From assembly GCA_965371385.1 (NCBI GenBank), contig CBDUYG010000001.1, positions 1 to 50,099 on the forward strand: a stretch of 50,099 nucleotides of DNA, given 5' to 3'. The notes beneath the pieces are model-generated. The model made no database searches. It worked only from the letters and a program-made list of their open reading frames with translations, and had not been told where the DNA came from. Each line of letters starts with the position of its first letter. Within the stretch, counting starts at the first letter, position 1. The DNA comes from an uncultured Myxococcales bacterium. Its GTDB lineage: Bacteria; Myxococcota_A; UBA9160; UBA4427. The position numbers were made by a program, and so were the translations under genes. Positions 1-50,099 of the stretch are shown here, piece after piece.

Positions 1-1775
1 AGACCCGCCGGGCCATCGAGCGAGGTATTCTCGCTGAACTCAGGCAGCTCTTCGAAGCCCGCGGGCATCTCTGCAGCGGCCGTCGCCCCACGGGTCGGCT
101 CGACGTTCCCGTCCGAATCCGTCGCCACCGACTGAGCGGCGTCACCGGCATCCGAGCCCGGCGTCTCCGCCACACCCGCGACGGTCGTGACAGAATCGAG
201 CGCCTCGGCCGGGAAGGCCGGCGGCGCTGCGGCCGCGACACCCATGTAGGCAAAGTCGATTAGGAGCAGTGTGCCCTTCTGCGAGATCACGGGCCTCTGG
301 TTCGCGGCCCGCGTCACGACGAGGCGCACCTCGTCCGTCTCCACGTCGGGCTGTTGAAAAATCGTGATCAGCGAAACCGGGCCACCGGCCTGGCCGAGCA
401 CGTGGCCCGCGACCGCGTCCGCAATCACCGATCCTGGAAAGCTGAGCACCAGCGTATCCGAATCCGGCTCCATCATCGCGTAGTCGACGTTCGCTTCACT
501 CAAAACCGTAATACGATCGGTCTGCCCCATGGTCTGATAGTGGATTCCGTAGATCTGGATCGAACTCGACTCGGCTGCGTTCGCCGCAGCGAGGTCGGTG
601 GCGGATGCCATCACCTCGCCTCCGACCGCCCCGGTTGAGTTCTCCAGGTCCTGATCCCACCGGGCCGAGGGAACACCTTCATCTTCGACGGCGACGATCT
701 CCATCCCGCCGAGCATCTGCTCGGTGCTGACCTGATCGAGCTGCTCGGATCCGACCTCGGCGGCGGCATCCATGTTGGACATGGCCTCCAGGCGCCACGC
801 CTCGTCGGCCGCTGCAAGCCCGGCCGCAAGAGCCTCATCGAGATCCTGGCCACTGCCCAGTGCCACGTAGAGACCGTCGGGTGCGGGGCGTACCGTGCGG
901 CCGTCGAAGTCGATAGCACCGGGGCCGCCGTCGATCACGACACGAACCTTGTCACTGTGACCACCGATCCGGATTCGCTTCACGAGCTCGTGATCCACCT
1001 CGATCTGGTTGGACTCGAACGCCTTGCTGAGACCGGGAAGGTCCATCACGAAGCGGACCGGGTTCTCGAGCGAGAAGCTCTCCACCGACCCAATGGTTCC
1101 GTTGCCCTCGAGCCGGATCAACGCGCCGGACTCGGTGGTCTCCACCTCGACCGCAACGAGGCTGGTGGCCATCGGCGGATCCGGAATCTCGATCGCGAGC
1201 CGTGCGGGCGCCTCTTCACCGGCGATCATCTCCGCATCCTCGAGGCCCGGCGACGAATCTCCGTTCGCCTGTCCACGCGCCTCGCCATTCGACCAGGGAT
1301 CCGCATCCGCGCGGCTGCCGCGCTCGGACATCACGAGCTGCAGCCCGTCACTGCCGCGAATCACGTCGAACTCGGCATCGACCGCCATGGCAATCTCGAC
1401 CCGGGTCTCCGCGATGCCATGGCCCTGGTCGTACGAGCTCACCGTCACGTAGTCCACGAGCCCGTCGTAGACCTCGACGAGATCCGTATCGCTCGTGGTT
1501 CCGACCGACGAGAGATCCACGACGATGGCTCGAAGCTCCTCGTTGAAGACGGCCGTGTAGACCGGATCCATCACGCCTTCCATCGTCACGGTCGTCGAGC
1601 TCTCACCCGTCTCGATTCGCAGATTACTCAGCGAATCCCCTGCCTGCGACCCATCCGAAGTGGGTTCCGGATCCAGCTCCGGCGACGATGCGCACGCAAT
1701 GGCGATTACCGTCACGAGGCCCACGGCCAGAGCCGCCGCCACCTTCCCCACGCTTCCACTCTTCGAAGCGACCAT
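1..1775 (-). CDS. pilQ: Type IV pilus secretin PilQ, N-terminal part (gene continues past the left edge)
   Basis: Not in the ORF track because there is no stop in the window. Hand translation from the ATG at 1775 stays open to position 1. It begins MVASKSGSVGKVAAALAVGLVTVIAIACASS (lipobox-like IAC). Three AMIN-like repeats follow, e.g. LVAVEVETTESGALIRLEGNG...VRFVMDLPG and IQIYGIHYQTMGQTDRITVLSE. It starts 5 nt after the pilP stop, in pilMNOPQ order. Confidence 0.8.
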   Translation of the reverse strand, partial: MVASKSGSVGKVAAALAVGLVTVIAIACASSPELDPEPTSDGSQAGDSLSNLRIETGESSTTVTMEGVMDPVYTAVFNEELRAIVVDLSSVGTTSDTDLVEVYDGLVDYVTVSSYDQGHGIAETRVEIAMAVDAEFDVIRGSDGLQLVMSERGSRADADPWSNGEARGQANGDSSPGLEDAEMIAGEEAPARLAIEIPDPPMATSLVAVEVETTESGALIRLEGNGTIGSVESFSLENPVRFVMDLPGLSKAFESNQIEVDHELVKRIRIGGHSDKVRVVIDGGPGAIDFDGRTVRPAPDGLYVALGSGQDLDEALAAGLAAADEAWRLEAMSNMDAAAEVGSEQLDQVSTEQMLGGMEIVAVEDEGVPSARWDQDLENSTGAVGGEVMASATDLAAANAAESSSIQIYGIHYQTMGQTDRITVLSEANVDYAMMEPDSDTLVLSFPGSVIADAVAGHVLGQAGGPVSLITIFQQPDVETDEVRLVVTRAANQRPVISQKGTLLLIDFAYMGVAAAAPPAFPAEALDSVTTVAGVAETPGSDAGDAAQSVATDSDGNVEPTRGATAAAEMPAGFEELPEFSENTSLDGPAG

Positions 1776-1780
1776 CCAGC

Positions 1781-2419
1781 TCACCCCCCTTGGATCCTAC
1801 GAATCTTCATTTCAACGTCCTTCGTGGACTCTTCACCAGCGAAGTCGATATAGGTCTCTTTGACCAGGACGAGATTGTCTCCGATGTGGATGACCAACCC
1901 GTCGTTCTTCCCGACATGCGAGCCTTCTCTGACGACATAGGCATCACCACCAGGATCGATCACGAGTGCGCGCGGCCGATTCGAATCCCAGACAATCGCC
2001 GTGACGGCAAGCTGCCCGAGCTCGTACTGCTCCAGTGGCCCCCGCACCACGCGCTCAACCGAGCGGCTCTGCCAGAAGATCGAGCGGAAGGGATCCCGCT
2101 TGTTCCTCGCGTCGTACACGTAGTCCACTTCGACGCTGCCCATCGCCGTGTCCAGTACGCTCGCTCCGGGCGCTTGATCCTGCGCCACGCTGGCTGCAAC
2201 CGCCTTTGCTCGAGCACCCCGGTTCTGCTCCCGTTTCTTGACCGTCGCCGCGACACGTGCCCTCTCGGCCGCCAGCTCCGACACCTTTGGAGCACTCGCC
2301 GGAGCCTCGTCCTGGCAGCTAACTGCCATCGCCGCGAGAGCTACGGCCAGAATTACCGCAAGTTTTCTCACGCCACCCTCCCTGCATCTCGCCGAAATCC
2401 CAGGTTTCCTTCTCGACAC
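1781..2419 (-). CDS. pilP: Type IV pilus assembly lipoprotein PilP
   Basis: 212-aa ORF with lipobox AAMAVSC. PilP-type C-terminal domain: RDPFRS...YELGQLAVTAIVW...ALVIDPGGDAYVVREGSHVGKNDG. Lies between pilO and pilQ. Confidence 0.8.
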   Translation of the reverse strand: MSRRKPGISARCREGGVRKLAVILAVALAAMAVSCQDEAPASAPKVSELAAERARVAATVKKREQNRGARAKAVAASVAQDQAPGASVLDTAMGSVEVDYVYDARNKRDPFRSIFWQSRSVERVVRGPLEQYELGQLAVTAIVWDSNRPRALVIDPGGDAYVVREGSHVGKNDGLVIHIGDNLVLVKETYIDFAGEESTKDVEMKIRRIQGG

Positions 2420-2434
2420 TGCACTTCGCTCCCG

Positions 2435-3031
2435 TCAGACCTTCTCGATGAATCGAAAGGTCGTCGCCATGCCCTTGACGTTGAGGATGGTCCCGACCGC
2501 GCTCTCGCTGACGATCGAGATCTCCATGGCGCCCATGTTCACGATTCGGGGCAGGTTCGAGAGCTGCTCCATGAAACGCGCAAGGTCGTGATAGGACCCC
2601 TCGAGCCTCAGGCTGAATGGCACCTCGGCATAGAAGCTGTGAGGGACCTCCTTCCTTCGCTCGACCGAATGGATCGCGACTCCAACCTTCTTCCCAGCCG
2701 TCGAGATGTCTCGCAGGAGATCCTCGAACTGCTTGCGGTTTGGCAGCTGCTTCAGGGCGCGGCTGAGGTCTCGCTCGAGACTCGCGACCTCCAGCTCGAA
2801 ATCCGCCAGGTTGGAGGCCACCACCCGAACCTTGTTGAGCTTGCGCTGGAGCTCATCCGCCTGCCCGCGCAGGCCGACGAGCTGCTCGTGTGAGGTCCGA
2901 TAGGACAGGATGTAGTACCCGGCCACGACACAGGCCAGCATCCCGAGCACCGCGCCGAGACGCGCTGCCTTCGGAACCTTGGCGATCTTCTCGACGATTT
3001 CCTCGAATTCGAAGTTCATCTCAAGAGCCAC
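2435..3031 (-). CDS. pilO: Type IV pilus alignment protein PilO
   Basis: 198 aa with one N-terminal TM helix (AARLGAVLGMLACVVAGYYIL), then a coiled coil and a C-terminal globular part. Position between pilN and pilP. Confidence 0.75.
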   Translation of the reverse strand: MALEMNFEFEEIVEKIAKVPKAARLGAVLGMLACVVAGYYILSYRTSHEQLVGLRGQADELQRKLNKVRVVASNLADFELEVASLERDLSRALKQLPNRKQFEDLLRDISTAGKKVGVAIHSVERRKEVPHSFYAEVPFSLRLEGSYHDLARFMEQLSNLPRIVNMGAMEISIVSESAVGTILNVKGMATTFRFIEKV

Positions 3032-3036
3032 GTCGC

Positions 3037-3603
3037 CTATCCCTCCCCGCGCTTCGAGTCGCTGGTCTCGAATTCCGCAATGATCTTGAAGTTGACCAGG
3101 CTCACGCCATCGACGCTCTTCCCACCCTTGGTGCTCTGGAGGTCCACGTTCACGAAGCTCTCGGACTGATTGAGATTTCGCAGGAAGTCGGCCACGATTC
3201 CCGTGTCGATGCTCTCCCCCTGCATCGTCACCTTACCGGCCTTCGCTTCGAGCTTCTTGAGCCAGAGGCGCTCGGGGACCAGATCGGCCAGATCATCGAA
3301 GAGCCTAACCGGGCCCGATCGGGCGCTCTCGAGACCCCTGATCACGTCGAGCTTCGACTCGAGTTCGGAGCGGGTCGACTTGAACTTCGCGACCTGGGCC
3401 TGCTGGGGCTTGAACCGTTCGATCGCGGCCTGAAGCTGGCGAACCGATGTCTGCGCCTCATGGAGCTTCTTTGTCGTGTCACGCTCGACGAAGAAGATGC
3501 CTCCCAGGATCAGCACCATGCCCAGAATCAGGAGCGCGGCCGATTGGCGAAGATCCGCGATCCGTCGCGCTTCGCGATGCGGAAGTAGATTGATCTCGAT
3601 CAT
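3037..3603 (-). CDS. pilN: Type IV pilus alignment protein PilN
   Basis: 188 aa. Characteristic start MIEINLLPHREARR followed by a single TM helix. 4-nt overlap with the pilM stop. Confidence 0.85.
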   Translation of the reverse strand: MIEINLLPHREARRIADLRQSAALLILGMVLILGGIFFVERDTTKKLHEAQTSVRQLQAAIERFKPQQAQVAKFKSTRSELESKLDVIRGLESARSGPVRLFDDLADLVPERLWLKKLEAKAGKVTMQGESIDTGIVADFLRNLNQSESFVNVDLQSTKGGKSVDGVSLVNFKIIAEFETSDSKRGEG

Positions 3604-4676
3604 CCGAGTGCGATCCTCCGTGTAGCAAGGCCGATGCCGACTCCCAGTGAGGGAGCGAGTTCAGCGAGAGCCTCGGGCTCGAAGCCCTGACTCGGAAGCA
3701 TTCGGGAGAGCGGGTTCAGGGCCTCGACCGTGAGGCCGGTGCGATCTGCGAAGGCCGAGTCGAGTCCCACGATCTTCGCGCCTCCTCCCGAGAGCAGTAC
3801 TCTCGTGATCCGGCTCTCGGCCGACGTAGCGGTGTAGAAATCGAGAGAGCGCGCGATCTCTCCAATCACGATGTCCGTCACGGCGCGAACGGCATGCTCG
3901 ACTTCCTGAGGCACGACCTCCTGGTCGCCGTCGCCACCACCGAGCTTCAGCCGTTCGGCTTCTTCAAAACTCACCGACAGGGCCTTCTGAATCTCCTCGG
4001 TGTACTGATTGCCGCCCGTCGTGATGTCGCGGGTAAAGGCGGGAATGCCGTTCTCCACGATATTGATGTTCACCACCTGGGCACCGATGTTGATCAGCGC
4101 GATGACCTCGTCTCCGGGCTCTTCGTAGTTGTATTCGAATGCGTTCTCCACCGCGAATGCGGCGACGTCGATCGCTGCGGGGTTCAAGCCCGCCTCGATG
4201 ATCACCTGCACGTAGTCGTCAACGAGATCCTTCTTCGCTGCAACCAACAGAACATCCATCTGGCCTTCGCCCTCACTCGACTCCAGAATCTGGAAGTCGA
4301 GGTGCACCTCGTTCACATCGAAGGGGATGTACTGCTCGGCCTCCCACTCGATCTGATCCTCGAGCTCTTCACGTGTCATCGCCGGAAGGCTGACCTTCTT
4401 CACGATCACCGAATGACCCGAGACCGCGACCGCCACATCCTTGGTCTTGAAGCGGCCCGCGTCCATGGCCTCACGGATCGTGTCGACGATGGCTCCCGAG
4501 TTCAGAAAGACTCCTTGAACGATCGCCTCGTTGGGAAGGTTGGCGATGCCGAGCCCCTTCAGCTCGAACCCTTTGTCCCTACCCTTCATGTTGATCTCGA
4601 CCGCCTTCACCGAGGACGAGCCGATATCGAGGCCGACCAGAGAGGGCTTGCCAAAGCCGAGCATTGTGAGATCCAT
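3600..4676 (-). CDS. pilM: Type IV pilus assembly ATPase-fold protein PilM
   Basis: 358 aa. Actin-like motifs LVGLDIGSSSVKAVE and LLSGGGAKI. First structural gene of pilMNOPQ. Confidence 0.9.
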   Translation of the reverse strand: MDLTMLGFGKPSLVGLDIGSSSVKAVEINMKGRDKGFELKGLGIANLPNEAIVQGVFLNSGAIVDTIREAMDAGRFKTKDVAVAVSGHSVIVKKVSLPAMTREELEDQIEWEAEQYIPFDVNEVHLDFQILESSEGEGQMDVLLVAAKKDLVDDYVQVIIEAGLNPAAIDVAAFAVENAFEYNYEEPGDEVIALINIGAQVVNINIVENGIPAFTRDITTGGNQYTEEIQKALSVSFEEAERLKLGGGDGDQEVVPQEVEHAVRAVTDIVIGEIARSLDFYTATSAESRITRVLLSGGGAKIVGLDSAFADRTGLTVEALNPLSRMLPSQGFEPEALAELAPSLGVGIGLATRRIALG

Positions 4677-4700
4677 TGGGCTTTCCTCTTTCCCGCCTGC

Positions 4701-4961
4701 CTAGAGCCGGCCGATTTCTTCGGAGGTGACGAGCGCCGGCTGCGGGCTCCCCGCCTCCGGGTTGAGGCCGCCAAAGACCTGATCCTTGTCGCCGACACGC
4801 AATCCCAGTGCCAGCAGAATCTTCCGTTTGGTATCCAGGCGGCAGGGTCGGCCGGCTTCGACGCGATCTATCGTCAACGTCGATAGACCAGCCTTGCGGG
4901 CGAGTTCGGCCTTGCTCATCATGAGATCCTCGCGGTACCTCTGTACGTTGTTTCTCGACAA
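4701..4961 (-). CDS. XRE-family helix-turn-helix transcriptional regulator
   Basis: HTH_3-like core NNVQRYREDLMMSKAELARKAGLSTLTIDRVEAGRPCRLDTKRKILLALGL. The preferred start is the TTG at 4961, preceded by GGAGGA-N6. The tracked ORF extends to a TTG at 5039, and an ATG at 4922 is also possible. The stop lies 25 nt upstream of the pilM start. Confidence 0.65.
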   Translation of the reverse strand: MSRNNVQRYREDLMMSKAELARKAGLSTLTIDRVEAGRPCRLDTKRKILLALGLRVGDKDQVFGGLNPEAGSPQPALVTSEEIGRL

Positions 4962-5282
4962 CTCACTTCCTCCGCGGCCTCGCACTCGTCCTGTGCATTG
5001 CCCTTGAATCGCGGTGCTGCGTCCGACGCAACTTGACAATGGCAGGTATCGGCCCTGTGTTTCAGTGACTTGAGCCCTCTGCCCTCGAGCGCATTGCGTC
5101 GCGTGTTCGCGCAGACCCGCCGCAACTCATGCGAACGATGACCTCTCGCCGATGCAGAAACGACCTCTTCCAGTACAACTCGAATGGCCGCTCGCAGCCC
5201 TGTTTCTGCAGTACTCGGCTTTCCGGCCTGGGCGCCTCCCTGACTGGACGAGAGCGGAATCGACGCATCCCGACCGTTGCAT

Positions 5283-5298
5283 TGTGATTCAATTCACA
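5283..5298. promoter_or_regulatory. Perfect CRP/FNR-family consensus palindrome TGTGA-N6-TCACA
   Basis: Sequence tgtgattcaattcaca sits in the AT-richer part of the pilR-to-XRE spacer. None of the other TGTGA occurrences I noticed while reading is followed by N6-TCACA. Confidence 0.35.
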
Positions 5299-5558
5299 CT
5301 TCAGCCCGGTCTGCTCTCTTTGTGCGTGATAAAGATGAAAAGAGCGCTTCTCTGATCCCGACGTGAGTCGAAGCTGCGCATATTTTTTTATCTTGTGTAT
5401 CTCGGATACGCGGTCATGAAGCGGAAACCGCGAGACCAGCCCCGTCGGGCCCGCCCAGGACATCCGACGGGAGCTCGATCCAGGATGTCGCGGGACCCCG
5501 GGTGACGCGGAACGAACCCGGCTGATCGACCGTCGGTGTGGCCGAGGGTGGAGGGCGG

Positions 5559-6950
5559 CTACGATGATTCGGGGTCTCGATCGTCCAGACCGAGCTTCTC
5601 CAGGCGATATCGGAAGGAGCGGAAGGAAACGCCGAGCAGTGCGGCGGCCCGCTTCTTCACTCCACTCGAGGCTCGCAAGGCCTCACCGAGAAGCGCTCGC
5701 TCGTAGTCGTTGACGAGCTGCTCGAGGTTTACGCCTTCGCTCGGGATCTGGCAGGAGTAGGTCACCTCCGGCGGCCGGAGGATGGTGGCGGGAAGCGAAT
5801 CCGTGGTGATCTCGGGGCCGCGTGAGAGCGCCACGGCCCGCTCGATGATGTTCTCGAGCTCCCGGACGTTGCCGGGGTAGGAGTAGTCCATGAGCTTGGA
5901 CAATGTCTCTTCCGAGACGCTCTCGACCTCCCTGCCCAGCTCCGTGGCCAACTTCTGCACGAAGTGCTTCACCAGCAGGGGTATGTCCTCACGCCTCTCG
6001 GAGAGGGTCGGAAGCGGAATCTGTATCACGTTGAGGCGATAGTACAGGTCTTCCCGGAACCGACCCGCCGCCACTTCCTCCTCGAGGCGTCGGTTGGTGG
6101 CCGACACGATGCGAACGTCCACCTTCATGTCGCTCGTGCCCCCGACTCGCCGGATCGTCTTCTCCTGGATCACACGCAGGAGCTTGACCTGAAGCGGGGC
6201 CGAGAGCTCTCCGACCTCGTCGAGGAAGAGCGTGCCTGCCTCGGCGGTCTGGAAGAGGCCTTCCTTGTTCGATACGGCGCCCGTGAACGCCCCCTTCACG
6301 TGACCAAAGAGCTCCGACTCCATGAGATTCTCGGGGATCGCGCCGCAGTTGACTGCGACGAAGGGCTTGTTTCTTCGCTCGCTCTGGTCGTGGATGGCTC
6401 GTGCGACCAGTTCCTTTCCCGTGCCACTGTCTCCGCTGATCAGGACGTTGGTTCGCGTATCCGCGACCCGACCGATGAGGTCGAAGACGCGCCGCATCGC
6501 ATCGCTCGTCCCGATGATGCTCCGTTGGCGCTGCTGTCCTCGCAGCTCTGTCCGCAGACGTTGATTCTCCCGGGCGAGCAGTGTCTTCTCGAGAGCCTTC
6601 TCTACCACCAGGCGAATCTCGTCCACCTTGAAGGGCTTCGTGATGTAGTCGTACGCGCCCTCCTTCATGGCGGAGATCGCACTATCGGTGCTGGCAAAGG
6701 CCGTGATCATGATTGTGGCGGCGTCTGGACAGTGTTCGCGCACCACTTGGAGCAGATCCAGCCCGGAGCCGTCGGGCATCTGCATGTCGCTGATGACGAG
6801 ATCAAACTCGTCGTTCTCGAGGCAGAGGGTTCCACTGGTAACGTCGCCGGCCGTAATGACGTCGTATCCCTCCCGACGGAAGAAGATCTCCAGGAATTCC
6901 TGCATGCTGCGCTCGTCGTCGACGACCAGAACTCGCGCCTTCGCGCTCAC
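5559..6950 (-). CDS. pilR: Sigma54-dependent response regulator PilR (REC, AAA+, Fis-type HTH)
   Basis: 463 aa. REC domain (VLVVDDE...DLVISDMQMPDG), Walker A GDSGTGKE, ESELFGHVKGAFTGA (GAFTGA loop) and a C-terminal HTH (KKRAAALLGVSFRSFRYRL). 4-nt overlap with the pilS stop. Confidence 0.85.
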   Translation of the reverse strand: MSAKARVLVVDDERSMQEFLEIFFRREGYDVITAGDVTSGTLCLENDEFDLVISDMQMPDGSGLDLLQVVREHCPDAATIMITAFASTDSAISAMKEGAYDYITKPFKVDEIRLVVEKALEKTLLARENQRLRTELRGQQRQRSIIGTSDAMRRVFDLIGRVADTRTNVLISGDSGTGKELVARAIHDQSERRNKPFVAVNCGAIPENLMESELFGHVKGAFTGAVSNKEGLFQTAEAGTLFLDEVGELSAPLQVKLLRVIQEKTIRRVGGTSDMKVDVRIVSATNRRLEEEVAAGRFREDLYYRLNVIQIPLPTLSERREDIPLLVKHFVQKLATELGREVESVSEETLSKLMDYSYPGNVRELENIIERAVALSRGPEITTDSLPATILRPPEVTYSCQIPSEGVNLEQLVNDYERALLGEALRASSGVKKRAAALLGVSFRSFRYRLEKLGLDDRDPESS

Positions 6951-8656
6951 GCTCGACTCTCCGCGCCGGGCAGGCGGATTCGAAATGTGGTGCCCCTGTC
7001 CAGCTCACTCTCCAACTGCAGCTCCCCTCCGTGGTTCTCCACAACCCGGTGTACCATGGCGAGCCCAAGGCCCGTCCCGCCGTTCTTCGTCGTGTAGAAG
7101 GGCTCGAAGATCCGTTCCTGCTCGTCGTTCGGAATCCCGCATCCCGAATCCGAAATGAGGATCTCGATCCACGATGCGTTTCGGTGAGACTCGACATCGT
7201 CTTGAGAAAACTCTCCCGGCACGCGATCGGCGGAAATGCTCAGGCTTCCGTCTCCCTGGATCGACTGAATGCCGTTCAGACACAGGTTCCAGAGGAGCTG
7301 CCGGAGTTGTCCGGGATCCGCCCGAACCTGCAGGTCGGCCGCGACGTCGACCTGCAGGGAGATGCACTCCGGGCACGCGGGCTGCAGCAGCTTCAACAGA
7401 TCCTCGATGGGGCCGGCGAGATCGACGGTCTCCAGCCGCATCGGTGCCGGTCGAGCGTACAATAGGAAGTCCGTGATGAGGCTGTCGAGGCGCTGGGTCT
7501 CGCGCAACACGATGCCCATGAGCTGATCCGGCTCGCTGCCAAGGTTGCTCGAGGCAAGATCGCTGCGCAGAATCTCGATCGATCCCGAGATCGAAGCCAG
7601 GGGGTTTCGAATCTCGTGGGCGATCTTCGCCGAAAGCTCACCGACGGCCGCAAGACGTTCGCGACGACGAAGCTCCGACTCCATGGTCACCACCTCGGTT
7701 ACGTCCTGGAAGATCACTACGTCACCGACGTTCTCCCCATCTGCATCCCGCAGCACGCTTCCCGCGAGCCCCAGATGGACCCGCTCTCCCCGTGCGTTCT
7801 CGTAGCTGAGGCGGGTGCGTCGGGTCACCGTCGAGACCCCGTACTCACAGTCGTCCAGAAACTCCGGGGCGCCGGGAATCACCTCCCCCAGCTTCCGGCC
7901 CTTCACCTCCGACGCGCTGCGCCCGGTGATCCGTTCCGCTTCCGGATTGAACGACATGATGCAACCGTGCGAATCGGTCGTCAGGAGCCCGCTCATGATG
8001 CTCTCGACCGTACACTGATGGAGATATCGCAGCTGCTGGAGGTCCTGGGCACTGGTCTCGAGTGCGGCGTCTACGCGCTGTATTTCGCCGCTGAGAACGC
8101 TCGCCAGGGCGCCGACGAGGAAGAGTGCTCCTCCATGCACGCACCACACGGCCACGAGATAGGGCAGGCCGATCGAGTCGGCGGCCTGATCACCGCCGAG
8201 ATACCAGCCTTCGTTGGCGCTGTAGAGAGCCAGCCCGTATCCGACGACGCTCAGGATCGCCGCTCGCAGGGCGACCCGGCGCTTGAAAAGAAGCGCGCCG
8301 TAGAGAATGACGAGGACGTAGAGGAAGGTAAAGACCGAGTCCCTACCGCCGGAGAAGTGGACCAGGGAGGACACGATGATCACGTCCATACCGATCTGCA
8401 GGTTCGCGAAGCGCCAGGGGTTGCGAATCCGATTGAAGGACGCCCCCGATAGGACCGCCGCAAAGAAGGCGAAGGTGACGGTCCAGTAGATCCCGCTTCT
8501 CGCCTCGTCCGAAAGCTCCCGACCGAGACCATCGAGGCCCGCTGCCAGGGCAAGGCTCGAGAGGGCGAGCAGGAGCCGCCCGCCCATCAGCCAGATGAGA
8601 CGCCTCTCGGTCTGCTGGTCGAGTGCCGGAACCACCATTGTCTTCGTGTGGTTCAA
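6947..8656 (-). CDS. pilS: Sensor histidine kinase PilS (polytopic membrane N-terminus, PAS, HisKA, HATPase)
   Basis: 569 aa with about 6 N-terminal TM helices. H-box AHEIRNPLASI and G-boxes DSGCGIP / GGTGLGLA. Adjacent to pilR and pilC. Confidence 0.8.
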   Translation of the reverse strand: MNHTKTMVVPALDQQTERRLIWLMGGRLLLALSSLALAAGLDGLGRELSDEARSGIYWTVTFAFFAAVLSGASFNRIRNPWRFANLQIGMDVIIVSSLVHFSGGRDSVFTFLYVLVILYGALLFKRRVALRAAILSVVGYGLALYSANEGWYLGGDQAADSIGLPYLVAVWCVHGGALFLVGALASVLSGEIQRVDAALETSAQDLQQLRYLHQCTVESIMSGLLTTDSHGCIMSFNPEAERITGRSASEVKGRKLGEVIPGAPEFLDDCEYGVSTVTRRTRLSYENARGERVHLGLAGSVLRDADGENVGDVVIFQDVTEVVTMESELRRRERLAAVGELSAKIAHEIRNPLASISGSIEILRSDLASSNLGSEPDQLMGIVLRETQRLDSLITDFLLYARPAPMRLETVDLAGPIEDLLKLLQPACPECISLQVDVAADLQVRADPGQLRQLLWNLCLNGIQSIQGDGSLSISADRVPGEFSQDDVESHRNASWIEILISDSGCGIPNDEQERIFEPFYTTKNGGTGLGLAMVHRVVENHGGELQLESELDRGTTFRIRLPGAESRA

Positions 8657-8659
8657 GAT

Positions 8660-9871
8660 CTAATTGATGGCATCGGCGATCTTGAAGATCGGCAGATACA
8701 TCGCGATGAGGATCGTGCCGATCGAGCCACCCATGAACACCATCATGATCGGCTCGAGCATCGAGGTGAGAGCTCCCACGGCGACATCGACCTCGTCGTC
8801 ATAGAAGTCCGCGATCTTATTGAGCATGATCTCCATCGATCCGGTCTCCTCACCCACCGCCATCATCTGGACCATCATTCCGGGGAAGATCTTCGAGCCC
8901 TGGAGAGGCTCGGCCAGGGTCTTGCCCTCGGAGATCGCGGACCGGCAAGCCTGCAGCTCCTCCTCGATGAGCAGGTTGCCCGCCGTCTTGGCCGTAATGT
9001 CGAGGGCGTCGAGGATCGGCACGCCACTGGCGATCATCGTGCCCAGGGTTCGCGTGAAGCGCGCCACGGCGACCTTCTTGATGATGTTTCCGAAGACCGG
9101 GAGGTTGAGCATCAGACGGTGAACCTGGTACCTGAACGCCAGGCTTCGGCCGTACGCCTGCTTGAAGATCACCACGCCGACGAAGAGACCCACCATGCCA
9201 TATCCCACGTAGGCCTGGAGCCACTCGCTCAGGTTGATGACCATCTGCGTCGGTCCGGGAAGCTCACCCCCGAAGTCCTCGAACATCTTCTGGAAGACGG
9301 GAATGACCTTGACGAGGAGCAGGATGATGACGACGACCGCAATGGTGCTCACCGTTGCGGGATACGCCATCGCGCCCTTGAGCTGCCGAGACAGCTTGTC
9401 CGCCTTCTCGAGCTGAACCGCGAGACGGTTCATGATCGTGTCGAGGATACCCCCGATCTCACCCGCTTGGACGAGATTGACGAAGAGCTCATCGAACACC
9501 GCAGGATGCTTCGCCAGGGATTCGGCGAAAGTCGCGCCCGACTCGACGCCGTTCCGGACCTCACCGATGACCCGCTTGAAGGTCACGTTCTCTTCCTGCT
9601 CACCGAGGATCTTGAGACATTGGACCAGGGGAAGACCGGCGTCGATCATCACCGAGAACTGCCGGGTGAAGATCACCAGCTCCTTGGTCGTCACCTTGGG
9701 CTGCAGGAAGGTGAAGATCTCGCTGATGTCCTTCGCCTTCTCCTTGACGCTCACCGGCAGAATGCCCTGAGCACGCAACTGAGCCATCACGGCCTCTTTG
9801 TTGACTGCCTCCAGCACACCCTTCTTGTTCGCGCCCTGCCTTGTTCGGCCCGCCCAGGTATAGATCGACAT
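8660..9871 (-). CDS. pilC: Type IV pilus platform protein PilC (GspF family)
   Basis: 403 aa with the duplicated GspF-type repeat (FTRQFSVMIDAGLPL... and FTRTLGTMIASGVPIL...) and 3 TM segments. Confidence 0.9.
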   Translation of the reverse strand: MSIYTWAGRTRQGANKKGVLEAVNKEAVMAQLRAQGILPVSVKEKAKDISEIFTFLQPKVTTKELVIFTRQFSVMIDAGLPLVQCLKILGEQEENVTFKRVIGEVRNGVESGATFAESLAKHPAVFDELFVNLVQAGEIGGILDTIMNRLAVQLEKADKLSRQLKGAMAYPATVSTIAVVVIILLLVKVIPVFQKMFEDFGGELPGPTQMVINLSEWLQAYVGYGMVGLFVGVVIFKQAYGRSLAFRYQVHRLMLNLPVFGNIIKKVAVARFTRTLGTMIASGVPILDALDITAKTAGNLLIEEELQACRSAISEGKTLAEPLQGSKIFPGMMVQMMAVGEETGSMEIMLNKIADFYDDEVDVAVGALTSMLEPIMMVFMGGSIGTILIAMYLPIFKIADAIN

Positions 9872-10058
9872 CGTTCATCATCCCCCATCGCGTCCGGGCT
9901 CCCATGCCTCCGAGCCCGAGGCGACCTTCCGGCCGCTCGATTCGCGATAATCCCTGCCTCCAGTTTCGACTCTCAGCGCTCGCCTCTTGGCTACGCGCTC
10001 CCGACCCTCTCTACATCCCTTCGCCGCCTCGCCCCTGCACCCATGCGGGGGAGCTCTC

Positions 10059-11138
10059 CTATTCGCCGCCGACGGGGGCCTGGGTGACCATGCCTCGCAG
10101 CTCCTGCACGTCGGGACTTCGTCCCAGGGCGCTGTCCATCGAGATCAGCCGTCGCTGCACGAGAGACGCGAGCGACTGATTCATCGTTTGCATGCCGAAC
10201 TTCGTCTGGCCCACCTGCATCGCCGAATAGAGCTGATGAATCTTGTCCTCGCGGATCAGATTGCGGATCGCCGGGTTCGGGACCATGACCTCGAGGGACA
10301 GAACCCGCCCGGGACCGTTGGCCCGGGGAATCAGGGACTGACAGATCACTCCCTCGAGCACGAAGGAGAGCTGCTGGCGAATCTGCGACTGCTGATAGGG
10401 CGGAAAGACATCGACGATGCGGTTGATCGTCTGCACCGCCGAGTTGGTATGCAACGTCGCGAAGCACAGATGGCCCGTCTCGGCGACCGTGAGTGCCGCT
10501 TCGATGGTCTCGAGATCGCGAAGCTCACCGATCAGAACGATGTCCGGATCCTGACGCAGGATGTACTTCAGGGCCTGCTTGAAGCCCTCGGTATCTGCGC
10601 CGACCTCGCGCTGATTCACGAGGCAGCCCTTGTGGGAGTGCAGATACTCGATCGGGTCCTCGATCGTGATGATGTGCTCGTTCCGATCCTCATTGATCTT
10701 GTTGATGATGCTGGCGAGGGTCGTGGACTTGCCCGAACCTGTGGGCCCGGTCACCAGGATCATGCCTCGCGGCTTCTTCGCCAGCTCGCTGATCACCGGC
10801 GGCAGGTTCAGCTGCTCGAAGGTCAGGATCTTGAAGGGGATCGCACGGAACGCGCCGGCGACGTTGCCCCGCTGAACGAAGATGTTGCCGCGGAAGCGGG
10901 AGAGGCGCTGGACGCTGAACGAGAGGTCGAGCTCGTTGTTCTCCTCGAAGCGATGCTTCTGGGCATCGGTCAGCACCGAGTAGCAGAGCTGCTTCGTCTC
11001 CTGAGGAGAGAGGGGCGGCATCTTGAGAGCACACAGTTTCCCGTCGATCCGCAGCTGAGGCGGGGTCCCGGTCGTGATGTGCAGATCGCTGGCGCCCTTC
11101 TCGATCATCGCCTTCAAGAGCTGATGCATGTTTGCCAT
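10059..11138 (-). CDS. pilT: Type IV pilus retraction ATPase PilT
   Basis: 359 aa. ASDLHITTGTPPQLRIDG, Walker A GPTGSGKST and the PilT-type AIRNLIREDKIHQ motif. Confidence 0.9.
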   Translation of the reverse strand: MANMHQLLKAMIEKGASDLHITTGTPPQLRIDGKLCALKMPPLSPQETKQLCYSVLTDAQKHRFEENNELDLSFSVQRLSRFRGNIFVQRGNVAGAFRAIPFKILTFEQLNLPPVISELAKKPRGMILVTGPTGSGKSTTLASIINKINEDRNEHIITIEDPIEYLHSHKGCLVNQREVGADTEGFKQALKYILRQDPDIVLIGELRDLETIEAALTVAETGHLCFATLHTNSAVQTINRIVDVFPPYQQSQIRQQLSFVLEGVICQSLIPRANGPGRVLSLEVMVPNPAIRNLIREDKIHQLYSAMQVGQTKFGMQTMNQSLASLVQRRLISMDSALGRSPDVQELRGMVTQAPVGGE

Positions 11139-11150
11139 TTACGATGACTC

Positions 11151-12851
<1,701 letters not shown>

Positions 12852-12981
12852 AGGGCTGTCCCCTCACCACGTTTACGGGCCATGGGCCCCACGGGAGGAG
12901 AAAGAGACGAGTGACTCCGGCGCCCATCCCCCGCGGATACACCTGCCGTGCCAGAAGCAAAAGCAGCGCAATCTCGCAGGA

Positions 12982-14133
12982 TTATCGGCGTTCGGTTCCG
13001 GGATCTTTACCGGGCTGGTAGGTCAATTCGCCCAAGGACGTGTGTTGCACGCGCAATACGATCGCGCCGAGCACCACCAGACTGATCCAGAACAGGAACC
13101 AGACCAGCAAGCCCATCGCCAGGGCGGTGGCAGGATCGACTCCGAAGCGCTCGAGGACCGAGCTGAAGGCCAATTGATAGGTGCCGAAGAAACCGGGCGC
13201 AGAGGGGATCGCGACGGCGACGCCGACCGCGGCGAGCAGGATCCATGATGTCATGATCGTATCGGCCGCCCCGCCGAGATCGATGTCGAAGGCCCATACC
13301 GCGGCCAGCAACGGGATCGTCGAGAGGACGAGCCAGATTACGAGCGTATGGAAGAGGATCCAGAATAAGTGTGTCCCACCCGTGAGCGAACCAAGCCCCT
13401 CCGAGAAGCTCCGCAGCAGCTTCTCCAGGGTCGTGCCGATTCGTTCCGGAAAGGGCCGGACGAACCAACGAGTGATCGAGACGATCTGCTCGGGAAAGAG
13501 GCGCAGCAGGATCAGTCCGACCACCGGAACGCACGCGGCCGGCAGCAAGAGAAGGGTGCCACGAGCCAGGAGGCTGTCTCCGCCTCGGCCGATCCAGGTG
13601 AGCGAGACCGCCGCGAGGACGAGAACGGCGATGACATCGAGCAACCTCTCGATCACGATCGTCCCCAGGATCGCCGTGGCGCTCACCCCCTGCTCCCGGG
13701 CGAGGCTCCAGGCGCGCACGAGCTCTCCGATTCGAAGGGGAACCAGGTTGTTCACCATGAACCCCAGGGCCTGGGCACGAAAGAGAGCCCCGCGCGGGAT
13801 CTCGGCGATCGGGTTCGTGAAGTGCCGCCAGCGCAGTGCCCGGACCCAGACGCTCAGCACGTAGCAGGGAAGCGAGAGCACCAGCAGCAGGGGTAGATCG
13901 GCCCGGCCCATGGCGACCACGACTTCGCCCAGGGGAATGCCGCGAGCGGCGTACCAGAAGGCCACCGCGGTGATGGCGATCCCGAACCAGACCTTCCAGT
14001 CCAGGTGCCAGGGGCGACGGGGCGCAGCTGCGGCTGCCGCTTCGCCGATCTCTTCGTCGGCCTCGCCGATCTTTGCATCGGCATCGCGCCGGGCCTGGGC
14101 CCGGGCTTTCAGCTGGATCTCGCTAGGGTCCAT
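12982..14133 (-). CDS. Lysylphosphatidylglycerol-synthase-TM-region (UPF0104, flippase-like) membrane protein
   Basis: 383 aa, polytopic. Motif pattern VWVRALRWRHF...NNLVPLRIGELVRAWSL...IVIERLLDV is typical of this family. Confidence 0.65.
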   Translation of the reverse strand: MDPSEIQLKARAQARRDADAKIGEADEEIGEAAAAAAPRRPWHLDWKVWFGIAITAVAFWYAARGIPLGEVVVAMGRADLPLLLVLSLPCYVLSVWVRALRWRHFTNPIAEIPRGALFRAQALGFMVNNLVPLRIGELVRAWSLAREQGVSATAILGTIVIERLLDVIAVLVLAAVSLTWIGRGGDSLLARGTLLLLPAACVPVVGLILLRLFPEQIVSITRWFVRPFPERIGTTLEKLLRSFSEGLGSLTGGTHLFWILFHTLVIWLVLSTIPLLAAVWAFDIDLGGAADTIMTSWILLAAVGVAVAIPSAPGFFGTYQLAFSSVLERFGVDPATALAMGLLVWFLFWISLVVLGAIVLRVQHTSLGELTYQPGKDPGTERR

Positions 14134-14164
14134 TTATATATACGCGTTCGCCGGTGCCCATCTG

Positions 14165-14227
14165 ATCATCGAGCTGCTGAATCATCGACCTGCTCAATCG
14201 TCGATCCCTGGATTCATCGATGAATCG
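14165..14227. repeat. Degenerate ~16-bp tandem repeat (4 units) ending in a 14-nt perfect palindrome
   Basis: Units are ATCATCGAGCTGCTGA / ATCATCGACCTGCTCA / ATCGTCGATCCCTGG / ATTCATCGATGAATCG. ATTCATCGATGAAT (14212-14225) is self-complementary. Lies in the spacer between the ribF stop and the next gene start. Confidence 0.6.
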
Positions 14228-14261
14228 TTCAACGTACCATCATTGGGGTCATTTCTCGGAC

Positions 14262-15218
14262 TCACTCGACTCCGAGCTTGACCCTCGCATTCTCCACATC
14301 TGCCGCGATCTGTGTCCGCAACGCCTCGACGTCTGGAAACTTCCGCTCCGAGCGCAACCGGTAGCGAAAGCCAAGCTCGACCGAGCGACCGTAGAGGTCG
14401 CCATCGAAGTTCAAGAGATGCGCCTCGGCAAGCAGCTGACCATTTTCGTAGAAGGTCGGCCGAAGCCCTACATTGACCACAGCGGGGTATCGCTCATTCC
14501 GCTCATTCCCGCCACCACCGAGAATCCGCAACTCACCGGCGTAGACGCCCGAATCCGGCAGGATTTCATTCTCGGGGAGGAGGTTGGCAGTGGGAAAGCC
14601 GATCGTGCGCCCCCGTCGAGCGCCGTCGATGATCGTGCCGCGAACGCTGAAGGGGCGTCCGAGCAACTGTTGGGCGGTCTCGACCTCCCCCACCGAGAGC
14701 AGGCTACGAATCCGGGTCGAGTTGACGTCGCGCCCGGAGACCTTCACCTCGGGAATGATCGTCACGGAGAAACCGAGCTGGGGGCCGGTCTCGCTCAGGG
14801 TTCGCATCGAGCCTTCGCGATCGCGTCCGAAATGGAAGTCGTATCCCACAAAGACCTCGACGGGACGGATCCGCTCGTAGACGATGCCGCGCACGAAGCG
14901 CTCGGGCGAGATGCTCGCGAACTCTCGATTGAAGGGCTCGACGATCACGACGTCGACCCCGATCTCCGCGAGAGCCTCGAGCTTCTGCTCGATCGTGGTC
15001 AACAGCCGAGGCGGACTGTCGGGCTGGAGCACTCTGCGAGGATGGGGATCGAAGGTGAGCACAACGGCCTGCCCCTGGCGAATGCGGGCGCGCTCGATGA
15101 CGGTCTCCATGATCGCACGATGGCCGAGATGAACACCGTCGAAGTTGCCAATGGTGAGCACCGGCCTCACGAGGCCCTGGCCCAGAGCTGACGTTCCGCG
15201 AATCGCCTCCAATCTCAT
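14262..15218 (-). CDS. ribF: Bifunctional riboflavin kinase / FMN adenylyltransferase
   Basis: 318 aa. LTIGNFDGVHLGHRAIM, and a C-terminal riboflavin kinase part (GFPTANL...GVYAG...VVNVGLRPTF). The true start may be a few codons downstream of 15218, because the SD AGGAG is only 1 nt from the ATG. Confidence 0.9.
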   Translation of the reverse strand: MRLEAIRGTSALGQGLVRPVLTIGNFDGVHLGHRAIMETVIERARIRQGQAVVLTFDPHPRRVLQPDSPPRLLTTIEQKLEALAEIGVDVVIVEPFNREFASISPERFVRGIVYERIRPVEVFVGYDFHFGRDREGSMRTLSETGPQLGFSVTIIPEVKVSGRDVNSTRIRSLLSVGEVETAQQLLGRPFSVRGTIIDGARRGRTIGFPTANLLPENEILPDSGVYAGELRILGGGGNERNERYPAVVNVGLRPTFYENGQLLAEAHLLNFDGDLYGRSVELGFRYRLRSERKFPDVEALRTQIAADVENARVKLGVE

Positions 15219-15227
15219 ACTCCTGGG

Positions 15228-15306
15228 CTAGCCCGAATTATTCGTGAGCGCTCTGCTGCGGACGGCAATAGCCCTCGCAACGAGCTTCGAGAATAATCCG
15301 GGCTAG
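15228..15306 (+). repeat. MITE/REP-like inverted-repeat element, short (79-nt) form
   Basis: Arms CTAGCCCGAATTATTC (15228-15243) and GAATAATCCGGGCTAG (15291-15306) are 15/16 complementary. 15228-15272 matches the reverse complement of 49859-49903 at 41/45. 15273-15306 matches the reverse complement of 49672-49705 at 29/34. Confidence 0.65.
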
Positions 15307-15310
15307 AGTC

Positions 15311-16396
15311 GTGTCCGTGCGAATTCTCTCGCGTTATTTCGCGCTTCGCTATCTAGGCATGTTCGCGGCGATCCTGACCGCCTCGACGCTCAGCATCATC
15401 ATCGTGGAGATGCTACTCAATCTGGACGACATGCTCCGCGGCGAGAAAGGAACCGCGGGAGCGTTGCAGTACCTCTTCTTGCGGATTCCGAGCTACTACC
15501 TGCGCGAGCTCATGCCGATCACGTCCTTCGCGGCCAGCTTCTTCTCGCTCGGGATTGCCGGCCATCACCTCGAAATACTAGCCGCGAAGACGGCCGGAAT
15601 CTCGACGAGGCGCATCCTGCTCCCCGTCCTCGCTGGGGCGACCCTGCTGGCCCTCGGCTACTTCGTCATCGGCGAAACCTGGATCGTCAGCTCGACGCGG
15701 GAGTGGAATCGGGGCTGGAGCCAGGATCGGCCGGACGTGCACTTCCGTCGTGGCTCGTTCTGGTATCAGCGAGGTCATACTATATACAGCGTTGCGAGCG
15801 CCGACCCAACGACCAACACCCTTCGGGGAGTCCGGCTTTTCGAACTCAACCGGGACGGTCGCCTGCTGCGCAGCATCAGCTCCCAACACGTCGATGTCGA
15901 GCCGAACCATCGCTGGCGCTTCCACGATGTCTCCCTGGTTCGCTTCACGCCCGAAGATCCCCTGGCAGCCCCGATCCCCAGCCGGCTCTCGGAGCTGACC
16001 CTGGATGTGGGTGACCGCGGTGACATCGAATCGATCGACACGGATCTCCAGAGCCTCAGCATGCGAGAGCTTCGAGGCTATATGCGTGATCGCCGGGCCG
16101 AAGGCGAAGCGATCCATCGCGCAGAGACCATCTTCCACACCCGCCTCGCCGACTCCGTCAGTCTGATCCTCTTCGCGCTTCTCGCTGCGCCCTTTGGTCT
16201 CCAGGTCGAGGAGCGACACAGCTTCGGAATACCCGCGCTCTGGGGAATCGCCACCGTCGCGATCTTCTTCACCCTTCGCAGCGTGAGCCTCACCCTCTCG
16301 AGCGAGGGGATCGTCTCGGCGGCCGCGGCGATCTGGTCCTTGATGGCGCTCTTCGCGCTCGTAGGGTGTGCGAGGCTCGTCCACGTACGCGGTTGA
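15311..16396 (+). CDS. LptF/LptG-family (YjgP/YjgQ) LPS export permease
   Basis: 361 aa. N-terminus ILSRYFALRYLGMFAAIL, then three TM helices, a large periplasmic domain and three more TM helices, which is the family architecture. Confidence 0.75.
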   Translation: MSVRILSRYFALRYLGMFAAILTASTLSIIIVEMLLNLDDMLRGEKGTAGALQYLFLRIPSYYLRELMPITSFAASFFSLGIAGHHLEILAAKTAGISTRRILLPVLAGATLLALGYFVIGETWIVSSTREWNRGWSQDRPDVHFRRGSFWYQRGHTIYSVASADPTTNTLRGVRLFELNRDGRLLRSISSQHVDVEPNHRWRFHDVSLVRFTPEDPLAAPIPSRLSELTLDVGDRGDIESIDTDLQSLSMRELRGYMRDRRAEGEAIHRAETIFHTRLADSVSLILFALLAAPFGLQVEERHSFGIPALWGIATVAIFFTLRSVSLTLSSEGIVSAAAAIWSLMALFALVGCARLVHVRG

Positions 16397-16403
16397 CCGG
16401 CGA

Positions 16404-17441
16404 CTACTCGCCGGCCGTAACGCTCGTGCCGGAGCTTTCGGTTGCACTCGAGGTGGGGAGTCCGGCGCTCACGGGCGGCAGGACCGTCTCCGGCGCTCGC
16501 GGTGCGCCACGCGAACGCTGGGGCGGAGCAGAAATCCGTGACGTCGCAGGCGGTGGTCCGATCTCTACATCGAGATAGCGATAGAACTCGTGATCCGGCG
16601 ATACGACGAGAGTCATGCCGGGCCCCATCGTCTTGCGATACGCCTCGAGACTGCGGATGAAGCCGTAGAATTCGGGATCCTTGTTGTGGGCCTCACCGAA
16701 TATGCGGGTCGAGTTGGCGTCGCCCTCACCGCGCACCCGCGACGCCTCGGAGCGGGACTTCGCAAGGGTCGAGACGGCTTGGCGATTGGCATTGGCCCGG
16801 ATCTCCCGCGCCTGACGCTCACCCTGGGCCCGGTGCTCTCGCGCCAGGGCCCTCCGCTGCTCGCGCATCTGCGCGTAGGCGGCGGGTACCGCGTTGGGTG
16901 GAAGCTCGGTGCGGTTGAGTCGGACGTCTACTACCTCGACACCCGTTCCGGCCAGACGCTCATTGCTGTCCTCGTCGAGGCGCGTGAGGATCTCCGCGCG
17001 TTGCAAGAGCTGAGAGAGCTGAAGACTGCCGATCCTCGAGCCCACCAGGGATTTCACGACCTCCTGGATCCGACTCTCCGCCGCGGAGATTCCCTTCGGA
17101 AAGTTCTGCAGGAAATTCAGGGGCTCCGTGATCTTCCACAGCACGTAATAGTCGACGATCAGCTTCTCGTTGTTCGCGATCAGGACCTGCACGGGCTTCG
17201 CGTTGAGGTATTGCAGGCGGCGGTCGAACACATAGACGTCATCGAAGAACGGGATGTTCCAGACCAGTGGATCCCAGCCCGGCTCGGTGATCTCCGCCCG
17301 GGGACCGAAGATGCCGACGATCACCTTGAATTCGTCCTCCTTGGTGATCACGAGGGGCGGATAGCCATACTCGGCAGCCCAGATCAACCCGACGAAGATC
17401 GCGACGATGAGCAGGACGGGAATCAAGACCCGTCTCATCAC
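16404..17441 (-). CDS. hflC: SPFH/band-7 protein HflC, with a Pro/Ser-rich C-terminal tail
   Basis: 345 aa. N-terminal TM helix, SPFH core and a long charged helix (REQRRALAREHRAQGERQAREIRANANRQ). 4-nt overlap with the hflK stop. Confidence 0.8.
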   Translation of the reverse strand: MMRRVLIPVLLIVAIFVGLIWAAEYGYPPLVITKEDEFKVIVGIFGPRAEITEPGWDPLVWNIPFFDDVYVFDRRLQYLNAKPVQVLIANNEKLIVDYYVLWKITEPLNFLQNFPKGISAAESRIQEVVKSLVGSRIGSLQLSQLLQRAEILTRLDEDSNERLAGTGVEVVDVRLNRTELPPNAVPAAYAQMREQRRALAREHRAQGERQAREIRANANRQAVSTLAKSRSEASRVRGEGDANSTRIFGEAHNKDPEFYGFIRSLEAYRKTMGPGMTLVVSPDHEFYRYLDVEIGPPPATSRISAPPQRSRGAPRAPETVLPPVSAGLPTSSATESSGTSVTAGE

Positions 17442-18457
17442 GAGCCTCCTTCGCGGCGGCTCGGCAGCGAGAGGAGGGGAAGCATCTGGACCGCATCCTT
17501 CTCGACCACGATCGTCTGGACGTCGGGCAACACCGCTTCCATCGTCTCGATGTAATAGCGGCGGCGGGTCACCTCCCGGGCGTTCTGATACTCGGCCAGC
17601 AGCGCCTCGAATCGCGCCGCCTCACCCTCGGCCTCGAGCACTTTGGCATCGCGGTAGGCCTCGGCACTCTGGGTGACCTCGATCGCCTCTGCGTTGGCCT
17701 TCTCGAGGATTTCCTGGGCATCGCCTCGCGCCCCGGATTCCGCCCTCGCCTGATCCTGCTGAGCCGCGACGACATCGTCGAAGGCCGCCTGGACGTCCCT
17801 CGGTGGCTGTACGCTCTGCAGCTGAATGTCGCGAATCTCGAACGCGGCCTTCGTCGGATCGCCGCCGGCGTATCGCGCCAGGGTTTCTTCGAGGATCGTC
17901 TTGGCCTCGCGCTCGACCCCCGCGCGATTCGACGAGAGAACGGCGTCGATCTCCTGCTGTCCGATCACCTCGCGCACCGCAGCCTGGGTCGCGTCGCGCA
18001 GGGTCTGGATCGGGTCCTGCAGGGTATAGAGGAAGCTGAAGGGATCCTTGATCGTGTACTGCAACACGTAGCTCGGGATCACGATGTTGCTGTCGGCGGT
18101 CTGGACGGCGTTCTGGCTGATGTTGGGGCTGTCACCGTCCTTGCTGGCTGCGACGTCCTGCTCCTCGAATCCGAACTCCAGCCGTCGAATCTCCGTGACG
18201 TTCACCTTCTCCACCATGCCAATCGGGGTCGGGAGCGTCCAGCGGGTCCCCGGCTCGCGGACGGTGTCGTGGTACGCGCCGAGGAAGAGAACGACCGCGG
18301 CCTCGCCCGGCTCGAGATAGTAGATGCCCGTCATCATCCACGATCCGATCAGCCCGAGCGAGATCAGAACGGCGGCCCAATTGGCCAGGGTTCTCGCCGC
18401 AGAGCGCCGGATCCGCTGATCGGTATCCAGCTCCTCATCCCCGTTCTTCTCTGCCAC
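17438..18457 (-). CDS. hflK: SPFH/band-7 protein HflK
   Basis: 339 aa. TM helix, then IYYLEPGEAAVVLFLGAYHDTVREPGTRW, the SPFH core and a charged coiled coil. Paired with hflC. Confidence 0.8.
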   Translation of the reverse strand: MAEKNGDEELDTDQRIRRSAARTLANWAAVLISLGLIGSWMMTGIYYLEPGEAAVVLFLGAYHDTVREPGTRWTLPTPIGMVEKVNVTEIRRLEFGFEEQDVAASKDGDSPNISQNAVQTADSNIVIPSYVLQYTIKDPFSFLYTLQDPIQTLRDATQAAVREVIGQQEIDAVLSSNRAGVEREAKTILEETLARYAGGDPTKAAFEIRDIQLQSVQPPRDVQAAFDDVVAAQQDQARAESGARGDAQEILEKANAEAIEVTQSAEAYRDAKVLEAEGEAARFEALLAEYQNAREVTRRRYYIETMEAVLPDVQTIVVEKDAVQMLPLLSLPSRREGGS

Positions 18458-18458
18458 C

Positions 18459-19295
18459 TTACTCCGACCCTTCTTTCAAGCGGTTCGTCACCCCCGTCTG
18501 GGCAGACGTATCGCCTCCTCCCGGGACGCTTCCTCCACCATCGGCTCCGCCCTGCGACTGCATTTCGAGCAGAGGCCGGATTAAATCGATGGGGACCGGA
18601 AAGATCGTCGTAGAGTTCCGCTCGCCGGCGATTTCGGCCAGCGTCTGGAGGTAGCGAAGCTGGATGCCGAGGGGCTCGGAGCCCAGCACCCGGGACGCGT
18701 CCGCGATGCGCTGGGACGCCAGGAACTCACCCTCGGCGAGCACGACCTTCGCGCGCTTCTCGCGCTCGGCCTCGGCCTGCTTCGCCATCACGCGCTGCAT
18801 CTCGGTGGGCAGATCGATCTGCTTCAGCTCGACCGCCCGGACCTTCACGCCCCAGGGCTCGGTCTGGAGATCGATGATCTCCTGGAGCTCGCGGTTGATG
18901 CGATCGCGTTCGGAGAGCAGATCGTCGAGCTCGGCCTGGCCGCAGACGCTGCGCAATGTCGTCTGCGCCATCTGCGAGGTGCCGTAGAGATAGTTTTCTA
19001 CCTGGATCACCGCCTTCTCGGGATGCAGCACCCGGAAGTAGAGCACCGCGTTCACCTTGACCGAGACATTGTCTCGGGTGATCACCTCCTGGGCGGGGAT
19101 ATCCATCACGATCTCGCGCAGGCTGATCCGCTCCATACGATCGACCATCGGGATGATCCACTTCAAGCCGGCCGTCTTGACGCCGGTGTAGCGACCCAGA
19201 CGAAAGATGACGCCGCGCTCGTACTCGGCCAGGATCCGGACGCCGGATGCGACGAGCAGCACGAGAATCGTTAGTGCGATCGGCACTCCAAACAA
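18459..19295 (-). CDS. Stomatin-like (slipin) SPFH protein
   Basis: 278 aa. [20 protein letters not shown]...[19 protein letters not shown]...[24 protein letters not shown] start preceded by GGAGGGG. Downstream of nfeD. Confidence 0.85.
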
Positions 19296-19330
19296 TGTCT
19301 TCCCCTCCCCTTATCTACTCTCACGACTTC

Positions 19331-19365
19331 TGACTACTACTGATTACTACTGACTACTCCGACTG
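19331..19365. repeat. 10-bp tandem repeat, about 3.5 units
   Basis: TGACTACTAC / TGATTACTAC / TGACTACTCC / GACTG. Lies in the 245-nt nfeD-to-stomatin spacer, about 35 nt upstream of the stomatin start on the coding strand. Confidence 0.6.
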
Positions 19366-19540
19366 CGCCGTCACCTTGACTGGTCCGCCTGGCTGGCCTC
19401 GCACGCGCAAGATCGAGCCCGAAGATCGAGCGATCCAGCGACCTGCAATCAGGCGCACAACCCGGCCCCATGCCAAACGAAGCCGGACCGTGGATCGCGC
19501 TGGCGAGCATAGACGACCCGGGCCCGGGCTGGCAGAAAAA

Positions 19541-20941
19541 TCAGCTCGGCCTCGGACTCCGCCGGACCCGGATCCGCAGCCCCTCGACCGTCACGATCTC
19601 GACCGACTCGCCTTCCGCGATCTCCTCATCCGCCTCGGCGTTCCAATATTCGCCGCGAACGAAGACTGTCCCGTCACTTCCGATCGGGCTCACGGCCTTG
19701 CCCACCAGACCGACGAGCTCGTCCGTTCCCGTGATCTGCTGGTGGAAGATCGATCTACCCACCGCGAAGACGACGAGGCCACCGAAGATCCCGACTCCCA
19801 CGACCGAGGGGAGCAGGACCCGCCAGAAGGAGATCGTGAGATCACTGAGATCGGGTTGATCGAAGAGCATGCTACCCCCCAGGAGAAGACAGCCGAGTCC
19901 CACGACGAGGAACGCCCCCATGGAGGGAACAAAGAGCTCCATTACGACGCACACGAGGCCGGCCGTGACGAGGATCAGACCTACCCAGGAGAAGGGCAGG
20001 ATCTGGAACGCGATCGCCGCGAGCACGAGGCAGACGATTCCCAGAACGCCGGGCACGATGAGCCCCGGACTGTTGAACTCCGCGTAGAGCCCCAGCGCCC
20101 CGGCCATGAAGAGCAGCATCGCGACGTTGGGATCGGAGAGAAAATTGAAGAGCGTCTGTACGAGAGTCATTTCCTGGGGCACGACCCTGGCCCCGGCCAG
20201 ATTCAAGGTCACTTCACGGCCTTTCACGTTGACGACTCGGCCCTCGATTGCCTCGAGGAGCTCTCCCCGACTACCCGCGATGAGGTCGATGACTCCCAGC
20301 TCGAGGGCTTTGTCCTCACTGATCGCAACCGATTCACGCACCGCCTTGACGACCCACTCGACGTTGCGCTCACGCTCCTGGGCGATCGATTCCATCATCG
20401 CCGCGAGGGCGTTCTCCGCCTTCTCCGCCCCGACGTCCACCGCCGGCCCCTGCAGCCCCGGTCCCTGTTCCTCACCCGAAGGCGCGGGTTGACGGCTCGT
20501 TCCCCCGCCCGGCGATACCGGATGGGCTGCGCCGATGCTGGTTCCCGGCGCCATCGCGGCCACGTTCGCCGCAACCGTGATGAACGTCCCCGCCGAGATC
20601 GCCCAGCCCCCCCGCGGCGTCACGTAGACGATGGTCGGGACGTCGGCGTTGAGCATGGCCTGCAGAATGTCCCGCGTCGCCGAAACGAGCCCTCCCGGCG
20701 TATCCATCTCGATCAGCAGGGCGGAGGCGCCTTCCTCCTCACTGCGCTCGATCGCCTGGATGAGATAGTCAGCCGACGCGGGATTGATCGACCCCTTGAT
20801 GGTGACGAGGTAGATCGGACCCGGGGATCCCGTGCTCTCCTGGGAGCTCACGAGATCCGCGGCAATGAGTCCCACTCCAAGACAGAGGAGCAGGCAGGCG
20901 AGACTTCGCAGGATCGGGCTCCTTCGATCTCGAGTTCTCAT
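19541..20941 (-). CDS. nfeD: NfeD-family membrane-bound ClpP-class serine protease
   Basis: 466 aa. Signal/TM segment, ClpP/S49-like domain (LIEMDTPGGLV...SAGTFI...APGTSIGAAHPV), a multi-TM middle and a C-terminal NfeD OB-fold (VFVRGEYWNAEADEEIAEGESVEIV). Confidence 0.85.
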   Translation of the reverse strand: MRTRDRRSPILRSLACLLLCLGVGLIAADLVSSQESTGSPGPIYLVTIKGSINPASADYLIQAIERSEEEGASALLIEMDTPGGLVSATRDILQAMLNADVPTIVYVTPRGGWAISAGTFITVAANVAAMAPGTSIGAAHPVSPGGGTSRQPAPSGEEQGPGLQGPAVDVGAEKAENALAAMMESIAQERERNVEWVVKAVRESVAISEDKALELGVIDLIAGSRGELLEAIEGRVVNVKGREVTLNLAGARVVPQEMTLVQTLFNFLSDPNVAMLLFMAGALGLYAEFNSPGLIVPGVLGIVCLVLAAIAFQILPFSWVGLILVTAGLVCVVMELFVPSMGAFLVVGLGCLLLGGSMLFDQPDLSDLTISFWRVLLPSVVGVGIFGGLVVFAVGRSIFHQQITGTDELVGLVGKAVSPIGSDGTVFVRGEYWNAEADEEIAEGESVEIVTVEGLRIRVRRSPRPS

Positions 20942-22149
20942 CGGCGACGCTCTGCGCTCAGCTTCTGGATCCGGTCGAGCAGCTCGGCCGCGACCTGATC
21001 CTTCGGCAGCAGCGCAAGCTCTTCAACCTCTCCGCCGGGCCAGACGAAGCTCACGGCGTTCGTGTCCACGTTGAAGCCTGAATCGCTCCTGGAGACATCG
21101 TTGGCGACCAGCAGGTCGCATCCCTTGCGAGCCAGCTTGCGCTGAGCCGCCGAGATGACGTCGTGGGTCTCGGCGGCAAACCCAACCACGATCCGCTCGC
21201 CGGGCTCGCGGCATACCTCGGCCAGAATGTCGGGGTTGGCAACCAGCTCGAGGGTGAGGCGATCCGGCGACGCGAGGCTCTCCTTCTTGATCTTGCGCCG
21301 GCTCGGGTTCGCGGGACGGAAGTCGGAGACGGCCGCAGCCTTGACCACGATGCTGGCGGCCGGAAGCTCGGACAGGACGGCCTCTCGCATCTCGAGGGCC
21401 GTCTCGACGTCGATGCGCCTGACACCAAGAGGAGTGCAAAGCGGGGTCAACCCGGCGATCAGGACGACCTCGGCCGAGCGCCGGGCCGCTTCGGCCGCGA
21501 TCGCGAAGCCCATCCTTCCCGACGAGTGGTTGGTCAGGCGGCGAACCGAGTCCAGCGGCTCTCCCGTGCCTCCCGCCGTCACCACCACCACCTCGCCCTG
21601 CAAGCTCTTCGGGGTCAACGCGGCCACCGCCGCTTCCGCGATCCGGGCCGGGTCCGACATTCGGCCCTCGCCCTGCCAACCACACGCCAGCTCTCCCGAG
21701 TCGGGTCCGATTCGGAGGACACCCCGTTCTTCGAGCCTCTCGAGGTTGTTTCGGGTCGCAGGGTGGTTCCACATGTTGACGTTCATGGCGGGAGCGATCA
21801 GCACCGGCGCCCGGGTCGCGAGCAGCACCGCGGTGACCATGTCGTCTGCGATGCCATGATTCATTCTGGCCATCAAATTGGCCGTTATGGGTGCCACGAT
21901 GACGAGCTCGGCCCAATCGGCCAGGGAGATGTGATCGATCTCGCCTTCTTCACTGGGGTCGAAGAGATCGCTGCGGACCGCACTCCCCGTCAATGTCTGC
22001 AGGACCAGGGGCGAGACGAAGCGGCACGCCTCTCGGGTGAGGACGCAGCGGATCGTGTGACCCTGGGCGCTGAGCTCGCGTACCAGCTCCGGGACCTTGT
22101 AGGCCGCGATTCCGCCCGAGACGGCGATCAGAATGCGGCGCGGATCCAT
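20938..22149 (-). CDS. coaBC: Bifunctional phosphopantothenoylcysteine decarboxylase / phosphopantothenate-cysteine ligase
   Basis: Family start MDPRRILIAVSGGIAAYK at 22149; the tracked ORF extends to 22230. PAMNVNMW, and a CoaB half with VTAGGTGEPLD...NHSSGRMG. Confidence 0.9.
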   Translation of the reverse strand: MDPRRILIAVSGGIAAYKVPELVRELSAQGHTIRCVLTREACRFVSPLVLQTLTGSAVRSDLFDPSEEGEIDHISLADWAELVIVAPITANLMARMNHGIADDMVTAVLLATRAPVLIAPAMNVNMWNHPATRNNLERLEERGVLRIGPDSGELACGWQGEGRMSDPARIAEAAVAALTPKSLQGEVVVVTAGGTGEPLDSVRRLTNHSSGRMGFAIAAEAARRSAEVVLIAGLTPLCTPLGVRRIDVETALEMREAVLSELPAASIVVKAAAVSDFRPANPSRRKIKKESLASPDRLTLELVANPDILAEVCREPGERIVVGFAAETHDVISAAQRKLARKGCDLLVANDVSRSDSGFNVDTNAVSFVWPGGEVEELALLPKDQVAAELLDRIQKLSAERRR

Positions 22150-22395
22150 CAGTCGCCCTCTCCTCTCTCCCGGTCTCTCCAAGCTCCCCCCGGACTCTCC
22201 CCAGGATCCCGTCGGGCCTCGGCGGGACATTCTGGCTCCAATTCATTGCCGACGGACGGGTCCGCACCGGGGGAGTGAAACGCTTCCAGAACGCGAGCTT
22301 ACACGACGCCGTGCGCAGCTCCAAGAGAATGCTCCGCTCCCCCCACGGCGCGCCGGAGCCGACCAAGGATCAGATCCCGGCCTCGCCAGAGCGAA

Positions 22396-23622
22396 TCAGA
22401 TCCGCGCGAGCTTCTCGTTGAGATTTTTGGAGACGATCGGCGGCACGAAGTCGTCAATGTTGGCGCCGAAGCGCACCAGCTCCTTGAGCCGTGAAGAGCT
22501 CACATAGAGGTGCTCCTGTCGCGTCATCATGTAGAGCACCTCGAGATCCGGGTCGAGGTGGCGATTCATCAGCGCCATCTCGAACTCGTACTCGAAATCC
22601 GCGCTGGCGCGCAGGCCTCGCAGGATCACCGTGGCGCCGATCTCGCGCGCGTACTCGACGACCAACCCGGAGAAGCCCTGGACCCTGACGCCCGCATGAC
22701 CGGCCAACACCTCGTTCAGCATCTCGAGCCGCTCATCGAAGCTGAACGTTCCCGTCTTGCCGACGTTGATCGCAACGGCGACGATGACCTCATCGAAAAT
22801 CCTGCAAGCGCGCTCGATGAGATCGAGATGGCCGTTCGTCATGGGATCGAAGCTCGCGGGGAAGAGAGCCACTGTGGTTCCCGGCGGGCCACCGGGCGTC
22901 TGCCGTCGGGTCCTGGCGTTCGGCTGCTTCTTTGACACCTCGGAGCTCTCCTCTCGTTCGCGTACGGGTCGCTGCGGTCTTTCGCAGCCGGTGCTGCTCG
23001 CCTCATCCGTGACATCGGCGACGAGTCGTGTGATCAAGGTATCTCCCGTGGAGCGCTGATCCAGGATCACGAACCCATCGGCCATGGGAAAAGAATGGCG
23101 CTTTGCGGTCTCGATCACCACCGCCCCCTCGGTCGCGAGCAAACGAGCCTCTCGAACTGCACGCAAGCTGCGCGTCACCTCGTCGGAATCGTAGGGAGGA
23201 TCCAGGAAGATCAGATCGAACTCCCTGCCCTGCTTGCCGAGCCGGCGGAGAGAGGGCGGCGCGTCACCTCGTATCACCTCGCTGACGCCCTCCAGGTCCA
23301 GGGCCTCGAGATTCTTGCGCAGGGCGCGCAGGGAGGCCACGGCCCGATCGATGAAGACCACATGTGCAGCCCCTCGGGAAATCGACTCGATCCCCAGCGA
23401 ACCGATTCCGGAGTAGACATCCAGAACACGCACCTGTGAGAGATCCCCGAGTCGCGCAAAGAGTGACTCGCGGACTCGGTCCGACGTCGGACGCACTCCC
23501 CGGGAAGGCGAAACCAGGATGCGACTCCCGAGATAACCACCGACCACTCGCACTGCCAACCCCGATGCAAAAAAGAGATCCCGCTTCGAAGTGGCTACTG
23601 AGCCCCTCGGACGAGTCCCCAT
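22396..23622 (-). CDS. rsmD/coaD: In-frame fusion of 16S rRNA m2G966 methyltransferase RsmD and phosphopantetheine adenylyltransferase CoaD
   Basis: Single 408-codon ORF. Residues ~20-200 are RsmD (RPTSDRVRESLFARL, VLDVYSGIGSLGIESISRGA, FLDPPY). Residues 201-247 form a charged linker. Residues ~248-408 are CoaD (ALFPASFDPMTNGHLDLIERA...ILRGLRASADFEYE). There is no stop codon between the halves. Confidence 0.8.
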   Translation of the reverse strand: MGTRPRGSVATSKRDLFFASGLAVRVVGGYLGSRILVSPSRGVRPTSDRVRESLFARLGDLSQVRVLDVYSGIGSLGIESISRGAAHVVFIDRAVASLRALRKNLEALDLEGVSEVIRGDAPPSLRRLGKQGREFDLIFLDPPYDSDEVTRSLRAVREARLLATEGAVVIETAKRHSFPMADGFVILDQRSTGDTLITRLVADVTDEASSTGCERPQRPVREREESSEVSKKQPNARTRRQTPGGPPGTTVALFPASFDPMTNGHLDLIERACRIFDEVIVAVAINVGKTGTFSFDERLEMLNEVLAGHAGVRVQGFSGLVVEYAREIGATVILRGLRASADFEYEFEMALMNRHLDPDLEVLYMMTRQEHLYVSSSRLKELVRFGANIDDFVPPIVSKNLNEKLARI

Positions 23623-24025
23623 CCTTTTCCCAGAGAAATGTTACACATCTTTCACGAATCTGGTTTCTCGAACGATCGTCCCGAAAAATTGGAGCTTTCC
23701 CCTATACACCGACAAGGAAACACCGGGCCCCCGACCGCGCATCAGTGCATTTCCGAGCGATGTCATTCGGTGTTCATGACACCAGCCGGTTTCTACACCA
23801 TAGCCGGGTACGACATCCCTGTACCGATCCGTGCATGCAAGCTCCGGCTGAGCCGTTGCGAGCGGCACCAGGGGTTGTAGGCCGGTACACCGATGTATAC
23901 ACTGCCGCCGCCGAGCACGAAGAGATGCGACGCAAGAGTGTTACACGACTACACGAGAGAGAATCCAGAACGAGTTATTTTGCCACACCAGTGAACCGCG
24001 AGTGAGTAGGCAGGGTCACTCGACT

Positions 24026-24345
24026 CGGAAAAGACAGGCAGAGAGACAGGCAGAGAGACAGGCAGAGAGACAGAGAGGCAGGCAGAGCAAGCGAACGCAA
24101 GAAGACGAGAGCAGGCAGGCGCAGAGACGCGTCGAGGCCAGCCAGCAGCAGCAGCAGCAGCAACAACAACGAGCAGTAGAGCGCAGCCAAGAGCAAAGCA
24201 AAGAGCAAGGCGAGGCGAGGCGAAACGGAATCCAGCAAGACCAATTCATCGATCGACTACGAGGTCGCAGGACCGAAAGCTCGATCGGCAGCATGGAATG
24301 GAATGGAATGGATAGGCACGAACGAATGAACGAACGAACAACCAA
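24026..24345 (+). repeat. T-depleted microsatellite tract
   Basis: 24026-24131 contains no T on the + strand (106 nt), and 24026-24240 has only 3 T. It contains (GACAGGCAGAGA)x3 at 24033-24068, (AGC)x6(AAC)x3 at 24144-24170, (TGGAA)x3 at 24294-24308, and GAAC/GAAT repeats at about 24319-24345. Confidence 0.8.
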
Positions 24346-24557
24346 CGAGCGCGATTCCAGAGATCGACGAACACCCGCGAGATCTAGCGCCAACGATCCA
24401 AGGTGCACGACAAGATAGAGCCAGAAAAGATCCAGGAAGGATCGAAGAAAGGTCCACGAAAGGTCTCAGGGGAGTTCGAATGTTTCGAACAGAAGCGGTG
24501 CAAGAGCAGCAAGGGCTGCAGAGCATCATCGCGCACTTGAATGAAAAAGGAATCATC

Positions 24558-24794
24558 ATGGCTACAGCCGCAGTTCAACGACTCAAACGGAAGCTCCCCG
24601 AAAGGATCGCCCAGGTACGTGGCAATCGGTCCCAGCGGCAGTTCGCGCGGGATCTCGGTGTGTTCCAGCAGAACGTCAACCGCTACGAGAATGGCACCAC
24701 GCCGCACACCGACTTTCTCATCACCCTCGCTCTCAAGGAGAGTGTCTCTCTCGACTGGCTGCTCCTGGGCAAGGGACGACCGAAGAAGAAGTAG
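24558..24794 (+). CDS. XRE / CI-Cro-family HTH transcriptional regulator
   Basis: RSQRQFARDLGVFQQNVNRYENGTTPHTDFLITLA...LDWLLLGKG. The ATG at 24558 has an AAGGA SD 7 nt upstream. The tracked ORF starts at 24480. Confidence 0.7.
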   Translation: MATAAVQRLKRKLPERIAQVRGNRSQRQFARDLGVFQQNVNRYENGTTPHTDFLITLALKESVSLDWLLLGKGRPKKK

Positions 24795-24847
24795 CGACGC
24801 TGCGAGCATTCTCGGAGGGTCCTCCGTGACCCTCCCGGATTCTGGAT

Positions 24848-24882
24848 CCCGGGTTGGCGTATTGCCAACCCGGGGTTTTTTT
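24848..24882 (+). terminator. Rho-independent terminator
   Basis: CCCGGGTTGGC-gtatt-GCCAACCCGGG is an 11-bp perfect stem followed by G + TTTTTTT, 54 nt after the XRE stop. A second hairpin (GGAGGGTC-ctccgt-GACCCTCC) precedes it. Confidence 0.75.
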
Positions 24883-25124
24883 CGGTCGCCATGCAGCTCC
24901 GCTGAGAGACGATTTTTCGAGTTGTCGAGGCCGGCTCGAAAGTGGTAGACGGGTACATACTCCCCCTGGGCTGTCCCTCCGCCTGCCGCTTCTCGCGCCG
25001 GCAGCATCCTCCCACAAGCCTGCCCGTCACCTGATCATTGTCACCTCGAACGGGTGCGAGGCACGCTTCTTGCTCTTCTCACCGCGCAGGGGGCGAGAGC
25101 ACCGGTCAGGTCCCGGTCGAAAGG

Positions 25125-25472
25125 ATGAGTCAATTGATCTTGCGCACGACGGCAATCGCGACCCTGGTGCTGACGGGGGCCGACCATTGGACCACCTACG
25201 TCTGCCTACGGGAGCCGATCATGGGATGGAGCGTAATCGAGGCCAACCCGTTCGTGGACCTGCTCTTCAGCACCACGGGTCTCATGGGCGGACTGGCAAT
25301 CGACAGCCTCTTCACTCTTGCCGTCGTGGTGTTCCTCTTTCAAACGAAGGCACTGTCCCGGAGCGCCAAGCAGGCCTTCCTCAGCATGATCGTCCTCATG
25401 ACCGGCTATGCCGTCGTGAACAACATCCAGGCGATCTCGGCCCTCGGCATCTCGCCGTTGGGGATCGGATAG
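25125..25472 (+). CDS. Small polytopic membrane protein, possibly DUF5658-like
   Basis: About 115 aa from the ATG at 25125 (SD AAAGG). 3-4 TM helices and an EANPF motif. The stop is 3 nt before the SLT gene. The family assignment is from memory and is weak. Confidence 0.45.
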   Translation: MSQLILRTTAIATLVLTGADHWTTYVCLREPIMGWSVIEANPFVDLLFSTTGLMGGLAIDSLFTLAVVVFLFQTKALSRSAKQAFLSMIVLMTGYAVVNNIQAISALGISPLGIG

Positions 25473-25475
25473 AAG

Positions 25476-26165
25476 ATGCAAAGATTCTTCGTGATCAGCA
25501 TGCTCCTCGCCGGGCTCGGCGCCATGTCGTGCCAACCGATCCAGCTCGCGCTGGCGCACACGTCTCGTGATTCGCTCAGCGCTGGACTTCCCGCCGTATC
25601 GGCTCCGGAGGCCTCCGCCGCGGACATCGCGGCGCCCGCCGGACCCGAATCCCTTGCCGACGCCCTGGCGACGATCGAGATCGACCCCGATGAGCTGGTG
25701 GCCCTCGACTTTCTGCGTGAGCGACACACCGGCCTCTCGGACTTCGAGGAAGAGAGCCTCGCCCGAACGATCATCGAGCAGGCCCGCAAGAACAACCTCG
25801 AGGTCGCCCTCGTGCTGGCGGTGATCCGTGTCGAAAGCGGGGGCTACGCCCGAGCGCGCTCGCCGGTGGGCGCCCTGGGACTGATGCAGCTCCTGCCCTC
25901 GACCGCTGAAGAAGTCGCTCTGCGGCTCGGCGAAGACTGGCGCGGAGCGGAATCTCTCTTCGACCCGGAGCTCAACGTCAGGCTCGGAATCGACTACCTG
26001 AAGCGTCTCTCGGACCGCTACGGCAGCGTCCATACCGCGCTCGCGGCGTACAACTGGGGACCGGGGCGGATCGACCGGCGCATGCGCAACGGCCACCGAA
26101 TCCCGTCGGTCTATATCCAGCAGGTCATGAAGGCCTATGACGCCACCACGAGCTCCCGCTCGTGA
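25476..26165 (+). CDS. Lipoprotein lytic transglycosylase (SLT domain)
   Basis: 229 aa. Lipobox LGAMSC. SLT catalytic region ALVLAVIRVESGGY...GALGLMQLLPSTA...AYNWGPGRI. Confidence 0.85.
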   Translation: MQRFFVISMLLAGLGAMSCQPIQLALAHTSRDSLSAGLPAVSAPEASAADIAAPAGPESLADALATIEIDPDELVALDFLRERHTGLSDFEEESLARTIIEQARKNNLEVALVLAVIRVESGGYARARSPVGALGLMQLLPSTAEEVALRLGEDWRGAESLFDPELNVRLGIDYLKRLSDRYGSVHTALAAYNWGPGRIDRRMRNGHRIPSVYIQQVMKAYDATTSSRS

Positions 26166-26218
26166 GATGACCCGAGTCGGTACCAGCTCGGATCCGCGCC
26201 CGAGCCAGACGAGCTCGT

Positions 26219-27703
26219 TCAGGGCTCCGTCAGCACAGAGACGAAACGATCGATCGCGCCCATCGCCCGCTCGTCGCTCACGGTGTAATCGTTCACCAGG
26301 ATCGAGAAGAGGAGCAGCTCGTGCTCATCGCTCCCGCCGCCCTTCACCGGGCTCCAGGCGTAACCGGAGAGTGCGCTCGTCTGATTCAAGAGGCCGGTCT
26401 TTCCCCGAACCCGGTCCGATGAAGCGCGAGTCCGCTTCTTCAGCGTGCCGTCGCGGCCGGCAATCGGAAGCGAGGCCCCAAACTCGGGGCCGAAGCGGAA
26501 GGAGTTGCGCGCGATCCGGAGCGCCTGCACGAACGCCCAGGGTGAGGCGCGGTTCTCGTAGGAGAGGCCCGAGCCATCGACCAGGTCGAAGCCTTCCGGC
26601 TTGACGCCCAGCTCGACCAGCCTCCGGCGCATCTCCGGGACGCCATTCTCCCAGCTCCCGGTGCCGGCGCTCGCTGCCGCACCGAGCCCCTTCACCAGCG
26701 TCTCCCCGATCACGTTGTTGCTGTACTTCATGAAGAGATCGACGATCTCCGCGACCGAGCGCCCCTCGAACTCGAGGATCTCGTACGCCTCGGCGGGCAT
26801 CCCCCCCAGGCGCAGCTTGCCCCCGACCTCGATGCCGTTGGCTTCGAGCTGCATGCGAAACACCGATCCGGCGTACTTCGTGGGGTCGAGGACGCTGCGG
26901 TAGTAGGTCTTGGGCGAATCCCCCTGGCGCATGGTTCCGCGCACCCGCACGACCTCGTCCCCTTCGCCGGCAATGCGATCGACGACGAGCGTTCGCCGGC
27001 GTCCGGGGGCGGTCGTCGTGCCCCGGTTGGCGAGACGCAGATAGGGAATCGCGGGGTTGATCTCGACTCGGAGAGGATCTCCCACCTTCTCACCCGGCCG
27101 GGTCGTGACCGCGAAGGCGCCGTAGTTGACGTTGAGGGCCCCGACCGGACCGTGATACGCGCGCGACGAGATCCCTTTCAGCGTCGGATTCCAGCGCTCC
27201 CGATCGAGAGCCGAATCATCGAGCACGAGGTCGCCCGTCACATGCCGCAGCCCCGTCGCGCGCAGCTCGGCCGCGAGACGCCACCAATCCTCGGCATTGA
27301 TCGCCGGATCCCCCGCGCCCCGCACCCCGAGCTGGCCGACCCGACCTTCGGCATCCGGGGGCCGATCGCTCCAGATGCGGGTCTCGAAGCGGTGGGCCGG
27401 CCCGAATCCGTCGAGAGCGGCGACGGCTGTCAGAATCTTGACGTTGGAGGCTGGAATCAACTTTCGATCCGCCCTGGACTGGTAGAGGACCTTCCCGTCG
27501 CGATCCCGGACGACGAGGGCCGAGACCTTGGCATCCCGCAGCTCCCGTGACTGAAGAATCTCCTCGAGGCGCGCCGAGCGGGAACGAAAGTCGTCGTTCG
27601 AGCGGCCAGGCGTGGGCTCGGCAGGGGAAATCGGGCCCAGCACGGCCGCCAGCGAGCAGAGGGCTCCGACCAGCCCGATGGCACCCCACAGCCTCTTTCG
27701 CAT
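26219..27703 (-). CDS. dacB: D-alanyl-D-alanine carboxypeptidase/endopeptidase, PBP4 type (peptidase S13)
   Basis: Signal peptide from MRKRLWGAIGLVGAL (ATG at 27703; the tracked ORF extends to 27787). SxxK as PASNVK, plus DGSGLS and GKTG motifs. Confidence 0.85.
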   Translation of the reverse strand: MRKRLWGAIGLVGALCSLAAVLGPISPAEPTPGRSNDDFRSRSARLEEILQSRELRDAKVSALVVRDRDGKVLYQSRADRKLIPASNVKILTAVAALDGFGPAHRFETRIWSDRPPDAEGRVGQLGVRGAGDPAINAEDWWRLAAELRATGLRHVTGDLVLDDSALDRERWNPTLKGISSRAYHGPVGALNVNYGAFAVTTRPGEKVGDPLRVEINPAIPYLRLANRGTTTAPGRRRTLVVDRIAGEGDEVVRVRGTMRQGDSPKTYYRSVLDPTKYAGSVFRMQLEANGIEVGGKLRLGGMPAEAYEILEFEGRSVAEIVDLFMKYSNNVIGETLVKGLGAAASAGTGSWENGVPEMRRRLVELGVKPEGFDLVDGSGLSYENRASPWAFVQALRIARNSFRFGPEFGASLPIAGRDGTLKKRTRASSDRVRGKTGLLNQTSALSGYAWSPVKGGGSDEHELLLFSILVNDYTVSDERAMGAIDRFVSVLTEP

Positions 27704-27739
27704 TCGACCTCTTCGACCTCCCCGAAAAACGGGTACAAT

Positions 27740-27768
27740 TCTCGCGACTTTTGTCCACCGTCGCGAGA
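27740..27768. promoter_or_regulatory. 9-bp perfect inverted repeat, a candidate operator or 5' hairpin, next to a TACAAT -10-like hexamer
   Basis: TCTCGCGAC-N11-GTCGCGAGA sits directly after TACAAT (27734-27739) in the dacB / spmAB divergent spacer. Confidence 0.3.
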
Positions 27769-27913
27769 TGGTGGTCGCCCGGGACACACCGCGGGTCCGC
27801 CCGCCTGCGATCCAGGTTGATCGGCTGGTGCCGCTCGACCCTTTCGTCCGATCGGTGTCTCTTGGGGGGATGAGCTGATCGACACGTCGAAGGAGAGTTG
27901 AGTTCCTTCACGT

Positions 27914-29317
27914 GTGTTTCGTGCCAGGAGCCACGGCAGCTTATCCGGGAGCACCAATCCCGGCAATTGCCGGGCGCGGCCGGACTGGGGGGTTCCGTTG
28001 CTCAACTGGGTATGGCTCGGCCTGATCCTGATCTCCGTTGTCTATGCAGCCTTCACCGGCCGCATGGAAGACGTGACGCTCGCCCTCTTCGACGGAGCGA
28101 AGTCGGCCATCACCCTCGTGATCGGGCTGGTGGGCGGGATGGTCTTCATGCTCGGGATCATGCAGGTCGCGTTCGATGCAGGCTTGCGCGATGCGATCGC
28201 CCGCGCCCTCGCCCCCCTGCTGCGCCGCCTCTTTCCCGACGTCCCCGCCGATCACCCCGCGATGGGCGCGATGGTGATGAACATGGCGTGCAACATCATG
28301 GGGCTCGGCAACGCCGCCACGCCCTTCGGCCTCAAGGCCATGGTCGAGCTCTCCAAGCTCAACCGCTTCTCGAACACCGCCTCGGACTCGATGGTGCTCT
28401 TTCTCGCCATCAACACCTCGGCCATCACCCTCTTCCCTCCGACCGGGACCATCTTCGTACGCGCCGCCGCGGGCTCCGCGCACCCGGAGGCGATCTGGGT
28501 CCCCACCCTGATCGCAACCACCTGCTCGACATTGGGGGCGGTCAGCGCCTACTTCCTGCTGCGGAAGCTTCCTATGTTCAAGCGCCGGCCCGAGCAGGAG
28601 GAGTTCGACAGCGAGGCGGCGCAGTCCGCAGAGCTGGAGTCGATCGAGGCGATGAAGATCCCTGAGGCCCGGACCGCGGAGCCCATGGGAATGGCGCGGG
28701 GAATCTTCGTCGCCGCAGTGGTGGCTGCCTCCTTCGCCGGGATGGCGCTCGAGATCCGGGACCTGGCCGGAGCGATCGGCGTGGGCGAGGCCGTGAAATC
28801 GGTCCTTCAGACGTGGACCTTCCCCTTCCTGATCGGCGGGCTGCTGCTTCTCGGAGTAGCGCGCCGCGTACCCGTCTATGAATCCATGGTCTCGGGCGCG
28901 AAAGAGGGGCTCGAAGTCTCGGCCCGCATCGTCCCCTACCTCGTCGCCATCCTCGCCGCGATCGCGATGTTTCGCGGCTCCGGCGCCCTCGATCTGGTGA
29001 TCGATCTGCTCGCCCCGATCACGAGTCCCCTCGGCGTCCCGCCCGAGGTGATGCCGATGGCGATCCTGCGGCCCTTCTCCGGCTCCGGAGCCTTCGGAAT
29101 CATGAGCGAGACGCTCGAGGCCTACGGGCCGGACTCCTTCATCGGACTCCTGACGAGCACGCTCCAGGGCTCCACCGAAACGACGTTCTACGTACTGGCC
29201 CTCTACCTCGGAGCTGCCCGGGTCAGCAATGGGCGTCAGACCCTGGCCGCTTGCCTGACCGGCGATCTCGCTGGGTTCGTCGGCGCCGTCGCGGCCTGCC
29301 ACGCCTTCTTCGGATGA
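27914..29317 (+). CDS. Fused SpmA-SpmB-like nucleoside-recognition (Gate) domain membrane protein
   Basis: 467 aa. LNWVWLGLILISVVYAAFTG is a typical SpmA start, so an alternative TTG start at 27998 is possible. Two polytopic halves are joined by a charged linker (KRRPEQEEFDSEAAQSAELES). The stop overlaps the amgK start as ATGA. Confidence 0.7.
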   Translation: MFRARSHGSLSGSTNPGNCRARPDWGVPLLNWVWLGLILISVVYAAFTGRMEDVTLALFDGAKSAITLVIGLVGGMVFMLGIMQVAFDAGLRDAIARALAPLLRRLFPDVPADHPAMGAMVMNMACNIMGLGNAATPFGLKAMVELSKLNRFSNTASDSMVLFLAINTSAITLFPPTGTIFVRAAAGSAHPEAIWVPTLIATTCSTLGAVSAYFLLRKLPMFKRRPEQEEFDSEAAQSAELESIEAMKIPEARTAEPMGMARGIFVAAVVAASFAGMALEIRDLAGAIGVGEAVKSVLQTWTFPFLIGGLLLLGVARRVPVYESMVSGAKEGLEVSARIVPYLVAILAAIAMFRGSGALDLVIDLLAPITSPLGVPPEVMPMAILRPFSGSGAFGIMSETLEAYGPDSFIGLLTSTLQGSTETTFYVLALYLGAARVSNGRQTLAACLTGDLAGFVGAVAACHAFFG

Positions 29318-30444
29318 GTGGGCCGGACCCAGGGGAAGGCGAGATCCTGGAGGCGCTGGTGCGGCGGGACCTCGGAGCCCGAATCGTCGGCAGAGAAGTC
29401 CTCGCCCCAGGTCTGGGCACCCGCCGGTTCCTTCGTCTGACGCTCGTCGCCGACACGGCGGAGAAGCGCAGAGTGGGCGAGAAGACTCCCGCCAGCGTGA
29501 TCGCCCGTATCGAGCCACGCGAGGCTCCGGAGTCCGCGCCCTTCGGAGTCGTCCCAGAGCCCGGCCTCGAGCCTCTGCGAAGCTTTCTGGAGGAGCACGC
29601 GATTCCGGTGCCAGCCCGCTACGGAGGCGATCTCGAGCGCGGTATCGAGCTCCTCGAGGATGCCGGTCCGGTCAGTCTCGAGAACGCCGCCGCCCAGGTA
29701 TCGCAGCCGGAGCGTATTGCCCTGTATCGGGAGGCGTGCGCCCTGGTCCCCAGGCTTCAGCGTCTGAGCGCCGATCCCGAGCGGATTCCCGCCTTCGGCC
29801 GCCGGCTCGACCGCGCTCTGATCGAGAGCAAGGCGCATAGGTGGATCCACTGGGCGCTCCCCAGCCTGCTCGCTCGGGACGCCTCGCCCGCGGAGGCCGA
29901 GACGGTGAAACGGGCGTTCGAGCTGATCGGCGACGCCTGTGAATCCGCTCCCGCGCGGCTCGCCCACCGCGACTACAAGGCCGCCAACATTCATCTTCGG
30001 CCGGGTGCGGAGGCGGGAGCCCGTCTGATCCTGATCGACCTCCAGGGCGCCTTCCTGGCCCCGCCCGAGTACGACCTCGTGTGCCTTCTGCGCGACTCTC
30101 ACGTCGCGCTCGCTGAGAACGAGGTCGATTCCCATCGCGATGCCACGAGGCAAGAGCTTCCCGATGCGCCCTCGGAGGAGGACTTCGATCGACGCTTCAC
30201 CCTATTGACACTGAGCCGGGTCGCGAAGGACTGCGCCCACTACATCCACGCTGCGACCGACCGAAACGATCGCCGCTATCTCCCCCTGCTGCCCACCGGG
30301 CTCGCAAACCTCGAGCGCGCGGCCGAGCACGCGGCTGGCTGGGATCCACGGCTCGCGAGGCTGCGGGATCTGCTGGCCGCCCTACCCTCCGGGCCGGCTG
30401 CACTCGAGGCCGTCGCCGGAGAGGATGACCGATGCGGGCCATGA
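29314..30444 (+). CDS. amgK: Aminoglycoside-phosphotransferase-fold kinase, AmgK-like (anomeric MurNAc/GlcNAc kinase)
   Basis: LAHRDYKAANIHL (HxDxxxxN) and LILIDLQGA...YDLVCLLRDS. Overlaps the following nucleotidyltransferase gene, the pairing seen for amgK-murU. Start taken at the ATG at 29314. Confidence 0.6.
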   Translation: MSGPDPGEGEILEALVRRDLGARIVGREVLAPGLGTRRFLRLTLVADTAEKRRVGEKTPASVIARIEPREAPESAPFGVVPEPGLEPLRSFLEEHAIPVPARYGGDLERGIELLEDAGPVSLENAAAQVSQPERIALYREACALVPRLQRLSADPERIPAFGRRLDRALIESKAHRWIHWALPSLLARDASPAEAETVKRAFELIGDACESAPARLAHRDYKAANIHLRPGAEAGARLILIDLQGAFLAPPEYDLVCLLRDSHVALAENEVDSHRDATRQELPDAPSEEDFDRRFTLLTLSRVAKDCAHYIHAATDRNDRRYLPLLPTGLANLERAAEHAAGWDPRLARLRDLLAALPSGPAALEAVAGEDDRCGP

Positions 30445-31355
30445 TTCTGGCGGCGGGCCTGGGAACCCGCCTGCGTCCCCTCACCGAGCTGCGGGCCAAG
30501 CCGGCGCTCCCCGTGCGCGGCATCCCCGTCATCGGCTACCTGCTCGAGCTGCTGGCCCGCCATGGCATCGACGAAGTGATCGTGAACCTCCACCACCTGC
30601 CCGAGACGATCCGCCAGGCGGTCGCCGACTTCACTCCCCGGGGCATGCGGGTCGAATTCAGCGAAGAGGAGGCGCCTCTCGGCACCGGAGGCGGGGTTCG
30701 CCGGGCAGCGGGGTTCCTGCGCGAAAGCGACCCGAGCCTGGTGCTCGCGGGTGACATGATCCTCGACCTCGACCTCGGGGCTCTGGTGGCGAGGCATCGC
30801 GATCGCCAGGATCTCACTACACTCGTACTGCGCCGGGATTCCCGGGCGGATCGCTTCGGAACGATCGGAATCGACGAGGAGCAGCGGGTGCGCCGAATTG
30901 CCGGGAGCTTCGATCTGGGCGGAGAATCGGACTGCGGGGTCTTCGTGGGAGTACGGGTGCTCGCCAGTCGGATCTTCGACTCCCTGCCCGAGCGCGATAG
31001 CTTCGAAGACCTGCGCGATTGGCTGGCTCCGGCTCTGGCGGCAGGGGAAGACCGGATCCGCGGCGACATCTTCACCCCTCAAACGTGTGTCTGGGAGCCC
31101 GTGGGCACTCCACGAGAGTACCTGGACGCGAATCTGGCGCCTCAGCCCCTGTCATTCATGGATCCGCAAGCTCTTGCGATCTCCCGGGGAACTCGCTTTG
31201 CTGATGCTGTGGTGATCGGATCCGGAGCGCGGGTCGACACCGGGGCGCGACTGACACGAGCCGTTGTCTGGGAAAACGAGCGGGTACCGGCTGAAATCGA
31301 AGCTTCGGATGGCGTCTTCGCCGGAGGGAAATTCCGCTCGTGTCTGGAAGAGTGA
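30432..31355 (+). CDS. murU: Sugar-1-phosphate nucleotidyltransferase, MurU-like
   Basis: MRAMILAAGLGTRLRPLTELRAKPALPV (GxGTRL motif). An alternative ATG at 30441 gives an ATGA overlap with the amgK stop. Confidence 0.65.
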   Translation: MRAMILAAGLGTRLRPLTELRAKPALPVRGIPVIGYLLELLARHGIDEVIVNLHHLPETIRQAVADFTPRGMRVEFSEEEAPLGTGGGVRRAAGFLRESDPSLVLAGDMILDLDLGALVARHRDRQDLTTLVLRRDSRADRFGTIGIDEEQRVRRIAGSFDLGGESDCGVFVGVRVLASRIFDSLPERDSFEDLRDWLAPALAAGEDRIRGDIFTPQTCVWEPVGTPREYLDANLAPQPLSFMDPQALAISRGTRFADAVVIGSGARVDTGARLTRAVVWENERVPAEIEASDGVFAGGKFRSCLEE

Positions 31356-31566
31356 GCGGTAGAGGCAGGGATGAGGTCGGGGATGGAAGTAGAGGACGGG
31401 GGCCGGGAGCCGCAGCGCGGGGCGGCGGCGCTCCGGAAGGTGGAAAGACCGATGGTCGACGTACTAGAGTGAGTAGTCGTGGTGGGTCGGGAGACGATAC
31501 GAGCCGGTCGCGAATCGTGCGCCGCTGGATCCAGATCCAGTCTCGTATCCCGATACGGAGGCCCAG

Positions 31567-32304
31567 GTGATCGAGCTTCACTTCATTGGAACCAGTGATG
31601 CCTTCGGAGCGGGGGGCCGCCGCCAGTCCGCCTTCCTGGCCCGGGATCCGCATGGCTCGATTCTCGTCGATTGCGGCGTCACCACCAATACGGGGCTCTG
31701 CGCCGAGGGTTTACACCGGGACGAGATCGACGCGATCCTGATCAGCCACTTCCACGCGGACCACTTCGGCGGCATCCCGCTGCTGCTGCTCGCGGCCCTC
31801 TATGAGGATCGGCGCACCCGCCCGATCGAAATCGCGGGTCCACCGGGAATCGAGACTCGGGTGACCGAGCTCGCAGAGGCCATGGGTCACTCGATCACGA
31901 GGCGCGACTGGACCTTCCCCATCGTCTTCACGGAGCTGCCCGCCGGCCTGGAAGTGTCTGTCGGCCCTGCGAACATCACCTCCTTCGAGACCCATCACAA
32001 CCCCGACGCCTGTCCCCACGGCCTGAAGATCGGCTTCGACAAAGCCCGGCTCGTCTACTCGGGAGACACGGGCTGGTTCGACGATCTGCCCTCGCACGTC
32101 CAGGGTGCGGATCTCTTCATCTGTGAGTGCACCTATTGCCATACGGGTTGGGAGTACCACCTCAGCCTCGAACAGCTCGATCAAATGAAATCGAGCTTCG
32201 ATTGCGAGCGTATGATCCTGACCCACCTCGGCTCCGAGATGAGCCGCCGCCGCAGCGACCTCGCCCTCGAGACCGCCGACGACGGGCTCGAGATCAAGAT
32301 CTAG
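31567..32304 (+). CDS. MBL-fold metallo-hydrolase
   Basis: 245 aa, GTG start. HxHxDH motif as SHFHADHFGG, with later conserved His/Asp residues (ETHHNP, YSGDTG, LTHL). Confidence 0.75.
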   Translation: MIELHFIGTSDAFGAGGRRQSAFLARDPHGSILVDCGVTTNTGLCAEGLHRDEIDAILISHFHADHFGGIPLLLLAALYEDRRTRPIEIAGPPGIETRVTELAEAMGHSITRRDWTFPIVFTELPAGLEVSVGPANITSFETHHNPDACPHGLKIGFDKARLVYSGDTGWFDDLPSHVQGADLFICECTYCHTGWEYHLSLEQLDQMKSSFDCERMILTHLGSEMSRRRSDLALETADDGLEIKI

Positions 32305-33466
32305 CAGCCGGAACGATCTCGCCCAGCACGGCAGCCCGGCTCGCACCCGTACAACGCGGTAGGTGGTTGGGGATTCCGAGCAGCGCGTTGCGACCCATCA
32401 AAGAGAATGCCATCGCCTCCGCAGCCTGGATCGGAACCCCCGCTGCGTCGAAGCGATCGAGCTGGACACCGGGAAGTGCAGCGCGCAGACCCGCGAGCAG
32501 GGTGGGATTGGCAGCTCCCCCTCCCCCGACCAGCAGACGCTCGAAGTCCTTCGCCGCCGGCTCCTCGGCGGGCAGGAGCTCCCGGCACGCGAGGACGACG
32601 CCCTGAACGGTGAAGGCCGTCAGCGTAGCCACCAGGTCGTCCAGGGATCGGCCTTCGGCTTCCGCCGCCCTCCACAGCGCGGCCGCCATTTCGCTCCCAT
32701 AGCGTTCCCTTCCAGTCGACTTTGGTGGAGGGCGACGCAGATAGTCGTCATCGAGGAGGCGTTCCAGCAGACCCTCGTCCACCTGCCCACGCGCGCCGCG
32801 GATGCCATCGCGATCCATTCGCTCGCTTCCCTCGGTCGCCAGGCCGATCACGCTGTCGAGGATCGAATTGGCGGGCCCGACGTCGAAGGCGACGACGTCA
32901 TCCGGATCGCCGCTGCGCGGGAGCCAGGTGAGATTCGCGATGCCACCCAGGTTGAGCGCGACGCGATCTTCTTCACTGGAGCCGAACGCCGCGTGATGAA
33001 AGAAGGGAGCGAGCGGAGCGCCCTCCCCTCCGAGCGCCATGTCGCGCCGGCGAAAGTCCGCGACGGTCGTGACACCGGTTCGTTCGGCGATGATCGACGG
33101 ATCGCCGATCTGCAGGGTCGCGTGGTGCTCGGGATGGTGGGCGACCGTCTGGCCATGAGAGGCGATCGCATCCACGTCGGCGAGCGAGACCCCAGCATCA
33201 TCCGCGGCGCCGCGAGCTGCCTCGGCGAAACGCTCCCCGAGCAGGACGTCGAGGGAAGCGAGCTCTTCCAGAGCCCGGGCTCCGGGAACCTCGCCCGCCG
33301 CGAGCCCGTGAATACGACCCTGAAGCTCCGGCGGCATCGCGCGCTCGTGCAAGGCGAGAAGACGAAAGGGGCGGGCTTCGGCCGTGTCCGGCCACTCCAC
33401 GAGGGCCGCATCGATCGAATCCGCAGACGTGCCCGACATCAGGCCGATGACCAACATGCGCTGCAT
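32294..33466 (-). CDS. anmK: Anhydro-N-acetylmuramic acid kinase
   Basis: 390 aa. VIGLMSGTSADSIDAALV, LQIGD..., GGGAANPTL. The 3' end overlaps the MBL gene 3' end by 11 nt (convergent). Confidence 0.9.
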   Translation of the reverse strand: MQRMLVIGLMSGTSADSIDAALVEWPDTAEARPFRLLALHERAMPPELQGRIHGLAAGEVPGARALEELASLDVLLGERFAEAARGAADDAGVSLADVDAIASHGQTVAHHPEHHATLQIGDPSIIAERTGVTTVADFRRRDMALGGEGAPLAPFFHHAAFGSSEEDRVALNLGGIANLTWLPRSGDPDDVVAFDVGPANSILDSVIGLATEGSERMDRDGIRGARGQVDEGLLERLLDDDYLRRPPPKSTGRERYGSEMAAALWRAAEAEGRSLDDLVATLTAFTVQGVVLACRELLPAEEPAAKDFERLLVGGGGAANPTLLAGLRAALPGVQLDRFDAAGVPIQAAEAMAFSLMGRNALLGIPNHLPRCTGASRAAVLGEIVPAARS

Positions 33467-33618
33467 GGTAGCGGCGCTTCTCGTTCTCAGCGTATATCCG
33501 GGCGATGCGCGGCCCGTTCAGCTCGTTCGGCTCGTTCAGCCCCTTCGACCGCTTCGATCCGAACGCGTGCGCTATCCTCTTGATCGCCGAAAAGGTCTCG
33601 ACTCGGGAGACGTCGTCC

Positions 33619-34404
33619 ATGACGGCGCCTCGGGTGGATCTCGATCTGGATCGGGGCCGCAACCAGGACGGTTCGCGCAGGCAGCGCGAGACAGCGAGGA
33701 GATTCGAAGGTTTGTCCGATCCCTCGCCAACCAACAGCCTCGATTCGCGGGAGGTGCAGAGCGTACTCGAGCGCCTCCACTCCGAGGCCGGCAGACAACG
33801 CGCTGAATTCATCCCTATCGCTCTGCACTGGGGACTCGACGCCCTGCTCCGCCGCAAGCCCACCGTCGAGGAAGAGGCCCGCCGCTTCAAGGATCTCTAC
33901 ATCCCGCTCAGCCCCGAGACCGGTCGCTTTGCCTATCTCGTGGCCCGCTCCTTGAAAGCGAAGCGAATCGTCGAGTTCGGCACCTCGTTCGGAATCTCGA
34001 CCCTCTACCTGGCCGCGGCGGTGAAGGACAACGGGGGCGGCCTGGTGATCGGCTCCGAGATGGAGCCCGGCAAGGTGGTCCAGGCCCGCGCGAACATCGA
34101 GGCCGCCGGCCTATCGAAGTACGTCGAAATTCGCGAAGGCGACGCCCAGGAAACGCTGCGCGATCCGGGGGGTGAAGTCGACATGGTGCTCCTCGATGGT
34201 TGGAAGGACCTCTACGTGCCGATCCTGGAGATCCTGACCCCCCATGTTCGCCAGGGGGGCGTCGTTCTTGGAGACAATATCAAGACGTTTCCGAAGGCTC
34301 TCGCGCCCTATGTGGCTCGGGTTCAGGGGGGCCGGCACGGATTCAGATCGGTGACGCTGCCTCTGGGACAGGGGACGGAGTACTCGGTTCGGCTCGACGA
34401 GTAG
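33619..34404 (+). CDS. Class I SAM-dependent O-methyltransferase (family 3 like)
   Basis: IVEFGTSFGISTLYLAAAV...GSEMEP...IREGDAQETL...VDMVLLDGWKDLY. ATG at 33619; the tracked ORF starts at 33505. Confidence 0.7.
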   Translation: MTAPRVDLDLDRGRNQDGSRRQRETARRFEGLSDPSPTNSLDSREVQSVLERLHSEAGRQRAEFIPIALHWGLDALLRRKPTVEEEARRFKDLYIPLSPETGRFAYLVARSLKAKRIVEFGTSFGISTLYLAAAVKDNGGGLVIGSEMEPGKVVQARANIEAAGLSKYVEIREGDAQETLRDPGGEVDMVLLDGWKDLYVPILEILTPHVRQGGVVLGDNIKTFPKALAPYVARVQGGRHGFRSVTLPLGQGTEYSVRLDE

Positions 34405-34554
34405 GGGCTGCGCCGGCGGGGCAATCGGGATCGTGGGCGCGACCCGGCATCGTCCGGCCATCCCCGGGAAGGACCTGGAAAGCCTCGAAGACATCCGCGA
34501 CACGAGTAACCGCGGCCCCGATGTGAGAGCCCGCTATCTTGTCGGCGAGCCTCC

Positions 34555-37500
34555 ATGATGGAATTCCCGATGCGCGCACCCTCCGCGAACGCCACTGGAT
34601 ACGAAGAGCGCCTTCTTGCAGCGCTTCGCACGCCGATCGCAGCGTTCTGCTTGATCGCCATGCTCGGCCTGCCCGGAGCGGGTCGCGCAGGAGGAGGCCC
34701 ATCGAAGGAGCAAGCGACCGCGGCCGGCCCCTCGGCCGATATGGTCGGCCTGATCGAAGCACTTCCCTTGGATCCATTTTCGAGTGCGGCAGCGGCGAGC
34801 GCGGGGTGGACGGTCTTTGCACCCGGCGAGCTGATCGTGCGACTCCATGCAAGGGCGGGCAGCCAGGCCCACCACGCACTCGCAGACGGGTTTTCTCCCG
34901 CGCTACCGGGCGACCCCGCAGCAGCCCAGCTCGACGAAATGCTCCGTCAGCACAAGGCGAAGGGAATGCGCCGCATTTTCAAGCGCTACGAGAGCGCCGA
35001 CGGAAGGCAGATCGACACCGCACGCGCGCACCTTCAGCGAATTCGCAAAGCTCGCCGGACCCAGAACACGCGGCGCCTCCCCCCGTTGCCTGCGGACACG
35101 CCGGATCTCGAGAACTTCTTTCTCGTCGAGATGGCGGGGCTGGAGACGGCCGACGAGATGGACACGGTGATGGCGGAGCTGCGGAGCAACGATCTCGTAG
35201 CGGGCGTGCAGCCAAACTACCTCCACCGGCTCTTGATCGAGCCTCTACCGGACGTGAGCACCCTTCCCAATGATCCCTACGTGAGCATCGATGGCACGAG
35301 CTGGTCGCAGGGCAGCTTCGGAAACGCTTTTCCAGACCTCTATGGAGTCCGCAACCTGCACGTCCTCGAGGCATGGAGCCTCATGGACGCGAACGGCAAC
35401 GGAGTATTCGACGGCGGAGAGACCGCTCCGGGTCAGGGCGTGGTCGTTGCCGTGATCGATACCGGCCTGGATTCGGCGCACCCGGACATGGCGGGAGGCA
35501 TCTTCATCAACCCGGGAGAGATCCCGGGTGATGGAATCGACAACGACGCCAACGGGCTGGTGGATGACGTGAGTGGCTGGGACTTCGTCGACCGCGATCC
35601 CATTCCGGAGGATCGCAATGGTCACGGGACCCACGTATCCGGCACGATTGCGGCGGGGGCGAACAACGCCGAAGGGATCGTCGGCATCGCGCCATTCGCA
35701 CGAATCCTGCCGCTCAAGGCACTCAATGACCAGGGTGTCGGTTCGTCCGCGGCACTCGCCCTTGCCGTTCATTACGCAGCAGCCGTCGGTGCCCACATTA
35801 CCTCGAACTCCTGGGGTGGCGTGCTCCTCGATCCGCTGGTCGCGGCCGCGTTCGACAGCGCCGAAGCCAGTGGTGTGCTCTCCTTCGCAGCCGCCGGCAA
35901 CAGCGGTCAACCCTATATGCTCATGCCCGCCCTCTATCGAAGCGTCGTAGCCGTCGCCGCCGTCGACGCCGGCGATGTGCTGGCATCGTTCTCGAATTGG
36001 GGCGCGGGGCTCGATCTCTGCGCCCCCGGTGTGAACGTACTCTCACTCTCGGCGAACGATCACGACAACCGATTGGCCGAGATCAGCGGACGCACCGTGG
36101 GAGATCGCTACCTCTGGCTGAACGGCACGAGCATGGCGACGCCGCATACGAGCGGGGTGGCCGCTCTGATGATGAGTCTCCATCCCGACGAATCGGCCGC
36201 GGAGACCCTCGGCCGCCTGGTGCAATCGGCCATCTCGATCGAGTCACTGAATCCCGGACTAGAGGACGGCCTGGGCGCCGGCCGGGTGGATGCACTCACG
36301 AGCGCCACCGCAGTGCGAGCCCCGCTGTTGAAGCCGATCGCCATTCGCACGGGCGCGGTCGTCGCAGGTGAATTGGCCATCGTCGACGTGGAGGTGCAGA
36401 ACCTGTGGGCGTCCGCCACCGGCGTACACGCTTCGCTCGAGAGCGCTGACCCCGGCGTGAGCATCGTCGATGGCGAGCGCGACTATGGCGATCTGGCGAC
36501 CGGAGCGAGTGCTTCGAGAAGATTCGAAATCGAGATAGCACCGGAGGTCGAGTTCGGGAACGAACTCGACCTGATCCTGACCATCACCGCCCACGATGCT
36601 CCCACGCATGTGCACGAGTTCTCCGTGCGAGGCAGCTTCTTCGAGAACCAGGACTATCTCGCCAAGCTCGAGCCCGTCCCGCTCGTCGTCGTGGGTGCAA
36701 GCTTTGGCGACTTCGACGGCGACGAACTGCTGGACATGGGCGTCGGCGCTGCCTTCGCGAAGACCCAGCTCTACCGACAGCAGCTCGATGGAACCTTCGA
36801 GAAGCACCAGCCCAAGGGCTCTGGCTTCCTGCGCTCTCCGATCTTCGCCGACATGAACAACGACGGCCTCCTCGACATGTTGGCGATCGGACCCTCCAGC
36901 TATCGCGGTGCGGCCCTTGCCATCAACGTCGGAGGGGGGCGGTTCGAGGTTCTGCCGGATTCGAGCGGCTTCAGGTTCCCCCAGTACCGTCGAATCACGG
37001 GTTTTACGCCGATCGATCTCGACGCCGATGGCGACCTCGATGTGGTGGCTGGAGTCTACAGCCTCTTCCGCGACGACCAGGGCGTCCTCCGCAACATCGT
37101 GGTTCTGCGCAACAACGGAGATCTCACTTTTTCGGATGCCTGGGCGGCGACCGGGATGGGGAGGCTGATGGGCAGTCACCAGTTCATGACCCTCGACTGG
37201 GATGGTGACGGCTTCCAGGACCTACTCGGTCTGCATCGATACGCGAACCGCGTGGCGATTCATCGGAACGACGGGAAGGGAGGGTTCGAAGACGTGACCC
37301 GGATTGCCTTTCCGAAGGGGTCCCTCACGTGCAACGACTGGTGGAAGGGAGTTTGCGACTTCTTCGAGTCGGCGGCCGCCGGAGACTACGACAACGACGG
37401 CGACGTGGATCTTCTGCTGATCCACCAGCAGAACGTCTCCTCGGAGGACCAGCCCGTTGCCATGCTTCTCGCCAACGACGGGACAGGCGCCTACTCGGAC

Positions 37501-38484
37501 GTCACCGATCAGGCGGGGGATCTCGCGACGGTGGCCATGTTCAACGGTAGGTCGGGCCCCTCCTTCTTCGATCTGGAGAACGACGGGGATCTGGACATCC
37601 TCCTCCCAATCGACATCCTGCTCGCGGGGACTCCGCTGCGCACACCCGAGCCGACCGTCGTCATCATGCGCAATGACGGAGATGGATCCTTCACTCATGT
37701 CTCGGATATCGCACTGCCCCCCGACACGCCGCTGGCCAGCGTGGTCGCGGTCGTGGGGGACTACGATGACGACGGCGCGCAGGACATCCTCGCCCCGGTG
37801 GGGCCTTTCATCGGCGAGGCCGGGGGCCTGATGCACAATCTCGTGGGCCGGGATCACGCCTCACTCCAGGTCGAACTCAATGCGGTCGACAGCGCACCCA
37901 ATGGCTACGGTGCGCGGGTTACCCTGGTCGCCGATGAGCGGGTACAGGTTCGCGAGATCCACCACTCGCCTGTCGAGCCGTGGCGAGTCCATTTCGGTCT
38001 CGGCGATGCCGAGATCGTGGACGTCCTCGAGATCCGCTGGCCCAGCGGTGTCGTCGGGATCCGGCGCGACGTGGCGGTCGATCAACGAATCACCGTGGAT
38101 GAGGACATCCCCTGCCCGGATCTGCCCGACGGGCAATGCCCCATCGTAGAGATCGACATCGATCCCGACAGCGACGAGAACCAGGTCAATCTCAGAAACA
38201 ACGGACTCCTGCGCGTCGCGATCCTCGGCTCCGATCACTTCGACACGGCCTCGATCGACGTCACGAGGACCTTCTTCGCATCGGGAAGAGCGACTCCGGA
38301 GCACAAATCGGGTGGCCATCTCGAGGATGTGAACGATGACGGGCTGCCCGATTGGGTCTCCCACTACCGCATTCCAGCGACGGGCATCGAGCCGGGCGAC
38401 GACGAAGCCTGCCTTCGCGGCCAGATGCTGGATCGCACCCCGTTCAGGGGCTGCGATCGAATCCGCATCAAGTCGCCCCGTTGA
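34555..38484 (+). CDS. Secreted multidomain protein: subtilisin-like S8 peptidase, FG-GAP/VCBS repeat region, ASPIC/UnbV domain and a C-terminal domain
   Basis: 1309 aa with a signal-like N-terminus. S8 triad motifs VAVIDTGLD, HGTHVSGTI and GTSMATPH (about 35338-36300). At least 7 FG-GAP-type Ca-binding loops, e.g. FGDFDGDELLDM, IDLDADGDLDVV, GDYDNDGDVDLL (about 36688-37809). UnbV motif GYGARVTLV...VHFGLGDAEIVDVLEIRWPSG (about 37852-38100). Confidence 0.85.
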   Translation: MMEFPMRAPSANATGYEERLLAALRTPIAAFCLIAMLGLPGAGRAGGGPSKEQATAAGPSADMVGLIEALPLDPFSSAAAASAGWTVFAPGELIVRLHARAGSQAHHALADGFSPALPGDPAAAQLDEMLRQHKAKGMRRIFKRYESADGRQIDTARAHLQRIRKARRTQNTRRLPPLPADTPDLENFFLVEMAGLETADEMDTVMAELRSNDLVAGVQPNYLHRLLIEPLPDVSTLPNDPYVSIDGTSWSQGSFGNAFPDLYGVRNLHVLEAWSLMDANGNGVFDGGETAPGQGVVVAVIDTGLDSAHPDMAGGIFINPGEIPGDGIDNDANGLVDDVSGWDFVDRDPIPEDRNGHGTHVSGTIAAGANNAEGIVGIAPFARILPLKALNDQGVGSSAALALAVHYAAAVGAHITSNSWGGVLLDPLVAAAFDSAEASGVLSFAAAGNSGQPYMLMPALYRSVVAVAAVDAGDVLASFSNWGAGLDLCAPGVNVLSLSANDHDNRLAEISGRTVGDRYLWLNGTSMATPHTSGVAALMMSLHPDESAAETLGRLVQSAISIESLNPGLEDGLGAGRVDALTSATAVRAPLLKPIAIRTGAVVAGELAIVDVEVQNLWASATGVHASLESADPGVSIVDGERDYGDLATGASASRRFEIEIAPEVEFGNELDLILTITAHDAPTHVHEFSVRGSFFENQDYLAKLEPVPLVVVGASFGDFDGDELLDMGVGAAFAKTQLYRQQLDGTFEKHQPKGSGFLRSPIFADMNNDGLLDMLAIGPSSYRGAALAINVGGGRFEVLPDSSGFRFPQYRRITGFTPIDLDADGDLDVVAGVYSLFRDDQGVLRNIVVLRNNGDLTFSDAWAATGMGRLMGSHQFMTLDWDGDGFQDLLGLHRYANRVAIHRNDGKGGFEDVTRIAFPKGSLTCNDWWKGVCDFFESAAAGDYDNDGDVDLLLIHQQNVSSEDQPVAMLLANDGTGAYSDVTDQAGDLATVAMFNGRSGPSFFDLENDGDLDILLPIDILLAGTPLRTPEPTVVIMRNDGDGSFTHVSDIALPPDTPLASVVAVVGDYDDDGAQDILAPVGPFIGEAGGLMHNLVGRDHASLQVELNAVDSAPNGYGARVTLVADERVQVREIHHSPVEPWRVHFGLGDAEIVDVLEIRWPSGVVGIRRDVAVDQRITVDEDIPCPDLPDGQCPIVEIDIDPDSDENQVNLRNNGLLRVAILGSDHFDTASIDVTRTFFASGRATPEHKSGGHLEDVNDDGLPDWVSHYRIPATGIEPGDDEACLRGQMLDRTPFRGCDRIRIKSPR

Positions 38485-38691
38485 TCCTGGGGATACGCTC
38501 GGCGCCTCGTCGAGAAGTTCAACGACGAGCGTGCCGGGTCAGGTCCGCGCTTGCGCTGAGTTCCACGATCGCCTCAGGTCGCCCACCGACTCTTCGTCCC
38601 TGGCCTTCGAACCAAAGGCGGGAGGGACATGGCGTCACCCCGTGCGATCGCCTACTCGCCGCCGCCAACCTCGAGTTCGAGATACCGAGGC

Positions 38692-41600
38692 TCAGGCCAT
38701 CATCTCGCCCATTTCGCGCAGCTGCGCCACGGCGTCGTCGGGCAGTACGGGGGGCTCCTTCCCGACCGCGTAGCAGCCCAGGATGATCTCGGCGGTTCGC
38801 TCGACCACCTCGGCCATGTCGGCGGCTTTGCGAAGGCTCATCCCACCCACCACCAGACCGTGATTCTTGAGCAGGATCGCGTGGGCATCCTGCGCGGCCT
38901 TCCCGACCTCCTCCGCCAGCTCGCTGCTGCCCGGCATGATGAAGGGCAGCCGCGGGATCTCGCCGAAAAAGGCCGCCTCGGTTGAAATGGGGAGGAAGGG
39001 GAGGTCGGCGTTGGCAAGGATCGTTGCGTGAGGAGCGTGGCAGTGGATCACCGCATGGGTCCGGGGCCGCGCCTGGTAGATTGCGATATGCACCATACTT
39101 TCACTCGACGGGCTACCTCCCTCGCCGATCTTCTTTCCGTCCATCCCGACCTTCACCATGATCTCGGGGTCGAGACTGCCCTTGAACATGGCGCTCGGCG
39201 TGATCCACATCGCCTCCTCGCCGGGGATGCGGACGCTCACGTTGCCTCCCGTCGCCGTGATGAGCGCGATGTGATAGAGCTCGTCCACCACATCGCAGAG
39301 ATCGTCGCGCACGTCTCCCACGCGGCGCCGACCGACCGGGACGCCCGGCGCTGCAGCCGCTGCGCCCCTGCCCCGCTTCTTCTTGCCGCCGGCCGCCTTG
39401 GCGAACTTCTCGAGGTCCCCCGGATCGCCGACCTTCTCTCGCGCCCCCTGGTAGAGACGGCTCAGCCCGCCCAGGATGTCCTGGATCGTCATCGCCTTGG
39501 CGGCGTCGCCCATGAAGCTGAGCTCGCCCTCCATGGCCTTCTCCATGGCGTTGATCTTGCCGGTGAACATGCCGTCCAGGATATAGGCCTTCATCTTGAG
39601 CTGGACGTCGGCATCCTCCTTGGGCGCACCCATACCGCCGCTGATGGCGCCGCCCGTGAAGCGGAACCAGAATTCCTCGCCGAGGTCACTGACGTTGAAG
39701 TGCAGCGCGACGTCCTGGGGCACATCGCTCGCAAGGTCTGCGTCGCTGATGATGCCCTGCACGAACTCTCTGCAGATGCGCGCCATGATCTGGCGATTTT
39801 CTTCGGGGATCTCGTCCGCCATGCTCTCCTCCTCCTCGTTGCCCTGCCCTCGTGCGGCAGTGCTTCTCGCCGATCTCCCGGCCGACCCGGGCTTCTTCTG
39901 TAGATCCGAGACCGCGGGGCCCGCCGTGTCGGCCAGCGCCGCCAGCGCCTCGGGATCCGGCTCGGGCCGGGGCCGACTCAGATCGAGACCCTCCAGACAC
40001 TCGGGATTGAGTGCATGACGCGGCCGTTCGCCCTGCAGAATGCGCCGCAAGTCCTCGGCGATGATGCGTCCCTGGTGGGTCGCCACCTCATAGGTGTTGC
40101 CGCCGATGTGGGGTGTGGCGATTACATTTTCGAGTTGGAGCAGGGGATGATCCCAGCCGGGCGGCTCCACGGAGAAGACGTCGATGGCCGCCGCGCGGAT
40201 GTGGCCATCCTCCAGGGCATCCACCAACGCATCCTCATCGATCAGGGCCGCGCGGGCGGTGTTGATGAAGAAGGCTCCCGGCTTCATGGCCCGGAACTGC
40301 TCCGCGCCCATCATGCCCACGGTGCTCTCGCTGGCGGGCAGATGCAGGCTCACGAAGTCACTCTGCTCGAGCAGCTCGAGAAAGCTCACCTTGCTGGCGC
40401 CATGGAGAGCGGCCTGCTCGCCGGTGACGAAGGGATCGGAGACGATGACCCGCACGCCGAAGGGAACCAGCCTCTCGGCCGTCTTCTTTCCGACCGCCCC
40501 AAAGCCCACCAGGCCGAATGTCTTGCGCCAGAGCTCCCGCCCCTGGAGCTGCCCGAAGGCCGCACCCATCTTGCCGAGATCGCCTGCCTCCACGTCTTCG
40601 TCACGCAGAAACTCGTTGGCTTCGAAGAGCCTGCGGGCGAGACTGATCGCGTAGCCCACGGTGAGGTCCGCCACCGCGTCGGCATTGCGACCGGGCGCGT
40701 TGATCACCGGGATCCCCAGGGCGGTCATGCCCGGGATGTCGATGTTGACCGGATCGCCGCGGCAGGTGGCGATGACACGCAGATCCTTGCACTTCTGGAT
40801 CGACTCCGTGTCGACCGGATCGACCTCGCAGATGAATACTTCGTGACCTTGCAGCGCCTCGACGAGGCCCGGCCCCGTGAGCAGGGTGTGGGTCTCGCGG
40901 AAGCTCTTGTAGGTGATGTCGCCGAGCTCTCCCAGGGCCGACAGGGACTCGTCGTCCATGCTGGCCGAGATCAGGATCCTGGTGCGGCGCAGCTCCTTCG
41001 CCTGGGAGTCGGCGTCGGCCGCCGACGTCAGCATCTGGACCATCTTGATTTGCTGGCCCACGGCGATCGACTCGGCCTGGGCTTCGCGCAGGCGATCCCA
41101 GTCCGCATACAAGGCCTGATAGCGGTTGCTGATCCCGGCCTCGGGAGAGAAGCGGCGACTTCGCCGAGCCAGGGCCCGGGCGCCCGCCTCGAGACTCTCG
41201 AAGACCCCCGCGCCCACCCCAGCGCAGAACGCTGCACCCAGGGCCGAGGCCTCGTGACAGTCGCCGGCCTCGACCTCGACCCCCAGTACGTCGCTCAGGA
41301 TCTGGGCGAAGACGTCGCTGCGCGACAGGCCACCGGCGAGCATCACCCTCTCGGCCTTGCTCGAAACGACCGCCTCCAGCAGCTCGAGGTTCTTCTTCAA
41401 GCCGAAGGCGAGGCCTTCGACGACCGCACGGGCGAGATCGGAGCGCTCGGGCCGACCCGAGGTCAGGAGATGGCTCAGGCTGATGCTGCCGAAGGGGAGC
41501 TGGATCCGGGTTCCATCCTGCACGCCGGCTCCGAATGTGGACAGGATCCCCTGGGAGCCCGGCGCCGCCAGGGCCGCACTGCCCAGCAGTGCAGCGGCAG

Positions 41601-42591
41601 GACTGGGCGAGGTGGGATGCAGCATCCGACCGATCCAGTCGAGGGCCTCGCCGACCGGCCCGGGGTTGGCCTCGAGGAGGAAGCGCCCGGGTACCACGTG
41701 CTGGCCCGACCAGGCCCGATACTCGGGGTCGATGCGGGGTTCGTCCAGAATCCATTGCACGGGAGCGGTCGTGCCCGCGACGATTCCCACCGCCCCGGGC
41801 CGGCTGGCCCCCACGCCGAGCATTCCGCATTGGGTGTCCGCTCCCCCGACCGCGACGACGATGCCGGGCCTGAGGCCGAGCTTCTCGGCCGCATCGGCAC
41901 CGAGTTGGCCCAGCTTCTCCCCCGACACCCGCACCTCCGGAAACACGAGCGGCGAGAGCCCGATCTCTTCGATGAGGTCGTCGGCCCAACGACCGTCCGC
42001 GATATCAAAGATGCCGGTCTCGCAAGCCTGGGAGCGATCCGTCACCAGCTCGCCGCAGAGTCGGTATGCGACCCAATCGTTCAGGCTGACGATCGATCGG
42101 GCCCGCGCGAACGCTTCGGCATTGGTTTGTGCCAGCCAGACCAGGCGCGCCACCGGGAAGCCCGGGTTGGGGAAACGCCCGGTGCGCTTCGCGATCTCGG
42201 GGCCGTGCTCGCTCGCCAGGGTGATGCCCTGGAGTGCGGCGCGCCCATCGCGATTGGGACCCGCGTAGAGCACCTCTCCGTGATCGCCCAGGATGACGGT
42301 TCCGAAGCGCATGGCGCTGACCGCAATCCCCACGACGTCCTCGACCGGGGTGCCGCTCTGCTCGAGCACTCGTCGCGTCGCGGTGCAGAGATCGAGAAAC
42401 ATCGCATCGAGGTCGGCATCGAAGCCGACGCCCCCGGTGCCCACCGCCTGGGGAAAGGCCCAGGGAACGAGAGCGGAGGTCGTCTCGCCGCTGCTCGTGT
42501 CCAACAGGAGCGCGCGACCACCCCCCCCACCGATATCAAGTCCGACCACACTACTCATGCGTTCACTCACATCCCTCGAATCGAGAGCCAT
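38692..42591 (-). CDS. Four-domain fusion protein: FGGY carbohydrate kinase, D-isomer-specific 2-hydroxyacid dehydrogenase, SCP2 domain, class II aldolase/adducin-N domain
   Basis: One 1299-codon ORF with no internal stop.
- **FGGY, aa ~13-505 (nt 41077-42555):** VVGLDIGGGGG, VGGADTQCGMLGVG, MLAGGLSRS...EASALGAAFCAG.
- **2-HADH, aa ~537-862 (nt 40006-40983):** GFGAVGKKTA, INTAR, DVFSVEP, ATPHIGGNT.
- **SCP2, aa ~935-1045 (nt 39457-39789):** ADVQLKMKAYILDGMFTGKINAMEKAMEGELSFMGD.
- **Aldolase_II, aa ~1092-1275 (nt 38767-39318):** SSESMVH, VIHCHAPH, LLKNHGLVVGG. Confidence 0.85.
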   Translation of the reverse strand: MALDSRDVSERMSSVVGLDIGGGGGRALLLDTSSGETTSALVPWAFPQAVGTGGVGFDADLDAMFLDLCTATRRVLEQSGTPVEDVVGIAVSAMRFGTVILGDHGEVLYAGPNRDGRAALQGITLASEHGPEIAKRTGRFPNPGFPVARLVWLAQTNAEAFARARSIVSLNDWVAYRLCGELVTDRSQACETGIFDIADGRWADDLIEEIGLSPLVFPEVRVSGEKLGQLGADAAEKLGLRPGIVVAVGGADTQCGMLGVGASRPGAVGIVAGTTAPVQWILDEPRIDPEYRAWSGQHVVPGRFLLEANPGPVGEALDWIGRMLHPTSPSPAAALLGSAALAAPGSQGILSTFGAGVQDGTRIQLPFGSISLSHLLTSGRPERSDLARAVVEGLAFGLKKNLELLEAVVSSKAERVMLAGGLSRSDVFAQILSDVLGVEVEAGDCHEASALGAAFCAGVGAGVFESLEAGARALARRSRRFSPEAGISNRYQALYADWDRLREAQAESIAVGQQIKMVQMLTSAADADSQAKELRRTRILISASMDDESLSALGELGDITYKSFRETHTLLTGPGLVEALQGHEVFICEVDPVDTESIQKCKDLRVIATCRGDPVNIDIPGMTALGIPVINAPGRNADAVADLTVGYAISLARRLFEANEFLRDEDVEAGDLGKMGAAFGQLQGRELWRKTFGLVGFGAVGKKTAERLVPFGVRVIVSDPFVTGEQAALHGASKVSFLELLEQSDFVSLHLPASESTVGMMGAEQFRAMKPGAFFINTARAALIDEDALVDALEDGHIRAAAIDVFSVEPPGWDHPLLQLENVIATPHIGGNTYEVATHQGRIIAEDLRRILQGERPRHALNPECLEGLDLSRPRPEPDPEALAALADTAGPAVSDLQKKPGSAGRSARSTAARGQGNEEEESMADEIPEENRQIMARICREFVQGIISDADLASDVPQDVALHFNVSDLGEEFWFRFTGGAISGGMGAPKEDADVQLKMKAYILDGMFTGKINAMEKAMEGELSFMGDAAKAMTIQDILGGLSRLYQGAREKVGDPGDLEKFAKAAGGKKKRGRGAAAAAPGVPVGRRRVGDVRDDLCDVVDELYHIALITATGGNVSVRIPGEEAMWITPSAMFKGSLDPEIMVKVGMDGKKIGEGGSPSSESMVHIAIYQARPRTHAVIHCHAPHATILANADLPFLPISTEAAFFGEIPRLPFIMPGSSELAEEVGKAAQDAHAILLKNHGLVVGGMSLRKAADMAEVVERTAEIILGCYAVGKEPPVLPDDAVAQLREMGEMMA

Positions 42592-42777
42592 TGGGGGTGA
42601 CCGCTTCGCCTCGTCATCCGATCAGGGGATCGTCTACCCAAGCCAGAACAATTCGTCAAAGCGTATATACATTCAGTCTACCGCGCAAATTTGCCACGTT
42701 TCACAGGCGGTCGCAACTCGGGGCGCTGCCAGACACTGGATGCGGTGCCTCGCGCAAGATCCCTGCCTGCCCGAGGG

Positions 42778-42938
42778 CCCTGGGAGTCTGGCGGCTCGGC
42801 TGGCGCCAGCGCAGCGCGGTAGACGGTTGGGGATTCCGAGCGGGGTGATGCGCCCCATCGAAGAGAAGGCCGACGCATCCGTGGCCCGATGCTGGAGCGC
42901 ACCCGTTTACGGGCTGCGATCGAATCAGCTCCAGGTCG
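42778..42938 (-). pseudogene. Remnant of the 3' end of an anmK paralogue (frameshifted, about 50 codons)
   Basis: Translation ASAFSSMGRITPLGIPNRLPRCAGASRAARLPG matches the AnmK C-terminus AMAFSLMGRNALLGIPNHLPRCTGASRAAVLGE at 23/33. The nucleotide core at 42815-42841 matches 32355-32381 at 25/27. Upstream similarity (DLELIRS vs VQLDRF) continues only in another frame, and an in-frame TAA lies upstream. Confidence 0.6.
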
Positions 42939-42943
42939 CGATG

Positions 42944-44092
42944 CTAACTCTGGAGACGCTCGGCCTCGTCGAGGAGCTCATCGACGAGCGTGTCCAGCCA
43001 GGTCTGCGCGTGCGAGCTGGAGAGCAGGGTCCTGAAGGCGGGCCAGCCGGCATCCGCCAGAGCGTCGATCGGCGGGCGGGCCCCGCCCTCCGTGAGCTGC
43101 AACACCTGGCCCAGGCTCTTCCCGGCGGAGGCTTCCATCGCCCGATCGATCCAGGCGTCGATATTCGCCCGCGTCTCCGGCATGCCCGCCACGTGTCGCG
43201 CAGTGAGCTCCACGATCTCTCCCAGGTCGCCCACCAGCTCTTCGTCAGCGGCTTTCAGATGGAAGGCGGGAGACTTCGACAGCATGAAGCCTGCAATGTT
43301 GATGCGGAGCTCGATCGAGGACGGGTCGTCGAGCCTGTCGATCGCGACGTCGGCCGCGCTCTCGAGCACGCGCCCTGTGCTGTCGGCCAGGAACGACTTG
43401 ATTTCGGGCTCGATGAGCTTCTCCAGCTCATCGATCAGCTTCTCCATCATGGCTCCGGCGCCACCCAGCATCCCGAAGCGCCCCATGGGAGAGACCTTCA
43501 CCAGCATGCGCGGCAGAAGTGTCGAGAAGTCCTTCAAGGTGCGGTAGAGCGCGTCGTTGACCACTCCTTCCACGGCCTCGCCGCGGAACATGGCGCGAAG
43601 CAGATCGGGGTCGACGAGCCCGGGCCGCGCCAGGGTCTCGCGTAACCTGTCGTGCGCCTCGGGCGGGAGAAGCCGATCGATCGGCTCTTCGGCCGCGCGC
43701 AGCTCGGAGAGAATCGAGCGGGCGATTCCCGCAACGATCGGCCGCGACAACTCTGTCATGAGATCGGGGTCCAGCAGCCGATCGGCCAGCTCTCTCGCGG
43801 CATCACGATCGATGAGGTCGTGAACCGGTGTGGCGAGGAGATGATCCCAGCCGGCTTGCCAGAGCCGGCGCCACTCCTCCCTTGGGCGCTCTCCCTCCAT
43901 GAGCCGGGCCCGAAGCCAACGCTTCAGCTCCCCACGTTGGTCGTCGTCGGCGCCCATGAGACCGACCTTAGCCCGCGCCATGGGGTTGGGGTAGCCTGCT
44001 GGCAGCCCGCTGAAAAACCCTTCGGCCGCCATGCACGGCCCTTGGGACCGATCTCTGCGTTGGGGGCCCCCGGAGCTGGGCTTCCCGGTCAC
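42944..44092 (-). CDS. Hypothetical protein (predicted mostly helical, no family recognised)
   Basis: 382-codon ORF with GC3-rich codon usage like its neighbours. No recognisable motif. Possible later starts at 44032 or 43981. Confidence 0.5.
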   Translation of the reverse strand: MTGKPSSGGPQRRDRSQGPCMAAEGFFSGLPAGYPNPMARAKVGLMGADDDQRGELKRWLRARLMEGERPREEWRRLWQAGWDHLLATPVHDLIDRDAARELADRLLDPDLMTELSRPIVAGIARSILSELRAAEEPIDRLLPPEAHDRLRETLARPGLVDPDLLRAMFRGEAVEGVVNDALYRTLKDFSTLLPRMLVKVSPMGRFGMLGGAGAMMEKLIDELEKLIEPEIKSFLADSTGRVLESAADVAIDRLDDPSSIELRINIAGFMLSKSPAFHLKAADEELVGDLGEIVELTARHVAGMPETRANIDAWIDRAMEASAGKSLGQVLQLTEGGARPPIDALADAGWPAFRTLLSSSHAQTWLDTLVDELLDEAERLQS

Positions 44093-44267
44093 TGCGTGGA
44101 CCGCGATAACTTGCCGTGGCGTGAACTACGGCGGCGTTTCCGCGCCTCAACGGCCGGCAGAGCCGGCTAGGCATCGGTGGCCTTCGGCCACCTCGTCTCG
44201 GGCCAGACGACCGCACCTGGCTCGGTCAGGGTTCTTCAACGGCCCGCCAGCCGAGGCAAGGAAAACG

Positions 44268-45737
44268 ATGGACGAGCTGAGCTACCGATCGGCCCGCGAC
44301 TGCCTGGCGCTCTTGCGCAAGGGCGAGGTGAGCTCCGTCGAGCTCGTCGATTCCTGCATCGCACGCATCGAGTCCCTGAATCCCGAGATCAATGCGGTCG
44401 TAGCAACGAACTACGATCGAGCGCGGGAGTGCGCGCGGGCCTCCGACGCGGCGCGCTCGCGTGGTGAGGAGCTCGGCGCGCTGCACGGTCTTCCGATGAC
44501 GATCAAGGATTCGTTCGAGACCGCGGGCCTGGTGACGACATCGGGTGCGCCGGAGCTGCGCGATCACATCCCCCGTCAGGACGCAGTGGCGGTCGCTCGC
44601 GTGATCGACGCCGGCGCGATCGTCCTGGGAAAAACCAACCTGCCCCTCTATGCGGGCGATTGGCAGAGCTACAACGAGGTATACGGGCGCAGCAACAACC
44701 CCTGGGACCTGACGCGCACCGTGGGAGGCTCCTCGGGCGGCAGCGCCGCATCGATCGCTGCGGGCTTCGTCCCGCTCGAGATCGGCAGCGACATCGCAGG
44801 GTCGATTCGAATTCCCGCCGGCTATTGCGGTGTCTATGGGCACAAGCCTACGTACGGAATCGTTCCCGTACGCGGCCACATCCCGGGACCGCCGGGGACC
44901 CTGGGCGAGCCCGACCTGGCCGTGGCGGGCCCTCTTGCTCGAAGTGCTGCCGACCTTCGCCTGGCCCTCGACGTCATCGCGGGTCCGGACGATCTCTCGG
45001 CGAGCGGATGGAGACTCGAGCTGCCGCCGCCACGCGCCGAGGAGCTGAAGGATTTCCGCGTCGGGGTCTGGCTCGACGACCCGCTCTGCCCGATCGAGAC
45101 GGCCGTACGCGCGGAGCTCGAGGCCACGGTCGTCGCGCTCCGGCCGCACGCGCAGCTCATCGACCTCGCTCTTCCATTCAGGCTGGAGGACATCGTCCCG
45201 GGTTATCTGCAGCTGCTGACGAGCGTCGTGGCCCCAGACATTCCGCGGGCACTCCGTCTGCTCACGAGCCTCTTGCTGCCCTACTACTCACTGGCCGATC
45301 GAATCGGAAGCGAGACGAACCTGATGACGAAGAACGGGGCGCGGGGCATGCACCTCTCCCACTCCGACTGGATTCGCGCCGACGAGGCTCGCAACCGACT
45401 TCGCCGACAGTGCCACGCGCTCTTCGACCACGTCGACGTGCTGCTGACACCCGTCACTCCCTTTACGGCGTTTCCTCATCAGACCGGCGGACATCACCTA
45501 TCGCGGCGAATCGACGTGGACGGAGAGGCGCGCCCCTACATGGACCACGTCCCGTGGATCGCGCTGGCAACGTCGGCATTCCTGCCGGCTACCAGCGCGC
45601 CGGTGGGGATCACCCCGGACGGACTTCCGGTCGACGTGCAGATCATCGGTCCGCATCTGGGCGACGAGACGACGATCCGTTTCGCGGAGCTGCTGGCAGA
45701 CGTTCGAGGTGGATTCAAAAAGCCGCCCGGCTGTTGA
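44268..45737 (+). CDS. Amidase-signature family amidase
   Basis: MDELSYRSARDCLALLRKGEVSSVELV is a typical N-terminus. Signature GGSSGGSAASIAAG and catalytic-region motifs (LHGLPMTIKD...). ATG at 44268; the tracked ORF starts at 44031. Confidence 0.85.
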   Translation: MDELSYRSARDCLALLRKGEVSSVELVDSCIARIESLNPEINAVVATNYDRARECARASDAARSRGEELGALHGLPMTIKDSFETAGLVTTSGAPELRDHIPRQDAVAVARVIDAGAIVLGKTNLPLYAGDWQSYNEVYGRSNNPWDLTRTVGGSSGGSAASIAAGFVPLEIGSDIAGSIRIPAGYCGVYGHKPTYGIVPVRGHIPGPPGTLGEPDLAVAGPLARSAADLRLALDVIAGPDDLSASGWRLELPPPRAEELKDFRVGVWLDDPLCPIETAVRAELEATVVALRPHAQLIDLALPFRLEDIVPGYLQLLTSVVAPDIPRALRLLTSLLLPYYSLADRIGSETNLMTKNGARGMHLSHSDWIRADEARNRLRRQCHALFDHVDVLLTPVTPFTAFPHQTGGHHLSRRIDVDGEARPYMDHVPWIALATSAFLPATSAPVGITPDGLPVDVQIIGPHLGDETTIRFAELLADVRGGFKKPPGC

Positions 45738-45820
45738 GTCCGCAGCGCTCCGGGGACCCACTGGGCCTGCGCCGTTCGGCAGGCGGTTGACACACCCGGC
45801 TCGGTGCTCACGCTGGATGC

Positions 45821-46372
45821 ATGATGAACAAACTGCTCCCTGTCCAGCTCGACGCTTCCTGCGCCGAATGTCTGATATTCACCGAAAAGGAAGGCCTTCT
45901 CTCCACTGTCGCTCACGACCTCGAGATCGAGGTCACCGACTTCGAGATCTCGTGGGACGCAGAGGCGCTCACGGCCCGCTTCTCTCCCCGCAGCCTGCGC
46001 GTCGTGAACGCCATGAAGAACAAGCGCAAGGCCCCTGGAGCCCTCAGCGACTCCGACAAGACGAAGATCGAGAAGCACATCATCGACGACGTGCTGCAGG
46101 CGAAGAAGCATCGCAAGATCGAATTCCGCTCCAGCAGTGTCGTGGCCGAAGGCAAGGGATTTCGGATCGAGGGGGAACTCACCCTCCACGGCGTCACACG
46201 CCCCATCAAGCTCAAGCTGAGCCGACGCGGCGAACGCTGGAGCACTCAGGTGTCGATCGACCAGACGGACTATGGCATCAAGCCCTTCAGCGCGATGCTC
46301 GGAGCTCTGAAGGTCAAGCCGAAGCTGCGCGTAAAGCTTTCGCTGGCGGCAGAAGACCTTCCGCTGGAGTGA
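45821..46372 (+). CDS. YceI-like (polyisoprenoid-binding family) protein
   Basis: 183 aa. IEGELTLHGVTRPIKLKLS...IDQTDYGIKPFSAMLGALKVKPKLRVKLSL resembles the YceI-like domain C-terminal half. Confidence 0.55.
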   Translation: MMNKLLPVQLDASCAECLIFTEKEGLLSTVAHDLEIEVTDFEISWDAEALTARFSPRSLRVVNAMKNKRKAPGALSDSDKTKIEKHIIDDVLQAKKHRKIEFRSSSVVAEGKGFRIEGELTLHGVTRPIKLKLSRRGERWSTQVSIDQTDYGIKPFSAMLGALKVKPKLRVKLSLAAEDLPLE

Positions 46373-46693
46373 CGAGCTTCGCCCGGCGGCCCCTCCTCCG
46401 GTCGATCGAGCCAGAACGTCGCCCCAACAGGTCGAGATGCGCCGCGAACTCTCGGTCCCGATTCTCGAAGAGCCCGCCGGGAGGCTCCTCTCTCCACCCC
46501 GACCCATTCCCCAAGACGCCACGTGCCTGACGAGACGATGCTTGACCCCATTCAGTGTGGGGAGTAGGATGGCTCGATCCGTCGATCTCCGACCGTCGGG
46601 CGGCCGACGACCCCACTCCGGTGTAGGATCGGCTGACGGATGGATGTCGATCTCGTGGGTTTGGTCGATGGACTCGTGGATGATGATGTAGTC

Positions 46694-46717
46694 GATGGAG
46701 ATGGAGATGGAGATGGA
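46694..46717. repeat. Hexanucleotide tandem repeat (GATGGA)x4
   Basis: gatggagatggagatggagatgga, preceded by (GAT)x3 at 46679-46687. Lies in a C-poor stretch of the 460-nt spacer upstream of the ceramidase-like gene. Confidence 0.7.
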
Positions 46718-46794
46718 GATGGCGTAGGAAAAATCGCCGTAGATGTGCAGAGTTCGGTCGATGCTCATGGATACAATGAGAAATAGTCAAACGA

Positions 46795-46812
46795 AGCCGG
46801 CTGCAGCCGGCT
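46795..46812. promoter_or_regulatory. 18-nt perfect palindrome (candidate operator or hairpin)
   Basis: AGCCGGCTGCAGCCGGCT is its own reverse complement. It ends 19 nt before the ATG at 46832 and just upstream of the GGAGG SD. Confidence 0.3.
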
Positions 46813-46831
46813 AGATTCCTGGAGGCCTCAC

Positions 46832-48457
46832 ATGCGTTTGCAACTCCCGCTCTTCAACGTCCGTTTCCGACCTCACCCGAGCCTGCTTGCGCTCGTCGCT
46901 CTCGTCTTCGCCGCCAGCCCGGCCTTCGCCGGCGGCTCGCTGGAGGTCGGCACCTGCCAGCGCGACATCACTCCCATCTCGCCCTCGCTCCAGGCGACCT
47001 ACGAGGCGCGCTTCGGGGTGCCGGGCGTCGTGAACCACACCGACCCGGTCTACATGGCGGGCTTCGGCAACAACCGCCAGGCCACGGGCTACAACGATCG
47101 GCTCTGGGCACGCGGCGTCGTGCTCGACCGCAAGGACTCCCGGGTGGCGATCGTCTCAATCGACGTGGTCGGCTACTTCAAGAATGAGATCGACACGATC
47201 CGCGCCCTGGTCTCGTCGTCCTCGGAGGTCGACTTCGTTCTCGTCTCGAGCTCGCATCAGCACGAGGGGCCCGACACGATGGGGCTCTGGGGGCCGGACG
47301 AGCTCACGACCGGAATCGACTTCGGCTACCTCGATTTCGTCAATGCGACGATCGCCGACTGCATCGACGAGGCCGCCGCGAACCTCGAGAAGGCTCGCAT
47401 CTACTACGCCACGACAAGCAGTGCTGGACTTTCCCTGGGAATCGACCCCGAAGACGACGGCTACGGAGTGGGAGACGGCAAGGTGCTCGTCAACGACGAC
47501 TCCCTCGCTCCGGCCACCCAGGGACGCATCGTCGATCCGAACATCACCGTCATGCAGCTGACGAAGCGCAATGGCAAATCGCTCGAGGTGCTCGCGACCC
47601 TCGTCAACTTCGCGAGCCACCCGGAGAGCCTGGGCTCGAGCAACACGAACATCACCTCGGACTTCCCGCACTACGTTCGCGAGACCATCGAGGCCGAGTA
47701 CGGCGGCCTCGCCATCTGGATGTCGGGCGACCTGGGCGTCCTTCAGGGCCCGCTCGACATCGACGTGCTGGATCCGGTCACCAACCAGCCCGCGCCCCGG
47801 CGGACGTTCCGCTTCGCAGAGGTTCACGGCAGCCAGGTCGCCGAGCGCGCCATCGAGGCAATGAACGCCGTGCGGCTCAAGAACGGCAAGCCCAGCCCCA
47901 GCAACGGCGCCCCCGCCCCCGAGATCTCCCACTCGACCACGGATCCATTGTATATCCGGCTCGACAACCCGTACTTCCGGTTCTTCATCGCCATCGGCGT
48001 GATCGACGTGAGGCGCTCGCTCTACACGAACGGGATTCCCGACGACTCCGTCGGCTTCCCCTACCCGCCGCCCTTCCACGAGATCCCCCTGGCGGAGGGC
48101 GAGGACCTCCGGACGGAGGTCTCCGCTCTGCGCATCGGCGAGGGCGCGATCGCGGTGGTTCCGACCGAGCTCGATCCGCAGATCGGCTCCACGTACCGCG
48201 CAGCGCTCGTGGACGCTACCGGCGCGGAGCACACCATGATCGCCGGCCTCGGCAACGACTCGATCGGCTACCAGGTGGTGGCCTCGAAGTTCGATGACAG
48301 CTGCTTCGTCTGCGCGCCCTTCATTCTCGGCGGCGTGACCCAGCTCTGCCCGCTCTTTCCCAACATCGACTGCAACACGGTCTTCCAGAACAACGTGGGG
48401 GTGCAGGTCAGCCCGAGCGTGACGGGCGCCTTCGAGCAGGCGGTCGACGGTCTGTGA
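46832..48457 (+). CDS. Secreted neutral/alkaline ceramidase-like hydrolase
   Basis: 541 aa with a signal peptide (LLALVALVFAASPAFAGG). N-terminal pattern DITP...MAGFGNNRQATGYNDRLWARGVVL...VAIVSIDVVG...SSSHQHEGPD resembles the neutral ceramidase N-terminal domain. Confidence 0.5.
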   Translation: MRLQLPLFNVRFRPHPSLLALVALVFAASPAFAGGSLEVGTCQRDITPISPSLQATYEARFGVPGVVNHTDPVYMAGFGNNRQATGYNDRLWARGVVLDRKDSRVAIVSIDVVGYFKNEIDTIRALVSSSSEVDFVLVSSSHQHEGPDTMGLWGPDELTTGIDFGYLDFVNATIADCIDEAAANLEKARIYYATTSSAGLSLGIDPEDDGYGVGDGKVLVNDDSLAPATQGRIVDPNITVMQLTKRNGKSLEVLATLVNFASHPESLGSSNTNITSDFPHYVRETIEAEYGGLAIWMSGDLGVLQGPLDIDVLDPVTNQPAPRRTFRFAEVHGSQVAERAIEAMNAVRLKNGKPSPSNGAPAPEISHSTTDPLYIRLDNPYFRFFIAIGVIDVRRSLYTNGIPDDSVGFPYPPPFHEIPLAEGEDLRTEVSALRIGEGAIAVVPTELDPQIGSTYRAALVDATGAEHTMIAGLGNDSIGYQVVASKFDDSCFVCAPFILGGVTQLCPLFPNIDCNTVFQNNVGVQVSPSVTGAFEQAVDGL

Positions 48458-48470
48458 GAGCTGCCACCGG

Positions 48471-49604
48471 GTGACGAAGGCCTCCAGGCATTACCGCCGC
48501 GGGGCGGCGTTGATGCTCGCCATCAGCCTCGTCTGTGGGCTCGACGGGGGCCTCGACTTGATCGGGAGTGCACCCGCGCATGCGCACGTTGTGTACGGCA
48601 CGACGACGCTGCGCTTGCTCAGCCTGCAATCCGATCGGGTCGTGCGTGCGCGCATAATCGACGCCGAAAGCGAGATCCTTCTCGCGGATCCCGTCGTGCG
48701 CGAGACGATCGTTGTTGCCGAGGTGCTGGAGACGCTGAAGGGGGAGGCCCCGCACGGGCCCCTGCGCTTCGCGCAACACGGCCACGGCACGCCGAAGTAC
48801 GAGAAGGGTGAGGAAGTCGTGATCTTCCTCCAGCGCATGGAGCGCAACCGCGAGCTTGGGGGTAGCCCGATCGGGGAGCACGTCTCGTGGGTCTCGGTGC
48901 AGGAGGCCGCCGCGAAGTTTCCTCTCGACGACGGGTCGCGCGCCGACTTCAGCGCGGCGCTGCGCTCGTACGCGGCGCTCGAGAAGCTCCCACCGGAGCA
49001 GCAGCCCGACGTCTTGCGCCGAATCACCGTGGACCTCCTCGCTTCCCCGGATCCCAGGCTCGCCTCGTCGACCATTCGGGACGTGGCTCTGATGGGCGGC
49101 GCTGCGATCTTCAGCTCGGAGGACGTCCTCGTCCTCGACCCCCTGCTCGAGACCTCCGACATCTCCATCGGTGTGCGCGTGGGTCTGCTGACGGAGCTCG
49201 AGCGGGCCGGGCTCGTCGAAGGTCCGTCTCGCTGGGCCCGGCTCCTGCGTGAAACGAGCGGCCGCGACCGCTTCACCGTCGTGCGCGCGGTGTCCGCACA
49301 CCCGAGCCCGGCCGTCACCCAGGAGCTGATCGGACTGCTCGCAGACGACGATCCCCTGCTGGTCTCGACTGCCGCAGTGTCGCTGGGTGCGCCGGGAAAC
49401 GATCCCGCCGTCGCGCCGTTGTCGAAGCTTCTTGCTTCCGACCAGGCACGGGTGCGAATGGCGGCGATTCGGGGGCTCGGACGCATCGCGACACCGAGCG
49501 CGCACAAAGCGCTGAAGAAGGCAGCAGCCTCGCACCCCGATCCGGCAACCCGTCGCCGAGCTAGCGCCGAAGTGCAGATCCTCGCCGGGTCGGTGCACCC
49601 GTAG
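48471..49604 (+). CDS. Secreted HEAT-repeat protein
   Basis: 377 aa, GTG start, signal-like N-terminus. C-terminal HEAT/PBS-lyase-type repeats (DPLLVSTAAVSLGAPGNDPAVAPLSKLLASDQARVRMAAIRGLGRIATPSAHKALKKAA). Confidence 0.6.
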   Translation: MTKASRHYRRGAALMLAISLVCGLDGGLDLIGSAPAHAHVVYGTTTLRLLSLQSDRVVRARIIDAESEILLADPVVRETIVVAEVLETLKGEAPHGPLRFAQHGHGTPKYEKGEEVVIFLQRMERNRELGGSPIGEHVSWVSVQEAAAKFPLDDGSRADFSAALRSYAALEKLPPEQQPDVLRRITVDLLASPDPRLASSTIRDVALMGGAAIFSSEDVLVLDPLLETSDISIGVRVGLLTELERAGLVEGPSRWARLLRETSGRDRFTVVRAVSAHPSPAVTQELIGLLADDDPLLVSTAAVSLGAPGNDPAVAPLSKLLASDQARVRMAAIRGLGRIATPSAHKALKKAAASHPDPATRRRASAEVQILAGSVHP

Positions 49605-49671
49605 AAGCGATCTCACAGACCCAGGACCGAAGGCGCCTGCCTCGCGACGGGAGGAGCTCATGAGATGGCTT

Positions 49672-49903
49672 CCAGCCCGCATTATTCGTGAAGCTCGTCG
49701 CGAGGATGGCGAGAGTGCTGGAGTTTCGGGGCCCTCGGAACGAAGTCGACTGCGGGCCAGCTATGCTGGCCAAGCGCAAGCGACGCTTCGCGTCGCCGCG
49801 GAGGCGTACTTTCAGTACGTCGAGGATCGACGCAGTGAGAAGGTCCCGAAAATGCAGTGCTATTGCCGTCCGCAGCAGAGCGCTAACGAATAATGCGGGC
49901 TGA
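49672..49903 (-). repeat. MITE/REP-like inverted-repeat element, long (232-nt) form
   Basis: Perfect 16-bp terminal inverted repeats CAGCCCGCATTATTCG (49673-49688) and CGAATAATGCGGGCTG (49887-49902). Three internal triloop hairpins: GGCCAGC-tat-GCTGGCC (49755-49771), GCGACGC-ttc-GCGTCGC (49780-49796) and CGTACT-ttc-AGTACG (49805-49819). Both ends are homologous to the 79-nt copy at 15228-15306. Confidence 0.65.
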
Positions 49904-49917
49904 CATCGCAGCTCGAG

Positions 49918-50099
49918 CTAGCGCTTCTTCCGCCGCTCCAGAAACGCGCTGACGTATTTGCGGGGCTCGCCGGTGAGCGCGAGGTGAGTGGCCAGCTCCG
50001 GCTCACTCACGAAGAGGTCGGCCATTCCCCGCAGCGCGTAGGCGTTCACCAGCTTCTTGGTGATCCGCACGGAGACGGGACCGTTGGCGCCGATCCGGG
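49918..50099 (-). CDS. Enoyl-CoA hydratase/isomerase (crotonase) family protein, C-terminal part (gene continues past the right edge)
   Basis: Not in the ORF track. Hand translation reads ...RIGANGPVSVRITKKLVNAYALRGMADLFVSEPELATHLALTGEPRKYVSAFLERRKKR*, which matches the usual crotonase C-terminus (AP.A...K......E......EG..AFLEKR). Confidence 0.55.
   Translation of the reverse strand, partial: RIGANGPVSVRITKKLVNAYALRGMADLFVSEPELATHLALTGEPRKYVSAFLERRKKR

Follow-up and report, generated by a model that had tools for sequence, protein, structure and literature searches.

The conversion of C4-C6 sugar acids by a dehydrogenase, a kinase and a class II-fold decarboxylase has been described (PMC12994016). 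In the LtnD/DenD-OtnI-OtnK-OtnC tetronate pathway and its Ltn3D/3OtnK/3OtnC variant (PMC12994016), a dehydrogenase and an ATP-dependent kinase precede a class II aldolase-fold enzyme, which cleaves a C-C bond beside a phosphorylated keto group to yield DHAP or a ketose phosphate. These enzymes are separate proteins, an isomerase is required and no SCP2 (sterol-carrier-protein-2-like) domain is present. A family pairing of kinase and class II aldolase-fold enzyme is likewise found in FucK/FucA, RhaB/RhaD, AraB/AraD and LyxK/SgbE with YiaK, each enzyme having its own gene in a sugar operon that also encodes transporters and regulators. SCP2 folds fused to catalytic domains occur in MFE-2/HSD17B4, SCPx and alkylsulfatases, where the SCP2-like domain is C-terminal and its partners are an SDR/hydratase, a thiolase or a sulfatase. 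The substrates of these enzymes are hydrophobic, while other SCP2-fold domains may be purely structural, such as the C-terminal domain of mycobacterial Eis.

Domain organization of the fusion protein

The locus described here lies in a 50,099-nucleotide stretch of DNA from an uncultured Myxococcales bacterium (the window). As claimed in a preliminary description, the minus-strand open reading frame 38692..42591 is uninterrupted, with 1299 codons plus a stop and zero internal stops. The gene encodes one ~1290-residue protein comprising a sugar-type kinase, an NAD dehydrogenase, an SCP2 module and a zinc aldolase-fold enzyme. Translation probably starts at M12 (nt 42558), because aa 1-11 of the 1299-codon frame fall in gaps of the homolog alignment and the deposited product of the source contig (P0131) has 1288 aa. 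Domains were called with Pfam profiles at gathering cut-offs; all matches, for each of the four domain classes proposed earlier, exceeded the gathering score.

38692-42558, minus strand: probable coding sequence, 1288 aa
41038..42558, minus strand: FGGY-family kinase, LsrK-like, aa 12-518 (Pfam FGGY_N, aa 15-259, 125 bits; FGGY_C, aa 383-460, 62 bits)
40006..40974, minus strand: D-isomer 2-hydroxyacid dehydrogenase, aa 540-862 (Pfam 2-Hacid_dh, aa 540-862, 55 bits; 2-Hacid_dh_C, aa 646-830, 183 bits)
39898..39921, minus strand: motif G891-P-A-V-S-D-L-Q898 inside linker 1, with P892, D896 and L897 invariant
39859..39888, minus strand: short disordered linker, aa ~902-911 (AlphaFold2 pLDDT <50)
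39412..39810, minus strand: SCP2 domain, aa ~928-1060 (Pfam SCP2, aa 963-1040, 37.6 bits, cut-off 21.3, E=2.9e-9)
39319..39396, minus strand: basic linker 2, aa 1066-1091 (KKKRGRGAAAAAPGVPVGRRRV), poorly conserved and disordered
38713..39312, minus strand: class II aldolase-fold domain, Zn-type, aa 1094-1293 (Pfam Aldolase_II, aa 1097-1270, 158 bits)

Among characterised proteins, the kinase domain is closest to LsrK, the autoinducer-2 kinase, whose NCBIfam model aligns with it end to end (251 bits, cut-off 528) and whose structure (PDB 5ya0) matches aa 9-503 (E=5e-55). Both share an S-M-R and a GGxDxQxG motif, the latter present as GGADTQCG (249-256) with the catalytic Asp, D252; G273-T274 and G420-G421 are also conserved. 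The phosphate-1 loop is DxGGGG in the fusion but DAGTGS in LsrK. Its form here, D19-I-G-G-G-G-G (19-25), had been regarded as atypical, whereas D-x-G-[GS]-[GS]-[GS] is found in 118 of 120 homologs and is the norm of the fusion family. No lsr genes lie near the fusion gene, and the JGI/UniProt label 'autoinducer-2 kinase' is an over-annotation.

The dehydrogenase domain carries G696-x-G698-x-x-G701, an NAD-type D719 that suggests NAD as cofactor, and the catalytic set R780, E809 and H828. Its substrate loops contain a family-specific, invariant R611 and a near-invariant R635-N636 (119/120). The top NCBIfam model is PGDH (221 bits, cut-off 454), M. tuberculosis PGDH is matched in the PDB (E=3e-47), and Foldseek matches include McyI/GRHPR.

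In the aldolase-fold domain, T1114-G-G-N1117, T1131, S1133, S1162-S1163-E1164 (SSESMVH, 1162-1168), H1183 and H1185 (IHCHAPH, 1182-1188) and H1244 (KNHG, 1242-1245) align with E. coli FucA, with N29, T43, S71, S72, E73, H92, H94 and H155 as the equivalent residues there. The FucA Zn ligands (H92, H94, H155), Glu73 and the phosphate-pocket residues are all kept, and the equivalent residues are invariant in 120 homologs save S1133 (115/120). In place of FucA Tyr113 there is a conserved loop, S1203-T-E1205. The best-scoring NCBIfam model is OtnC (119 bits, cut-off 250), followed by an epimerase subfamily (109) and FucA (103-109), all below their cut-offs. Further differences from the tetronate pathway lie in the kinase, DUF1537 there and FGGY here, and in the dehydrogenase, of the beta-hydroxyacid or SDR types there and a D-2-hydroxyacid dehydrogenase here.

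The catalytic residues named in the preliminary description are thus present and invariant in 120 homologs and, judged by such residue conservation, the active sites are all under purifying selection. The analogy it drew with AraB/AraD, FucK/FucA and yiaK-S holds as a family resemblance but goes no further: scores lie far under the equivalog cut-offs (fucA 103 against 400; ribulokinase, fuculokinase and xylulokinase likewise), and the fusion gene has no sugar context. No domain reached an NCBIfam equivalog cut-off, with LsrK, PGDH, FucA and OtnC among the models. Each appears about equidistant from several characterised subfamilies, so that homology would not yield the substrate.

The SCP2 domain is internal, between the dehydrogenase and the aldolase-fold domain, where it would be a putative ligand carrier partnered by sugar-type enzymes. 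It is predicted with high confidence (AlphaFold2 pLDDT >90) to adopt an alpha/beta SCP2-like topology, terminates in a conserved G-D-P-G-D-L and is matched by a fatty-acid-binding SCP2 (PDB 4jgx, E=8e-5). Many of its residues are invariant among homologs, with conservation equal to that of the catalytic domains, and in one clade with proteins of 1440-1480 aa it is duplicated in tandem. The subtype is almost confined to the fusion family (only 148 matches among 1.84 billion representatives).

Two long, basic, low-complexity linkers had been proposed, a description that suits linker 2 (KKKRGRG...RRRVG, 1069-1091), which is mostly gap in homologs and has a pLDDT of 36-40. Linker 1 (aa 863-925), in contrast, is richest in A, E, P, L, G and S and is not basic. 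Its GPAVSDLQ motif, with the three invariant residues in both 30 and 45 aligned sequences, forms, in the AlphaFold2 model, packed short helices that follow the dehydrogenase, with pLDDT ~86-88 up to aa ~899. Disorder is predicted only at aa ~902-911 and ~1070-1087 (about 10 and 18 residues). A structure search found no solved structure spanning more than one domain (best query-normalised TM-score 0.39); the AlphaFold2 model, at a pTM of 0.62, is no proof of channelling or of fixed relative positions for the domains.

Family distribution and split relatives

Hundreds of genomes, spread over at least four phyla, encode the same architecture. A protein search gave 344 matches at E<=1e-10, and 119 of the best 120 were full-length (1243-1481 aa) and had an identical set of Pfam domains. 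At 90% identity the full-length proteins form more than 120 clusters, and metagenomes contained 440 loci with a relative, of which 80 were fetched, all full-length. The hosts are Myxococcota, Acidobacteriota, Chloroflexota and the Mycobacterium kansasii group, with M. kansasii, M. pseudokansasii and M. innocens among the cultured carriers; the M. kansasii-group orthologs share 52% identity across 99% of the length. The fusion is therefore not a one-off, but by sequence comparison the standard form of a conserved, uncharacterised family. Database names are generic only ('NAD(P)-dependent oxidoreductase', 'autoinducer-2 kinase'). Full-text literature searches, in agreement with the preliminary description, turned up no characterised enzyme with this four-domain architecture and no reported function for the family.

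The same three enzyme classes are encoded separately on an S. atratus plasmid (FGGY, 2-HADH, class II aldolase, SorC, MFS). With only 28-37% identity to the fusion, a normal DAGTT loop and an AraD-like DHAYY motif, this cluster represents a different subfamily. In Actinobacteria a dehydrogenase/aldolase pair recurs adjoining a CoA ligase, without a nearby FGGY kinase, and in Acidimicrobiia the two genes lie side by side. These CoA-ligase/2-HADH/class II aldolase operons may be compared with aedJ/aedG/aedH of Rhodococcus B50 (PMC8913865), where the family of AedH is not stated. The split relatives (28-46% identity) lack SCP2 and are likewise uncharacterised; their recurrence as neighbours in both groups shows that the enzyme families are functionally linked.

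Gene neighbourhood

In 65 non-redundant loci, the 113 immediate neighbours belonged to 98 different Pfam families and contexts were variable; thus, there is no obligatory partner gene. No sugar transporter, sugar regulator or isomerase was adjacent to the gene in any of these loci. In 22 of the 65 (~1/3), however, a TetR, P450, acyl-CoA-ligase-type/AMP-binding, NAD-epimerase/3beta-HSD-like or DUF1329 gene lay within 1.5 kb. The copies within this distance were 8 of 13 for AMP-binding (all on the same strand), 7 of 7 for TetR, 6 of 10 for NAD-epimerase and 4 of 6 for DUF1329, and pooled proximity was 29/50 against 25% expected (binomial p=7e-7), in counts uncorrected for shared ancestry or synteny and for families that are abundant in the phyla concerned. 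At one locus (L054) the P450 stop overlaps the start of the fusion gene, and at another (L062) the stop of the fusion gene overlaps the AMP-binding start. In the window the fusion gene stands alone in a housekeeping region, and TetR, P450, AMP-binding, NAD-epimerase and DUF1329 neighbours are all absent. The recurrent neighbours agree better with the aside on an amphiphilic substrate in the preliminary description than with a plain sugar pathway.

Proposed function and alternatives

We lean, at a little better than even probability, towards a genuine, vertically conserved, cytoplasmic multifunctional enzyme that would act on one substrate in three successive steps, all catalysed by the same polypeptide. 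The LsrK-like FGGY domain would use ATP to phosphorylate a terminal CH2OH on a hydroxy-carbonyl compound, and the PGDH-like dehydrogenase, with its extra arginines R611 and R635, would interconvert 2-hydroxy and 2-oxo groups on an anionic intermediate; these two steps could occur in either order. The aldolase-fold domain, with the FucA phosphate pocket, three His and a Glu retained, would then split a C-C bond by way of a stabilised Zn-enediolate, in either a retro-aldol reaction or the decarboxylation of a beta-keto acid, to give a C3 phosphate such as DHAP and a second fragment. The phosphate pocket is weakened as proof of a phosphorylated substrate, since Actinobacterial split aldolases keep its motifs with no FGGY kinase within 10 kb. 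More tentatively, the position of SCP2 directly before the aldolase domain and its doubling in one clade, the neighbours found at about one third of loci and the absence of sugar genes nearby suggest that the substrate or second fragment has a hydrophobic or CoA-activatable part held by the SCP2 domain. Against this idea, the neighbour support comes from a minority of loci (22/65), small polar molecules are the usual substrates of FGGY kinases and of PGDH/PdxB-like dehydrogenases whose pockets are rich in arginine, and SCP2-fold domains can, as in Eis, have a purely structural role.

Salvage of a small polar keto- or acid-sugar, following tetronate (LtnD/OtnI/OtnK/OtnC) or yiaK-S/LyxK logic with SCP2 structural or regulatory, is a less probable reading that we consider doubtful. 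A tetronate or other aldonate, a 2,3-diketo-aldonate or a DPD-like dione would be oxidised to a keto acid, phosphorylated on its terminal hydroxyl and decarboxylated or cleaved to DHAP or a ketose phosphate. The top aldolase model (3-oxo-tetronate 4-phosphate decarboxylase, 119 bits), a kinase nearest LsrK, whose substrate is a C5 dione, and a dehydrogenase nearest PGDH, PdxB and GhrB, whose substrates are phospho- or keto-acids, are all consistent with it, as are the NAD-type D719 and the loop arginines R611 (invariant) and R635 (119/120), which suggest an anionic substrate. The published three-enzyme conversion of C4-C6 sugar acids (PMC12994016) provides a precedent, and salvage of an endogenous by-product would fit the lone position of the gene and its lack of a transporter. 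The split S. atratus cluster adjoins a SorC-type regulator and an MFS transporter, but is of a different subfamily (28-37% identical). Moreover, no sugar or sugar-acid transporter, regulator, isomerase or dehydratase was found near the gene in the 65 loci; a D-2-hydroxyacid dehydrogenase gives a 2-oxo acid, whereas OtnC-type decarboxylases need a 3-oxo acid, and an OtnI-like isomerase is absent. The invariant, sometimes duplicated SCP2 domain is also left unexplained.

A non-catalytic or regulatory scaffold, in which at least one degenerate domain serves binding or regulation (cf. adducin, CtBP) and a neighbouring Ser/Thr protein kinase might control the protein, is very improbable. The phosphate-1 loop does lack the canonical Thr residues, and seven of the eight Ser/Thr kinase copies found lie within 1.5 kb, in 7 loci (binomial p=4e-4). 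However, the catalytic and cofactor-binding residues of all three enzymes are invariant in 120 sequences, and the kinase adjacency probably reflects shared ancestry, as it belongs to a longer synteny block (kinase, cation efflux, pyruvate kinase).

Finally, although these enzyme classes exist as separate genes on the S. atratus plasmid and, for the dehydrogenase and aldolase, side by side in Acidimicrobiia, a frameshift, misassembly or chimeric contig fusing three or four adjacent genes is refuted for practical purposes by the identical single-polypeptide architecture and length in hundreds of contigs from independent assemblies as well as in complete M. kansasii genomes, by the conserved motifs within linkers and by a uniformly high GC3 (0.84) over the whole frame.

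Integrity and distribution of the four-domain protein

The gene at 38692-42591 on the minus strand very probably encodes a real, conserved and catalytically active multifunctional enzyme, to which no substrate is assigned. As the preliminary description had claimed, a single minus-strand frame reads through these coordinates for 1299 residues without interruption, and the motifs quoted there all lie at their claimed positions. Translation probably starts at M12, since the N-terminal 11 residues are without counterpart in homologs and the product deposited for the 50,099-bp contig is 1288 aa long. The four domains called from the sequence, an FGGY kinase, a 2-hydroxyacid dehydrogenase (2-HADH), an SCP2 module and a class II aldolase-fold domain, are each backed by Pfam above the curated threshold.

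Pfam domains of the fusion protein (residues of the 1299-aa frame)
aa 15-259, minus strand: FGGY_N, 125.5 bits against a GA of 28.8
aa 383-460, minus strand: FGGY_C, 61.8 bits against a GA of 27
aa 540-862, minus strand: 2-Hacid_dh, 54.9 bits
aa 646-830, minus strand: 2-Hacid_dh_C, 183.4 bits
aa 963-1040, minus strand: SCP2 (PF02036), 37.6 bits against a gathering score of 21.3
aa 1097-1270, minus strand: Aldolase_II, above the curated threshold

The linkers had been portrayed as long, low-complexity and basic, which suits the basic stretch between SCP2 and the aldolase domain (aa 1066-1091) but not the linker between the dehydrogenase and SCP2 (aa 863-925). The latter is not basic; its invariant G-P-A-V-S-D-L-Q motif (aa 891-898) is ordered in an AlphaFold2 model, and predicted disorder is confined to aa ~902-911 and ~1070-1087.

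Searching 5.8 billion protein clusters at E<=1e-10 gave 344 matches. The best 120 of the 344 were examined; they share 42-75% identity with the target protein, and their source names include Polyangiaceae, Myxococcota, Candidatus Acidoferrales, Anaerolineales and Mycobacterium kansasii. Of these, 119 are full-length proteins of 1243 to 1481 aa that carry the Pfam set of the target; the other is a 782-aa fragment. Among JGI metagenome contigs 440 relatives were detected, all 80 fetched loci being full-length, and orthologs of M. kansasii, M. pseudokansasii and M. innocens lie on complete genomes. These 119 proteins, 80 loci and complete-genome orthologs exclude an artefact; a frameshift or misassembly as the origin of the reading frame is ruled out by hundreds of contigs with identical architecture. 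Across the aligned members, one polypeptide combines the three catalytic centres, all intact, with a conserved SCP2 module, and the whole is inherited as a unit.

The architecture is striking yet common, not unique. The preliminary description had weighed whether it might prove both common and already characterised: it is common, and a keyword search of the full-text literature, which was not exhaustive and covered few subscription-journal papers, found no characterised family member. Its remark that no characterised enzyme with all four domains was known to it agrees with this outcome. The relevant papers were limited to one on an analogous but non-homologous arrangement (PMC12994016) and one with an uncharacterised 2-hydroxyacid dehydrogenase/decarboxylase/CoA-ligase trio in an oestrogen-degradation cluster (PMC8913865). 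Family sequences have long been in public databases under generic or contradictory names ('NAD(P)-dependent oxidoreductase', 'class II aldolase/adducin family protein', 'autoinducer-2 kinase'). An obligatory fusion of four textbook modules across Myxococcota, Acidobacteriota, Chloroflexota and a mycobacterial group points to a metabolic function masked by annotation. The family is most fittingly regarded as a combination of known enzyme kinds to which no function is assigned, not as a categorically new system.

Several variants were observed. A clade of 1440-1481 aa, from Anaerolineales (Chloroflexota) wherever the source is named, includes a protein (P0106; locus L049, 8001-12323) in which tblastn detected two tandem SCP2 domains with dehydrogenase and aldolase on either side; P0052, P0061, P0069, P0077, P0078, P0082 and P0083 also belong to this clade. 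In a Caldilineaceae MAG (L015, 10001-13760), tblastn suggests that a single stretch contains a 2-HADH segment with an FGGY-like segment before it and another after it. In Acidimicrobiia and other Actinomycetota, dehydrogenase and aldolase are separate adjoining genes (37-46% and 31-35% identity); SCP2 is missing, and the nearest 10 kb contain no FGGY kinase. A two-domain dehydrogenase-aldolase fusion in Acidimicrobiia, hinted at by a genome scan, proved to be two neighbouring genes. A compact, fully split cluster was found on a Streptomyces atratus linear plasmid:

NZ_CP108284.1, 11824-17761 (locus L130): FGGY kinase, 2-HADH and class II aldolase/epimerase genes

Here the aldolase/epimerase gene is divergent and carries an AraD-like DHAYY motif, and an MFS transporter and a regulator of the SorC type complete the cluster. 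Its identity to the target of 28-37%, canonical DAGTT loop and AraD-like aldolase motif mark it, by sequence comparison, as a distant cousin of the target family. The layout resembles that of M. tuberculosis Rv0727c-Rv0729, and Rv0727c/Rv0728c/Rv0729 (fucA/serA2/xylB) are a lead to a possible split ortholog of the target; a literature search on these genes in that role found nothing useful.

Domain assignments and active-site residues

The kinase domain has the two actin-like ATPase domains of the FGGY superfamily, with FGGY_N and FGGY_C both above GA, and the LsrK structure 5ya0 aligns to it over its full length (E=5e-55). In an alignment of 120 full-length members, the catalytic Asp of the GGxD motif, D252, was present in 120/120, and the adenosine/phosphate-2 glycine motifs were conserved at G273 (120/120), T274 (116/120), G420 (117/120) and G421 (120/120); D19 and G21 were likewise invariant or nearly so. 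The canonical phosphate-1 loop DxGT(T/S) is absent. The loop, DAGTGS in LsrK, is glycine-rich in the target family (D19-x-G21-[G/S]-[G/S]-[G/S] in 118/120 members), with the Thr positions substituted and the Asp and first Gly kept. The loop had been called atypical; it is indeed non-canonical, but is the family norm, and since the variant is family-wide the FGGY fold assignment holds. No lsr genes were found near the target gene, either among the genes of the window or in a census of immediate neighbours.

The dehydrogenase domain has all features of a D-isomer-specific 2-hydroxyacid dehydrogenase, namely both Pfam domains, GxGxxG, an acidic NAD-ribose residue and Arg-Glu-His. Among the 120 members, G696, G698, G701, D719 (NAD-type), R780, E809 and H828 are invariant. 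A family-specific arginine, R611, is also invariant and R635-N636 occur in 119/120; alignment with M. tuberculosis PGDH places these residues in PGDH-type substrate-binding loops. Foldseek TM-scores, normalised to the matched structure, were 0.8-0.93 for GRHPR, McyI and PGDH.

For the aldolase domain, the three His, catalytic Glu and phosphate-pocket residues of a class II (Zn) FucA-like fold were found. No variation is seen at H1183, H1185, H1244, E1164, N1117, S1162 or S1163, and S1133 occurs in 115/120; the FucA Zn ligands H92, H94 and H155, catalytic E73 and phosphate-binding N29, T43, S71 and S72 all have conserved counterparts. The acid/base residues that define subfamilies (FucA Tyr113; AraD Asp120 and Tyr229) were counted as lacking: FucA Tyr113 aligns to Ile1202, and a conserved S-T-E1205 lies in the same loop. 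In a hand-made ungapped alignment with AraD, E1205 would lie one position off AraD Asp120, which we treat as a lead only.

Conservation of the active-site residues across the 120 members makes all three enzyme domains look catalytically competent. Each domain falls within its superfamily and outside every characterised subfamily; all NCBIfam equivalog scores lie far below their cut-offs. For the aldolase domain, the models for OtnC, for an L-ribulose-5-P epimerase subfamily and for FucA score within ~15 bits of one another, which puts it at a similar distance from all three and leaves aldolase, epimerase and decarboxylase chemistry indistinguishable by score.

NCBIfam model scores against cut-offs, none of which was reached
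Kinase domain, LsrK (NF008187): 251 bits against 528
Kinase domain, XylB: 197 bits against 380
Dehydrogenase domain, PGDH (TIGR01327): 221 bits against 454
Dehydrogenase domain, GhrB: 149 bits against 492
Aldolase domain, L-fuculose-1-phosphate aldolase (TIGR01086): 102.7 bits against 400
Aldolase domain, 3-oxo-tetronate-4-P decarboxylase (OtnC; NF043034): 119 bits against 250
Aldolase domain, L-ribulose-5-P 4-epimerase: 109 bits against 251

The SCP2 module exceeds the PF02036 gathering score, has the alpha/beta fold of that family and matches PDB 4jgx (E=8e-5); in the member alignment it is as conserved as the three enzyme domains. It was modelled at pLDDT >90 with an SCP2-like alpha/beta topology (three helices, four strands, two helices, one strand, two helices). 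A search with the linker and SCP2 segment alone, against 1.84 billion representatives at 50% identity, gave only 148 proteins (E<=1e-3). The majority belong to the family or are fragments of it, and a few are stand-alone SCP2 proteins of ~130 aa (P0157 and P0150 are such relatives); the target family is well delimited and of moderate size. The AlphaFold2 model, built for aa 520-1299 only from a 45-sequence alignment, had a mean pLDDT of 87 and a pTM of 0.62. Foldseek of this model against the PDB gave only single-domain dehydrogenase matches (query TM <=0.39), and none of the matches was a solved structure with the target's multi-domain architecture.

Gene neighbourhoods and candidate substrates

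No obligatory or dominant partner was found in seven homolog contexts, in ORF clustering of 65 non-redundant loci or in a Pfam census. The census of 113 immediate neighbours matched 98 families, the commonest being Ser/Thr kinase (6), AMP-binding (4), P450 (3) and TetR (3). Some families were concentrated near the target gene:

Neighbour copies within 1.5 kb of the target gene (binomial p-values without correction for common descent; all of these phyla are rich in the families counted)
AMP-binding: 8/13, p=0.006
TetR: 7/7, p=6e-5
NAD-epimerase/3beta-HSD/NAD_binding_4: 6/10, p=0.02
DUF1329 (LolA-like): 4/6, p=0.04
All of these pooled with SDR and P450: 29/50 against 25% expected, p=7e-7

The nearby AMP-binding, TetR, NAD-epimerase and DUF1329 copies mostly share the target's strand, and 22/65 loci have at least one of these families or P450 within 1.5 kb. 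Operon couplings are clear in individual loci: Thiolase_C_1, TetR, P450 and target in that order, where the stop of the P450 gene overlaps the start of the target (L054); a P450 preceding the target (L110); a target whose stop overlaps the start of a following AMP-binding gene (L062); and a KshA-like Rieske gene, target, glyoxalase, AMP-binding, acyl-CoA dehydrogenases and P450 (L006). An APH-type kinase, two AMP-binding ligases, an aldehyde dehydrogenase and a WS/DGAT gene lie downstream of the M. kansasii ortholog. Around the split Actinomycetota pairs we observed enoyl-CoA hydratases, thioesterase, P450 and Amidohydro_2 genes, and in L017 an AMP-binding ligase precedes the pair, its stop overlapping the dehydrogenase start. 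The enrichment gives a moderate hint that the substrate may be hydrophobic or CoA-activatable. In several loci a Ser/Thr protein kinase, a cation-efflux (CDF) transporter and a pyruvate kinase form a block downstream of the target, probably reflecting shared ancestry and not a functional link:

L046, 12001-16389: locus with the Ser/Thr kinase-CDF-pyruvate kinase block
L096, 13545-17896: locus with the same block

From the domain types, we infer that the FGGY domain would phosphorylate a terminal hydroxymethyl group and the NAD-type PGDH-like dehydrogenase would interconvert 2-hydroxy and 2-oxo groups on an anionic intermediate, either step possibly coming first. The Zn aldolase-fold domain, its FucA phosphate pocket kept, could then cleave or decarboxylate via an enediolate, giving a C3 phosphate such as DHAP and a second fragment. 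As the protein appears self-contained, a single recombinant protein could expose the whole three-step pathway, and an ortholog in the culturable, genetically tractable M. kansasii (for example WP_099187488.1) makes the question of function directly testable.

It is tentatively possible that the substrate is small and polar and follows the logic of the tetronate pathway (dehydrogenase, kinase, class II-fold decarboxylase). In a recent variant of that pathway, Ltn3D/3OtnK/3OtnC, enzymes of these kinds convert C4-C6 sugar acids (PMC12994016), an arrangement analogous but non-homologous to that of the target. Homology trends and the arginine-rich dehydrogenase pocket favor such a substrate, which would make the family a new kinase/dehydrogenase solution for tetronate-like salvage. 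However, the sugar-acid context is absent, no sugar transporter, sugar regulator or isomerase being seen across the 65 non-redundant loci; SCP2 is left unexplained; and the 2-oxo chemistry does not match the 3-oxo chemistry of the pathway.

An amphiphilic substrate whose hydrophobic part is held by the SCP2 domain is likewise a minority possibility. It is favored by the conservation of SCP2, its duplication in one clade, its placement directly ahead of the aldolase domain and the operon contexts of a minority of loci, although FGGY and PGDH-like enzymes habitually act on small molecules. If a hydrophobic substrate is indeed presented by SCP2, sugar-phosphate-type chemistry would be joined to lipid catabolism in this family.

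A fuller scheme, which we consider unlikely, casts the family as an ATP-driven 'aldolytic trimming' machine that cleaves the polar head off an SCP2-held lipid. SCP2 would hold the hydrophobic body, and the polar head or side chain would be a polyol or hydroxy-ketone; candidates include long-chain keto-triols, alkyl-substituted DPD-like diones and the side chains of hopanepolyols or sterols. Oxidation, phosphorylation and retro-aldol cleavage of this head by the catalytic domains would yield DHAP together with an aldehyde or acid of fatty or isoprenoid type, which in certain genomes may pass to the adjoining acyl-CoA ligase, with P450 hydroxylation upstream and TetR control. Such trimming would constitute a previously undescribed route from lipid head-group or side-chain removal to glycolysis.

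Surroundings of the gene in the window

The target gene is solitary in the window, which itself adds no functional clues; the surrounding genes are housekeeping (CoaBC, AnmK, DacB, SLT). The flanking reading frames are:

34555-38484, plus strand: 1309-aa subtilase (Peptidase_S8) with five FG-GAP repeats and ASPIC/UnbV, convergent with the target
42990-43547, plus strand: 185-aa ORF divergent from the target, without a Pfam match

The 185-aa ORF is a doubtful gene because of the missing Pfam match and an odd codon-position GC (GC1 0.45, GC2 0.65, GC3 0.88). The ~400 nt upstream of the target are intergenic, with an AT-rich patch near 42640-42710; no sigma-70-like promoter was found upstream of the target and no convincing terminator, and an Rfam search of 38000-44100 gave no riboswitch or known RNA.

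About 1.5 kb upstream of the target, a same-strand run (44031-48457, plus strand) has a lipid-amide flavour and no shown link to the target. It comprises an amidase (44031-45737, plus strand), a YceI-like lipid/polyisoprenoid-binding protein (45821-46372, plus strand) and a protein with a weak neutral-ceramidase N-terminal match (46832-48457, plus strand). Elsewhere in the window, a 408-aa ORF (22396-23622, minus strand) fuses an RsmD-like 16S rRNA methyltransferase (Cons_hypoth95) to a CoaD-like cytidylyltransferase; in many bacteria RsmD and CoaD are encoded by separate though neighbouring genes.

Follow-up and report, generated by a model that had tools for sequence, protein, structure and literature searches.

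Two hairpin-forming repeats lie in a 50,099-nucleotide stretch of DNA from an uncultured Myxococcales bacterium (the whole stretch is called the window here), and the question they raise is whether they are mobile repeats, structured RNAs, or part of a small protein gene. A preliminary description of the sequence had read them as copies of a MITE/REP-like element. The evidence presented here makes it very probable that both window copies are members of a large MITE family that has IS1380-type ends and is mobilised by an IS1380-family transposase. The family is apparently undescribed. A MITE is an ordinary kind of element; the folded core of many long copies is nevertheless unusually well conserved.

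The true ends of the element are CCCG(N)ATTATTCAYGA ... TCRTGAATAAT(N)CGGG. The canonical boundaries are CCCG...CGGG; the CAG/CTG next to the long copy and the CTAG next to the short one lie outside them, in the flanks. All four ends in the window fit AGCCCGNATTATTCG with 0-1 mismatch, and the observed number of matches was reached by no shuffle of the window. In an alignment of 149 ends, conservation breaks off sharply 3 nt outside GCCCG. A repeat search of the window locates a perfect inverted repeat of 17 nt (100% complementary) at 49673-49689 and 49886-49902, where the CAG/CTG flanks lengthen the inverted repeat by 3 bp. The perfect 16-bp terminal repeats of the preliminary description are a 16-mer inside these 17-nt arms, but the outer coordinates given with them, 49672 and 49903, were each one base too wide. 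Both blastn and a covariance model find only two copies in the window (Table 1).

Table 1. Features of the long and short copies and of the neighbouring genes, in window coordinates.
Feature	Position	Strand	Basis or remark
ribF (riboflavin kinase/FAD synthetase)	14262..15218	-	ORF; Pfam PF06574/PF01687 in homologues
Left CTAG, 4-bp target-site duplication of short copy	15228..15231	.	sequence
Short MITE copy, 71 nt (terminal repeats, one module, short loop)	15232..15302	-	sequence comparison, R1
Right CTAG, 4-bp target-site duplication of short copy	15303..15306	.	sequence
LptF/LptG-family permease, divergent from ribF	15311..16396	+	ORF
HEAT-repeat gene, upstream of long copy	48471..49604	+	ORF; PF13646 in homologues
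Left flanking 4-mer of long copy, CCAG	49672..49675	.	no direct repeat with right 4-mer
Long MITE copy in canonical ends (CCCGCATTATTCGTGA ... TAACGAATAATGCGGG), 224 nt	49676..49899	+	sequence, inverted repeat, rod-like fold
Left terminal inverted repeat of long copy (CCCGCATTATTCGTGA)	49676..49691	.	fits family consensus and L208 IS1380-family left repeat
5' half of conserved internal-loop module (GTCGCGA)	49697..49703	+	consensus GU-N-[R-C]-GA
Interior missing from short copy, 153 nt	49706..49858	+	direct comparison of both copies
Two copy-specific hairpins (49755-49771, 49780-49796)	49755..49796	+	none seen in other family members
Apical hairpin GGAGG-CGTACT-ttc-AGTACG-TCGAGGATCG	49800..49829	+	family-conserved; includes third triloop hairpin
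3' half of module (GCAGCAG)	49872..49878	+	consensus GCA-[G-Y]-A-G
Right terminal inverted repeat of long copy (reverse complement CCCGCATTATTCGTTA)	49884..49899	.	inverted repeat, family consensus
Right flanking 4-mer of long copy, CTGA	49900..49903	.	sequence

The long copy lies, as first described, between two convergent genes, the HEAT-repeat gene and a gene on the - strand with a putative crotonase-like C-terminus that ends at 49918. Over its whole length it is predicted to fold into a single long rod, with -139.3 kcal/mol on the + strand (z = -8.5; 0/200 shuffles as stable) and -121.9 kcal/mol on the - strand (z = -6.9). The three interior triloop hairpins noted earlier are all present (GGCCAGC-TAT-GCTGGCC at 49755-49771, GCGACGC-TTC-GCGTCGC at 49780-49796, and CGTACT-TTC-AGTACG at 49805-49819); as features of the family, only the third is conserved, whereas the first two are specific to this copy. 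The left-to-right (L->R) strand of the family corresponds here to the + strand of the window, and the covariance model R1, whose source is Nitrospira-type copies, matches 49672-49903 on this strand (56.7 bits, E 2e-10) with no match on the - strand. Because CCAG on the left and CTGA on the right do not form a direct repeat, the long copy is without an intact target-site duplication. Its flanks are inverted-complementary, as in two other copies (L011 and L144), and this class is also enriched (7/20, P = 0.016). In relatives with 76% identity the downstream gene is a different one and the spacer is 29 nt, so that this site offers no empty site at the nucleotide level. With its duplication not intact, the long copy would be an older or rearranged insertion.

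The second copy was described in opposite orientation at 15228-15306, and comparison with the long copy bears this out, including the absence of exactly 153 nt; full-length and internally deleted forms are thus both represented in the window. Inside the CCCG...CGGG boundaries the arms of the two copies are identical at 26/30 and 39/41 positions. The L->R strand of the short copy is the - strand of the window, on which R1 scores 52.2 bits (vs 35.8 on the + strand). The start codon of ribF is 10 nt from the short-copy duplication; on the other side, comparison with two related contigs (L064 and L065) suggests that the permease truly starts at the GTG at 15317. A relative with 98% identity (L062) has the same short element and, like the window, a ribF-lptF spacer of 92 nt, vs 16 nt in L064/L065. 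The short copy, with its intact CTAG duplication, looks like a recent insertion that would have filled this divergent spacer, and it may derive from a long-type copy by the 153-nt internal deletion. Very tight gene junctions can be remodelled in this way, here by 75 nt added between the divergent, essential-type genes ribF and lptF. An AT-rich GAATAAT, facing outward 5-6 nt inside each canonical end, could be a -10 element, and might serve both ribF and lptF. Outward promoters are known in members of IS1380 (e.g., ISEcp1 and ISPme1; PMC9330008).

Copies elsewhere are numerous, as hairpin elements of 39-230 nt in at least eight phyla. An exact-pattern scan of genomes returned 61 loci in about 40 assemblies, with at most six per assembly, from Planctomycetota, Nitrospirota, Myxococcota/'Deltaproteobacteria', Acidobacteriota, Armatimonadota, Bdellovibrionota, Bacteroidota, Zeta- and Gammaproteobacteria, and a Rokubacteria bin; a metagenome scan for long forms added at least 120 stretches. 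Some contigs carry 3-5 copies per 6-14 kb, and mini forms of 39-41 nt occur in some at about one per 2-3 kb. Hosts with many copies include the chromosome OW818698.1, the Polyangiaceae contig JADJRH010000011.1, Nitrospira isolates, and Phaeodactylibacter xiamenensis KD52. Nearly all oriented copies are intergenic (67/69); among the 69, neither orientation is favoured with respect to the adjacent genes, and flank GC skew shows no replication-strand bias (33 vs 34). About 19 of 24 viral-collection stretches (low-GC contigs) were rejected; they have one unpaired 27-mer in common and are not the element. Searches of plasmid-collection DNA with three MITE queries gave chance matches only, and literature searches on the 13- and 14-mers of the ends gave no pertinent result.

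The flanks of these copies bear directly on the mechanism of insertion. Identical 4-mers flank 95 of 211 family copies, including the non-palindromic CTAA, TTAG, CCAG, CTTG, and CAAG. Since the scan patterns forced G...C beside the ends, ascertainment accounts for part of the CTAG predominance; among copies that the pattern could not pre-select, TTAG/TTAG was seen once and CTAA/CTAA twice. CCAG (three times), CTTG, and CAAG also occur as non-palindromic direct repeats. Dinucleotides are directly repeated in 7/20 copies in which neither flank is TA (shuffle P = 0.003). A target-site duplication is present at the short copy (CTAG/CTAG) and in the family, but not at the long copy (CCAG vs CTGA). 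In 125 of 206 copies the flanks are TA/TA, preceded by C (-3) and followed by G (+3), and this pattern would also suit an IS630/Tc1-mariner MITE whose ends are GCCCG...CGGGC and which duplicates the 2-bp TA when it inserts into CTAG; the TA of that tetranucleotide is the preferred target of IS630, and terminal repeats of about 24 bp are enough for ISY100 (PMC2170065). The G...C beside the TA, however, came from the scan pattern, and the non-palindromic direct 4-mers (CTAA/CTAA, TTAG/TTAG, CCAG/CCAG) fit a duplication of 4 bp and not the strict 2-bp TA duplication of IS630/Tc1-mariner elements. The sole transposase found with matching ends is of the IS1380 family; given the IS1380-family elements with such ends and 4-bp repeats, we consider the TA model highly improbable.

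Filled and empty sites among relatives also speak for insertion, with presence/absence polymorphism at three sites, the ribF-lptF spacer among them. In one pair of contigs (L052 filled, L153 empty) the filled site is longer by the length of the element and 4 bp; both junctions can be read only in this pair, where the duplication has decayed. At another site the tonB stop codon (CCTAG) of one contig (L045) carries an insertion, and a single CCTAG stands at the tonB stop in seven contigs (L189-L195) with one TonB sequence, 98% identical to that of L045. These polymorphisms suggest mobility.

An autonomous element with matching ends lies in contig L208 (8575-10196, 1,622 bp); it begins with CCCGAATTATTCATGAGG, ends with GTGAATAATCCCGG, and is flanked by CTAG on both sides. 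Its 468-aa ORF matches NCBIfam NF033539, 'IS1380 family transposase', with 408 bits (cut-off 180), and Pfam PF13701 with 528 bits. IS1380 relatives down to 41% identity retain the end type and the 4-bp direct repeats (CTAA, CTAG, CTAT, TTAG): the flanks are CTAA/CTAA in the Sulfitobacter and Skermanella relatives and in L232, CTAG/CTAG in ISAzs3, CTAT/CTAT in ISAcr4, and TTAG/TTAG in L233, a 46% GC sequence with ends CCTGTATTATTCA and a transposase of only 41% identity. Four-bp direct repeats thus surround six insertion-sequence copies as well as MITEs, and direct target repeats of 4-5 bp are a trait of the IS1380 family (ISfinder). The MITE end CCCGNATTATTCAYGA is of the same type as about ten IS1380-family ends, with terminal repeats that start CC, and the left end of the L208 element recurs with 85-89% identity in the left subterminal 27 nt of several MITEs. 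The MITE reading is therefore supported by the large family, the target-site duplications, the filled and empty sites, and an IS1380-family element with the same ends.

The absence of a transposase gene, already remarked upon for the window, holds more broadly: no IS1380-family transposase was found in the window, which is the whole 50,099-bp contig, or in the 1.15 Mb of DNA that flanks about 200 copies, which counts against the MITE reading. Pairs of terminal repeats 300-4000 nt apart enclose no ORF, all-against-all clustering of flanking ORFs gave generic families only, and the genes that separate closely spaced copies are unremarkable. All the autonomous elements with matching ends were found in other hosts, namely Alphaproteobacteria plasmids and unassigned contigs of a viral collection. 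In the proposed mechanism, a DDE transposase of the IS1380 family would recognise the terminal repeats of about 16 nt (CCCG(N)ATTATTCAYGA), insert the element at CTAG-like (CTAN/YTAG) tetranucleotides, and so duplicate 4 bp; its source could be elsewhere in the genome, acting in trans, or could since have been lost. We infer such trans-mobilisation by an IS1380-family transposase in the source organism.

Many long copies, including that of the window, fold alike into a rod that covaries strongly, contains a repeated internal-loop module, and is capped by a conserved apical hairpin. The 5' motif of the module has an offset of about 22 relative to the left end in many family members; it is always co-oriented with the 3' half, and the 2-bp mini-helix covaries. 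The apical hairpin, with covarying stems, recurs in 47/123 long copies from other sources. Compensatory double changes affect 24/65 pairs (shuffles, 13.5 +/- 1.9; slid controls, 2-5). The purine-rich internal loops are conserved, R1 is strand-specific (about 225 vs about 54 bits), and the L->R strand folds better in 67/72 copies. Many family copies are entirely without this core. In the IS1380 insertion sequences examined, the apical hairpin was not found and the module is absent, apart from a weak subterminal resemblance.

Compensatory change that preserves pairing and a preferred folding strand would also be expected of REP/REPIN-like hairpins moved as single-stranded DNA by a RAYT (Y1/HUH), with CTAG in the role of the REP GTAG. 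The density of the mini forms agrees with this reading, and the outer stem resembles the REPs of Pseudomonas mendocina (GTAGCCCGGATGCAATCCGGG) and E. coli (GTAGGCCGGATAAG) (PMC2817692). In place of a fixed GTAG/GTGG, however, CTAG, CTAA, TTAG, or CCAG is directly repeated on both sides, so that 4-bp direct duplications exist and the tetranucleotide varies as a duplication does. Identical ends are borne by elements with a DDE transposase, and no RAYT-like ORF was met near about 200 copies by regular expression, a weak test in which the HUH/Y1 motif was sought in stop-to-stop ORFs of at least 100 aa at 181 MITE-bearing loci. G.T and A.C are balanced in unbiased counts, with 251 vs 255 and no asymmetry in an arm-against-arm alignment and, as G.U vs A.C, 72 vs 62 in the union of pairs from both strands. 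A RAYT-driven origin has very little probability, and the REP-like label of the preliminary description gives way to one based on ends that match DDE insertion sequences.

The same fold raises the possibility that the element is primarily a structured non-coding or cis-regulatory RNA (an sRNA, a 3'-UTR stabiliser, or a terminator) whose terminal repeats are a closing stem. The very stable predicted fold, the excess of compensatory changes, the conserved purine-rich loops with strand-specific model scores, and an apical hairpin kept across lineages all agree with an RNA. An excess of G.U among RNAalifold pairs was tried as further evidence and rejected as an artefact, because the prediction ran on one strand; the leftover strand asymmetry is due to the purine-rich loops. 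Against a primary RNA function, conservation stops exactly at the terminal repeats, copies come and go between close relatives with target duplications, and the core is missing from many copies. Promoter-like and terminator-like sites are both absent, which gives no support to the suggested bidirectional terminator, and the unbiased orientation relative to neighbouring genes gives none to an mRNA stabiliser or sRNA. Rfam has no matching family (no match at gathering score in the window or eight loci; at E <= 10 the sole match is a 14-bit chance CRISPR-DR). We regard an RNA gene as improbable. Still less credible, to the point of near-certain rejection, is a small protein from the 77-codon ORF at 49660-49893: its frame is open and has an ATG start, but that start lies outside the element, the longest open frame of 72 related copies varies in strand and frame, 1-nt indels separate such copies, and frames this long are common in 64% GC DNA. 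The ORF is not conserved, and the elements, at 71 and 224 nt, have no conserved frame among the 72 copies.

Within the preferred MITE reading, transposition as double-stranded DNA does not call for the strong covariation, which counts against a plain MITE. The long-form core may be a functional structured nucleic acid riding on the MITE and not neutral filler, a proposal that we hold to be rather unlikely. The core so proposed comprises 1-2 GU-N-[RC]-GA / GCA-[GY]-AG modules and an apical cgSagg-CRURNN-loop-NNYAYG-uYgag hairpin. As an RNA, it could for instance bind a protein or have a regulatory role, and would have spread horizontally over at least four phyla; alternatively, it could be a single-stranded-DNA fold for efficient mobilisation by IS1380-family transposases. 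If true, an RNA or single-stranded-DNA core would be a new feature for this family. So well conserved a core is unusual for a MITE and raises the question of whether the folded form is used by IS1380-type mobilisation or by the host.

These results provide a named parent and exact boundaries for a repeat scattered in metagenome-assembled genomes of many poorly studied phyla. The element can be sought with the pattern CCCGNATTATTC, allowing mismatches, and its ends should be read correctly: CTAG 'ends' are target duplications and lie outside the element.

Among known systems, REP/REPIN sequences share with the family GC-rich hairpins kept by compensatory change, a conserved flanking tetranucleotide, high density in some genomes, and, in some REPs, a similar outer stem. 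In contrast to REPs, the tetranucleotide of the window family is a duplicated target, and the ends are those of DDE insertion sequences, with RAYT not found by regular expression. IS1380 insertion sequences (ISAzs3, ISAcr4, and L208; more distantly ISEcp1 and ISPme1) have the same repeat type, CC(C/G)G-N-A(T/A)(T/A)ATTCA(Y)GA, the same 4-bp target duplication at CTAN/YTAG, and a similar left subterminal region of about 10 nt. They are 1.6 kb long, against 71 and 224 nt for the two window copies, which code no transposase and have two arms that pair over their full length; the module and apical hairpin of the window elements are lacking in the IS1380 sequences examined. Correia and ERIC elements have the general traits of MITEs (short, non-coding, with inverted repeats, a hairpin, and size classes), and the comparison with them made in the preliminary description stands as an analogy but not as a sequence relationship. 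Like other classical MITEs (RUP and QMITE2, PMC10969869; also Correia/NEMIS and ERIC), the window family is short and non-coding, with terminal inverted repeats, target duplications, intergenic positions, long hairpins, and both full-length and internally deleted sizes. It differs from them in its unrelated sequence, in an IS1380 parent, which is absent from a 2024 review of prokaryotic MITEs, in a range of at least eight phyla as opposed to one genus or family, and in an interior with covariation and conserved loops.

Two copies of one MITE family, one long and one short, lie in the window; a blastn search with 72 family members found only these two, the covariance model agrees, and a degenerate end pattern matches four ends at 0-1 mismatch with no other credible match. 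At the long copy the region reads as in the preliminary description, which reported three triloop hairpins within terminal inverted repeats: the interior hairpins are present, and a repeat search returns a perfect 17-nt inverted repeat at 49673-49689 (CAGCCCGCATTATTCGT) and 49886-49902. The whole long segment folds as a single long rod (-139.3 kcal/mol, z = -8.5, on the + strand; -121.9 kcal/mol, z = -6.9, on the - strand). The CAG/CTG that stretches the repeat to 17 nt is flanking sequence. CAG...CTG flanks recur in two retrieved loci (L011 and L144), and inverted-complementary flanks are enriched (7 of 20 copies, P = 0.016), possibly through decay, inter-copy recombination, or selection for a longer stem. 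Two convergent genes border the long copy, a HEAT-repeat gene whose stop is at 49604 and a crotonase-like gene whose stop is at 49918. The 77-codon ORF there, once considered a possible protein, does not represent a gene: its start lies beyond the element, and related copies differ in which strand and frame is open and carry 1-nt indels. The second copy, described at 15228-15306, is real and inverted and lacks exactly 49706-49858; what remains is the terminal repeats, a single internal-loop module, and a short loop. Because the two copies are about 92% identical across the 71 shared nt, the short copy is indeed an internal-deletion derivative of a long-type copy.

Features in the window, ends and flanks of IS1380-type elements, and viral contigs sharing a 27-mer
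Feature	Position or contigs	Strand	Left end; right end	Flanks
Long copy	49676-49899	+		CCAG / CTGA, no duplication
Small interior hairpins of long copy	49755-49771; 49780-49796; 49805-49819			
Short copy	15232-15302	- (left-to-right reading)		CTAG / CTAG, intact duplication
ribF	14262-15218	-		
LptF/G-family permease	15311-16396	+		
Sulfitobacter sp. D7			CCCGGAAAATTCATGAAG	CTAA / CTAA
ISAzs3			CCGGGAAAATTCATGAGG	CTAG / CTAG
ISAcr4			CCGGAATTATGCATGAAG	CTAT / CTAT
Skermanella			CCGCAATTATGCACGAGG	CTAA / CTAA
L232			CCCGGACAATTTACGAGA	CTAA / CTAA
L233			CCTGTATTATTCATAAA; CCTGTATTATTCACAAA	TTAG / TTAG
27-mer TATAGCCCGTATTATTCATGAGCATTT	L201-L207, L209-L213, L215, L218-L224			

The family is widespread. 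A scan of one genome per species with the pattern GCCCGNATTATTC-N32-62-GAATAATNCGGGC, for which about 0.1 match is expected by chance (a hand estimate from pattern information content and collection size), recovered 61 loci in about 40 assemblies, with up to six exact-pattern copies per assembly. Going by the record titles, the hosts are Planctomycetota, Nitrospirota, 'Deltaproteobacteria'/Myxococcota, Acidobacteriota, Armatimonadota, Bdellovibrionota, Bacteroidota (the isolate Phaeodactylibacter xiamenensis), Zeta- and Gammaproteobacteria, and a Rokubacteria bin. In metagenomes, the same arms spaced 141-201 nt apart occur in at least 120 stretches. The end GCCCG-N-ATTATTCA-Y-GA is almost fully conserved (149 ends), with background level reached 3 nt outside GCCCG, and the interior ranges from a few nt (39-41-nt 'mini' hairpins) up to about 200 nt. 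Nearly all oriented copies (67 of 69, with genes called crudely) fall between genes, and their orientation shows no bias with respect to either the upstream gene (33 same, 29 opposite) or the downstream one (27 same, 30 opposite).

Several loci depart from this general form. Eight contigs (L072, L081, L093, L095, L112, L163, L166, and L175) have a 39-41-nt mini hairpin, made up of the terminal repeats and a short loop, every 2-3 kb; an N=C type and an N=G type often flank a stretch of ~130 nt in which the motif ...GACACYGC... is common to them. The arrangement may reflect a single locus that is orthologous among related strains, or else a composite element. A 5'-truncated long copy (L096:9094-9276) has lost its left 30 nt, including the terminal repeat, and keeps an intact core and right end with CTAG flanks. 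An identical 27-mer (TATAGCCCGTATTATTCATGAGCATTT) without an inverted partner is found in about 19 viral contigs (~35% GC); it looks like a MITE end but is apparently a conserved phage sequence with no relation to it.

Target-site duplications and empty sites in relatives had been proposed as checks, and both exist: 4-bp repeats flank many copies, and filled and empty alleles are seen at three sites. At ribF-lptF, where the short copy occupies a 92-nt spacer from start codon to start codon, the contig with a 98% identical RibF (L062) has this short element too, differing by a single substitution, whereas in L064 and L065 (75% identity) the start codons are 16 nt apart. The permease probably starts at GTG 15317 rather than 15311, judging from these last two orthologues, which read GTG CGG ATC CTA TCG.... 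The exact short-copy site in L063 (88% identity; L063:125-240) holds a 26-nt hairpin, CTAG-CCCGG-TGAAAAGT-CCGGG-CTAG, in which just the 5 outermost nt of either terminal repeat survive; 87 unrelated nt containing CCGCAGTAG come next. The hairpin may be a footprint left by excision or deletion, or else a rearranged copy. For the Nitrospirota long copy L052:1590-1779, L153 provides an empty allele whose flanks are 95.8% identical. GAGAC-TCAG-CTCTC is the empty site and GAGAC-TTCG-[element]-CTAG-CTCTC the filled one, a difference of the element plus 4 bp; the duplication has mutated since insertion. In L045 (Nitrospira sp. RBC100) the element is located at the stop codon of tonB (CCTAG|...), and seven contigs (L189-L195) bearing one TonB sequence 98% identical to that of L045 have a single CCTAG at the element site. 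Only the left junction is clean, since L045 has about 88 extra nt to the right of the MITE in tonB orientation (~5920-6010; GTCCGCTGAAACACTCGG...CGTTCGTCCTGCG) that L189-L195 lack, possibly owing to a second small insertion or to a composite event. Synteny is broken at the site of the long window copy in its nearest relatives.

By every testable criterion the elements are MITEs. No transposase occurs in 1.15 Mb of MITE flanks. A single-end scan of the viral-contig collection found L208, whose 1,622-bp unit (8575-10196) reads CTAG|CCCGAATTATTCATGAGG...GTGAATAATCCCGG|CTAG and holds one ORF of 468 aa. NCBIfam NF033539, 'IS1380 family transposase', matches this ORF at 408 bits (cut-off 180), and Pfam PF13701 does so at 528 bits. 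A tblastn search of plasmids returned 697 records, the nearest annotated as IS1380 family; the transposase of L233 (46% GC) is 41% identical to that of L208. The elements thus truly end in CCCG...CGGG, with the flanking tetranucleotide being a 4-bp target duplication. The end type is kept across a deep IS1380 clade, which accounts for MITE ends being alike in many phyla. The end sequences and duplication length place the MITEs with the IS1380 family. An IS630-type TA duplication at CTAG (PMC2170065) would suit the C-TA...TA-G flanks of 125 of the 206 copies; however, strict TA duplication, the defining test, failed, and the predominance of CTAG arises partly from scan patterns that started with G and ended with C and so selected for CTAG flanks. 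MITEs beyond the scan pattern have TTAG/TTAG (L024) and CTAA/CTAA (L149, L150) flanks, further non-palindromic direct 4-mers are CCAG (three times), CTTG, and CAAG, and dinucleotides are directly repeated at 7 of 20 copies with neither flank TA (shuffle P = 0.003).

Between these IS1380-type ends, the fold is clearly maintained. Many copies, both window copies included, have an asymmetric architecture that defines a strand: the module halves, GU-N-[R-C]-GA on the left and GCA-[G-Y]-A-G on the right, each lie about 22 nt from their own end and are always co-oriented, and Nitrospira-type long copies carry two modules in tandem. The central hairpin cgSagg-CRURNN-loop-NNYAYG-uYgag is found in 47 of 123 long copies, that of the window among them, and its stems covary (CGTACT/AGTACG, CGTAGC/GCTACG, CGTGCC/GGCACG, CATAGT/ACTATG, CATCCT/AGGATG). 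RNAalifold on 25 distinct Nitrospira-type copies gives 65 pairs with 97.6% of cells paired; both-sided changes affect 24 pairs, compared with 13.5 +/- 1.9 in shuffles (0 of 500 reach 24) and 2-5 in slid controls. The covariance model, which was built from these Nitrospira-type copies, scores the long copy at 56.7 bits on the + strand, with zero - strand matches, and the short copy at 52.2 bits on - versus 35.8 on +. The left-to-right strand is more stable than its complement in 67 of 72 copies (mean 11.5 kcal/mol), and the asymmetry sits in purine-rich mismatches and loops (A.G + G.G + A.A = 801 versus C.C + C.T + T.T = 282). Wobble pairs were considered as evidence for RNA and rejected, G.U versus A.C being 72 versus 62 in the union of pairs predicted on either strand and 251 versus 255 in an energy-free arm-against-arm alignment. 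The fold may be kept as RNA, as single-stranded DNA, or by repair in extruded palindromes. In 176 of 206 copies the two arms have complementary bases at the variable N, and two full, CTAG/CTAG-flanked copies (L150:3986-4181 and L074:8254-8396; CCCGCATGATTCATGA ... TCATGAATCATGCGGG) share the variant ATGATTC in both arms. Co-ordinated arm variants with a complementary N fit either a pairing constraint or descent from identical-ended masters; those of L150 and L074 suggest either a matching transposase variant or an arm-pairing constraint.

The suggested role as a bidirectional terminator gains no support, as the intrinsic-terminator signature is absent from both window copies; neither contains a sigma-70-type promoter. 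At each end an AT-rich GAATAAT points outward, 5-6 nt inside the canonical CGGG. Those of the short copy are directed towards ribF (AGGAG and ATG next) and lptF, and in relatives without the insertion the divergent control regions overlap in the 16-nt spacer. The IS1380 members ISEcp1 and ISPme1 have documented strong outward promoters, and they misrecognise right ends, thereby picking up neighbouring DNA (PMC9330008). On the strength of the motifs, the compact spacer, and the IS1380 promoters, it is plausible that the insertion alters ribF/lptF expression. Left ends of IS1380-family copies (L227:405-512, also L225, L228, and L229) have sequence just inside the repeat (e.g., GGCGGGTG) complementary to the stretch directly 5' of the transposase ATG (CACCCGCC-ATG), which would form a 5'-UTR hairpin that could mask translation initiation.

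Rfam 15 contains zero family matches to the window and eight representative loci. The terminal 13- and 14-mers appear in no relevant context in the literature searched, nor was an earlier description of this MITE family found there, coverage being incomplete; IS1380 goes unmentioned in a 2024 review of prokaryotic MITEs (PMC10969869). A REP/REPIN element would be superficially consistent with the outer stem, which is like that of some REPs, but the defining tests, a fixed GTAG belonging to the repeat and a lack of duplication, failed. In Table 1 of PMC2817692, a Pseudomonas mendocina REP (GTAGCCCGGATGCAATCCGGG) and an enterobacterial REP (GTAGGCCGGATAAG) match CTAGCCCGGATTATTC at 10-11 of 14 positions, a likeness that is probably coincidence given the target-duplication evidence. 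The IS1380-family elements examined lack the apical hairpin and share with the MITEs only the terminal repeat and about 10 subterminal nt of the left arm (27 nt, 85-89% identity). The family is slightly above routine in its spread over many phyla and in a folded core conserved past the known needs of DDE-enzyme transposition.
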